In this document: piece after piece, positions 1 to 64,000 of the stretch | How positions within the stretch are numbered: the stretch's first letter is position 1 | Layout of the letters: every line of letters begins with the position of its first letter | DNA from: Ruditapes philippinarum | Taxonomy: Eukaryota | NCBI RefSeq assembly: GCF_026571515.1 | Contig: NW_026867059.1 | Span: 1-64,000, forward strand | Reading direction: 5' to 3' | Length of the DNA stretch: 64,000 nucleotides | The notes under the pieces: model-generated | What the model was told of the DNA's origin: nothing | The model's input: the letters and a program-made list of their open reading frames with translations, nothing else | Databases searched by the model: none | Position numbers and translations under genes: made by a program

Positions 1-991
1 CATTGTCAAGTTGAGCTGAATTGACTACATATTTCTGAGGATTGACAGTTTTAAAGGTGACTGGCCAACAATTGATACTGAAAAAAAATGTTTAGGCTCC
101 TGAATTATAAAAAGACTTAACCCCACTCTTTTTATAATTTGAATGTTAAAGTTAATTTCTGAAGGATATTTGATATTATTTATGGGCCATGTGAATTATT
201 TATCATTCATGTGAAGTGAGTTATAAAACTGAAAGGAATTCATAATAGCAAAATGTTAACTTATTTTGACTTTCACTTATTCAATCAAAATATACACTTG
301 GATGCACATAATGTCACTTTAAGGTAAAATATTAACAATTCACCATCAATTTTCAATGTAAAACATGTAAAATAGGTCATGTTGCACCGGAAATAGGATA
401 AATCTAACATAAACGTTTCATACATAATAAACATCATCAATTTACAAGACTATACAAGCTCTTATTTTAAACCACTCAAGTAGGTCAAATGATAAAAATG
501 TAATATATAGTAGTGTTTGTGGTTTAAATCTGTAATAAAATTTCTGTGTAAAATATTTATCTTTATATGCAATTTCTTACACTTGATGTCAATTTTCACA
601 TGACATCAGATAAAAATCAACCTAGTTTACAATAAAAAGGAATGCTGCTTTAATTGCCATTAAAGGGAGATGACAATCTGTTTTTAAATATATAAAAATC
701 AGACAGGCATAACATTTGATGTTGTATGTTATACAATTGTGAACAAAGTTTTCTATTCCCAGGGATGTCAAATTGAATATCACTCTAAAAAAGTCAAGTA
801 TCTACTTATTATCTAAATTGTTTAAACATAATTTTGAATAAGAAAATGTTGCTTATTAATAAATGCATGTCTCATGGCAGTTTATTTAAAAAAATATCAG
901 TCTATCCATATTGATAATTTGTACCACATTATTTGTTTAATACATAAATATTTATACAAAATGTGACTATACAGGGACCATTTAGCTATAC

Positions 992-1486
992 CTGCGCAGG
1001 TCCGTTTGGAACTTTCTGAGCCGTCTGATACACCTCGCGTTTTGCTTCAAGCTCCTCTTTTCTCTGATCCGGATGAGGATCGCACTGGGGTAGCGACGTA
1101 TCTAAGTGTTCAATAAGATAATGATAATCTGGTCTAATCCACCGGAAGACCGGAAATATGTATATGTCATTCGTTTTTCTATTTTCAACAACAATTTTAT
1201 CCACATACCAGTCGGCACCTAGTCCAGCATTGTCTCGCCAAAATTCCACCCGACAAACATGCCCATCAAAATTTTTTATTTTCAAATCTTTAATAGGAAA
1301 AACATCCAACTGACCACTTTCAAAATCATTACGAAAGAAATTATCTAAAACTAAATCATCAGTGTTATTCCCATTTTTATCATGCAGTTTAATCTTTACA
1401 TTAGCATCTGTACCAGCATGCTTCTTATCTCCAGTCTTTACATAAATCACAAATTGTGCATTTTGCACACCTAAACAAGCACCCAT
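992..1486 (-). CDS. Lipoxygenase N-terminal exon V1 (PLAT/LH2 domain + linker), 165 codons; putative alternative first coding exon
   Basis: ATG at 1486 in context aaaacaATGG, with in-frame TGA 4 codons upstream. PLAT motifs VKTGDKKHAGTDANV, LDNFFRNDFESGQLD, WRDNAGLGADWYVD, FPVFRWI; LOX linker DTSLPQ...QRKEEL...Y...GPAQ. Ends at phase-0 donor CAG|GTATAG (992/991). N-terminus MGACLG. Confidence 0.88.
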
Positions 1487-4400
1487 TGTTTTATTTCAAA
1501 TCCTGTCACTTAAATTTAACTCATTTAATCCATAATTCCAATAACTATGAAATATTTGTCAATTTTTTTTTAAACGTCAATAAATCAATCAAAATTCCGA
1601 TAGGTAAAAGTTTAAGAGCATACACTGTAGTACACAATTCAAATACAGTTGACAAAATACAAAATGACATGCGCTTTTATCTTATCTAATATGTACAACA
1701 ACAGTCCAGAGATCTCGATACTAACTCCGCCTATTCACTGTAATACTGTTTCCAATACTAATTTTGCGGACTTTATAGTAATAATGCGTTTATCATACTA
1801 CCGTAAAAGTTCGTGTTTACGATAAAAGTCGGCGTCCTTTAGAAGTTTTGTCAACTTTAAAATCGCTAGACCATGACGCGTCACAGGTGTATTTATAGAG
1901 TAAATTTTACACACAGGGACTTGTATTTTAGTTAAATGAAATAGTATATTGAATTGAATTGTTGTCAAATAAAAACGAATTTATTTAAACGTAGGAATAT
2001 AAATTTAGCGTGACTGTTCAAACGTACATTAAAAGGGACACTACTGTATATTAGTTAAGTCTGGTAATGTTATACGTTGTTTTTGTTTGTTTTGCGATAT
2101 TAAAATGGGATTTCATTTTAGTTGAAACAAATGGAAATCCTCTGAATTCTCTTCTTTTAAAACTTTTAAGTTAATTGATCTTTAGTGCAATTTATATTTT
2201 GACATACACATGTATTAAATTAATATAGCATATTCGATGAAATTAAAGAAATGCAATTAGAAATATATAACAGTCAAATATATATAGATATATAAATATA
2301 TCATATTTTATTTGATGTTTAATTATTTGCGTCATTAGTGTAGGTTAAAGTTTAAAAGTACGTATAAACTATAAATGCTGCAAAACTACTTAATAGATTG
2401 CTTTTCATTTAGCCATTTAAGCTATATCTTATTTAATCATGAACTCACGTCACCAACGGAACTTTCTCATAAAACAGAACAGAACAGAAGATTCTTCGCA
2501 ATTTAATGGTTACGATAACTTTATAAATAGAAATAGAGTGAGGACAGCCTTTTTATATTTAAGCCAGGTTTTATATTTTAGTTTTATCATTTGTCATTAT
2601 CAATTATTGATATATCACCATGTAATTGCCTATCTTTGGAAGTATATAGCTTATTATTGTCAACATGACAACAACAAAAAATGAGTATAATGTCACTATC
2701 AAACTTTATCATGCTATAAAAGTGTAAAATGTAATTTGACTAAGCGTCTAAATTTCAAATGCTCCATATGTATTATAAAACCTTTCTTGTTTACAAACAA
2801 CTATAATATACGTAAATGATTTTTTTGTTCGATTTTCCGACGTTCAGTTGTTTTTGTTGTTGTTGTTTTGTTTTGTTTTTCTCCAATAAATTCTCTTGAA
2901 AAGAGCTATATTTTGTGAAACTTCAAAACGGTAACATTTCCCAATCCAAAATCATACTTAATCTTAAAATGCACGTGCAACTTTTGGTTCTGTTTTTTGA
3001 CGCTGGCGGCGCAACGCGCACTTTCAGCCAATATCAAAGACCATGTCATCTCAGAGGCGCAATTTTGTTTTAACAAACAAACAAGCATAAATAAATAAAA
3101 TAGATAAGTAAATAAATAAAATAAATTAAAGCTCATCGTTCTTTCCTGTAGTAGACCAACTCGCGTTATTTGTTTCTTTTATTATATATTGAATTATTTT
3201 AACTTACTTATTGTTTCATCTATCTTGAATTAATTTAAGTGTGAACATGACATAATGTGGGATAAATAGTAAAGAAGAATCTGCTATGGGAAAAAAACTG
3301 CGTCTTTAGTTAATGATATAATGTTATTTAGTAAATAATGTCCCATATATAGACTTGTAAATTAATAAATGGACAACTTATCTACTCTTAAAATCAAATT
3401 AACATTCATTGAGAAAGTTATGAATGAAAATACAACAAGGTAAAAAGTAGGACGAATATTTTTAAAATGGTAACCGCAAAGTATTTTATAACAAATAAAG
3501 TAGGATGAATTGATGGGTATTTGTCATAGTTGGGTACATCAGCAAATCTATAAATAGTAACATATTACTCGTGGGAGGAAATTGAAACATGCCCTTTTTA
3601 ATTCATGTTGAATTGCCCGAACATCACGTTTTCTAAGTTTTATTGGCTGACTAGGCGGATACAAAAATTCCTATACGGAACACCTTAATAGATGTACAGC
3701 AGATACGGTTCAGTGACGCACCGTCCTTAATGTGGAAATAAAATCTGAAAACAAGTTTTATTATGGGAAGTCGTAAGCGATTCGATAAAAAAAAGACTCG
3801 TATTTGCGGGTGGCGAGAGGGAACCTTCTCGAAAATTAGTATTGTTGCCCGTTATATCTGGGAAGTAGTAATTTAACGTCTTCCCAGATTACATGGATAA
3901 CTTCAATTTAGCAACGCAGTGATATAGTAAATTAAAATAATGGACCACGATATTTAGTATGTCTTTAGTCTAAAATTAATAAAAAAAGTGAATCCGTTAA
4001 ATAACACAAGTTTTCTGCATATGTGAACCCAATATCACGATAAAAAAGAACACACGTGATGATCATGTAAGTTCATCATCATCATAATCATCATTATCAT
4101 TATCATCGTCATCATTACACGTAATGGTAACATCGTCACGTTATAAATGCTTACAGATCTAGAGCACACATTTAATTTATAATTGATTTTCTCTTTTTTT
4201 CAGGGAAGTTAAATTACATATGTCGTCCTTAAAATCAGGTCAAAATCTGGGGGATATATAACCAGTTTCATATAACAATATATCTAGTAACATATGTCAC
4301 TATATAGATTATAATCTATAACAGAGAGTAAATAAAAGTCTCTGTCTATAACAACTTGTTACGCAACCTGATACATACATTACAGAAACATATAAAATAC

Positions 4401-5811
4401 GCTAGTTTGCATGTCGATCATTCTCTCATCCCCCCTGTATGTCAGCGTTAATTTGTACCTGTATCATCAAACAAAATATCTTAAACTAGTTGGTAATGTT
4501 ACATCAACATTCTTCACCTTGCCCCGTGGCGGGAAAGCAAAGGCTGATCATTGTGAAGTCATTCTACTTTCAACAAAACTAATCTTTTCCCCCCTTTACA
4601 CCTTTCATAGATCATTATCATGCCTTTCTGTCTTTATTTGATATTTTTATTGACTGTACTCATTTCACTTGAAATATATGTTTAGATACTAATATTTTTA
4701 TTAAGAAAAACTCTTCCTTTTGCTTTAATTATTTGTATGAAAATTAAAAAGTAATACCATAAGACGAGGGTTCAAATTTGTCTACAAAGAATGTAATACC
4801 AGTATACACAACGGTTGATTAGAAATATGGTAATTGCTTGATATTAGAATAATATCATAAATACACTTAGTACTCCTTTCTAAGTCTGAATGAAATTTAT
4901 GCTTCGTTCTCTAAGCTCACATTTCCAAGACTGAAACAGTTAAACTCCCAAAATTTGATGATGTGTGGTAAACTTTGCCTAAGCAAAGTTCCATATCCAG
5001 TCAATTTAGCAATATACATTGTAATTTTAGTTAACGCACTGTGCACGTATATGTATACGATTTAACTCTGACACATTTTCAACAGAAAGGTCCCAAACTA
5101 TGATACAACATAAAATATCAAGAACAATGAAAATGGTCATTGTTTGGTGTGTTTTTTTCTTCACCCCTGGTCTGCAGATAAGCCTTTGCTTCCAGTATGA
5201 TCAATACTGCTGGTAGCTAAATTTTAATATTTTAATATTGAAATCCCTTGCAATTTGTATTGACTGTTCTAAATTCAAAATTTGGGCAAATCCATTACAC
5301 ATTCAGCAGTTAAATGGTTAATTAAAACCATGTCTGGATAGGTCAGTGAATGTATGCTGTTTTATATATTCTATGGTAAATCTAGTCGTGTATAAAACAG
5401 ATTTAAGCTTTACTAGATCACAGAACACTTTTTGACTACTAGTGTTTAATTATGAAGATGAAATGAAAGATGGGTTACTTTCTGTTTGCATGTAAGAAAC
5501 AAACCAGATGCCCTGAAGAATCGTTATTAGATGTATCACAGGTGGTAGCTAAAATGAGGCTGTGTACAATCTTCGGATTATTTCCCACCCCATCCCCATC
5601 GACCGTTCGTTTTCATGTATAACATGAACAAATTGTTAAAAATCAGCAGTAAAAACACTAAATTTCTTTGTCATTGTGACCCTTCTAAAATGCGTTACTT
5701 CTGCATACCTTGCACATCAAACTACCATGGCAACCGTATAATAATGAACAACCATCATGGTTCGGAGCTCTATGTGCAATATTTACCGTTTAAATTGCCG
5801 TGAATTATTAT

Positions 5812-6048
5812 TGAGCCGCGTCACGACAAAACAAACATAGTGCGTTTGCGACCAGCATGGATTCAGACCAGCCTGCGCATTCGCGCAGTCTGATCAGGAT
5901 CCATGCTGTTCGCTTACAAACCCTATAACAAGTAGAGAAACTGATAGCGAACAGCATGGATCCTGATCAGACTACGCGGATGCGCAGGCTGGTCTGGATC
6001 CATGCTGGTCGCAAACCCATTATGTTGGTTTTGTCATGGCGCGGCTCA
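5812..6048. mobile_element. Palindromic MITE (TGAGCCGCG... terminal inverted repeats)
   Basis: Ends tgagccgcgtcacgacaaaac / gttttgtcatggcgcggctca with long internal inverted symmetry. Same family at 11400-11550 and 32491-32695. Confidence 0.85.
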
Positions 6049-6075
6049 TACATCTTGAATTATCTCCAATCATAC

Positions 6076-6546
6076 CTGACTAGGTGCTCCTTCAAAATGG
6101 GGCCCAAGTTCATACTTTTGTCTTTTGTCCTCTAATTCCATCTTTCTTTGGTCTGTGTACGGTTCTGTTTGCGGTAAATTGGTATCATAGTTAACAATCT
6201 TATATTTCGTACCGGCTTTTATCCATCTAAACAGAGGGAACTCGTATAACTCCTTTGCAGACGTCATTTTTGTAACCTTGATGTAGTCAACGTACCAGTC
6301 ATCAAGGATACCGGCGTCGTCCCGCCAAAATTCTATGAAATCGACAGACGACAAATTTTTCTGGCGCTTGAAATCAAAATTGTCCAGTTGACCAGTTTCA
6401 AGATCATTTCTAAACATGCAATCCAGGAGTTTTTCTTCCGTAGAATCACCATTGTTGCAGTGCAGTTTTATGTAAACGTTAGCGTCAGTTCCGCTGAAAA
6501 GTCTATCTCCAGTTTTTACGTCAATACTATATGTGACGTCACCCAT
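6076..6546 (-). CDS. Lipoxygenase N-terminal exon V2 (PLAT/LH2 domain + linker), 157 codons
   Basis: ATG at 6546 (MGDVTYSIDVKTGD...); the ORF-track start at 6582 is a GTG. Motifs SGTDANV, LDCMFRNDLETGQLD, WRDDAGILDDWYVD, FPLFRWI, DTNLPQ...GAPSQ. Phase-0 donor CAG|GTATGA (6076/6075). Confidence 0.86.
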
Positions 6547-9006
6547 ATTCGCGTGATAAACAGACGTAACCGTGAATGACACTATATTATTATAAGCTTG
6601 TGTAAATTTCCAAGTTACTACACTTCTATAACTTATACAAATTTTATATTGTACACACTAATATATACATGTATTTCAAAATATCTTTTGTTTAATTCAT
6701 AAAATTTCCTTTCTCGAGTTTTGTTTAAAGTACGTTGTTTCTGCTAACGTACTTATTTATTAAAGGTTTAAAGTCCGGGTAAAACTTTATATGTCTCACT
6801 TCAAATTTCTTTCAGCCAATTAAAAATCAACATCCGTTTTGTACGATGGAACACGCGCGTATATTAGATAACATGCTATTTTATCTTATAAACCTTATTA
6901 GCATGTTTTGAAATATTCTTGATAAGATAGCTTTACAATAAAACCGTTCTTAAATACGACACGACATTACTCAGTTATTACAATTCACATATGATACATA
7001 GCACTAGAACAATCTCGATTTCTCGAGTGCCAAATTTGAGTGCCAAAATTATTTTTTCATTATATACATTTCACTTCTCAAAAAATCTCCTTTTTTCTGT
7101 AATTAATTGTATAGATGTATTATAGCAGCTATCGAAACAGCTTCGTCTGACATCAATTCCTACTAAACGAGGATAATTAAATAAAACACACACTCGTGAA
7201 AATCGAAAGTAAAACACATCATTGGAATTATAAGTCCATTAAATAACAGTGGCAACTTTCGTGTGTATATTAATTAGAGAAACGGAGGATTAATATTATC
7301 CTTGACGCGTGAAAATGTTCAATATCAATAGTAATACCTGCAGAATTATAGCAAATTCTTTCGATATTAATAACACGTTTACCGTCAGGTTTCAAGAGTA
7401 TGTTTCCATAAAACAGACTTATGTGATATCAAACTTTTTCCTGCATAGGTCAATGAAATATCATGCTTCATTACCAATGCAGCTGTTTGTTTCATTTTTT
7501 TAGAAGCGTCTGTTTATTATGTATTGAAAAGAAATGCTGGCTGGAAAACAACTGTTTGAATATCTTCAACTACTAACTATTTTTGTAACTTAAAAGTGCA
7601 ATTATGCACATTTTAAGATGGTTTGGTCATGATGGTATGATTTTTTGCTTTTTTAAACGGTATGATGTAATCTTTTTTATATCAAAGATATTTGATATGA
7701 TATCCTTAAAATAAAGGTATGAACTCATACCAATAGATCCCAGTATTATAAAAGGATGAGATTAAAAGAAATTTAAGGTAAAAGTTGCCATAATATTCTG
7801 TAACTACATAAAAACCACTTTAGTGCCTGGACAAGACACAGAGATGTTCGTCTAACCGCTATTTTCCTACTGGAATTGCTTACTTGCAGAGGGTTTCAAA
7901 AGTGAGTATGTGCATTTTCAGCTGCAGTTTAGTTTACAATAATTTCAATAAATCAAGCATGCATAAAATTATCGTAAACTAATTAAACACGTGTTTAGTC
8001 TAATTTAATTTCAATTTAAACAAGGCTATTAACGAATGACAGGTTCTTGAGCTAATCAGGTCTTTTTTCTCTAGTTGGTTACTTCTGGAAATTCCTGTAG
8101 ATGTTGCGGAAAAATATTTATAGCATATTTGTTTGCCGGTAGTTTTGAAACTAATTAATGGGCATATTTCTACAAAATAACCCAAGAAATTCCGATAGTG
8201 CATAAATGACACGTTCCAATAATAACCAGAAACCAATTTACAGTAACATCCAAATGAAGTATAATAACACTCGTGTTATTTTACAGTAACATCCCGATGG
8301 CATGTATCATTTAACAATAAAACCTTTACCCTATTATTATATTAACCATGGAATTGCTATGCAATAAAGTAGCGATATTCAGGAAAAGTTACCCAAAAAT
8401 CGTTCCGACAGGTATAGATCCTTACTCTTTTATTGGAATAAAAACAGATTTAAACACAAACATTGACATGTATTCTTTTGTTTACAAAAACATTATAAGC
8501 TGTGCTGAATTGCACTTATCTGATCATTTGATTTAGACAGATTAGGGTCTTTTATATAGAGAGAGATATATCAATAGTAAGTGTTGAGATTTGTTACATT
8601 TCAAACGTTATTATATGAAATGCGTTGTTAGTGTGTGTCCAACATTACATGTATAAGCCTAAAGTCATTTAAATAATGTTAATGACTTCACAGATAAAAT
8701 CAGATTTTACCAATTTGATGGCAACGAAAATATGACACTGAACATGTAACTCGAGTTTTGTTAAAATACGAACCGCGGTATACGGTTATATTTATATTGA
8801 CAATTACTCCTACTTTTTATTTAAAATGTAAATCAGACAAGAAATAAACCTGAATTGAAAGTTAAAGCTCGACATTGCAAAATGTTGATTTTAAATGGCA
8901 TTTGGTATTTACCATTATTGCAAATAAACATTCTGATATGAGCTGAAGGTTATTTTCTTTTCGGAACTTGGCCTTTAAGAGAGGTACTACAGTATAATTT
9001 AATTAC

Positions 9007-9474
9007 CTGCGCCGGACCACCTGTAATCTTCTGGCATACAATATAACTGTCTCGTTTTCGTTTAAGTTCATTCCATCTTTGTTCAGCTTCCGGGTCTTGC
9101 TGAGGTAAAGAAGTGTCATTTACCCGGAATATCAAATGTGTTTTTGCAGGAATCCATCTAAATACCGGAAAAGAATATTCCGTATCTTTATCTTTTCGAC
9201 GGACTTTAACATAGTCTAAATACCAAGCACTTCCAAGTCCAAAATTATCTCTCCATAATTCCAATTTTTCAATATTTCTGATTTTAAATTGTTTTTTCAC
9301 AGTAAAATTGTCAATTTGACTTCGTTCAAAGTCATTTTTCAGTATATTCCGCAGTTTCATTTTATCAGTTTTCCGTCCTCCATCACCATGCAATATGACC
9401 TTAACATTAGCATCAGTGCCCGCGTTCTTACGGTCCCCGGTCCGTACTGTGAACACGTAATCCACGGGGTCCAT
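9007..9474 (-). CDS. Lipoxygenase N-terminal exon V3 (PLAT/LH2 domain + linker), 156 codons
   Basis: ATG at 9474 (aaacaaaATGG), with in-frame TAA 4 codons upstream. Motifs VRTGDRKNAGTDANV, NDFERSQID, WRDNFGLGSAWYLD, FPVFRWI, DTSLPQQD...GGPAQ. Phase-0 donor CAG|GTAATT (9007/9006); homology stops at the donor. Confidence 0.88.
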
Positions 9475-11399
9475 TTTGTTTTGTTAAGATGTAACTACTG
9501 GCTGACCTTTTTGTGTTTGTATAGTGAATTTATGATGAATCAATGGTACACCTTCCTAGGTATTTATTTCGTGACACTTTTAAAAATTTGACCACTTGAT
9601 TTATAAGGTAACGATGTCTAGTTAAAACCCACTTATCACTTCGTAGCCTTTGATATTGCTATAACGGCCCCTGGTCACATCACGTCCATTAAGAACACCG
9701 AATTATTGTTGCTAGGGTACGTACATTGTCCATTTTAAATCTATGAATTCCAAAGAATATACCTATTAAAATTTAGGATATTTCACACAAATTTTTATGA
9801 CCTTACAAACATATTTTTATTGACGACAAACAAATATTTCTTTACCCCTAAGTTTGCTATGATAACAACTATGTCAATATGTTAAGCATAATCCAACAAT
9901 ACAATAATTTTAAAATATATCGTCCTTTAGACGTTAATATCCTATATTTACTAAAATACACCACGGATTTACAAGAATATACACGTTTTTTATTGACGAT
10001 TTCTTTTCATTAAATCTAAAGTAAATATGCACTTGTCATACTCTGTATTTCATAAATAGTAGTACGGTTGAAGAACGTAAAATGTAAATACCAGTGCATT
10101 ATTAAGGAAATTTGAAACCACCTTCCATTGTGTTGAGTTCACATCTTTGAAGGGAATTTTTATTTATATTATTACCAACAAACGGACCATATATTCACTG
10201 AAGTGGAAAATATATACATAGTTATTACCATTTTTAATTCATCTTCTTGTCATTGAAATAACTATACTTTTACTGCCGGTGTTATATTATATATACACAG
10301 CAACCTAAAAAAAATATTCAAAGGCCTAAAGCTAATAACTTTCATTCAAGCCTAGTACATGTAGTATATAGTTATATATTCAAAAAATTAGTCTGCGTAT
10401 CGCGAGAAAATAGAAGGAGAGAAAAATAAAAAACAAACACAAACATATTAGTATTAAACAATGACTAATTTTTCTGCAGTTGGAAATTCTAAATTAGTAA
10501 TTGTATTATTAAATATTGTATTTTTTGTGTATATATATCATATGACATACAGGTCATATAATCAGAGAAACTTGAAAACGTTAGTCACGCTTTATGTTAA
10601 AATACTATTAGAAAAATTTCATAATATTTTATCTTTTTATACTATTCACGTGCAAACACTTTATTATTCCTGCAAGGTTCGCGAAAATTTTGCTTTTTTT
10701 ATTAAGAAAAAAAAAACACACAAAAAAACAAAACAACCTTTAATGCTTATCTCGAGGCAACTACAGTAAGTATGCTAAAGTGAATTCTTGAAGCGGTACT
10801 TTTGGGTTAATAGTATGACATTAACATAAATTCTATAATAGGGTTATGGCATCTAATTTCTCGAGTGATCAATCGAGCGGAGCTCACTGAATGATACTCA
10901 ATTTTCATTTAACAGGAAGCTTCAATCGGATTGTCCTCGGCATTTATCTATTATAACCGTATCCGAAGACTGACGGAAGGGGTCGAAAAGTTGCGATTGC
11001 TAAAGCTTGTGCTGGGGGTGCGATGTGGAGGTCAATGTAGAGGAAGAGTTGCGCCTAAAAAAGCCCAATCAAACTGAGCCTGCAAAATTTTGAATTTTGC
11101 CGTTGGTGGGCGTTCTTTAAGTTTTCACTTTTACCAATTTAATTGATTAAATTGTTCAACTTATTGCAAACTTATTGATAATCGTATTACAGATGAGCTC
11201 TGACTTATGCGTTTATCTTGGCTATAAGTTTCATGTAAACAAAAAAACAGATAGCCATACTATCTAATGTAAGCATGTTACTTACATAAATTAGCATAAT
11301 AGATTATTTAAATAAGCGGGACGACCATAAGGTAATGTAAAGGCAAAAGCCTATTCGTGACAAGGACATTGTCTAAACGTAGATTAGTGGAAAATGAAA

Positions 11400-11550
11400 T
11401 GAGCCGCGTCACGACAAAACCAACATTATGGGTTTGCGACCAGCATGGATCCAGACCAGCCTGCACATTCGCGCAGTCTGACCAGGATCCAAGCTGTTTG
11501 CTTACCAACCCTGTTACAAGTAGAGAAACTGATAGCGAACAGCATGGATA
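11400..11550. mobile_element. Truncated copy of the TGAGCCGCG MITE family
   Basis: Left half matches 5812-5960; the right TIR is missing. Confidence 0.8.
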
Positions 11551-11863
11551 TATTTATGGTACATGTATGCGTTATTTCATGTAATACTAGTATTTCAATA
11601 AGAAATCACGTCATTTTATGCTGACATTTATTTGATTGCAATGCATATCCTGGTTAGTCAACAAACAATGAAACAAATACAATAATATGGAAAATATCTG
11701 ACTGATATACTAGTAATTGAATATCCAATCGAAAGTGAATTATATTGTTTTTACAGGAAATTTTAAATATCCTGACAATTAATTTTACATTGTTACTTGA
11801 ATTATACAAGTGTTGCATAATGAAACTACTATAATTCAGATTACACGATGCAGCTTGAATTGT

Positions 11864-12119
11864 TTAAAGCTGCATGCAGATGAGCCAAAATATTTCAAGA
11901 AAATCAAACTTGCGGAAAATGTACTTAGATTTTATGAAAATTAAAAGGATTCAAGTAATAATTTAATGTTAGGTGCAATTAATGCCTGATACAGAAGTAT
12001 TTACGAGTATTTCAATATTTCCACTATGAGCGCAGTATATAAGGACTATTTGTGCATATTTTAACCTCTTTGTTTTGGGTAATTTACGTGGATTGTTAAC
12101 GCCGTTCATGCAGCTTTAA
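11864..12119. mobile_element. Small TTAA-flanked MITE (Kolobok-like)
   Basis: ttaa-agctgcatg ... catgcagct-ttaa inverted ends. Confidence 0.5.
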
Positions 12120-13232
12120 GATTCTTGGTCATATAACAATATATTTAACAAAATAACCTTATTCATATAAGTTATATTATTTCATTCATCAACAATTATC
12201 GAGTTTTTTTTATATGCCATCCGGGTTTTCCGGTGTTGCGAAAACTGGTTGTAGGAAAATTTACGGAAATGAAACTGGCAACTATAAATTAAATATAATG
12301 TAACTTGTAGGGTTATATTAACAATGATGATTTTCTGTTTCAAAGATTATCGTGACGTTCATACAAGTAAAATCAATATAGACGACTATTGTACATATAT
12401 AGAAAAGCTCTACGGAGGTAAAAAAACCAACAAAATAAAACCTGAATTTCTTTTACAGATCAAGACTTAGTTGTGCACTTAAAATGAAAAAAAAATCTGC
12501 AGAAAGATAATGAAGAAATATACTCAGAGTAGAATTGAAAATCTTTTTTTTGCGCGCGATTTTTAGCCGGTTTTGAGTGAAAAAACGTTGCAACGCTTTT
12601 CATTTCTTGTCATTTTGCACAATAAAAGTAAATATTGTAGGAAAACGGAGCGAGGGAATGATCTGATATTTTCACACAAGTTATTAGTTCAGACTTTCAT
12701 GATTCTCAAATGTACAAATGTGTACGAGTTTTAAGTGGCGAGACAACCTTAAATGTACATCTATGCAATGTAGCCTATATTTAAGCCTTACGAACACTTG
12801 GTTAGCGTCTTTATTAGACAATATATATGTAGCTATTATGTTACTTATATTTGACCTTATTTTTCTCAGTTTGGTTTCATGATTTAAGTCCATTTTACGA
12901 CCATCTATATCCGATACGGAAAAAAGACCCTTCAAACTGTTACTATATTTATACGATAATCGCTTTTGAACATGGTCCTTCAAAAGAAATAATGTGATCA
13001 ACACGATATTAGGTGGAAACAAGAATTTAACACCGTTTATTTCTATTTTAGACCAAAGTAAAACACCCCTTTGACACAAAAGATGAAATACGTCTATTTC
13101 TGGACATAAACAAGCGTGTATGGAAACATAATTATGTCATAAAGAAATCTCTCTGTTGAAATACGAAACGCAGGAAAGTTACCAGACAGTTTTGAAGTCA
13201 TATTTTAGGCTTAAGCCAATTTAAGAAAGAAC

Positions 13233-13233
<1 letters not shown>

Positions 13234-13284
<51 letters not shown>

Positions 13285-13318
13285 TATAATAATAATTATA
13301 ATAATTATAATAACAATT
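13234..13318. repeat. (AAT)n microsatellite
   Basis: Direct inspection; it explains the poly-Ile ORF 13198-13395. Confidence 0.95.
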
Positions 13319-15645
13319 ACGAATAGAATCTTCAAAGCAGGCATAAACAGTAGTGTATTTGCACCAGGTAAATATTCTATATAACAAAAAGTCACTTTGT
13401 GCCTGACATTCTGGTCAGATACGATTTTTGAGTTCCCATTTGTCCGGAAATAATGATTCCGCCGGATAAAACAATGTATACTTTCACTTTACTATGAAAT
13501 TTGGACCGGCATTTTTTGTTAAAATTACAAGTTGATGGTTTTATATTAAATTTTAGAATTTGTCTCCTTTTCTTTGAATTTCCATACGTCATATCAACAA
13601 CAACCAGTGAATGTACGATCTTTCCGGAAACGGAAGTATACTTCATAACATAACATTGAACCGGATATGACTATTTTCGGGCACGGAAGATATTCATCTA
13701 ATGATGAAGTGTAGACGGAACAAAAAGCTCCCACAAAAAGCTCCTGTGGTCAGTAAGTGAACTAATGTAAACATGTACATGTAAACGGATAAGCATAAAA
13801 AATTGATTTAACGTCAAGACATAAACTTATACATCCTTTGTTTAAACAATAGAAAGTATGTTTATCAATATACACTGAATTAGCCAATTGATTTGTAAAC
13901 ATTGTAATAAGCTCATTGTTAATCATTATTAATTAATTAACAGTACAACTCATATGAAATTCATATGATATTGTCTGATAAGTGGGTTATGCGCGGGGAA
14001 AATTCCATGTATCATCATCGAACAGTCTGTACTTCACATTGGAATTGATTTTATTCAATGTAAAAACACATCTTGTTTAACTTGTCTTCATAAATGTAAC
14101 AATATTTCAGTTTATTTATTAACAATATATAGGTTTTATATAAATTACAAATGATAAGTGAAAAGGCTACGCTTTATTCGTATTTTTAATACTTAAGTAC
14201 CGGCACTCATGATTCTCAAGAAAAATTTCATTCATAATTTTTTTGTTATTTATTGCAACAACATATGCGTTTTAAATTTGAGAATGTCTTGCGAGGCGAG
14301 TATGATAAATTTGGAAAAACCTAATAAACCTTTTATAAAAACACTGTTTACCAAATGATGACATTAATTTGTAAATGCTCGACCTTTTCCGTGAAATTTC
14401 GGATATGTACGGTAGCATAAATGGGACATCAGATATATTTTATCTATCAAAAGCGCACGCGATAGCTTCAACGACAACTACTATCGTGCGCACGTGGCAG
14501 AAAAAAATATTTCTGATGGCCCCATTATGCCACCGTAGTACGGAAACAAATTCGCTGTAATTCATCTCACTGTCATCTCATTTATAGTAAGTATCGAAAT
14601 GAAATATGTAATTGTATATGGAAATTAATATAATGTTGTATCATAGTTTGGGGGCATTTCTGTTGAAAATGTGTCAGGGTTAAATCGTATACATATACAT
14701 GCACAGTGCGTTAACTGGAGAGCAGGTATTAATTACCTGCACTTCAGAGCATGCCCATTGATTGGCTCATTTTTGTTGGGGTTTACTTATTGTCACTGCA
14801 GAGAAAGGAAACGCGGTAGAAATATCATATTCAGATGCTCGTTCATTGGTTACTTTTTCTGGGGTTTCATATTGTGGCAACAGGGAACGTGTTTTTATGT
14901 TTGACTATGATACAAAAGAGAAAGAACATCAAAACACTCGGCAATCGGATTAATACTCGTAGTACGCCCCCTCGTACAAATCGGATAGCCTCGTGTTTCG
15001 ATGCTCTGTCTATTACTTATATAGTTATGTTTCACAACTCCGTTTGTGTGTTTACTCTATTACATACAACAGGTGTCTTATTTTGTTTTTTTATAACACA
15101 GGTGTGCATGTAATACAAGATAATACGAGGAAATAGGTTCTTCATGTATGTAGTGTTATTTTTAAGCTCCATATTTCCAATAGTTCAACAGGGAAACATG
15201 CATTAACCTCTGTTATAGGTAACTAGACCACAGAAATATCAATACAGACGTAGGGGGTATTCTGTGAAATCGTAAGAATATTAGCCAATGAACTTATAAT
15301 GTAGCTCGAAAATATTTTATTTCTGATATTTCCAGAATTAATGCATGTTCAGCTCTGGCGTATATATGCTAAAAATAAAGCGCACACGCAAAAAAAATCC
15401 CGATGTAACTATGGAAGAAACACTTCACAACATGGTCACTTTAGGAAAACGCTGTTTATCGTATGCATTAGTATTGAAGACCAAATGCATAGAAGAGATA
15501 GTTTGTATCAAGATGGGCTATTCGTTTCAGACAGATAAAGAAATGAGTAAAATGTGCTGAAAGGATCGCATTTTCAAAATAACTTCCTGTTTAATCATTC
15601 GAAACTAAAATCGTTTGAAATGCGAATATAATGTCACAGCTTTAC

Positions 15646-16131
15646 CTGGGCAGGGCCATCCGGAACCTTTTGCGCAACTTCGTATTTCTTTCGCTTCTTC
15701 TGCATCTCCTTCCATCTTTGCTCAGCCATAGGATCCTGCTGGGGTAACATTGTGTCGTGCAGACGAAAGAAATGATGTACGTCTGCTTTCACCCATCTGT
15801 AAATTGGGAAACTATATTCTGTGTCAGAGCCCTTTTTCTTGATAATTATATAGTCACAGTACCAGCGGCTTCCAAATCCAAAGTTGTCTCGCCATAACTC
15901 GATTTTCTCAATAGTTTCGAGTTCGGCTTGTTTTTGAATCACAAACTCGTCAATATGTCCGCATTCAAAATCATTTTTGAAAACATTATGCAGACGAATT
16001 TTGTCCGTCTTGTTCCCGCGGTTGTCATGGAATATAATCCGTATGTTGGCATCGGTGCCGGCCCTTTTCCGGTCCCCTGTTCTAACATGCACAATGTAGT
16101 CCGTTTTCTTATTCACTGTTGTCTCAGCCAT
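15646..16131 (-). CDS. Lipoxygenase N-terminal exon V4 (PLAT/LH2 domain + linker), 162 codons
   Basis: ATG at 16131, with in-frame TAA 2 codons upstream. Motifs VRTGDRKRAGTDANI, NDFECGHID, WRDNFGFGSRWYCD, FPIYRWV, DTMLPQQD...DGPAQ. Phase-0 donor CAG|GTAAAG (15646/15645). Most similar to V3 by eye. Confidence 0.88.
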
Positions 16132-17442
16132 TCCTTACAATCTCACAGAAATACAATCGATATGTTTATGAAGAAAAGAAAGATGAGATTCTCAAGAAAA
16201 ACTAACCACAGATAAAATTTATATTGTCACTCGAACTGTATAACATAAAACTAAACAATGTCTTTATATTAACGGACAAAAAATCGTCTGCAGTTTGCAA
16301 TTTAAATCCTTTGTAAACTTCTACACTAACGTACAATCCAACCTTTATGAACTCACTTTTTACAATGCTTCTGAAGTTTGATTTAACAGTCTCCCGGATA
16401 AATGGATAAATAATTTCTTAAGTTACCAGTTTTGTTTTCAGTTAAACAATGCAATGTTTTAAGTCCGTCAACGTGTGCTACATTTGTAAAGTATAACTCC
16501 GGGTATTGTTTTAATCTCGACAAATCAGCCCGTCCACTTTAAACCATCACATCTCAAGCATGTCCGCGTTATTTCGTGTTGTATACCTTACTTTAACACT
16601 TCAGAGCCAGCACTTTTGCGCACATACAACTATTCAATGTACTAATTGCTAGCAATTTATTAATAACACGGCTCAGAAAGTCCATTTGCCACTAATCACA
16701 TATATATTTATATACATATAATTTCATAATTGTAACATGTTTGATGTTTCTGAACTGAACACTGTTGATTGCCAGTTATTTGCGAGTTGATTTTTTTTCC
16801 GCAAAACATATATCCTCAGGGTGAAACCTTAACACGTCACAAAAATGTTTCTAGTTGTTCTTTTCACCGACCTCCTTGTAACCTGATCTTTCTTCAAATA
16901 TGCATATTATGCAAATCAAAATTTGTTACATTAGATATTTTATATACACAAGTCATATATAAATGACAGTAAGATGCAGATAGTATTTATTGAGATGACA
17001 AAGTGGTCACGTATCCTATTTCCTATATAAGTGTTGTTTCAAGTACTTTTATAACATTTCTTACATTCCGGAACACACGAACGTATCATCTCACCATTCA
17101 TAAAACCCATCATAATCTTGATAAACTTTTTTTCTGAGAAAAAAACCATACACATTTCTAGTACCTACTCTACTCTGTTACTGTAAACCATAGCACCTAA
17201 AGGCCTCAACAGACGGTAGGATTTAGTTGTACAGCACTAATTAGAGATAAGATGTACAATTTTCAAAGCTATACAACACTTGCATTCAGACGGTAATTCT
17301 ATACTGTAAGAATCTTCTGAGGTTTCCCCTGAAAAGGATCCCTTTACATTGATTCTTTACATACTTTTCTAACTTAATACTTTTTTTCGCCATGAGTAAT
17401 GATTGAAACACATCCATTAAAAAATATATATTTTTTTTTTTA

Positions 17443-17582
17443 ATGTGAAGCCTGACCGAGACTCAAACCTGGGACCCTCGGAATACCGTACTGTGGCTCT
17501 ACTGACTAAGCTATGTGGCCGCCTACAAATTACCTCCCCTCCCCAAGTTCATGTAATTAGAGAACAATTCAATACCGTGACA
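17443..17582 (-). mobile_element. Solo or partial LTR of the tRNA-containing miniature LTR element
   Basis: Minus strand reads tgtcacggt...aattgttc...tagcttagtcagtagagcc...ggtattccgagggtcccaggtttgagtc...caggcttcaca, matching the LTRs at 33219 and 51170. Confidence 0.65.
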
Positions 17583-19482
17583 TAATCATTTTCGGAATAA
17601 TTTGGGATTCGAACACAACACAACTTTGGGTCTCCTGAAGAGTTTTTCAACATCATTTTTACCCCATCTTACTACTTTGTTTACCTTTTAGCCCTAATTG
17701 TTCTGGAATTTCATTCATTACATCCATTATCAGGAGATAATTTGCTTATCTGTTACTTGTCATTGTGGGAGGTCTGTAAAAATCGGTACGACAAGATTTT
17801 CAAAATAGAACATGTCCTATCCCTTACATCTCGACATAAGGTTTCCAAAATCAAGAAATAGTAGCCTTCACACATTAAGATTTGCCTGTACATCTTAGTT
17901 TTAATTGGTGCTGTACTTCAAAATCCTACCGTCTGTTGAGGCCTTTAGTAACCTCCGCACTCACTTACTCACTTCATAACAAGATGATGGCTTGTAAGTT
18001 AATCATGTATACAAAAATAAATATGTCAGGTTATCAAAAAAAGCCTTCTTGTTTATTTATCCGGAAGTATTTACAGCAGACGATTGAAGAACATCACACC
18101 TAGGTAATAAAGTGGAGTTTCAGAAAATATTTAGAAGATTGCTATGGCATGATAAAACAATAGTTGTCTGTGAATATTATCCTCTAATTACAACACGTTT
18201 TTTTTTATCGAATCAAGCAATAATAGGAGTGTACTCTGGATCATTACAAAACAGAACATGTTTGATTACATTTAAGCTGTACAATTTCAACCGTGTTGCA
18301 AAATCAAAGTGGTATTCATCTTCAATTTCGTTTGAATTACATATCTGACTTTCTATCGTTTTGGATATTTGTGAATCTTACACTATGAGTTGAAATACGT
18401 ATTTACATCATAGGTATGCTAAGGTTTTGTGAAGTGAATTGATATAAGATCATTTGCTTTTTAATTTACTTTTAATTAGTCTTCATTGACGCGATTATGT
18501 TCTCTGTAAATATTTAACATTTCATTATTAGTTCAGAAGAACATATCTCTGTTTCAAAAAATAATATACTGATTTTTAATTTGTTAGCAATAACAATATT
18601 ATTTTCATATTATACGTGACCTCATTTGCAATTCTTTTGATGTGACTGCTATCTGCAGGTGAACGTTTTAAGTTATAACTATTTAGGTATCAAATAAATA
18701 ACTAAATAAAAATGAAACTGTATTAGAGATGAAAATTAAATTGTCGGAAAAAAAGAAACATTTTCAAAGCATTTCAATTATTACGCATGCTTTTCATTAA
18801 TTCACATTTAGACAATTGTTTACACAATTTTAAATGATCAATAATTCACATCAAAATTTTGATAATTATATTTATTTATAATGAGTGGTAATTTTACAAG
18901 AAACTTAATTTCTTCTTTGACAAGCAAACATTTATTTTTAAGACAAATTTATAAAATGTTTAATAAAACAGATTTCTTATCTCCAAGTTGACTACGATTT
19001 ACACTATCACCCTACATTCCTTTGTCAAGATTATAACTCTCAATGTTAATGTATGTATTTGGGTTAGAATCCTTGATGATCTCCTTTTTAAGAAATCAGA
19101 TATTTAATGTTCATATTATTCAAAACAGATAACGCCAAGAAAGTAATAGCTATAAAGTATTCAAATTATTACAGGTTAAAACAATATATAAACCCATAGG
19201 CAACAGACAAGGGTTATATAACATACAGCCCATCAATACACGGTCATATAGCCCGTATACCAGAATACCAGACGATTTTATTATGCTTAATAGCTTTCTT
19301 CGATCAAAATAAAAATAAAATATATATAATTGAAAACATTGTAGCAACTGTTAATGTCGTCCTATAACCATTAGCCTGCCACTGGCAACTGAATATACAT
19401 ACCCATGTCACCAGTGCAGACCAAGATCAGCTGGCACATCCATGTCGTGCCGGCTGATCTTGGTCTGCACTGGACGTTGTTC

Positions 19483-20830
19483 AGAACAGAACAGAACAGA
19501 ACAGTTTATTATACACATGTACCATAAGTCGACAATCATCATACATATAGATAAATAAATTGAACCTATAATAAAATGTCACAACGGTAAAATCAGCACA
19601 TATCACAAATTCATATTTTGAGAGGATGAACTGTATTTAATTACATTAGTATAAGTAATTCTATAAGTTCTATAAGTACAAGTTTAATATAATAAGCTAG
19701 GGTTTTCAGAATAATCTTTATTTTTGTATTTAACACGATAATAACGTTTAATATATATTTTGTCTATACTTATATTATTACAATGAAGAATAATAGAAAT
19801 AACTTCAGTAGAATTTCAAATATTTGCATTGTAAAGACGTTTCGTCAGTACCAACAATACATATAATATAAAATGGAAACTATAAATTTAATGTGAGTTC
19901 GACAGAAAAGAAAACTTCCTGTAACTTGAACCAATTTATCATCTTGTTCAGATGTTTATGCTGTACATTAAGAAAGTATTTCAATGAAATTCTCAGAACC
20001 ATAAATTTCTGCCGCTTTTAAGAATTTACCCAGGTAAGGAAATAAAGTACAACTCCATCCGTCTTATTTGACATGAGAAAAAATTAAGTTCCGTATCTTG
20101 CATCAAAATGACTGATAAATTTGTTTTGTTAAGATTTGGGTTATATAGCGGTGTGACAAGCTTGAAGTGTTTAACATGGACTTGAGTGTTTCTAAATTCC
20201 AATGAATATTATTACCTTATAGAATAGCCAGCTGATAAATACGTCCAATTTTGAGATAGCTAGATAACAAGCGTATCCGGCAACACTTTCTCATTTTTTG
20301 TCCTTCTTCTTTTTGAAGAATTTCTTAAAGGTATACTATAAGTATTAGAAAAATGATTGATAACTGCTGAACAGTCTCTATGTAAATATTAAATTGACAT
20401 TTTTTGACTTCACACACAGTAGATATATCATGTTTCAAATTCTAAACATTACAGCTGGTCCACACAATGAATATATATATTTGACCTGTAATAGGGAGCT
20501 CAGCTTCCCATACATAGTTTATCTATTCATTTATTCAATTTAGACAAATTCAGTAAGACCTTATAGATTTAAATAAATTTCTGTGAGTAAAATATTTCAA
20601 TAAGGATGAGAGAGCATAGAAGATCTTTAAAAAAGTATCCGGGTTATATTCAAATATATATGACTCCAAACACATTTGAAACTTTAAAAAGATACTCAGC
20701 CGAAGTCAAACGTGTTATCTTGCATAGGATAAGTTACTACTAACCATGCTAACCGCAAACAGAACATTTTAATCGTCCTCAATAATTTTATTTCAGTTCA
20801 TTTTACCCGCAATGTTTTTCCCCATTAATT
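19483..20830 (-). pseudogene. Highly degraded LINE (L1/Tx1-like) ORF2 3' end with (CTGTT)n tail
   Basis: Minus strand shows frameshifted remnants resembling GGLKM...LAWL (about 20745-20780) and FKLxHRYITxN (about 20140-20170), and ends in aataaa(ctgtt)n at 19483-19510. Confidence 0.35.
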
Positions 20831-22978
20831 GTTATCTTAGATTTAAACAATATTACTTACATTATTTGATTTTAATCAAAATGGAATTTGATTTGAATAG
20901 AAATTTAATATAAAACAAAGATTTAGTAGATACTGTACACTAATTCCACGGAGAATTTTGCAACTGTAAATTAGTCGAAAAGATCGTTTCAACTGTGTTA
21001 TGCCCGGTTCGAAAAGAGAATATTATGACTAGAACAGCTTAGAAGAGAAACCCAACCGAACGCAAAAGTACCAAAAAGGCGATCTGTCATATTTAATTTC
21101 ATATATTTATTGAAAAGCTGTTAGAAACATCTAGAAAATATCATTATTGTGTTTTTATATTTATTCTGATTTGTATCTTTTCCCAACACTTTTTGCCACA
21201 GAGGTAGCTCTTCTACAATCGCAACTACTCGGCCCTTTCCGTCAGTCTTCGGATAAGGACCTCGAACACAATATAGTATGAATACACAGAACGGATGCGG
21301 TATTTCGGTCTAACCTGCGCTAAGAAACTAAACATGTAAACAAATAGTAATTTAATGCTGGGAGTTTTTGACAAGTTTATTTCTAATAAATGTAGTAAAA
21401 AGTCCACCTAAAATAAGTGAAATCATAGGTAAAAAAGCAAACAATACATTATTTATATATTTATTATTATGGTTGTAGAAACCGAAAGTACTAAAAACCA
21501 ACCTGTTGACATTTATTCGTATTTGTTTAAAATTGAACATCAGTGGGCATATTTAAATTACAAATTGTTGTCAGACATATTTTCAAGCAAAAGAGTATCG
21601 GAATTTCAAATATATACATTCGTTTAACATTATCTCTGTTTCTGTTTACATCTGAAACCACGTGGTAGAACTACTTTCAATCCGTATTGTTTCCGAGGTT
21701 ATTATAGATAATAGCCGAGGCAGTTCCAAATGGCTCTTCTAAAGTATCAATCGAATAGGCTATTAGTGTTAAAATGACCAATGGAAATTCTGCCTATATT
21801 CATTTCTTAGCGGAAATCAAGGCCGAAAAAAGTAGTGTTTACCTGCTGTTTTACTTATTGTAACTTTACATTCATTTTTGTGCTAGCTAGATATATAAAA
21901 GTGATATGTAAGGTATAGACATTGTCGCATTGTGAGATGGGGTTTAAATTTGTTTTACGTTTGCTCAGCATATTTGATATAAGGAGAAAGATAGTAGGTT
22001 TTTATTTCAAATAATGTACATGTATTTTCAAAATATTTATTATCATTATTAACTCTTTCACAAAGTGACAAGCCTTTCCACTATGATATAGCCAGAGCAG
22101 CCTGCGCGTCAGTGCAGTCTAAGCAAGCTCTGTACGCACTGCCTAACATATAATTTAGATGGATTCATTGACAATACATGTATATTTAGTAGAGCAGGCT
22201 GATTTAATCTGTATGACAAACAATAGCTTAATTTAAAAAGCGATATACATGTAGCTTAATTTAAAAAATGACATTGTAGCGTTCTGCTGGCGACAAATTA
22301 ATCAAACAACTAAATTATCATTCAATTCAATAATTAAAAACTGTTCGTATTATATGATATCATACATAGTTCCTATATGATGTACAGACTTAGCCTACAA
22401 TATAACGGTAGAGTATGATTTATCTACATTGCTCTTTTAATATCTCATTTTATGTAGGCTACAATGCTTTTTTCTGTAATGGCGTGCTGTTTATCGTTTT
22501 ACCCCTAAAACTGTGCCTTTTATAGAATAGCGTTAGACCAGTATAACTAAACAGAGTGCGTGATCATTGATTCCTACACTTTAAAGCGTTGAAAATTGTG
22601 TACAGCTCAAGCCGGTGCTAAGGGGGGGGGGGTTTGGGATGTTGCACGTTTTCATTATCCCTTAATTTTAACTTTCTGATATAAAGATCCCTAATGAAAG
22701 ATTCCAAAGCAGGATTTGATATTTTCTGAAACGACAAAGCGGTCTAAATAAATTCAAAGCAACTTACATAAAACAAGAACTTATCAGATTTTTAATGTGA
22801 TAATATTGAATCTAATCTACATCTAAACCTATTGGGAAATACGCATACACTTAAAGAGAGGTCTTACTCATAGATACGGTGGTTGAAATTTCAAAAATCA
22901 TGCGATTAAGGGTTATTCAAAGCCTAATTTGGATAAGACCACCATTTTATTTAAGACAGTCATATATAGATATCTTAC

Positions 22979-23713
22979 CTGAGCAGGACCATCAGGTACT
23001 TTCGTTGCACACTCGTAAGCACGCCTCTTCTCTTCAAGTTGCTCTAGTCTATTTTTAGGCTCAGGATCAAATTGCGGAAGGAAATTGTCCATATGATGTA
23101 TGATATAGTGTTTGTGCGGTTTAATCCAACGGAAAACCGGAAACATAAACTGCTTCTGGTTTTCTTCAGCCTCGATTTCAATGTAATCCAGAAACCAGTC
23201 TGAAAATCCTATTCCGGAATCGTCCCTCCATATTTCTATCTTGTGAATGTCGCCTAAATTAGAAACATTTTTAAGCTTGAACTGATCCAGCTGTCCCCTT
23301 TCAAAATCATTCCGAAAGAAATAGTCCAAGTTTATTGGTTTTGATTTATGCCCAGATTCACTATACAGAACAATGTATATGTTTGCATCCGTACCAGCAT
23401 GTAACTGGTCCCCTGTTTTGACATTTGCAACATAGTGCACTTTTCCAGATCCAAAAAGTCCTTTACTAACACATGTACGTGAAACACGTGTTGTATCTGT
23501 AGACCGGAAGTTCCTATGAAATGGCAATCGCGTGGCATTACTCTTGAGGATTGTACTGGCAGTGAAAGTAGTCCTAACTAACTCCTTGTCGACAGATTCC
23601 TTTAAGCGATGCTTAAATAGTTCATGTCTAAAGTCACAAAGACTGTTTCTCGTTAAAGTTGTTAATCCATGTCCTACTTTGTGACACCGAGTGCCGAATG
23701 TCTTAAAAGACAT
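22979..23713 (-). CDS. Lipoxygenase N-terminal exon V5 (about 90-aa N-terminal extension + PLAT/LH2 domain + linker), 245 codons
   Basis: ATG at 23713, then a basic S/T/R-rich extension. Motifs VKTGDQLHAGTDANI, LDYFFRNDFERGQLD, WRDDSGIGFSDWFLD, FPVFRWI, DNFLPQFD...DGPAQ. Phase-0 donor CAG|GTAAGA (22979/22978). Candidate acceptor tttcatttcag| just upstream (exon would start at 23766). Confidence 0.87.
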
Positions 23714-26700
23714 CTTTAAGTGTGACCACTCTTTTAAAATCTAACAGAAGTTTAGATTAACACTGTCTGAAATGAAATACAGTACAATAATGTAGAACGT
23801 AAGGTTCATTTTGTCAATACACTAAAGAATATTTTACGTATAGTAAAACAAGAATACAACCGAACCATACTGAATGAAACTTTTAAACCACAAAGTTTAC
23901 TTTTGAAAACGATATAAATACGTTTTAACACGTCAGATAAAAAATCTTTTCTTAATCGAAATGATTGACTTTTTTACAATGTCTTTTATAGCTATTATAT
24001 TGAGCGTAAACTTACACAATTAAAAGGCTTACCACGGCTTACAGTTGTAATTATAGATATAAATGTCCTGCCCGGTAGACAATATATAATTGTGATTTAG
24101 GAAGGTAACAAAAAGCACGTTCTTTTCCGCGTAATCTAAAATTTTCGCTTTAATTTATCAGCAACTTTTAAGATAATCTTTATACGGCTGTATTTTGAAC
24201 AATAATAACCGAGGCCTATGTTTTAACAGGGTTTTTGGTATTAAACTCCCCGTGCATATGATTAACACTATAAACTCGTCTATATGGTATAGTATACTAT
24301 ACAAGTTGTACTTCTAAATAAAACATTGCTTGCATAAAAATATGATGCATGCATGTGAATCTTTTTATCAAACCTGACAAAATCCATGAGTTAAAATTAT
24401 TCATTCGGAACACCTCATCGATAACCAAAAAATGACAAACGGGCCGAAAAGTTGCAATTGAAATAGAGAATCAAATTATGTTGTTTTTTAAGACCGTACG
24501 GAAATAAAAGCGCATCATTTCGTTTTCTTCCCCAATTTTGTTATAAATTTCCTTTATCTTACTTTTTTTTACTTCATTAAAATGTCTGTTTACAAATTTA
24601 CATATATCGTTTTATGTGATGTTGAACTTTAAGTAGTCCAGTCAAGTTATGACATTATTAAATTTAACTTAGAAATACACTGTTTAAATAGTTGTTTATT
24701 TGAAGAAATACGGTACATGACTTTTTATGCGTAGCGCGTAACTAGTGATCCGTGCATTTAACCAACATTGATTTTATTCTCACAGTGATCGATCTTTGAT
24801 CTATTGATTATCAATAACATTACTTTCATTAATAATCGCACCAAACAACCTTTTTATTTACTTTTACACCCTGAAATATTCCTTTCTTGTATAACGTTTT
24901 GAAGAAATTTTTTTTTAACAAACCCCAAGATTTTATTACAAATAAAGTAGGACCATTAAATAGAATATTATTTGTCAAATCCTACAGAAATCCTAGTGGG
25001 TAAACATTTCTTATTTATGTACTTGCAAGGAAGTATACAACTTGAATTAAATAAGCTTACAATTAATCATAAAGTTATTGGAAGTAACAGGTGCTTGTGC
25101 TCGCAATAATGCATATATACATGTACATTGAATCAAATAGACTCGCAAAAATTCATACAGTGATTCCGATGACGGATTCTCGAATGTACTTATACACTGT
25201 ATCCGTATCCATATCATACATACATTTATAAATTTTGAAATATCTTTTATTTCTTCTTAATTGTCATGTTTTACCGCATATCTTTTTGACAGTTTAAGAT
25301 TAAGTTTAAAACGTGTTCATACCTGATACGTACAGGTAAACATACACAGAAACAACTGCTTTATGATATGATTAAAGACAAAATGGCTGAGCCAAAGTTC
25401 TTAAAACACTAGCGATCAACTCTCCCCTAAACTGACGTAAAATGGCTTTATTAACCAGAAGTTTTGGCTTCTTTAATGAAATATTGTAACATGTTTACAT
25501 ATAAAGCAACAAAAAAAAAATAGAAGCGTACGTTTAAAGGCCCTTTACATCCCATATTTTTGTCATGCTAAAGGAAAGAATATATAACTGTTTGAGGCAT
25601 AATGTTCAAAACTGAAATATATCGTCACATCAATGCAGTAACGAGTTAATTTCTACATATTATTAAAAGAAATATGTAGAATCTGTTGGACACTGAAAGC
25701 TATATTCACTTGTTTTTATGTGTGTTTGAAAACAAACAAAATGGATGGTCATTCAATCAACAATAGTATATAAGAATTGCACATTCGGTTAGATGAGCCT
25801 GCAAATAGTCATACATATGTATTGTTGATTGAGGGATCATTCCTTTTCCCAGATTTTTTTTAGGTTTTTAACACAAACTTAAAAACCAAGAGATTATAGC
25901 CTTTGCTACCAGTATAAGGTCTGACTAGCCTGAACATTTGTGCAGTCTAACCAGGCTTTATACCATGGATTTATGCTGTTTACTACAAACTTAAGTTCCC
26001 ATTTCGATATCCTTCCCAGAGTCCAATACATTTATCGATGCCTAAATTATGATGTTTTTCCGGAACAAATGTCTTATATTTCCATCAGGTCGTGCTAAAC
26101 AGTATACGAGTTAAAGATAGCACGTGCTTTCGAATAACCAATCAGCAATGTGCATTATAATTATATATATAAACATATTCTTGAAAAAAAAAATGAAACA
26201 AATAAATGCTCACCTTTTATGCTTGTTCTCCACCACATATCTGTAGCAATCGAACCGTGCTCACGGGGTTTAGCACAGCTTTATTTTTATACATGAAGCT
26301 GTTAAATTATTTACAGACGCTCGCGTGCAAATTGTCGTCTGTGATAAAGATATAGAAATGAAGGGATACAAAATTGTATCGCTACTTAATGCTTGGAAGC
26401 ATGTCTTTGTTGCCTTATCTTATTTACCTTTTGCACAATTAGAATGGAAATTTCGTAATATTCTGCTAAAACAAAGCAAAATAAAGAAATAACTTCCATT
26501 TATTGTCTCAAAATTATATCCAATTTTGCTTTGAACATTTATTGACCTAATCAAATAATCTCAACGTACGGGTTAACCTATCTGTTCTGTCGCTGCGATA
26601 TAAAATTATAATAGGTCATGCTGAAAAAAATCTTTTCCCATAGGCAAAACAATAAATTCATTTAAGATTTAAAGCAAGCAGTTTTGGCTATTTTTGGTGA

Positions 26701-27019
26701 ACTTTTTGTAATGTAATTTGCAGAGCTGTTCGTTTTGGGGTGATGTCTTTAGCATCAGTTTTACGTTATGAGAGACATCTACTCGTACGTAGCAGTCATC
26801 TAAGAATCTGCACCCGTGCGCAGAGACATACAAAACAACATATCTGCCGTACCGAACGGGTTTATTATCTTACAAATAACCTAAAACAAATTTAAATGAC
26901 GGTAGATAGCGAAAAGCAATATGGTCGAGGACTATCTACAGTCATGCAAACAACACCAAGGACTGTATATAAAAGAAAAATGTATTTTTGTGTGTATTTG
27001 CGTTTATTTATACTCGCCA

Positions 27020-27292
27020 CCGGTTGCCCATATGGGCGAGTCCTCCAGAAGAGTATTAGTCATTTTATTTTTTTGGAGGATAGTGCAATTACAGATACAG
27101 AAAGATGCCCCAATTCCAGAAGCTTCTCCTGGTTCTTTAGCGTGCCAAGTGTTTAAGCACCCATACACGGGACCTCGTTTAAAGTCTCATCCGAAAGACT
27201 GATTAGTAATTTTTAGTTGGCCAGCCCGGGAATCGAACCCACAATGTCGAGATTACAAATCTCGCGCTCTAACCGATTGAGCTATGCGGGCT
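27020..27292 (-). mobile_element. tRNA-derived SINE with tRNA-Thr(TGT)-like head and Deu/Nin-type core
   Basis: Head 27219-27291 has D-arm GCTC/GAGC, anticodon stem CGAGA/TCTCG with loop TTTGTAA, and GGTTCGATT B-box, but imperfect acceptor and T stems. It is followed by gtctttcggatgagac...aacgaggtcccgtgt...gcacgctaaagaacc, which resembles the Deu/Nin SINE domain. Confidence 0.7.
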
Positions 27293-27581
27293 GGTAGAAA
27301 AATGTATGAAGTTTTTGTGTGTTTTAAGTTTGTTTATACTCGGCGCCGGAATCAATCATACGTTTGCGGCTGTCATCGTCCTGGCCGGTCCGCATCTGAT
27401 ACATAACAGGGGGCGTCTTTTTTCATGCTGATCTGTCCGCAGATCTGTGTTTTTCGTATGTAGGTGGTATATAGCAGCAGCAGCAGACGATTACACCAAG
27501 GCACCCTTCTAAACGACTCTCAGTAGGACCACACCATTCGAGAAAGTCAGAACAGTTTGACAAATCATCCCTGGTACTTAA

Positions 27582-28207
27582 CCTTTTACCCCATGAGCAT
27601 ATTGTGAAAAATGGCAGTTTTCATTGAAAAGCCTCCTGTTACAAGTTCCAACTGCTATAAAACTATGAAAAATGCTTCAATACTGATGAAACTTGGCACA
27701 TATGTTGACTGAACAACCATAACCTCTGTAACACTATGCTCAATCTTAAATTTCCTGTTACCATGGCAACGGGGGGAAGTCTCAAAAGTGCGAAAAATCA
27801 CTATTTTGCATTATTTTTTTCCATCAAAACTTATTTCAAAGTGCTGCAACTTCTCAATGCAATAAGATAGAGTAAAAGGCTTTTCAGCGTTGGTTACACG
27901 TCACCTTAAGATCGACCTGAGGCCATTTTTAGCCTGTCACATGTCCAAAATTTTCTTGGCGATAAGGGGGACTACCGCCCCCCTTCAAACCCCAAAAACA
28001 GAAGGGGGCACATCCCCCTTCTGGCAACCCCCTGATGTATCATTTTGATGGAGGGCCGCGCCGAAAAAGTGGTCTCTTTTTTAACAACATTTCTCAAACG
28101 AAAACAAGTGTTTGGGCCTAAATAGGGCATTTTTTTCACTGTTTGAGGCCTCAAAAAAGGGGGAGGGGACAAAAAGCCGTCGAAACACGTCTATATGAGG
28201 GAAAAGG
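27582..28207. mobile_element. Non-autonomous piggyBac-like element
   Basis: TTAA on both sides; TIRs CCTTTTACCCCAT / ATGAGGGAAAAGG; body homologous to 38332-38954 and 39085-39712. Confidence 0.8.
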
Positions 28208-28635
28208 TTAATATCACATGACCATGACGATTTCCTTCTTCGCGACGTCCTTGCCTCTGGATAGATTTGGAGAAGGCATGACAATTAACACGTACACTGC
28301 TTTTATTACATGTTTTAACTGCTAGAAACACAAAAGTAACGATCTATGGCCTAGCCGGATGTCTCTATTGTATTCAAGATGGGTTTTTATTTCCTTCTTT
28401 TAAAAAAGTGATTTTTTTATTGTGTAACAATATAACAAAACAGGAAATATATAATCAAGGAAAATATCAGTTTGTAAAGGATCTTAATGAATGAATAAAC
28501 ACAATTATCTAAGTCCTTAAATGTTAAAGTGTTACAGTGACAGTATCTACAACTCACATTTCAGATCATTTATGTTCCTCAAAAATATTCCTAGCAGTTC
28601 AAGTGTTTTCACTTATTCTCACCATTACTCTACAA

Positions 28636-28822
28636 GGGGAGCGGTGGCCTAGTGGTTAAGATGTCTGCCTCTCAACCCAGAGATCATGGGTACGAGCCCT
28701 ACTCTGGTCACGACCATTTTTCTTCGTATGACACCAGTACAGGTTGGTTCCAGGAAGCGCTCTTAAAAGTGATTAATATAAGTTGTAAGAACTTGTAATG
28801 CAATCGAGCTAAAATAAATATG
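28636..28822 (+). mobile_element. tRNA-derived SINE
   Basis: A-box gtggcctagtggttaag, degenerate B-box gggtacgagccc, tail ...caatcgagctaaaataaat. A related tail lies on the minus strand at about 55510-55720. Confidence 0.7.
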
Positions 28823-28936
28823 TTTAAACCAATACCCTTTCAAGTTGTCAGCCCTTATTTTTAATTTATTTTATGAAATATTTATGTCTTAATCATATAC
28901 AATGATGGTGTTCCACAATAAATCTACCTCGGTGAA

Positions 28937-30541
28937 AACAAGAGGGCCATGATGGCCCTGAGGTCGCTCACCTGTATTTAGGCCCCCAACCCCCCCCCCC
29001 CCCCCCAACGTTGCAGGGCCAATTTAACCAAAGGGCTTTTATTTGCACAAACTTGGTAGACACCCATAAGAAGATGTTTCATGCTAAACATCTAAGCTCT
29101 AGCTCATTGGGCTTTTTAAAAGAAGATTTTTTTTTAAGTTTTTACTATACACATATAGTTAAAAACAATGACACCCCTGGGGCCGGGCCAATTTTGACCC
29201 CAGGGCTTTTATTAGAACAAACTTTGTAGACACTTACTAGATGATGTTTCATGCTTAATATCTAAACTCTAGCTATTTGGGTTTTTTCAAAGAAGATTTG
29301 AAGTTTTTGCTTTACACATATAAAGAAAATCAATGACTCCCGGGGCGGGGCCAATTTTGACCCCAGGTCTTTTATTTGAACAAACTTTGTAGACACTCAC
29401 TAAAAGATGTTTCATGCTTAATATCTTAACTCTAGCTACTTGAGTTTTTTCAAAGAAGAGTTTTTAAGTTTTAGCTATACACAGATAAGGAAAATCAATG
29501 ATCCCCAGGGCGGTGCCAATTTTGACCCCAGGGCTTTTATTTGAACAAACTTGGTAGACACCTATTAGAACATGTTTGATGCTAAATATCTTAGTCATAG
29601 CTCTTTGAGTTCTTTAAAAGAAATTTTTTTAAGTTTTTACTATATGCATATACCGGTAGGGAAAATCAATGACCCCCCGGGGCGGGGCCAATTTTGACCC
29701 CCAGGGCTTTTATTTGAACAAACTTGGTAGACACTTATTAGAACATGTTTCATGCTAAATATCTTAGCTCTAACTCTTTTGGTTCTTTGAAAGAAGATTT
29801 TTTAAGTTTTTACTATATGCATATAGGGTTAATCAATGACCCCCTGGGGCGGGGCCAATTTTGACCCCAGGGCTTTTATTTGAACAAACTTGGTAGGCAC
29901 CTATTAGAAGATGTTTGATGCTCAATATCTTAGCCATAGCTCTTTGAGTTCTTTAAAAGAAGATTTTTTAAGTTTTTACTATATGCATATAGGGAAAATC
30001 AATGACCCCCCAGGACGGGGCCAATTTTGACCCCAGGGCTTTTATTTGAACAAACTTGGTAGACACCGATTAGAACATGTTTCATGCTAAATATCTTAGC
30101 TTTAGCTCTTTGGGTTCTTTAAAAGAAGATTTTTTAAGTTTTTATTATATGCATATAGGGAAAATCAATGACCCCCCGGGGCGGGACCAATTTTGACCCC
30201 ATGGCTTTTATTTGAACAAACTTGGTAGACACTCACTAGAAGATGTTTCATGCCAAATATCTAAGCTCTAGCTCTTATGGTTTTTTAAAAGAAGATATTT
30301 AAAGTTTTTTCTTTCGGTTGCCATGGCAACCAGAGTTCTGCATGGAATTAAATTCTTTGAACAATTTTTAAAGGTGACCACCAAAGGAACATTCCTGTGA
30401 AGTTTGGATGAAATTGGCTTAGTGGTTTCTGAGGAGATGTCATTTAAAGTAAAAGTTTACGGACGGACGCCGGACGGACGGACGCCGGACGAAAAGCGAT
30501 CACAAAAGCTCACTCTGTCACTTTGTGACAGGTGAGCTAAT
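28937..30541 (+). mobile_element. Helentron-associated non-autonomous element (HINE/DINE-1/pearl-like) with about 8 internal tandem repeats of about 166 bp
   Basis: 5' aacaagagggccatgatggccct hairpin + gctcacctg; repeats marked by ccaattttgacccc (29188, 29352, 29516, 29688, 29854, 30021, 30187); gttgccatggcaac palindrome; (GGAC)n microsatellite; 3' gctcac...tgtcactttgtgaca ggtgagctaa. Confidence 0.85.
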
Positions 30542-31764
30542 AAAAACAATTGGGCAACGCCTTCAAAAGTTACACAGAGGTCAGATCCTAGAGGTCAAAC
30601 TACTACCGCACTGCGTTTGGGATTAAGCTGCTCTCGCTTTTACTAACAAGCTGCCGATGTCCTGAATGAAGTTTGCAAAAAGGGAACGTCTACAAAGGAA
30701 GCAGGGACAAGGAAGAGAAGTCCCTAGTACCTGTGACGGCTTGAAAGACGAGCATGTTGCTTGGCACAAACTGCCCTTATTAGGGTTACCTTCTTCATTA
30801 TTGCCACAGGTTACTGTACGTTCTAGGTCTCATTGGCCGCCGTACAGTATAACCTTTTCGGGTCAAAATTCATCTCGTTGGCTAAATACTCAGTAGAAAT
30901 TACCACGAAAGTAAATTATTACCACTTTGTGCTTCAAAATTATTTATTTAAGGGCTTTAGTGGTGGTATGCTCGATAGCGGAGACTATTTTTTTTCAGCT
31001 GTAACAATCGGATGGACCTTTATTTAACATACATATGAGATGTTTCAAGATTTCATGTTTAGCTCCTGTGACCTACTTGAACACCAGACTGAAACCATTT
31101 ATATGACTTTTGTAGATGACCACCAAAGGTTTATACCTGTGAAGTTTGGTCAAAATCTACAAGTAATTCAAGAGATGTCTTTAAAGAAATTGTGGATAAC
31201 GACAGATGATGAACGACTGCAACAGAAACACTACTATCACAAAAGCTTAAGCAGGAAAATTTCAATGTCAGAACAGGTTTCATGATGCTATTTATATGTT
31301 ACAACATAGAAAATATTGTTTATTCCATTTTAATACGACTATAGCTGCTTGTTTCAATTACATGAACACATTTGTGACAATCCACGATTAAAAACATTTC
31401 TAACAAAGGTAACATTTGTATATTATTACATAGTATAATAACTGGTTTCTAAACTTGTTGATTTTAATTTTAACTGTTGTTTTTATGATGATTGACAAAT
31501 ACAGGAAAAGGTAAGAAAAATAGAATAAATAAAGTACAAACAATTGCCCTAGCAATGTGGACAGCTGGGATGTACACAACATGAACAAAGCATTTTTGCA
31601 CACTATCAGTGTGTAACATACACCATATATATAGACATATGATTTATCTTTATGTACCAATGTATAATTACCTCGATAGTATTTAATATTACACATAACA
31701 ACAAATCACGAAAGAATTATACATGTATGTTGATAGCAAGTGTAAGATATACATGATCCGATAT

Positions 31765-31769
<5 letters not shown>

Positions 31770-31816
<47 letters not shown>
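31770..31816. repeat. (AT)n microsatellite
   Basis: Direct inspection. Confidence 0.95.
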
Positions 31817-31817
<1 letters not shown>

Positions 31818-32490
31818 CAGATAACAAAATGTTCTAATAAAAAAAATCAAATTCTTCATCATACAAATGGTCATTCTAAATCACTTAGAACTTTATCAAC
31901 ATTTTTTCCAGCAGCATTTTATAAGAGTATCAAAGTGATACATTTCTGCTGTGGTTTTTATCAATATTGAATATTTAAAATACTAATGGAAAATATGCCC
32001 ATTGTAGACCTATACACTTTAAAATTCCAATAGCAGTTTTAACATATAACTGTTATGTGATCAAATTTGATGAGATTGAATTGTTCGTCTTAATATGTGT
32101 AAAGCTTTATATCTGACATAATTATATAAAAAATTTCTTATTGAATTTTGAAAAAATAAAGCAAAACTTTCAAAATACTTTTTACAAAACAAAATATGCT
32201 TACAAAATGTTGCATGCAAAATATTATTTCTAAATGGTTAAAACCCAACTTAAAATAGCAGCATAATAATTTGTCCCCAGAACATTTTTTTCTGTTTATA
32301 CAATATGCATGTATGTTAAATAACAGGGTCATTCTACATGACATCTCTTTGATGTATTTTTATTTTTTTAGCATGTTAGTCTATTTCAATAGACAATGCA
32401 TTATACTCTTAAATTATACAGATCCGCAAATATAGGAAAGACATTATTTACAATAACAGTATGCAATCTACGGTAAACTGTAACTTAATT

Positions 32491-32695
32491 TGAGCCGCGT
32501 CACGACAAAACCAACATAGTACGTTTGCGACCAGCATGGATCCAGACTAGCCTGCGCATCCGCGCAGTCTGATCAGGATCCATGCTGTTCGTTATCAGTT
32601 TTTCTACTTGTAATAGGGTTGGTAAGCGAACAGCATGTATCCTGATCCATGCTGGTCCCAAACGCACTATGTTGGTTTTGTCGTGACGTGGCTCA
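32491..32695. mobile_element. TGAGCCGCG MITE family copy
   Basis: TIRs tgagccgcgtcacgacaaaacc / ggttttgtcgtgacgtggctca. Confidence 0.85.
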
Positions 32696-33218
32696 TTTAA
32701 TGTACTCAGTTTCAATTGATTGACAATTCTACAAGCAAAGCAAAAGCAACCAATAACATATCTTAATAACAACATTAAATACAATATAAAAGTGTTTAAA
32801 AACAACATTCTAAATTTGAAACAAATCCAGTCAAGCTGAGAGCTGCCATTTACATTTGTCTTTTCTTAATAACTCTAAATTTCCATCTCCAACTCTTTGA
32901 AATACAATTAATACATATTCAGTAAAGGTAGCAAACTTTGTACAAAGCATATTTGGACTTCCATACAAAATTCTAAATCCCTATTGATGAACTAATTGCC
33001 AAAAAGCAAAAGATTGGAGCAAATAAGTAACAGTAACAAAAAGCAGTAGCAGGACAACAATAATACCAAGCTTGTAAGAAATAATCAAAATAATAAAAAA
33101 ATTGTCTAAACTGGCCTTTAAAAAAAAATGCCAAAACCATTATTTTTGTAAATGGTTAAACATAGTGCATTTAAAATGCTAAAAAAACGCACAAGCTCAT
33201 ATTTTTCACTTTTTTTAT

Positions 33219-33544
33219 TGTCACAGTTCAAAACTGTTCACTATTTAATAAAAAAATATGGAAGCGGGCAAAAAGCTCAGTCTGTAAAGCCGCAAAACGG
33301 TATTCAAAGGGTCCAAGGTTCAAGTCCCAATCAGGCTGCACATTTTTCTCGCCCTGTAACATTTGGCACCTGACGTGGGGCAATAACTGCATAAATCTCT
33401 AAGTTCAATTAGCGCAAGTTTGTTACTCTTAAGAAATTCAAAAACAAATTTCAATATAGCAGGGGGAGTATGTCACCGGTCAAAATTGTTCACTTTCCAG
33501 GTTCAAGTCCCAGTCAGGCTGCATATTTTCCTCCCCCTGTAACA
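33219..33544 (+). mobile_element. Miniature LTR retroelement (terminal-repeat retrotransposon in miniature) with tRNA-like sequence in its LTRs
   Basis: LTR1 tgtcac...tgtaaca (33219-33361); PBS-like tttggcacctgacgtggggc; about 110 bp internal region; PPT agcagggggagta; internally deleted LTR2 tgtcac...tgtaaca (33470-33544). Confidence 0.75.
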
Positions 33545-33623
33545 ATTCAAATTATTAAAAATTTCAACATGAAAAGAGTCACAAGTAAGATCCTCTATGT
33601 AAAAATTTTACAATGCCCACCAA

Positions 33624-36600
33624 TTATTGTTTCTCATTTAACTCGTCAATACTATCCTTCAGATCATTAACAGACTGTGTTAAAGCTTTCAATGTCTTAA
33701 TACAATCCTTCATGACCACTGTCTGTTCATATACAAGCTGATGGACATCCATTTCTGTCTTCTCTGAAATATATAATACAAATAACTCAGGTTAACAGAT
33801 ACATAATACAAATAACTCCGGTTAACAGATTAAATTTTATACAAGGTGTATTTCAGGCATGCATACAGGATTCTGTTTTACCACAGGAGGTTGGAAAATA
33901 TATGTCAAGGGGAAAACCGAATTCAAAGGAGGTATAGGCAGTTTACTAGTTAACTGTTTTCCAGAGGAAGTTATGAGTAAAATTTTCACTAAAATATCTA
34001 AGTTGATAATTAAATCTCATAGCTGTAAGAGATTCTTGCCAAATCCCCATGGGTAGATAAAAGACCTAACCTTATCTGGATCCACAGACTGATTTAATTA
34101 GAAGAACTACCAGTACATATAGTTAAGATAATGTCAGTTTGATTGAAGTGTACTGTGTATTTAAAATTACTACATACATTCTTCTAAACTGCACTGGATA
34201 TGAATAATGTTTGTCATTATTTGTTTTATATTTTGCTCCAATTAAATGTGTCAGTGACATACAGCCAAGTAAATTTCATCATAAATCTGAGCATAAGTCT
34301 GTCAACAGGTAAGTAACTTATCTTTCAATCAATTCAAAACATACAGAGCAGACACAAATGTTTAAAATTAATAAATAAAGATCTAATGTGACCTTGAACC
34401 AAGGGGGCCCAAACCTGCCCTCTGCATATCAACTCATTAAGGTTAACATTACTGCCAAGACACTTCAGTTTCCTTCTATCAGTATAAAAGATACAGAGTG
34501 AACACAAAATTTACTAATGGATGGATAGATTCACAGGCACATACTGATAACAGTATAAGCTGAAATTCTTTCTCACCAAGGGAATTATTCAAGAAAAAAA
34601 ATCTCTGTCTGAAGAGTATGTAACTATATCAAAAAAGTTTGGTATAATTAAAGATATTCATCAAGATTCTGTATCAGAACAGGGTTACATATATTGAATG
34701 AGTGTAGTTTCAATAGTAAATTTACTGAACAAGTTGAATAAAATTATATTATGCTAGCCTTTGGCCAGCAAAATATTATTTCATTCAACCAGTTCAATAA
34801 ATTCAGTAATGAACCTACACAAATATAATATTCTATTTATCACATACCCAAAATAAAGACTGTTTAAAGTGCACACAAATCATTTTTAATTGACGCGCAT
34901 ATAGTGTAACACTTACATTTAGTGCATCTTTGCACCTCTTTACACTATGCTTGTATAACGAAAATAAAACACATCAAAATATATGCACGGCCTTGCAAAA
35001 CCATTTATACGGAGTCGCAAAATCGGCACGGGCGTGTGATAGATAAGATTATTGTTAAGAAATAAAACACTTACCGTCATCTGAAGGGTTTAGATATATT
35101 GCACAAGTATTGGTCACTTTCCTTGGTCGTCCTCTCCTTCTCTTTGGAGCATAATCTGAACTAAAACTACCATCACTTGATGAACTAGTTGATCTCTGAC
35201 AAAATAACATAAAATTTTCATGAAGAAATTTTACTTGAATAAATATTGTACTTTGTATTTTACTTGGTTGTTCATGGTAGGTGAGTAACAATTTAGACAT
35301 TGATTTTGAAGGTTATGTAAAGGTTTGTTGAAGATTATATGCTATTTGAATTATAGATACATGTATTATACTTGTATATCTAACAGTATTATTTACTGTG
35401 TACACCAGTGGTTAAAAACGCCATTTCATAACACCGCCCACCCCCAAGTTAGAAAAGTCACATAAGTCACATCCTTTAAATGATGTCATTTATTAATGAA
35501 TTGCATTCTAAAGATGATGCCATTTTGCCATAATGAATGAGAGAAGAAAATAGAGAGATACAAAAATATTCCTTTCATGATTTATATGTAATATTCAAGA
35601 AAAAGAATCAAACACTGGCTGTCATCACAGATGGGAATATTAAGTTCTTGGGTAAATGTTTAATTGAAACTAAGGAGAGCCTTGTAACCACCATGAGCAG
35701 TTACCCTTGTGCTAGGTATTCTTTTAATCTTTACATACAATAAGGTATAAATCTAGTTATAACAAGCAATTATCATAGTATTGCAAGCAATCCATAAGTC
35801 CCCTACCGGTTAAAATATTATAGAAGTTGGAGTGAAAAATACCAATATCTCGAAAAAAAAATCTACGTTCAAGAGGGAGATAATTCTGGAAATAGTCTTG
35901 CTTGAGTATTTAACCTTCTCAAAAATGTTGAGTGATAATAAGAAACATATATATGAAGTTTGAAGTGGAAACATTAGTAAATAAAGAAGTTATTTAAAAA
36001 AGGCAACTTTTTTTTTCATAAAGATTCTAAGTTCAAGGGAGGTAATACTGATAATTTTTGTGCTAGAGTTGTAAACCTTGTCACATATGATGTGGTTGAT
36101 GACTAGAAACTTATATTTAAAGTTTGAAGTAAACACATTAAGAAATAAAGAACTTATAGTGAAAAAGCTGAAAAAATTAAATCAGAAATTTTGAAATTCA
36201 GGCTATTTGTTGCCATAGCAACCAGAATTTTCAACATAGGAAGAAAAGAAAAAGATGTGCATAATCTCCAGACTGCCATCTACCCATATTTCAAGTTTCA
36301 TAAAAATATTTTTAGTACTTTTTGAGTAATCATTGGATCCAGTTTATGTGTTAAATTTGCCATATTTTCAGATTATTTGTTGCCATAGCAACCAGAATTT
36401 TCAACATAGGAAGAAAAAAAAGACGTGCAGATTATGATAATCTCCATACTGCCATCTATCCATATATCAAGTTTCATAAAAATATTTTCAGTACTTTTTG
36501 CGTTATCGCGGGATCCAGTTTTGTGGACGGACTGACAGACAGACGGACGGACAGACGGACGGAGGGTAAACCTAAAGTCCCCTCCGGTTAAACCGGTAGG

Positions 36601-39600
36601 GGACTAATAACATGATAAAACAAGAATTCCACTCTTTGTTTTAAAATTTTATTGCTGAATTTCTAGAATGAACTTTCCTAATTTTGATTTGAAACTGTCC
36701 AGTGATAATGTGTAGGATTTTTAAATCAAAATCAAAGAATTATGTAAAGGTTGGTCAAACTGCAAGAATATGCAGGATGTCCTGGCCTAATGAAATGGAA
36801 GCATTCTAATGACATAACTTTGTTTCTATCATAGCCCTTTCTTTTCTCTTAAAGCTGATATGGAAAAAGAAGAACCAGGTGTTTTAAATAACTAAGTATG
36901 AAAATTTAATATATATTAGGGATGTCATCTGGAGCTAAAACGGCCATCCGGATATCCGAATCAAACATCCGGATACATCCGGTGTTCGGATCGTTGTTAT
37001 ATTCTTAGTTGGCTGATATGACGTAAACATTTTTTCGCTACCTTTTTCAAAGTGTTGTTGTTCATTTCACTTCCCTTTTAATTGAATGTTATGTGTCAAA
37101 AAATTTTCATTATTGGTTTTATTTTTTCTATATACAATATGACTGTTATCGATAAATTTAGTGCATGTGGTACTTAATTACGATTTCAAATGAAATGAAA
37201 ATGGAATTCATCGCCGATTGTCTCAATTCCTCAATTAGTGCTATAATACACAATAACACAGTAATAAACTGTCACTCACTCACATTTGTGAAAACAAAAT
37301 AACACCCGTAAAAATAAATATAATGTTTCCATTGTTCAATAACACGCATACAATTTACACACGATGACATTTGACAGGTGTGTAGCCGGCTTTTCAAAAG
37401 AATCTGCCAATCTTTGATGTTTACCAACATGTAGCCCTGGCTGTTTGATTCGAATCATCAAAGAAGTCGCTGAAACTTACATGAATTACACACATTTTAA
37501 GTGTTCATAAGTGAAAAAAACTGAAAAATTTGTTTTAAAAAAAATGCACATGTTAAGATTAATACTAAGGGAGAAAGTTTTTTTGTCGGATAATTATTGT
37601 ATCAATTCAAATAAAAGCTGTGATAATTAACATATTATTATTCGTAAGTGCATTTCTTGATTTGATTATTTTATTTCTGCAAATTTTTCATTTTCTCATC
37701 AAATAATAGCCTAATTAAATAATTACATTTGGATATAAAAATGTAACATCGTTGCCGATGACAATCACACGGGACTTAGAATTATCATCTTAAATCCTAC
37801 AAAACTTAAATTTGTTTGGTGTTTAATATATACATGTATTAACAATTGTGTCATACCTGACTCGTAATTATTGATTTTTTGTGGTCTGCAGAGATTATGA
37901 TGTGTATTGTCAAACTAAGGTACAATATACAATATGGTGTCAACACCATGTCTACGTCGATTATCTCAGCGCATGTTTTTTATCACATTTTCTCAATATT
38001 CTTAAATATTTTTTGCAAACATCCGGATTCGAAAATCTGCTCCGGACACCGAGTTGTGATCCGAATGTTCAGATATCCGGACTTCAAATGACATCCCTAA
38101 TATATATACATGTATACATAATGTCTATCAAGTGATATCTAGGAGAATTATTTATCTGTAGTTTATTTCAAGTTCTTTATATTTTTGGTTAGGTTTTAAA
38201 ATCATTATGACCTTTTTAAGGTCATATGGCAACTTTCCAGATTAAGTTGTGGAGGAAGGACTGTGGTGTCCCCCTCCACGCATTGTTTTCATCATACTGT
38301 TTGTGAGTTAGGTTGACAGCTCTAATATTAACCCATTGCTTCATGAGCATTTTGTGAAAAATGGCTGTTTTCATTGAAAAGTCTCCCGTTACAAGTTCAA
38401 ATTGCTATAATACTATAAAAACTGCTTCAACACTAATCAAACTTGGCACAAATGTTGACTGGACCATTGTCCTTGCAACAACATGCTATGACTTAAATTT
38501 TCTGTTACCATGGCAACGAGGGGACATCTCAAAATTGCCAAAAATCACTATTTTGCGTTGATTTTTTCCATCAAAATTGATTTCAAAGTGCTGCAACTTA
38601 TCAATGGATTGAGATAGAGTCAAATGCTTTTCAGCGTTGGTTACACGTTACCTTATGATCAATCTGGGGTCATTTACAGCCTCTCACAAGTCCAAAATTT
38701 TCTTGGCGATGAGGGGGACTCCGCCCCCCTTCAAACCCCCCAAAACAGAAGGGGGCACATCCCCCTTCTGGCAACCCCCTGATATATCTTTTGGTTGGGG
38801 GGCCGCGCCGAAAAAGAGGTCAATTTTTTTAACAACATTTCTCAAACAAAAACAAGTGTTTGGGGCCTAAATAAGGCATTTTTTCATCATTTGAGACAAC
38901 AAAAAGGGGGGGGGGTGAAAAAGGCGTTAAAAGGCGTGTATATGAAGTAATGGGTTAACTGAAAATGATGAAAATACTTGAAATTACCCTAAATCGCGTT
39001 TTTTTCAATGTTTTAAACATGGCCTGTCATATAAATTTGAAGAAAAAATTGTTGTTTTGTAGATTTTTTTACTTTTTTCATTAACCCATTGCTTCATGAG
39101 CATTTTGTGAAAAATGGCTGTTTTCAATTGGAAAAGTCTCCCGTTACAAGTTCAAATTGCTATAATACTATAAAAACTGCTTCAACACTAATCAAACTTG
39201 GCACAAATGTTGACTGGACCATTGTCCTTGCAACAACATGCTATGACTTAAATTTTCTGTTACCATGGCAACGAGGGGACATCTCAAAATTGCCAAAAAT
39301 CACTTATTTTGCGTTGATTTTTTTTCCATCAAAATTGATTTCAAAGTGCTGCAACTTATCAATGGATTGAGATAGAGTCAAATGCTTTTCAGCGTTGGTT
39401 ACACGTTAACCTTATGATCAATCTGGGGTCATTTACAGCCTCTCACAAGTCCAAAATTTTCTTGGCGATGAGGGGGACTCCGCCCCCCTTCAAACCCCCA
39501 AAACAGAAGGGGGCACATCCCCCTTCTGGCAACCCCTGATATATCTTTTGGTTGGGGGCCGCGCCGAAAAAGAGGTCAATTTTTTTAACAACATTTCTCA

Positions 39601-42600
39601 AACAAAAACAAGTGTTTGGGGCCTAAATAAGGCATTTTTTCATCATTTGAGACAACAAAAAGGGGGGGGGGGGTGAAAAAGGCGTTAAAAGGCGTGTATA
39701 TGAAGTAATGGGTTAAATATTCTGAAGTCCCTGGAAGGACTCAAATACATAGTGGTGACAGGCAATTCAGTGACCCTAGCCACTCAGCCATCAAATAGTT
39801 AAAATGTGGTGTTGTGAGTAGTGAGTGAGTAAGCAATATTTCTTTTATAGAACAGCATGAAGAAAGCATAATCAATATCTCTTGATGATGAATGTCCATA
39901 AACTTTTTTTATTCTACCTTTAAATGATAAAATCTCCAGGATGGAAGATTTAAGACCATTAATTGTCAGCAACTAAACTGAAATGAAAAAAACAAACCTA
40001 ATCTTATTGAAAGAAATTTTACAAATGATTTAGACTGACAATAATTTTTATACTATTAATTTATTTTCAAGCCTTACTGCTTTCCTTTTCCTCTTCTTTT
40101 TGAACTGGTTATCAATTTTCATGGCATTGAAGAAGTCCGGTCTTTCTCTGTTGATTCTCTCTGTCCTTCGTATCTCTGCATCATCATCTATTTCAGCATT
40201 TTAAAAAGATAGAAAATGTTAAGGTTCAGTTTTTATGCCATTTCATTTAATTTATACAGAATTTATTTTAGTTTAAACAATATTTATTTCTTCTTCCATA
40301 TTTTCAAACAAAATTTCAATACATAAATTGCATCCAGGATTGAGTAGAATGCTTTAAGCTTATATTAAACTCTCTTCTGAAGAAATTTATTTTAGTTTGA
40401 TTGTGTTGTTGTTTATTGGGTTTTACGTCACATCGACACAGTATAGGTCATATCGCAACGTTCCAGCTTTACTGGTGGAGGAAGACCTCAGGTGCCCTTC
40501 CGTGCATTATTTCAGGCACGAACGGGCACCTGAGTAGAACCACCGACTTTCCGTAAGCTAGCTGGATAGCTTCCTCACATGAAAGAATCCAAAGTCCCTG
40601 TCGAGATTCGAACCCACAGCGGTGAGGGGCAAATGGTAGTTTGATTGTGTAGGAAGCTATGAGCTTAAAAATACACTTTTTCGAATCTGTTCCTGGAATT
40701 AACCTGTTCAAAAACACCTTTTAATATTTAAATTAAAAAACATTAACATAATCAATCAATATAAATTATAAAAATTCTCATTCATGACTGTTTTTGAATG
40801 ATTTAGTTACATCATAAAAACAACAACAATAACAACAACCTAAAATTGATAATGAATCAAGATGGGGTGGTTAAAATGGCAACATGGTATCTTTCGACTT
40901 ACCTTTGACAGTTTTTGCTGGAGCAACTTGACATTTACACAGTGGACACAATTTGCAAGCGACTGGAATCTAAAATTAATGTATCATAATATAATATAAT
41001 CATTCTGTCACACTCTCTCAATACCAAATTTAAGCTGAAAATTGTCTTCTTTTTTATTATTATAAAACTCTCGTGTCAAGAAAACAAACAAAACCATTGT
41101 CTTTTCAAAACATTTTTCGTACATGTGAACTTTTTTGGATGATCAAGTGGGAGATTTTCTTCAAAAAGAGGGAGATTTTAGAATTTGTTTATTCAAAGTT
41201 TATTTAAAGTTCTGACATCAAAAATTGAGAGATTTCTTTGATTTGTGAAAATACCTCTTATTTTAAGAAAAATCTTTGAAAATATGGCTGCAGAAAGTGG
41301 GAGTCTTCCGCTAAAAGTGGGAGAGTTCACATTTATGATGTTTGTTTGGTTTCGATGCTAATTCTAACACACTTTAATGTCATACATCATTAGTCAGTCC
41401 ACCTTGCCAGCTTTCCTGGATAAATAACAATTGTCACGGAATAATTTAACCTCACTCGATGTACTACAATTTTCATACCATCATGATGCGCACAATCATG
41501 AAAATTTAAATGATATGTGAATGAATGCACAGGAAATCCTGGTCAGTAGAGAGTATTGAAACAACATGAAAACGCAAAATCAATGCGAGTGTTTAAGCAG
41601 CTTTTTATGGAAAAATAAGAACAAATATGTCATTAAAGTCTTAAATGGTCAGAATTGTCAACAATGAAAACAGTTTGAAAGTTTCTTAAGACTGTTCACA
41701 TCTGTGAATGCATTTCTTAGTTGGGGGTCAACTTGCTTCTTGTATTGTACACCAGGCCATATATTTTTATATATGTAGCATTTATTAAAATAAGTTATTT
41801 AAACAAGTTAATTTACCCAACTGATTATCATCTTAAAAGGGTTAATTTATGGTGAGCCATCATTAAAATGGGTCATTTTTTAAAGCTGATAAATCACAAG
41901 TGGGGGTAAATTGTGATAAATTTATTCATTAATTGCTAAGTCCCACGTCTACTAACTGACACATATCAAAATTTTCATCATGGAAAATCTCAGAGGAAAA
42001 GAAAAATTTGTTACCTCTTCTCCACATTCAGAGCATTTCTTCACCACTTTGATATCAGATGTACCTGTAAGGTATTTGTACTCGTAATACTATAAGCAGT
42101 CACCTTACATTAGGAAATCAATGCTAAAGGTAATCTCTAACACTTAAACAATTATACATATATTTCAATCATACAGAACAATATCTTAAAGAAGCATGCC
42201 TCCAGATTCATGTTTTCATGAAAATTTTAGAAATGTATTTGAAAGTAAAATATTGTGAGGTGATGAAAAATAGTAATTTAAATATTGCAATCAGCACTTA
42301 CAATCCTAGAAAATTACCAACAAATGGTCAACATATGCAAAAACAGCCCTTACTGTGTTTAGTTACGCAGTAGAAATATTGTGATAAAATACTGTAACCC
42401 AATGAATATTCGCGACCAATTAATATTCGCTTTATTCGCGGATGGCCACGAAGCGCGAATATTTGTTTGCGCGAATAAGTTTGCACGATTTCGCGAATAA
42501 ATTGGGAGAGAAATTTTTATTTTAGACGTTGTTCATGCAAAGCTACTTGACCGGATATATTCGAATTTTATGGGCACCTGTTAGGAAGTAATGAATTGTT

Positions 42601-45600
42601 ATGAATATTGCCATAAAGCAATAAAAACACAAACTAAGTAAACTACTACTATTTTATAAATATCAAAAGAACTCTATGTCAATATAGCAATCACTATTTC
42701 ATTTACATTTAAAGTCATAATTAATTGATACAGTGTTCGAATATTTATAAAGAACGTATAATTCACTCATTTTGGACATAAGTCAATCAACACCCTAAAT
42801 AGATTAACTTTATAAAAACAGCTAAACATGTTACAAACATAATCATCATTATGACACGTGCTTCTGAGCAATTATCGTCTAGTTTGTGTTTTTCACATGT
42901 CTGAAGGGAACAGACGAAAGAAAACTATTAGTCGAGAAAAACAAAGTATAATAGTGTGATACCCACCCTTTTAACGACATGTTTAGAAATGAAGACGAAC
43001 GATGCGTACATGTACACATATAAATAAAGAATATAGAGAAAATGTTTTGCTGAATTGTGATCACAATTCACTTACCAATACAATATATAAGGCTAGCGTA
43101 TTGTTAATCCCATTTTAGACACTAATAATGACCTCAATTATTGAAGATTAATAGTCGGCTAGTGGATTTTACGGTCCCATCGGACTTTCCAATCCGCGAA
43201 TTTTTTTTTTCGGAAATCAAGAAAACGCGGAAATTAATATTTGCGAATATGTCAGACCTCTGCAAAACGCGAACATTTGTATTCGCGAATATAAATTGGG
43301 TTACAGTACTTCAAAATCAGTCTTAAACCGCGCATAACATGTAAAATTTAACTTGAACCCTGAATGTTTTTACCTTTCTTAAAATTTTAGTAAATTTTTC
43401 TCAATATGGAATTTCTTGAAATATTTAAATTAGGCTCATCTGGAGGCATGCTGCTTTAATTTTGAAAGATGTAGTATTTTTATAAAAAGAGCACACCAGG
43501 TTCAAAATTATGTTTTCATTTAAAATACATCTACATGATCTTTAGATTATAAATTACAAAAGTTCTTAATTTTGGATTATCTTTTGAATGACTAAATTAC
43601 ATCAGAAAAAACTCAAAACTGAATATGCAAGATGCGGTGATTAAAATTGAAACATAATATCTTTTTGCTTACCTTTTGGAGTTTTGACAGATTTTGCTGG
43701 AGTTACATAACATTTACACAGTGGACATAATTTGCAAGCAACAGGAATCTAAAATTAAGAACCATAATATAATTATTTAGACCGTGTCTCTCATTCAATT
43801 ATAATAAGAAACTTTAACTTGTTTTTTAACTCCTTTTTTGTTGCATCTCAGAGGTCAGTCAACTCACCAGTCTTCCTGGATAACTATTAAACCAAACCTA
43901 AAACGAAACTTCTCTCAAAGTGACCAATAATTATCCAAAATGATTTCTGAGACAATGGAAAATAATCAATAATCATGCTTTTAAGATATAAATATTTTAT
44001 TAATTTTATGAATGATAAAAAATGTGATAAAGGAAATTATAAAGCCCTGTATTTTTTGTACCAACAAGTTGTACACTACTAAAACTTAAATGTAAGCAGA
44101 TGAATGCATAGATTGTTTGTTTGTTTGTTTCATTTTACGCCTTTTCCCAACAGTATTTCAGTCATAAAGGCGTAAGATGAATGCATAGAAATTGCTAGTC
44201 ATAAAAACACATTTAAATATAACAATATGCTGAAGCAACAACAAATTAAGTACTTTACTTTACATCAGACCATACAATTAATAAATTTACAAATGTATAT
44301 AAACAAATATCAAACTAGTCTAAATAATTAGACTTGTCAAAGAGACATGAAGATAATTATAGTCTTAGACAGGCGATCTTTTTCCAAGTCCAACCACAAA
44401 CTGCTTTTGTTGTACATGGACATTGCCCAATTACTGAATTAGAAGTTGTTAACTAAAAAAGAAACGACCCACTTTACCAGATACTGGCTGATAGATATCT
44501 GTTTTTTTAAACAAATTCCCAATATTTCATTTTTCAATAAAGACTTGAAGACACAATCCCAATTCATTAATCTCTCAATGGTAATAGGCTTTTCAATCTG
44601 CCATAGTTAATGATTTTATAGTAACTGTATAACATAACATAACATAACATAACTTTTATTCGACATTAATTTAAAATTGTAACAACAAAATTATACGCGG
44701 AAAGTCCGAGCGGGGCCGAAGGCCCCGCGAATGCTGTAGCGCTCTTAGATAACATGTATGACGCGTATCAATTGAAATGAAATCAAATTGAAAGTAAATA
44801 AAAATTTCAAAAAAAATATATATCCTATACCTAATGAGCTGTAAAAAAATCCTTAGTTATTGGGGCGCCGCCATTTTGAAATTCTTTTGAGCTTAATATA
44901 GATATCAGAGCGCTTTTAATGAGCGTCTACAAAATCCAGACCATTGCTAGCAGACGCATGCTAAATAACACTTCCGGTGAAAGAATGATGTGCAAGATCA
45001 GAAAAAAAAAACATTCATTTCATTGATAAGAACTATAGTAACGATTATAAATATAAAATGTTACTTTAACATATCCTTTTTGATAAATTAGGACATTGAA
45101 AATAACGTTAGAACAACTGGATTAGAGATTAACAAAAATGGCCGCCCAAAAATGGCGGACAGGATTTCTCCACACGCCGACGCATGCGCAGTGGTAGGTT
45201 GAACACCACCAATTTATTCGTTTTGTTTACGTTAGAAAATACCGTAGAAAATACTACTAATGAAGTGCAAAAAAAGATCTGGTTTACATGAACACTAAAC
45301 ATGTTATGCTAAAATCATAATTCATAAGAGCTTTCCGCGCAATAGGTAGCACCTAATTTCATATTAGTCGATTTACATCAAATAGTGCAAAAGTGAGACA
45401 CGTGAATTCCTAACCTAGAAATATATATATGTTTACAGAGAAGTTCATTACATGACGAATGTCAATCATATTAGAATAAAATATGTATTTGGTAATTATA
45501 TGTAAATAACATAATCATTGTAACGTATTGTCGGGGCGAGAACTCTGCAAGTGTGTATTAGGTTATTTTTGCGCAAGTTGTTTCCCTTTCATTGCAAAAG

Positions 45601-47064
45601 TGGTTATCCCGCTTATATGCAGTCAAAACATTACCCCTCTAATTTCCAGTGTCCTCCGGTCTCTGTTGGCCTGCAAATATTGGAGACCAGCAAACTACTG
45701 TACATGTTTTTATTAGTCTTTCTCTCTAGTATTTGCCGATCTAGAGAGACCAGAGAAGACTGAATTGGCCATTTTTATTTTATTTCAAGTTATCAAGGAG
45801 TTGATTTTTTTCACTATGTCATAACATGTCCGTGAATGATATAGCTGGCAGTACAAATTTAATATAAATCCCTTGCAATTGCATACATTAAAAAACTCAT
45901 TTTTTATAAATTACTGAGATATTAGTACACATGTAACAAAATATATTCGAATGATTTTTCGAAGAACTGAAATTCATATGTGTATAGGCTAGTTGTATCT
46001 AACTTAGCCTACATACGGCTAGAACTTTTACCTTGTGATACCTTGTGATGTTTGGGAAACTTTATTAGTCCCCTAACGGACCACTTACAAACTTGCTTGC
46101 ATGATTTCAGTCGGCCATATTCCCTAGCTATGAAAGATAACTCCCTGTTTCCCTGTCTAAAATCCAACCAAATTATTCCCCTTTCAAATGAACTTATAGA
46201 AGGGACCTTTTAAAAAGACTTTGTACTTATTTATTTGATTTTTTGTTCAGAAACGGACAATTTTTTCTTTACCTTTGTTTAATTTGCTTTCTATCTATAT
46301 ATGGTTTCTATGGTAAACATATGAGTTTTGATGGTAAACAAATGAATTTTCTGAACCGAAAGTAATCTAACACACAGCGTTGCTGTCATCACATGTAAAC
46401 AATACATTAAATCGGTAAGAATATTGAGATATTTGTTTGACTATCAGTTATTAATATAGAAAACAACTATGTGTAGTTTTTGTGTATTGTTTTAATGTGT
46501 TTGTCTGATATTTTAGTTGTAAAAGCCATGTACGCTTAGTGCCGCTTCATAGCAACCGAGTTTAAAACGTGAGCGGAAACTGAACGAGATATGGCAAAGT
46601 GCATGCTCGCGCACTGACTTCCGCTCTATCGAAATACTGCATATACGTATAGCGAAAGTTCGTAAGTGCGGACTATCATTCCCCTCGAGTTCCGTTTTCA
46701 GTGTCGTCCGCTCCGGTATTGGTCTATCTAATATATATTGTCCATTTTAAGTCTCTTCCATTGCCAGTGTTTATCTAACTTAGATTTGAACTTGGCTAGC
46801 AGTACGGGTTCTAGCCATATGTGAGTCAGGTCACTGCCTAGAAATAAGCTCTGTACAATGGGTCAAAATATTCATACAAATTAATCAGACTCAAGTGCTA
46901 GACTTACAATATTATAAATATGCTAATTTTGAATTTTCATGAATTTGCACAGTGCACAAACCTGCAAACATGCCAAAGAAACTTCGATAGAATACCTTTG
47001 GAAAAAAAGTCAACATTACCTGTTGTTCACACTTAGTGCATTTCTTTACTACTTCACGACTCAT
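33624..47064 (-). CDS. Derived C16orf87/UPF0547 paralog, about 202 aa, 7 coding exons: 47064-47020, 43748-43673, 42064-42015, 40969-40903, 40187-40078, 35195-35075, 33763-33624
   Basis: All introns GT-AG with compatible phases (0,1,0,1,0,1). Protein: MSREVVKKCTKCEQQ|IPVACKLCPLCKCYVTPAKSVKTPK|GTSDIKVVKKCSECGEE|IPVACKLCPLCKCQVAPAKTVK|DDDAEIRRTERINRERPDFFNAMKIDNQFKKKRKRKA|RSTSSSSDGSFSSDYAPKRRRGRPRKVTNTCAIYLNPSDD|EKTEMDVHQLVYEQTVVMKDCIKTLKALTQSVNDLKDSIDELNEKQ*. Confidence 0.8.
35761..36607 (+). mobile_element. HINE-type non-autonomous Helentron-like element (intronic)
   Basis: 5' aacaag...agtcccctaccgg; two internal repeats containing gttgccatagcaac; (GACA/GACG)n microsatellite; 3' agtcccctccggttaaaccggtaggggactaa hairpin. 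Confidence 0.8.
36917..38099. mobile_element. Non-autonomous hAT-like element
   Basis: TIRs TAGGGATGTCAT / ATGACATCCCTA; 8-bp flanking duplication ATATATAT; subterminal atccgg repeats. Confidence 0.8.
38332..38954. mobile_element. piggyBac-like MITE, tandem copy 1
   Basis: TTAA-CCCATTGCTTCAT ... ATGAAGTAATGGG-TTAA. Confidence 0.85.
39085..39712. mobile_element. piggyBac-like MITE, tandem copy 2
   Basis: Near-identical to 38332-38954, with the same TTAA/TIR structure. Confidence 0.85.
40410..40636 (-). mobile_element. tRNA-derived SINE (Meta-domain-like)
   Basis: Minus strand: gggttcgaatc B-box, then gaggaagctatccagctagcttacggaaagtcggtggttctac...gcacctgaggtcttcctccacca and tail atatgacctatactgtgtcgatgtgacgtaaaaccc. 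Degenerate relatives at about 38205-38290/39720-39790 and 56228-56425. Confidence 0.75.
42190..43455. mobile_element. TTAA-flanked Kolobok-like MITE hosting a nested TA-flanked MITE
   Basis: ttaa-agaagcatgcctccagat ... atctggaggcatgctgct-ttaa. Confidence 0.7.
42392..43306. mobile_element. TA-flanked MITE (nested)
   Basis: TA-CTGTAACCCAAT ... ATTGGGTTACAG-TA, with subterminal ttcgcg/cgcgaa repeats. Confidence 0.8.
44682..45357. mobile_element. Probable Helentron/HINE-like non-autonomous element
   Basis: Subterminal inverted repeats cgcggaaag / ctttccgcg; GC hairpin gcggggccgaaggccccgc; terminal taggtagcaccta palindrome. Confidence 0.45.
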
Positions 47065-48779
47065 TTTGATAAAGTGTGTTCAAATAATTAATGACAAAAA
47101 CATGCAATAAACAAAGAAAATAAAAAATTGTCTGCAAATTACAATTGCAAAGTATTAAAAACGCTTGGAGTACCAAGCTCTTTATTGAATGGAAGAAATA
47201 TACAATGAACCCAAAGATTTATTTTCGGCGGCATATTTTCGGCCCTTTCTGTCAACGCCTTCATATGTATACAAATTAACGAATTAAAAAAATATGTTCA
47301 TAAAGATATTTTGTATCTGAATTCTAATGGAGTTTAATAATGTAAAGACATTTCCCTTTAAATATAATACTAGGAAAGTCAATCTTATTATGTAATAAAA
47401 ATCTGGAAGAAAATTGATCCCTCGGTTCGAAGCATTAACCACAACAAAATTACATGAAAATTGAAGACCCGGTTTGATTGAGTCTGTACATGAGGGATAA
47501 TGAGTAAGTGCAACATCCCCCATGCCCCTTGCACCGGCATGAGCGGTACTCAATTTTCAACACTTCAACGTGCTGGAATCAATGATCCCGAAGACAGACT
47601 ATTCTTCCATTTTCTAGTTCTTACCGTGAGGTTCTGCCCCAAACTATTTACTCCCCAGACAGTTCTTTCTCAAATTTGAAACATGCAGTCAGTTCTCCAC
47701 CAAAAGTACTTTCTATCTTTTATCTTCTTTCATTCTTTTTCTTACAAAGGAACTTTATTGTTATTAATTTCTAACAAGAGAATTATAGCAAATAGTGTGG
47801 ACAACATTTTTATATATAATATTATATCAACAATATGACTATTAAGGAAACATTTTTAAAATGTATTAAAGTACAGTATGAAAGCAAGTCTTTGAAAATT
47901 AGTCAAGAACTAAACATCAACAATGTCTTAAAGGTCCCCTTTTCGCCCTTACAGCCCTTATCTCTTTAATTCCCACATCCGTTTTAGTTTATATTATTTC
48001 ACACATTACATGTCATTCTCCTTTCGCCGCCCTTATGTCCACTCCAGGTTTTTGTCGGTTTTTTCCTGGGTGCCCTACTTGGGGGTGTCGGGGGCTACGT
48101 CCTGTGAACGTTGCCTTTACCTTGTTGATCTTTATTCTTATTGTTTTTAAAGGTCAGTGGTCAACTATTTCATGAATGTGATTGGTATTACTTGCAATAA
48201 AAACATTCCTGGAGATCCTGTTTAAAAAATGTTTGAAATTGATGTTTTCTGCCAAGAAAGTATCTATACTTTTTAACACTTCATTTGTTTAAATAGTTAG
48301 TTAAGTGGTAAAATATATTTTCGGGTATGTCACCAAAAATTATCTTTTACTACAAATATATATATTAAAGATATACAATAAATAGTAAAATACAGTTTAT
48401 GGAATGAAAAATGAAACATAACATTAGTTACACATGTTCAGAAATAATAACTCATATTGTGTGGTAATATGCTATTAAGATTCTCAATTTCTTATTTATA
48501 TTGTAAATTGATGATTATATTAATCAATAAGTATTAAATAATACATAAGACTTAAAATGGGGAGAAATAGTCTGCACACATGCAAACAGGTTTACCATAA
48601 AATAGGAGGAGGATAGTGAGTGAGGATACTTCGGGGGAGGGGGACTGATAAGGGGTATTAACCGGATATTCTGACTCAAAGTATGTCCAATAACACGTTC
48701 AAACGTATGAGCAGTCATTTCAAAAAAGGAACCAAAGAGTTAATGTACAGTGTAGTGGATTATACCAGCCAGTGGAACA

Positions 48780-49360
48780 ATATAATTAAGGGCTTCCCCC
48801 AGGATCAATATTAGGTTCCCTGCTCTTCAACATATTTATTAATGATACTTCATAAATAAATTCACTTTTTATAATTATGCTGATAATAATACTCTGTCCA
48901 ACTGGCTTAAATGATGCAGAATTGTTTTTAATCTAATCAAATGCAGGCACACATAGAAATGTTTCAAACTATTTCAGTGTGATGACATACTGAAATTAAA
49001 GCATTCGATGTAAGTGAGAACACTGTCTCCTGTGATGAACAGGACACATTACGCAAAGTAGATATAAGCCATTTTCTAAAGGGCAGCAAAACTGTTAAAT
49101 GTTCTTCAAAGATTAAGTTGAAGCTGATCTATAAGCTACAAAGCCTAGGTGTTCGTCCCAAGGTATTGACCTGGTTCAAATTCTTTCTGTCAAATCTGTG
49201 ATGACGGGTAGGTGAAGTTTTTCGCTTGTCCATTGTACTCCGAGTCCATCCTGGAGTTCCAAAGAGGTCCTTAGACTTCCCCTATTCGTGGCTTAGATAA
49301 TAGCAGAGCAGACTCTTTCTAAATTGGACCAGATTGTCTGCTGATGACATTATTTGTTAC
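48780..49360 (+). pseudogene. Two degraded LINE (CR1/L2-like) reverse-transcriptase fragments
   Basis: Frameshifted KGxPQGSILGSLLFNIFIND...YNYADNNTL (48788-48897), and a second fragment YKLQSLGVRPKVLTWFKFFLS...GVP...RLSADD (49130-49352). Confidence 0.65.
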
Positions 49361-51040
49361 CGTCCGGGAAATGGGAAAAGTCTGGATTACCGATAAATGC
49401 TGTACAATACTGAATTGAAATTAACTATAGAAAAAAATACTAATGTATAACCATTTCTTCACCTTTTAAAGGTCAGCAGCCGGGTATGTCATGTAAGACT
49501 ATAACAAAACAATGGAATGGAATGTAAAATGTTACAAAGGCTAAACAATTCTGTCAAACAACCATACAAAATTATTTAAACAATTATTGCAATATACAAT
49601 TATAGCCGCCATAGTCTTGTCTAGCTACACGTTATTAGAGGCTGCTTCCCGTGAACGATACTCTCACTTGTTGATCTTGTCACAATTTCATCCCACGCTA
49701 CGACATTATACTTTAACCAGCATTACAATTTGTTTTCAGGAACATGTTTACTTCTTTAGATCATTCGTTAGAAAGAGAATCCCATTACCGTTTTGAAGGT
49801 GACTTTTGTGTTTCGTCAAATAAATATAATTATTATACATTTAACACATTTAAAACATTTTTTTTTATTTTCTGTATACCTAAGACATTTGTCAAACTAC
49901 AAGACTTAGTGTCGTATAACTTTAGAAGGAAGCTGGTAAAATAAGATTAAGCTACTTTTAATAAGATAACCGCCGTTGCTTTAGTGCTACATTCACGAAT
50001 TCCGCGTTACGTCGTAAAATTAGTCTCAATTAATTACGTTTTATCTGCTAAATTATGTGTAATATGACACAAGTAGATTGGAAAATGTCTCAGGTACACC
50101 ATATATAAAAATCATAAAGTAATATGTATGTTATTGCATTTAAAGACATCAGCGAGACTAAAAAATCGCCGTCAGGTCGTCATTTTCACAAATGATCTTG
50201 AAAAATAAACATTTTCATGGAATTTTTTTTATGAGGTTTAAAGTATTATGTCTCAGCAACTGTATGCGCTAACATTGATTTCTTCCATTGCCGTGTACAA
50301 TCAATAAAATATTATTAAGTTCTCGGAGAATTCAGGCATACTAGTTCAAGATATTCATAATGCACAATAATCTTCACACTTAACTTCGTAGGACCCCTAC
50401 ATATACCTGGTCAATTAACAATGTCCATTTGTTTCTTCGCGTCATGTTTGTATGTTCCCGCGTATTGCATAAGGGGCCAGTTAAGTGTCAAATTGCTAAT
50501 CAGCGATGCGTGTTTTTTTTTTTTTTTTTTTTTATTTTTGTTTACTCATTTTTACTCATTTTGGCCAAAATATTGGTCCGGCCAAGGCCGGACCGGCCGG
50601 ACCATCGACGACGGCCTTGATGGTGTGGAATAAATGTATGAAATATAAATACCCTCTTTCGAAACAACTATTACCCTAACTCCTTACCAAGAACTATAAG
50701 ATTCTGAAATTCCGATCCTAACCCATATTGGTCTAACCCCAGTCTCTGATTATTCTTTGTGAGGATGGTGGTGGTTTGCCTTTAAATCTATCTTTGCTTT
50801 TAAGTTTTAACTGTACATAGTGAACTTTTACTTCCTACCATATAAAATCATTCAAATTTTATACTCATAATGCCGCCGATTATAGATCTTTGGGTTCATT
50901 GTTGATGATAATTTTTCAAAAAGGCGCTTGGTTAAATATTTCAAGCGTTTCAATACTAGGAAGATTTTTTGTTTATTTTCTTTGTTTTATATTTGATTTT
51001 TGCGTCTATATATAAGTCTATTTGATCACAGTTGTTCAAA

Positions 51041-54000
51041 ATGAGACGAAATTCAACAAAAACTGAACGTTCTAGGTCAGATTTTAAAGTGGTGAAGAAA
51101 TGCACTGAATGTAGTAAAGAGGTAAATTTTACGTTTTCTCTAAATTTTGCATGTTTTGCAGGTTTCTTGTGTCACGGTTCAGAACTGTTCACTATTTAGA
51201 TGAGAAGATGTGTAAACGGCTGGATAGCTAAATCGGTAGAGCCACGGTAAGGTATTCCGAGAATCCCGGGTTTGAGTCCAGGCCAGTCTGCACATTTTTC
51301 TCACTCTGTGACATTTGGCGCCGAACGGATATAGCTCAGAGTTTAATTCACATAGCTCTATAACTCTGTGAAACCGGCGGCACGAAATACCCAAATACAC
51401 CCAAATATACCCAAATATTGCCCATATATACCCAAATATAGCAATAATCATTTTTGTTTGTATAAAATACAGATTATGATGAGAAAATGAATTAATATTT
51501 ATAACATTGTATGACTTAGGCAACTATAACTTTCATTCATTCAGATGTTGTAAGACAAAATAAAAATAATCTTGTGACATTGGCTTATTTAGGTTCATTA
51601 ATGAATATACTAGCAATATATGATAAAGATATGATAAAATTTGTTGTCTACATTTTTTTAGTGTATTACTTTGTTCAAATTTCATACAAGTGTCCATCGT
51701 ATTATTTTCTTTAATTTAATTTTAATATAGCTTTAATGGAGTATACTGTATTTGGGTAGATTCTATATTTTGGTGATAGGAAAGTGTATAAATGGGTATG
51801 TATGGTTTTATCTTATTCTTAGTGAACGTTTATATTGTAATTCATAATAAAAACAGCACTTTTTGTTATTAAACATTTATTTTTAGTATATTTGGACGTT
51901 ATTTTTAGTATATTTGGACAATATTTGGGTATATTTGGGTATTTCGTGCTGCCCCTGTGAAACAGAGGATGAATTTCAATATAGCAGGGGAGTATGTCAC
52001 GGTTCACCATATAGACGTGTAAGCCTTTTTACTTACCTTATGTACAAATCTTTACGTACTACGCAGCACTTGTCAATAAATATAATCTTCGCCTCCAGGC
52101 ATAACTTAAACTGAATTGGTGACTAAACAGTTACTGCCGATAATTGACCGCAATTAACACCTTTAAGAGACATGACATGCAGATTAATCGGACATAATTG
52201 CCCTCTAATTTGCCGATGAAAATTCACGAATTCGAAAACCTAGCTAAACACCGTTTTCCGGTACTTTCTGTACATAGCTCTTGGGAATTCACCTAATGGA
52301 GTGTAATAGCGAACTCGATGTTTTCGGCCTTTTTTTAAATTAAATTGAAATAAAACAGTTATTTCTTTATAAGAAAATAATTAAATATCATTGTATGAAT
52401 AATTCCATACAAAAAGTAAAGTAAATACACAAGAAAATATCCTTGTTTATTATGGAGGATTCCACTACGTCTGTTTGAATTTTATTGATTTTCATTATAA
52501 ATAATTTATTTTTTTGAATAATTTGCAATAGATATTAAAGGAATATTGATAATTTTCAAAAACATCAATTTTTTCACCTTAAACGCTTAAATAATGATAG
52601 AAAAATAGAAATATCAGGTAACTGTGTTATTTACTTCATTTGGTGTAATTCCCCACAGCTAAAACGGTAACGGTCCGGAAAACGGTGTTTAGCTAGGTTT
52701 TCGAAAAGGTCAATATCACAATTATTTGAGCATAATTTAATTTATACGACACTTGCCACTTTTAAATCAGCAATTTAAAAAGTTTACAACCGCACTCGGT
52801 CTTACTTTATTTGACAGTTATTACACACAACGTCACACTGAACGTGTTAAATTACTTGCATATAAATTAATACACAACAGCAGCACAAGTAAATGGCTTG
52901 ACACAGTTATGTTTGCATCAAGTTAAAGTCGGCGGCACCTTTGATCTTCTTTGAATAGCAGTAGCAAAAGAACAGATTCACAATTGGTAAATAACTAAAT
53001 TCATTAAAACTGGATCATATAAACACCTGTTAAAATGTGATGAAAGACTATAGAATTAATCTGTTTTAACATTACAACCTGTAATTTTTAGCTCGACTTT
53101 TCTATGAAAAGGGGAGCTATCCTACTCGCCCCGGCGTCGGCGTCGGCGTTGGCGTCACACCTTGGTTAAGTTTTTCGTACCACCCCACTTTATTTCAGAA
53201 GTATTACAAGTATGGCTTTGAAACTTACCATACTTGTTCACCATCATAACCTCCATCTACAGACAAGAGTACATAACTCTGTCAAGGTTTTTGACAGAAT
53301 TATGGCCCTTTTTTGACTTAGAAAGTGTATTGAGCTTGGTTAAGTTTTTGTACCACCTCACTTTATTTCAAAACCATTGGAGGTATTGCTTTGAAACTGA
53401 CCATACTTGTTTACCATCACGACCTTCATCAACAGACAAGAGGACATAACTCTGTCAAGGTTTTTGACAGAATTATGCCCCTTTTTGACTTAGAAAATAC
53501 ATTGAATATGGGTAAAATCCACTTATTGCCTTAACCCTTTGAGATATTGCTTTGAAACTTTTAATGCTATTTCACATCATTACCCCCATCTGTACGCAAG
53601 AGAAGGTAACTCTGTCAAGGATTTGTTTTAAAAATTAAGGTCTTTTATCGACTTAGAATCTTGGTTAAGTTTTTAGTACCAGTCCACTTTTTGACTGAAC
53701 TGTTTGAGATATTAATTTGAAAGTTGGAATACTTGTTTACAATCATGATTCCCAAACATGTCCAGGAGAAGGTAATTCTGTCAAAGATTTTATTTGAATT
53801 ATGGCCCTTAACTGTCAATGTTTTGTATTATAGGCAAGCACTAAAAAACTTAAAAAATCTAAAAAAATTCATTCCTATCCACTTGTTCACTTTACCATAA
53901 ATTATGTCATATAAACATTGCTGTAATATTCAAGGGTATCAAACAACTAGTTCACTTTAAAAATACAGAGATTCTTGTATTGCCTTTTACTGCAAAAACT

Positions 54001-57000
54001 TTTTTTATTGGCAAGCAATAAAAAAGTCGAGCGCGCTGTCTTACGGACAGCTCTTGTTTATTGTTTTGTGTGTACTTTACTCAAAACATTAATCTATAAA
54101 AAAAACCAATGAACATAAAAAAAAACGGATTTAATAAATGGAAAATAACTTTGATTTTTTAGGAAATCATGATTTTTGGTTTTTAACTTTTATTTCATTG
54201 AAAAGACAGAGCATCAGACGATCACCACTCGATTTCTGTCCATTCATTTTAGGCCGTAACCCCATTATGTCTTATTATTAATGCAATATAATACTTGTTG
54301 AATTAAAATAAAAAAATCTGTATTTGTATTACATAAAAAAATCTGCATTTGTAATCCTATTATGTACATCTTTTATATATATAATTCAAATATTAATATA
54401 TCTGAGTAAATAGATAAAACATCTTTTTATAGATCAAATCAATGTGCCTAGCACTTTTTCACTTCTCCCTATGTCTTCAAACTTCTCTTTGATAGGAGCT
54501 GAAGGAGGAGTCACTTCTCCCTAAAATTTTGTTCTAGCTAGAGCCCTGTGTTCAAATGTATACAAATCCGCACACCTGCCTTCAAAATCAACTTTTTTAT
54601 TCCATTTCCAATATTTTCACATAACCCTTGATTCTATCGACACAGAGCATATTATTCTACATTTTAAACTTCATCTTTAATATATACAAACAACACAACA
54701 GGCAAAATTAACATCAAAACTATTGCCGATTTACGCAATTTAAATAAATCATTTGACAAATTCAAACATGGCTCCCAACAACAGTCAAAATAAACAACAA
54801 AACTATCACTGTTAACTTCATTTTAAAAAAAATCTTCTGACAAATAAAAAAGTGAATATGGGAACCAGTCTAGCTAAAGTCGGAGCAATTCAGTAAAATG
54901 TTGGTTCCCATTTTCAAAGCACCCCATTCAGGCACACAATGCTTTAAAAAGATAACAGCTCTGTTTGTTTTCATGATGTATAGGTTTAGTAAAAATACAA
55001 TGTACAAAATGATTAATAATATGGTGATACTTTAATTTTAGATTCCAGTAGCTTGCAAAATGTGTCCACTGTGTAAATGTTACGTAACTCCAGCAAAATC
55101 TGTCAAAACTCCAAAAGGTAAGCATAAAGGTACTATGTTGTAATTTCATTTTCATTTAAAGTTATCCAGTAAACCAGATGTTGAGATATGACTGGCAAAA
55201 ATGATTTATAGTCTGCATTATAGAACGGAATAAATGTTTCTTCGCTTTTTGCAACCAATTCTGAAAACTGCTTTAAACTGTAGATTTACGCCACTAATAA
55301 TTACAAGGCTATTATTGCTTTTCAAATCGAGCAATATTTGTCTTGGAAATGATGCCGCAAATAATGTTCAGGTCACGTGTGGTATTGCCACACTGTGTTT
55401 TGAGCTGGTAAAAATTATTCATACATGTAATAATAAGATGTTTGAATTGTTAATTATCATATATGTATATAAAAAAAGATCATAATGAAAAAGGCATGTA
55501 GTTTATACAAATTTATTTTAGTTGGATTGTGTTGGAAGATATAAGCTTATTGAAACACTCTTGAATCCAATTCTTGAACCAACCAGTACTAAGCAATGAA
55601 TGTAAAGTTTCCTGCTCAAGGAAACAAAGGCTTGCCTCTGACAGGGTTTAAACCCACATGGTCAGCAATCCTTAGATTGCTAGTCTGACATGTTAACCAC
55701 TCTGCCAGGCCAACACACATAAAAAGGCATTTATTGTAAGTTGTATTGAACTAACTAACATAATTATTGGACTATAATTTTCCTATTTTTTAGATGATGA
55801 CAAAGAGGTTGATGCTAAGATACGAAGGACAGAAAGAATTCGTAGAGAAAGACCCGACTTCTTTAATGCCATGAAAGTTGATAATCAGTTTAAAAAGAAA
55901 AGGAAAAGAAAAGAGGTATGGTCGATAAACTGAGAATTAAAATTAATGTCAGTATAAATCATTCATAAAATCTGTTTTCATAAGTTTAGTTTTGACATTT
56001 TATTAGTTGATTACAATATGTCAATAGATTCTGATCTTTTATCCCTGATTTAGGCACATGAGGAGCTTTAAGTGCTTTTATCATCTATTTGAATAATAAT
56101 AAAAAAATGAAAGTTCATCATCAAGAGATACTAGTAGTCATGCTCTTTTCATTTTGTTGAACAGTCCAATAACAAAATATTGCTTAAGCACTTATTTCTC
56201 ACCACACCTTATTATTTACTACTTGATGGAGCCTCCATGGCTGTGTGGCTACTGTCACTGACTTTGAATCACTTGTACCCAACTGCTGTGGGTTTGAATT
56301 TGTAACAATACTAAAGATTTCATATGAGTATGCTATCCAACTAGCTTATGGAAGGTTGGTGATTCTAATTAGGTGCCAGCTTGTGCCAGTAATAATGCTC
56401 AAAAGGGAACCCTGGTTTTTTCCACTTTTTGTGCCCCCACGTAAGTGGCGGGCATTTAGATTTACCCTCGTCTGTCCGTCCTTCCGTCCGTCCGTTCACT
56501 TTTGTGTCGCACGTAACTCAAAAAGTATTTGACCTAGAGTCATTAAACTTTACAGGAATGTTGATCAGCATGTGTAGTTGTGCACCTGGGTATTTTCGTG
56601 TGGATATTTTTAGTATTTTCAGAGTTATTGCCCTTGACTTAGTAAAATTTTGCAATTTTCAACTTGTGTCGCACGTAACTCAAAAAGTATTTGACCTAGA
56701 GTCATGAAACTTTACAGGAATGTTGATCAGCATGTGTAGTTGTGCACCTGGGTATTTTCGTGTGGATATTTTTAGTATTTTCAGAGTTATTGCCCTTGAC
56801 TTAGTAAAATTTTGCAATTTTCAACATGTGTCGCACGTAACTCAAAAAGTATTTGACCTAGAGTCATGTAACTTTACAGGAATATTGATCAGCATGTGCA
56901 GTTGTGCACCAGGTATTTTCGTCTGGATTTATTTAGTATTTTTAGAGTTATTGCCCTTCACTTAGAAAATTTTTGCAATTTTCAACTTGTGTCGCAAGTT

Positions 57001-59507
57001 ACTCAAAAAGGATTTGACATAGTCATTAAACCTTATGGGCAGGTTGCTCAGCATATTTAGATTTGCACCTGGGGTTTCGCTTGTGGATTTATCCAGTATT
57101 TGTAGAGTTATTTCCCTTGACTTAGTAAAAAGATTGACAGAACAGTGGCGCGGTGGGGGCACCCGTGTCCTATGGACACATTTCTAGTTTAGTCTAAAGC
57201 TAGAAAGACACAATATGACCTGTGCCTGAAAACTCAACTAAAAATAAAAGTAACAACAGGATGACCAGAACCCAAACTATGGATAGATTTTTCAAAATCT
57301 TACTTGATATAAACATTTAAAACCTTTCATTACATTCAACATAACTATATACCAGGGTATCTGAAAATTGTAACTCTCCTACCATGAGCTCACAAGTATT
57401 TGAATTTTGATTAAATAAAATTTGCTCATGAAAATATTAAATATTATTTTGTCAGAGTACAGCCAGTATATCTAGTATTGGTAGCACAAGTACAGCACCT
57501 AAACCTACCACAATCCCAGTGAAGGTTCCCACAGATGATGCTGATGCTCCAAAGAGAAGAAGAGGTCGGCCGAAAAGTGTTGCTAGTGTATGTGCTAGTA
57601 TAGATCCTTCAGATAAAGGTTAGTGTTTAATTTACTTAATAGTTATCTTAGTTACTCAGTTTTGGTTACACTAAAGTCGTATACAATATGGAAGCCTGGT
57701 CATCATTTTCATGAATGATCTTGAAAAATAAACTCTTCTCTTGAAATATTTTATATTGGTCAATGAAGTTGAAATGTTATGTCTTAGCAGCCGCAACATA
57801 TTTGAGTTTCATTAAATTTTATTTACTATAATATATATATTAGTCTATTTCCTTGTCATAGTGCTTTCATCTGACATATATTTGCACAGATTTGGTGTAA
57901 CTTTTGCACATTCCTGCATTACCGGATAAGAATATACACATCATGGCATTTGTATAAAACTCTGGTTATAACCAAAGTTTTATGTGCAACTTCTTTTGCA
58001 ATTTCACTGCAACTTCACACATGTCTTACACATATATAGTTCAATGTCTTAGACATACGAGGGTTGTCCCAATATTCTGTGACAAGATTGTTTAAAAGCT
58101 AAATAAAACAGGTACGAATTTGATATTTTAATATGTTATAAACCCATATAATTTAAACATTTTCACAAATTTTCATAGATAAATATCAACAAACAACAAA
58201 AATATGCCATAAACACCATGGCAACTAACTGAATCGCCGCGCACGTCCAACGTCAAAGATGGCGTTAAATCCATATAAGGCGCCTTTCTCAAATACTCTC
58301 AATGGCTTTCAACGCAATAATTGTACCCATAAATCGTCAATTTCTGACTTAAATCATGTGGTTGTTAATGTCTGTTGAATGTTTGGATGGCATACATTAA
58401 TTTTTGCTATACGCGAACTTCCGGTCTCGTTACTCCTGTTTTAGCTGTAGGAAATAGGCGACGAAGATCGGTCTTCCTATCCGTGTTTTCCTTATTTTCG
58501 CTTTTTGTAGCGCAAAACTCTGGTTCCGTTCATGCCTTTTGTACACAAATGCTCAGAATATGTTGCTAAACTGTTATATTTGGTATATTTGTTGAAAATC
58601 GTTACATGTGTCATCTCTAAATAGTCATGAAACCCGAGTGACATGTTCTTAGCGCCGCAAATTCTTCGAACGTCGTCATTTTAACTTTCCTATGTTATAT
58701 GAGATATTTTCATTTATTCGTATCTTTTTCGTTTTTTAAGTTATTTAACTAAAATTTTTAGAGATGATTTAAACATAGCAGAAGAGGTAGTCAATGTGAC
58801 ATTGTGCAGACACATCATCAGATATTTGAAATATACGTAATTAATTTCAGCCTATTCATAACAAAATGTAAATTATATGACGTGCGCCGGCAACTCAAAC
58901 CAATGTCGTTTATACTGAAAATTTCCAAGTAACTAGGGTAATTTTTTTGTAAATGATTTGTTGTAATGTTAAATAATAAACTTAACGGTTATATGTGTGA
59001 ATTATTTTCTTTTGGCGTTAAAAATGAACCGGCTATAAAATTTGTCACGGACTTTTGGGACAACCCTCGTACATAGTTCAAAGTCTTACACATACATATT
59101 TCAAAGTCTTACACATAACTAGTTCAAAGTCTTACACATATATAGTTCAAAGTCCCTAGGATGGATTTTGATTGAATTATGGCCTGTTTTGATTTTCCTG
59201 TGTCATGTATTTTGAAAGAAATATTCTTCCCTTTAATTAATACAGTATCCATTATTTTGTTTTACTATCAAGCACTGAAAATTAGTTGAGCACTCTGTGA
59301 AACTGAAAGCTCTTCATATTTATGTCTTGGAGTTATTGTCCAATCACCAAAGTTGTTTCTTATCCATGTCCAGGTTCAGAAACAAAATCACCTCTACCAG
59401 AAGAAGACTGGTATGCCAACCTTCCACCAGAGAAATTCATGCAGTACAAGATAATTCTGGCAGAAATCAACAGGAAGTTCTCTACACAAAATTTCAAACC
59501 AGTCTGA
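51041..59507 (+). CDS. C16orf87: UPF0547 protein C16orf87 homolog, about 191 aa, 5 coding exons: 51041-51121, 55042-55117, 55794-55915, 57456-57618, 59374-59507
   Basis: GT-AG introns, phases 0,1,0,1. Protein: MRRNSTKTERSRSDFKVVKKCTECSKE|IPVACKMCPLCKCYVTPAKSVKTPK|DDDKEVDAKIRRTERIRRERPDFFNAMKVDNQFKKKRKRKE|STAS...APKRRRGRPKSVASVCASIDPSDK|GSETKSPLPEEDWYANLPPEKFMQYKIILAEINRKFSTQNFKPV*. Matches remembered C16orf87 hallmarks: KxCxxC..PVACKxCP zinc ribbon, RRTERVRRE, RGRPKS AT-hook, YANL...LAEINRK. Confidence 0.88.
51170..52006 (+). mobile_element. Miniature LTR retroelement copy in intron 1 of C16orf87, interrupted by a MITE
   Basis: LTR1 tgtcacggtt...tgtgaca (51170-51313) with tRNA A/B boxes; PBS-like tttggcgccgaac; PPT atagcaggggagta; truncated LTR2 tgtcacggttca from 51995. 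Confidence 0.75.
51375..51954. mobile_element. Mutator-like MITE with 9-bp target-site duplication
   Basis: CTGTGAAAC on both sides; TIRs cggcggcacgaaatacccaaata / tatttgggtatttcgtgctgccc, with internal acccaaatat repeats. Confidence 0.75.
52231..52705. mobile_element. MITE-like element with 31-bp inverted repeats
   Basis: ttcgaaaacctagctaaacaccgttttccgg / ccggaaaacggtgtttagctaggttttcgaa. Confidence 0.65.
53085..54059 (-). mobile_element. HINE-type element with decayed internal tandem repeats
   Basis: tttttagctcgac...(cggcgt)n microsatellite; about 4 repeats containing ataactctgtcaagg; end agtcgagcgc-gctgtc ttacg gacagc-tcttgttt. Confidence 0.8.
55510..55720 (-). mobile_element. Degenerate tRNA-derived SINE
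   Basis: Minus strand: gcagagtggttaac A-box, gggtttaaaccc B-box, ccttgagcagg core, and a tail related to 28720-28822. Confidence 0.55.
56426..57190 (-). mobile_element. HINE-type element with four 162-bp tandem repeats, inserted in a SINE relic
   Basis: tttttgtgcccccac...(ccgt)n; repeat units start at 56503, 56665, 56827, 56988; end gtgggggcac-ccgtgtcctatggacac-atttctagttt. Confidence 0.85.
58058..59069. mobile_element. Tc1/mariner-like non-autonomous element inserted in a 23-bp minisatellite
   Basis: TA-CGAGGGTTGTCCCAA...TTGGGACAACCCTCG-TA; units gtcttacacatatatagttcaaa on both sides. Confidence 0.8.
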
Positions 59508-62385
59508 GGAAAAAATGAAAACCAGAGCTTAATTTGAAACATAGACTGTGATTATTTCTTATGTAGAAATCATAGTGAAATTGACTATGTTCACTTTTGA
59601 AAAAGAGTTTTTCAAGGACCAAAATGTGTTCATTTAAAAACTAAGGAGAAATTGTCTTGCAGAAATGGTGTAAATCAGTGCAATATGTTAATTTAGTGGA
59701 TGTTGAATATAATAATATAAGAGCCTGTTTTAACAAGATAAAAATGTGTATACTTATGAATATGCATAAATTTTATATATGAAAATGTATTCAGATATTG
59801 TATTGCCCAAGATGCATATATTTAACCGAAATTAAATTCCTGGAGAAAAGAACTATATTTTTTCTTGGCAACATTGTGAAAATGTTTACACATACATTGT
59901 TATGACTTTAAACTGTGTGTAAATTGGAGTATTTCACATGTAGAAATTTTGGCCTCTGCATAACTAGATGCACCTTTAATTTACATATCTAATTTAGTTA
60001 CAGTTATTTTGATAAACAATGTATCACTATGTAACTAAAAGTGGAATAATCGGGTCATGATGTCAAGTTGTACACAGACACTTATAAAAACTTGTATTTC
60101 TTTGAGAAAAGTGTCATTTTTATATGTTTATGGACCAGAATGCGTTAGAGGATATTGCCAATTTATAGTATTTTTTAAGAGGGTATAAAACTATATCTAT
60201 TGTAATGTTTGTTAATTTTATAATTGCATATGGAGTAATGTTGTTCAAAATCTTACGTTTTTATTTAGACATCAGATATATAACTTTTTACTTTTTGAAG
60301 GGATATCACTGAGGTTTTTTTAACATGACAGGACAGGAATTTAAAAAAAAAATTGTCCCACTTGACGAATAATCTTTTTAGAAAATCATTTGCTCAAGTT
60401 GAGGAACTAACACACAAATGAAAAGCATTCTAAAGGTTTTAATTCAAATCGGTTATGAATGACACAATTTTTTTGGGGGGGATTTATTAATTCTGAGAAT
60501 ATTTCTTTGTAACCTTGTGTACATTTTCTGTTTTAAGTGCCCAAGTAGATCTATATAGGAATTTTGAATTTTGTTTTCATATTTTTGGACCTCAGTGGAG
60601 CGCCTTTTAAGTTGGAAACTTTGTAACAGAATAAAATAGAAAGTGGTGTGTAGTATTTGTAAAAACATTTTTATGCTGTAGTTGTATATATTTTCTCTCT
60701 CAAATTTTGTTTTTGTGATAATTATATTGTTTATTGTATTGAAGATATTGATAAAACTTACATTTTGAAATAAATGGAATTTGAAAAGTTGTATAATGTA
60801 TTCGCATTGTCTAATGTATTCACATTTTCTGCACACTTACTAAGTATTAGCCATTAAATTGTTGCATACTGAAATGTGTTTATATTCTAGGACAGGTTAC
60901 TCAACAAACGCTAGGTGACTCCAATTTCTTTTCGCTCAAAATGTTTCTAAAATCATGCAAAGTTTAAATTGATTCTTTATTAAGAGAGTATTCATTCTGC
61001 CTATATGGATATATGAAAATTGTAGCTTACGGAGATTTATTGAAAACTGTTACATTACAAGGGCAAAAACCATGGACCTTTTTGCAAAAATACTTTTTAG
61101 TTTTGTCCCTTAGTTAAAAACTTGCTATATTCATCAGATATTTGAAGAGTATTCAGGGTCATACAAATATTTTTTAAAGATCCTAGTGTAATGCATGTCG
61201 TACGAAAGAACGCTTTTTAATTTAAGCAAATAAGTGGTTGAAGTGATATTTCGCCCAATGAAATCGTTTAATTTTAAAAATTCTTTATTACATTTAATTC
61301 ATTAAATCAGCACCAATTATGCTGGTAAATCAGCGTACTGTATCATACTGTCACTGTGTACATATTCAAAACATTATTTCAAGCATTATGTAGGTAAGTG
61401 TCTGTTAAGGCAGTATTTATTCCGTTAAATCTGTCACTCTTAATATATATGCATTTAATGTTAAACTTTATTTCAAACTGCATATCTATTGGACAAAATA
61501 TTTTCAAACACTAAATTTGATTAATGCTGGCTAACAAACATTAAACAATATTAAGTTATATCTAGACAACTAGAACAAAAACAAAAATGTTAACTTTGCT
61601 AGAAACATCACTATTCAAAATGATTAAGTTATGTAATCAAAGGAGTGATAAGTAACTATAATTATACACGAGTGCGTTTTGTAAGATGAAGAACATTTAC
61701 TCAATATTGGTTTCCAAGCAGTTTAGACTAGAAACAGCATCACTTTCAAATTGTGAAAGCTTGCCTATGATTGACTGTTTGAAAGGTCATATGAAGATGA
61801 CATCCTGTTGTTGCTTGTCAAATCCTATGCTTAGCATTAATTTGGAGCTGACTTTCATCAGATTGATTATGTGTTACATATAAGTTTATTCTCTGAATGT
61901 TCATTGTGACAATGGATTGTTTAAGCCACTAGTCTAGAAGTAAAAAGATACACCAGTTTGTCAAGTAAACGTTTTTAACAAAAAAAAACAAAAAAAAAAC
62001 AAAAAAAAAAACAGTAAAAAACAACATTTAGACAACAACTGTCACAGTTCAAATTTATGTAAGATAGCTGAAACTACTTGTGTGCAAGTATGTTAAATGT
62101 TGGTGGCACTCTGTTTGTTATAAGCTTGTTATAAGCTCACCAAGGGTGTTTGTGCCTTACCAATCTGGATGATGGCAACTTTAATATTGTAATTGTTTCC
62201 AGTGAGAAATAGTTTCTTTGTTTACAGAGTTACTGTAAAGAAATAGTTTATTGTTTACAGAGGTACTGTAAATAACAGTCACCAGTTCTTAATAAGTACC
62301 AATAATAAGCACCATCTATCATACAAAAGTTAATCCCTGTACATTTGTTAATATTTTGTCTGTCTTTGAAGCAAAATTTCTTTCA

Positions 62386-63999
62386 TTATTTTGACAGTTT
62401 GAAGAGTTTTATAAAGTTACTTTCTTTTAAAGCACGGTTGCTTGTGTACAATGTACATGTTTCAGCAGACCAGTAGACAGCTTGAGGGTATTTTATATCC
62501 TTTACAACAATCTGTCCTTCACTACAGTCTCCTGATATCTCTTCTATGGTATTGTTGTCTATACAAACAAACACAGTCCCATCATCTGACATTGTCAAGC
62601 CACGTGGACTGGCTGTACAAACATATTTACCTGTCACCTCACACTGCCAGTTTAACTTGGTAACTGTTTTTAATGAATAATCAGATACAAAGATACAATT
62701 GTCACTTGTTGTAATATAGTTTGGATTTTTGAAAATATTTTCATCTTGTATTGTCTGTAATACAGTGCCATTGATAAGAAGGATTTGAATTTTAGCTGGA
62801 TTGAGATATGACACCACCATTTTATCTTTATGACAGCTTATACCATAACATTTTCCGTCAACCTGTAGAGTGTGCTTCTTCCTGAGATTATTTCTAGAAA
62901 CAGAAAAGAACTGAATAGTTTGATGAAATGGCAATGTGACAGCAACTTCATTTTGTGAAACTGTTGTGACATCATAAGGTTCACTATCAAAGTTATGCTG
63001 AGCTTGAACAGACTTTCTACTGATATCAACTATTTTTATGGCCTTGTTGTTATAATCTGTGATGATAAGAAGATCAGGAGTAAGGAGAGTCATTCCTGTT
63101 ATCCAGCAATCAAGTCTGTCTTGTGATGTTTTGATACCGATTTTATCCATTTGTGAACATTGTCTGGACCTCAAAGCAGGAGATAATATCCTACCTTTCA
63201 GTGTCCCCAGTGACTTCTCTTTTGCAAGAAGATTTGATATTACCTCATTTGGTTCAAAATTATATTCTTTGACTTCAAATTCTGAGAGCTTAGAAACACT
63301 ATGTTCATATTCTTTTATCATCTGTTGTGCATGTTTTAGTTCCATGAACAAATCATTGGCTTGTTTGGAAGTATTAAGATTTTTAATGACATCAGAGGAT
63401 GACTTAACTGATTTAAATACATCTCGACATGCTGTTTCTACAGTCTTCAGATCCTTGACATTGTCTTCTTGGATGACTTTTGCAGCCTTTTTGACTTGTC
63501 TTTCCATTTCATCTAGTCTTTGGTTGATTTTTGCTCGGAATTTCAATATGTCTGTCAATGCTTCTGTCAAAGACTTGATCGATAACTCATTCATTTTCTT
63601 CATGTCTTGAAGTATTTTGCTTGATCGCTCAGTCATGTCGTTCAAATCCTTCAATACATCTTGATACTCTGTGCCATTGATGGTTTGGCCTGAAATGTCA
63701 GGTATATAGTTGACATTGCAAGATGTTACTGTATGCTCAAGTGTTACACAAACACTGCAAAGTAGAGCCTTATGATCATGGCAGTAAAACTTGATCATCT
63801 CAATGTTGTGTTTAGGACATGGTTTTGTGAAATTATCTGGTTGCCTTGGAGTTACAGTTGAAAGAGTCTGAGGCATGTTGGTCTTATCAAGTAATGCATG
63901 GTGTCTTGACAATGTGTGTCTTCTGTGGACGGTAAAACATGTTTCACACAAATGCTCTGAACAGTTTGTACAATAGCCATGGGCAGGAAGTCTAGGTCC
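62386..63999 (-). CDS. TRIM-like protein: B-box x2, coiled coil, NHL-like beta-propeller (5'-truncated by the window edge)
   Basis: Frame is open to the window end (GPRLPAHGYCTNCSEHLCETCFTVHRRHTLSRHH = B-box 1). CPKHNIEMIKFYCHDHKALLCSVCVTLEH = B-box 2. Helical heptad region follows, then propeller repeats ITDYNNKAIK, PYDV, CYGI, VSDYSLKTV, PRGL, PQAV. No intron over more than 1.6 kb. Confidence 0.9.
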   Translation of the reverse strand, partial: GPRLPAHGYCTNCSEHLCETCFTVHRRHTLSRHHALLDKTNMPQTLSTVTPRQPDNFTKPCPKHNIEMIKFYCHDHKALLCSVCVTLEHTVTSCNVNYIPDISGQTINGTEYQDVLKDLNDMTERSSKILQDMKKMNELSIKSLTEALTDILKFRAKINQRLDEMERQVKKAAKVIQEDNVKDLKTVETACRDVFKSVKSSSDVIKNLNTSKQANDLFMELKHAQQMIKEYEHSVSKLSEFEVKEYNFEPNEVISNLLAKEKSLGTLKGRILSPALRSRQCSQMDKIGIKTSQDRLDCWITGMTLLTPDLLIITDYNNKAIKIVDISRKSVQAQHNFDSEPYDVTTVSQNEVAVTLPFHQTIQFFSVSRNNLRKKHTLQVDGKCYGISCHKDKMVVSYLNPAKIQILLINGTVLQTIQDENIFKNPNYITTSDNCIFVSDYSLKTVTKLNWQCEVTGKYVCTASPRGLTMSDDGTVFVCIDNNTIEEISGDCSEGQIVVKDIKYPQAVYWSAETCTLYTSNRALKESNFIKLFKLSK

Positions 64000-64000
64000 A

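Follow-up and report, generated by a model that had tools for sequence, protein, structure and literature searches.

The five PLAT-coding exons V1 to V5 on the minus strand of the window analysed here, the first 64 kb of Ruditapes philippinarum contig C15546, very probably serve one lipoxygenase (LOX) gene with a shared catalytic body as its alternative first coding exons. Judged by sequence comparison, this gene is the orthologue of a multi-isoform gene of other heterodont bivalves whose products are named 'allene oxide synthase-lipoxygenase protein-like' or '5-lipoxygenase-like'. We favor one gene with a shared body because the first four matching constant exons were found in single copy, because relatives carry sets of isoforms, and because the five PLAT classes are matched one to one in Mya arenaria. 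An earlier note on this DNA had proposed one LOX gene with alternative PLAT first exons from the letters alone, and the proposal is now supported by constant exons on contig C12933, by RefSeq isoforms and by the Mya match.

In the mechanism we propose, each V exon would contribute a start codon, a linker, a phase-0 donor and an entire PLAT domain (a Ca2+- and membrane-binding beta-sandwich). In each transcript, one V exon would be spliced to the same 45-nt phase-0 micro-exon (IKVMPADEAFSFDYK). After this micro-exon, some 13 additional constant exons would code for the iron-containing catalytic domain. The outcome would be five isoenzymes that have one catalytic core and differ in their N-terminal modules. 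The splicing of V exons to constant exons in Ruditapes is what we infer from the comparison with relatives.

Anatomy of the PLAT exons

All five exons are read on the minus strand and end in a splice donor at their lowest coordinate (^ marks the exon boundary). V1 (992..1486; 165 codons; PLAT E 2.6e-20; donor CAG^GTATAG at 992), V2 (6076..6546; 157 codons, starting MGDVTY; E 4.9e-22; CAG^GTATGA at 6076), V3 (9007..9474; 156 codons, starting MDPVDY; E 2e-19; CAG^GTAATT at 9007) and V4 (15646..16131; 162 codons; E 2.5e-20; CAG^GTAAAG at 15646) each encode a methionine, a PLAT domain and a LOX linker. V5 is a first coding exon of 245 codons (22979..23713; E 7.5e-25; CAG^GTAAGA at 22979) in which an extension precedes PLAT and linker. 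The start of V2 was taken as the ATG at 6546; the list of open reading frames begins V2 at a GTG, at 6582. The Pfam PLAT model (PF01477) scored 70.9-88.4 bits in the five exons, against a curated cut-off of 23.

Every V exon has an ATG, a canonical donor and no internal stop, and every length counted from the ATG is a multiple of three, as in a phase-0 donor. The exons are 42-59% identical in pairwise comparison. They end at the same codon, with CAG followed by GTA in all five, and beyond the common ...GP(A/S)Q their translations are unlike one another (V-stop, V-stop, VIKLY.., VKL-stop and VRYLY..). In the window, paralogous first exons thus described stand in tandem, with their own start codons and same-phase donors. 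Within each exon, the LOX-specific linker follows PLAT and is alignable to about residue 150-169; for a profile of the V exons, the alignment to 11R-LOX, 8R-LOX and 5-LOX takes in the linker and reaches profile positions 152-154 of 162. In-frame stops lie 4, 37, 4, 2 and 10 codons upstream of the ATG in V1 to V5, respectively, and the donor of V3 is separated from the ATG of V2 by 2,461 nt.

These observations agree with what the earlier note had read from the letters: five intact, co-oriented exons, phase-0 CAG^GT donors at one common codon and at those five positions, a collapse of similarity just past the donor, stops 2-4 codons before the ATG of V1, V3 and V4, and a gap of 2.5 kb between V3 and V2.

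The sequence upstream of the start codons bears on how the exons are chosen. We consider it unlikely, though not negligible, that a single upstream promoter drives a non-coding leader to which any one of the V exons can be joined, an arrangement in which the choice would be one of splice site and the proteins would be the same. V5 does have a plausible acceptor (tttcatttcag, a pyrimidine run with cag), which could receive a non-coding leader exon and precedes the ATG by about 55 nt, whereas V1 to V4 have no convincing acceptor and pyrimidine tract just 5' of the ATG. TATAAA-type motifs occur 90-135 nt upstream of V2, V3 and V4, yet DNA of 68% A+T has many of them by chance, and they are uninformative. 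Variable exons of protocadherin and UGT1A arrays have a promoter each; with alternative first exons in Ruditapes, one promoter would likewise serve each V exon.

The catalytic body and its place in the genome

Three kinds of search detected no LOX catalytic sequence on C15546: the Pfam PF00305 model, genome-wide searches that used full-length proteins of Dreissena and Mya, and local tblastn at relaxed thresholds. Local tblastn found no body exons between the V exons, as the earlier note had claimed, and the 45-nt exon 2 is likewise absent from the window.

A matching multi-exon body, the only one located in the assembly, was found on two other, small contigs, first C12933 and then C86. Constant exon 2, the phase-0 micro-exon, lies on the minus strand at C12933:9478-9522, bounded by the acceptor ttttatttttcag^ATC and the donor AAG^gtaatt. 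Its phase-0 acceptor stands directly before I-K-V-M-P-A-D-E-A-F, in keeping with the predicted phase-0 acceptor and a start of the type V-x-x-L/I-P-x-x-E-x-F. Contig C12933 (17,479 nt) carries exon 2 and three more constant exons on its minus strand, and upstream of these four exons the contig ends. C86 (11,173 nt) carries seven more on its plus strand. Exon by exon, these sequences are 57-92% identical to the Dreissena and Mya body and mostly 85-100% identical to the transcript-derived protein P0020. Genome-wide searches found exons 3-5 in single copy; exon 2, at 45 nt, is below the reach of such searches, and a local tblastn search of C12933 located it. Three exons of the body, one internal and the final two, did not turn up beside C86. 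Partial, degenerate copies of the body with in-frame stops occur on C400, C2709 and C11717 (3' part; 3-kb loci examined), and the 3' part may therefore not be single-copy.

The constant exons had been expected to the left of base 1, where the contig ends; the matching body lies on C12933 and C86, in compatible orientation. Neither contig overlaps the start of the window at its ends, and it is orientation and uniqueness that point to C15546 and C12933 as putative neighbors. On the gene strand, the order would be V5-V4-V3-V2-V1, then about 9 kb or more, then exon 2.

Other LOX catalytic exons of the genome adjoin N-terminal exons of their own (on C7244, C1955, C3555, C8647 and C12936). One of these loci, C12936:694096-695379, which RefSeq models as 'partial' and which lies within 25 kb of where its contig ends, was considered as the constant body and rejected: it is a single-exon catalytic domain of a venerid subfamily with a divergent N-terminus, and its own linker exon lies just upstream.

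Isoform sets and orthologous exon classes

RefSeq isoform sets of related genes, all of them automatic models, share an identical C-terminal body of 507-512 aa, and only PLAT and linker differ. The isoforms break at the same residue, ...Q^(I/V)K..P.DE.FSF, and run directly from PLAT and linker into PF00305. Such sets are present in Dreissena (X1, X3-X7) and M. arenaria (X1-X6, with a body of ~510 aa), in the mussels Mytilus galloprovincialis and M. californianus (X1, X3 and X4 in each), in the oyster Crassostrea virginica (two forms), in the scallops Mizuhopecten (X1-X5), Pecten (X1-X5) and Argopecten (X1-X4), in the abalone Haliotis rubra (X1-X2) and in the sea star Patiria miniata (X1-X3). 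Furthermore, a V5-class exon is joined to the body in P0020, a 744-aa open reading frame from a relative. Its Logan contig measures 2,310 nt, and therefore leaves no room for introns.

Isoforms X1-X6 of Mya bear exactly the five PLAT classes of the window, in one-to-one correspondence and in well-supported clades. V1 pairs with Mya X2 (84% identity) and Dreissena X3 (76%), V2 with Mya X4 (62%), V3 with Mya X6 (77%) and Dreissena X7 (66%), V4 with Mya X3 (80%) and Dreissena X4, X5 and X6 (73-74%), and V5 with X1 of both species (55-56%). V4 also clusters with the N-terminus of a Mactra LOX, and V5 is 73% identical to P0172 over its full length.

The correspondence weighs on a second rival, in which only some V exons (for example V1, which is proximal and most conserved) are used in Ruditapes and the rest are orphan duplicates. 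The fragmented assembly of this region and the degenerate LOX copies elsewhere in the genome lend it some color, but we hold it improbable, given that V1 to V5 are all intact and that the Mya isoform models use all five classes. Each V exon is also far closer to its Mya or Dreissena orthologue (about 56-84%) than to its neighbors in the window (42-59%), which calls for long purifying selection on each of them. In addition, near-identical and intact copies of V3 and V4 (95-96%) are present in other public sequence data.

That the exons are instead five stand-alone PLAT genes reading through the 'donor' to the next stop, or a LOXHD1-like chain of PLAT units, is scarcely credible: intron-blind gene callers and some genome annotations do list PLAT-only proteins of 156-240 aa, but the reading frames extend beyond PLAT into the LOX linker that aligns with coral and human enzymes, CAG^GT is the precise point at which similarity ends in dozens of species, full-length RefSeq isoforms of Dreissena and Mya contain the PLAT-only models of these species unchanged as their N-terminal parts, and a chain is excluded by separate ATGs with in-frame stops just upstream. 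Dozens of reading frames in the genomes of other species stop aligning with the V exons at the same ...Q^V point, and their tails beyond it are unrelated.

In 15 runs guessed to be RNA, 16-28% of the sequence words of window positions 900-6600 are present, V1 and V2 making up ~17% of that stretch; this weakly suggests expression of the two exons. In the protein database, no spliced Ruditapes protein, whether complete or partial, was found to carry a V-type N-terminus, and the short matches are intron-blind calls of reading frames that run through the donor.

Putative N-terminal address features

At the level of sequence, the V classes carry distinct and conserved N-termini. V1 begins MGACLG, which conforms to the MGxC type of N-myristoylation and palmitoylation motif. 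The 11 closest database relatives of V1, at 73-88% identity, keep MGxC, as do most of the remoter ones. The V1 module is probably N-myristoylated and S-palmitoylated, which would anchor it constitutively in the membrane. In V5, PLAT is preceded by a basic, presequence-like extension of ~80-92 aa, with a counterpart of 76-81 aa in Mya X1 and Dreissena X1, and this extension resembles the presequences of organelle (mitochondrial) proteins. V2, V3 and V4 are bare PLAT domains with differing loop sequences; the MDPVDY start of V3 is retained in relatives, and the MGDVTY start of V2 uses the same ATG as Mya X4. The NDFE loop of 5-LOX binds Ca2+. Four of the V exons have NDFE at this loop, and V2 has NDLE.

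The V modules may serve in targeting, and a wider proposal can be framed around them, which we regard as evenly poised between true and false. Bivalve LOX would practice 'address swapping', in which one catalytic core is routed to different membranes or organelles by the choice of whole PLAT modules, whether through a dual lipid anchor, an organelle presequence or different Ca2+- and lipid-binding loops. One-to-one retention of the five modules would date back to the ancestor that venerid and myid clams share, and like arrays would have arisen again and again on this exon structure, in scallops, mussels, abalone and a sea star.

Novelty and significance

A search of the literature on alternative PLAT first exons in lipoxygenases found no description of them; the one candidate paper concerns LOXHD1-like transcripts only. 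The earlier note's view that the architecture is undescribed stands as far as this search of papers goes. It does not extend to databases: the design is already present in the automatic annotation of molluscs and a sea star, NCBI having modelled it in at least 10 species.

If true, address swapping would be an undescribed way to diversify oxylipin synthesis in invertebrates and a natural PLAT domain-swap experiment. The contribution of PLAT to LOX function (membrane choice, Ca2+ response, allostery) is usually probed by artificial truncations or swaps. Five PLAT modules on one core, conserved across distant clams and with differing targeting signals, would make isoform localisation and lipid binding testable. 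Bivalve RNA-seq studies of 'lipoxygenase' in immunity, stress or reproduction may sum or confuse isoforms with different destinations. The PLAT-only 'genes' annotated in molluscs are probably first exons of the LOX gene that were left unjoined. Models of this PLAT-only kind include Dreissena DPMN_1596xx and the 'AOSL-like' models of Mya, with similar ones in Patella, Pinctada and Tegillarca.

Comparison with known systems

LOXHD1 resembles the array in that several PLAT-coding units follow one another on one strand. The units of the window differ in having their own ATGs, close upstream stops and a LOX linker, and they form no single reading chain.

Among solved structures, the V exons come closest to coral 8R- and 11R-LOX and human 5-LOX (2FNQ/3FG1, 3VF1 and 3O8Y; E 1.6e-18 to 1.5e-26), with which the proposed gene shares the order of PLAT, linker and catalytic domain. 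However, these genes have one fixed PLAT domain each, and we know of no alternative PLAT exons for any of them.

The LOX genes of M. arenaria (XP_052793618-23) and Dreissena polymorpha (XP_052225502-10) are direct orthologues. The boundary ...GPAQ^IK.MPADEAFSF is the same, and the first constant exon encodes an identical peptide in Ruditapes and Mya. Both species have automatic isoform models on chromosome-scale assemblies, whereas the Ruditapes gene is split over several contigs and is not annotated as one. Dreissena further differs in having three V4-class exons, and a V2-class isoform was not seen among its models.

Clustered protocadherins and UGT1A splice variable first exons, with one promoter each, to constant exons. 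The likeness to the LOX array lies in tandem paralogous first exons that have their own ATG, encode a whole module and end in same-phase donors before one proposed constant set, and also in paralogues that are held distinct over long times. The two kinds of array differ in what they vary and what they keep: the variable part here is a lipid- and Ca2+-binding PLAT domain with putative targeting signals, the constant part is a dioxygenase catalytic domain, and the array is small, with five exons.

Organization of the PLAT exon array

We consider it very probable that V1 to V5 are alternative PLAT first exons of one common lipoxygenase (LOX) catalytic body. The five exons, V1 (992-1486), V2 (6076-6546), V3 (9007-9474), V4 (15646-16131) and V5 (22979-23713), all lie on the minus strand as open reading frames that match the Pfam PLAT/LH2 profile with E-values of 2e-19 to 7.5e-25. 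Each begins with an ATG, has a length that is a multiple of three, and ends in CAG followed by GTA. In-frame stops occur 2-4 codons upstream of the ATG in V1, V3 and V4, 10 codons upstream in V5, and 37 codons upstream in V2. Pairwise identity among the exons is 42-59%, and their frames part ways after the common GP(A/S)Q terminus, with stops following soon after. The description of the array in the earlier note (open frames, PLAT matches, start codons, CAG/GT ends, upstream stops and divergence beyond the common terminus) was accurate throughout. Its claim that the V exons are free of intervening catalytic sequence also held. On the contig of the window (C15546, whose bases 1-64000 it spans), only the five V exons were found: the Pfam lipoxygenase model detected no catalytic exon, and none was found there in a genome-wide search with full-length Dreissena and Mya lipoxygenases, nor any body exon by local tblastn at relaxed thresholds, with the 15-residue second exon included. 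The contig ends at window base 1, 991 nt downstream of the V1 donor, so that constant exons placed to the left of this base would lie beyond the contig.

Elsewhere in the window, an intron-less open reading frame of 521 codons (62386-63951, minus strand) matches a B-box zinc finger (E-value 2.8e-6) and, weakly, an NHL repeat. It looks like a TRIM-like member of the B-box/NHL family and is unrelated to the LOX array.

A matching constant body on small contigs

The Ruditapes philippinarum assembly, assigned to this species by a 94% identical RefSeq protein, comprises 1.41 Gb in 15,874 contigs. A Dreissena isoform used as probe revealed a separate multi-exon body, of 60-92% identity, scattered over small contigs. 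The first constant exon (exon 2; 45 nt, C12933:9478-9522, minus strand) has the acceptor ttttatttttcag before ATC and the donor AAG before gtaatt, and encodes IKVMPADEAFSFDYK, the same peptide with which the constant part begins in Mya arenaria. The phase-0 acceptor is compatible with the phase-0 donors of the V exons, and the exon encodes the very motif that had been predicted for this position. Further constant exons matching the probe lie on the same strand of this 17,479-nt contig at 8127-8255, 2578-2676 and about 2005-2150, and seven more occupy the plus strand of C86 (11,173 nt), beside which searches did not find one internal exon or the final two exons of the body. Genome-wide searches found constant exons 3-5 in single copy in the assembly. 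Upstream of exon 2, C12933 continues for about 8 kb and then ends, and the V array, likewise on the minus strand, leads off C15546 at its start. No overlap was found between the ends of C12933 or C86 and the start of C15546; from the fitting orientation and the single-copy exons we infer that C15546 is adjacent to C12933.

Partial copies of this multi-exon LOX body also occur on C400 (40-42 kb and 62 kb), C2709 (24.7-27.5 kb and 41-42.7 kb) and C11717 (98, 103, 110 and 206 kb). Because several of them carry in-frame stops or lack parts of exons, these copies resemble pseudogene fragments scattered through the genome. On C2709 the two terminal exons appear intact and might be the true 3' end of the gene.

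The junction itself is represented by P0020, a 744-residue open reading frame from a relative, in which a V5-class exon runs into a body whose exons are mostly 85-100% identical to their counterparts on C12933 and C86. It resides on a transcript-like Logan contig (an assembly of a public sequencing run) of only 2,310 nt, which leaves no room for introns. In other species, dozens of intron-blind open reading frame calls reach the same Q/V position and then continue into unrelated tails, which indicates that the exon boundary is widely conserved. The V1 and V2 exons account for about 17% of window positions 900-6600, and 15 runs guessed as RNA contain 16-28% of its words, a weak hint that these two exons are expressed.

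Several other LOX genes of the assembly have a catalytic domain encoded by one exon of about 450 codons. As partners of the V exons, those on C7244 and C1955 were ruled out by their own PLAT domain (two exons) directly upstream, and those on C8647, C3555 and C12936 by their own linker exon adjoining the catalytic exon. The latter three contigs carry a venerid subfamily with an N-terminal domain too diverged for a Pfam PLAT call. Its venerid-specific cluster on C8647 (92-173 kb) and C3555 (8-47 kb; proteins P0001, P0005 and P0007) combines a diverged N-terminal beta-sandwich with a whole catalytic domain in one exon, and includes several tandem or inverted copies, at least one of them with stops.

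Isoform sets and orthology

The strongest support for a one-gene reading is comparative. The RefSeq isoforms (automatic models) of one Dreissena polymorpha gene vary up to GPAQ and are then identical over 507-511 residues. The same pattern was recovered in Mya arenaria (X1-X6), Mytilus galloprovincialis and M. californianus, Crassostrea virginica, Mizuhopecten, Pecten and Argopecten (four or five forms each), Haliotis rubra (two forms) and the sea star Patiria miniata (three forms). In Littorina, Lineus, Tubulanus, Tachypleus and Physella the isoforms are of different kinds. The Mya classes are exactly the five classes of the window, V1 matching X2 (84% identity), V2 X4 (62%), V3 X6 (77%), V4 X3 (80%) and V5 X1 (56%), and each V exon is far nearer to its orthologue than to the other exons of the array. 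Trees resolved well-supported one-to-one clades across Ruditapes, Mya, Dreissena and Mactra, the V1 class also taking in oyster, mussel, scallop, unionid and abalone members. Scallop and sea-star arrays seem to be lineage-specific, at least in part.

In other mollusc annotations, PLAT-only 'genes' of 160-240 aa adjoin LOX genes in locus-tag order: Patella caerulea SNE40_016418-016420, Sinanodonta ACJMK2_032132, Pinctada FSP39_009132, Tegillarca KUTeg_008642 and Mytilus coruscus CAC5371111 (protein handles across these annotations: P0261, P0266, P0200, P0242, P0252 and P0259). Such models probably represent alternative first exons of this kind that were left unjoined.

Features of the variable modules

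The V1 class starts with MGxC in its 11 closest relatives and in most sequences further removed, gastropods included; such a motif is classically associated with N-myristoylation of Gly2 and palmitoylation of a nearby Cys. An N-terminal extension of 53-94 residues characterizes the V5 class; its first 30 residues contain a median of six basic and one acidic, a composition resembling that of an organelle presequence. MDPVDY is conserved in the V3 class, and members of the V4 class begin with MA...DY. The NDFE loop, a Ca2+ ligand site in 5-LOX, is present in four of the five V exons and reads NDLE in V2. The nearest solved structures are coral 11R-LOX, 8R-LOX and human 5-LOX. The locus would thus likely produce five isoenzymes with one active site and differing membrane or organelle destinations, the first exon being selected perhaps by promoter choice, perhaps by splice choice.

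Relation to known gene organizations

The earlier note knew of no description of this architecture for lipoxygenases. A full-text literature search indeed found no paper describing or discussing alternative PLAT first exons in these enzymes, but the design is already modelled by NCBI automatic annotation in at least ten invertebrate species. Variable first exons preceding constant exons are a known gene organization, found in UGT1A and the clustered protocadherins.
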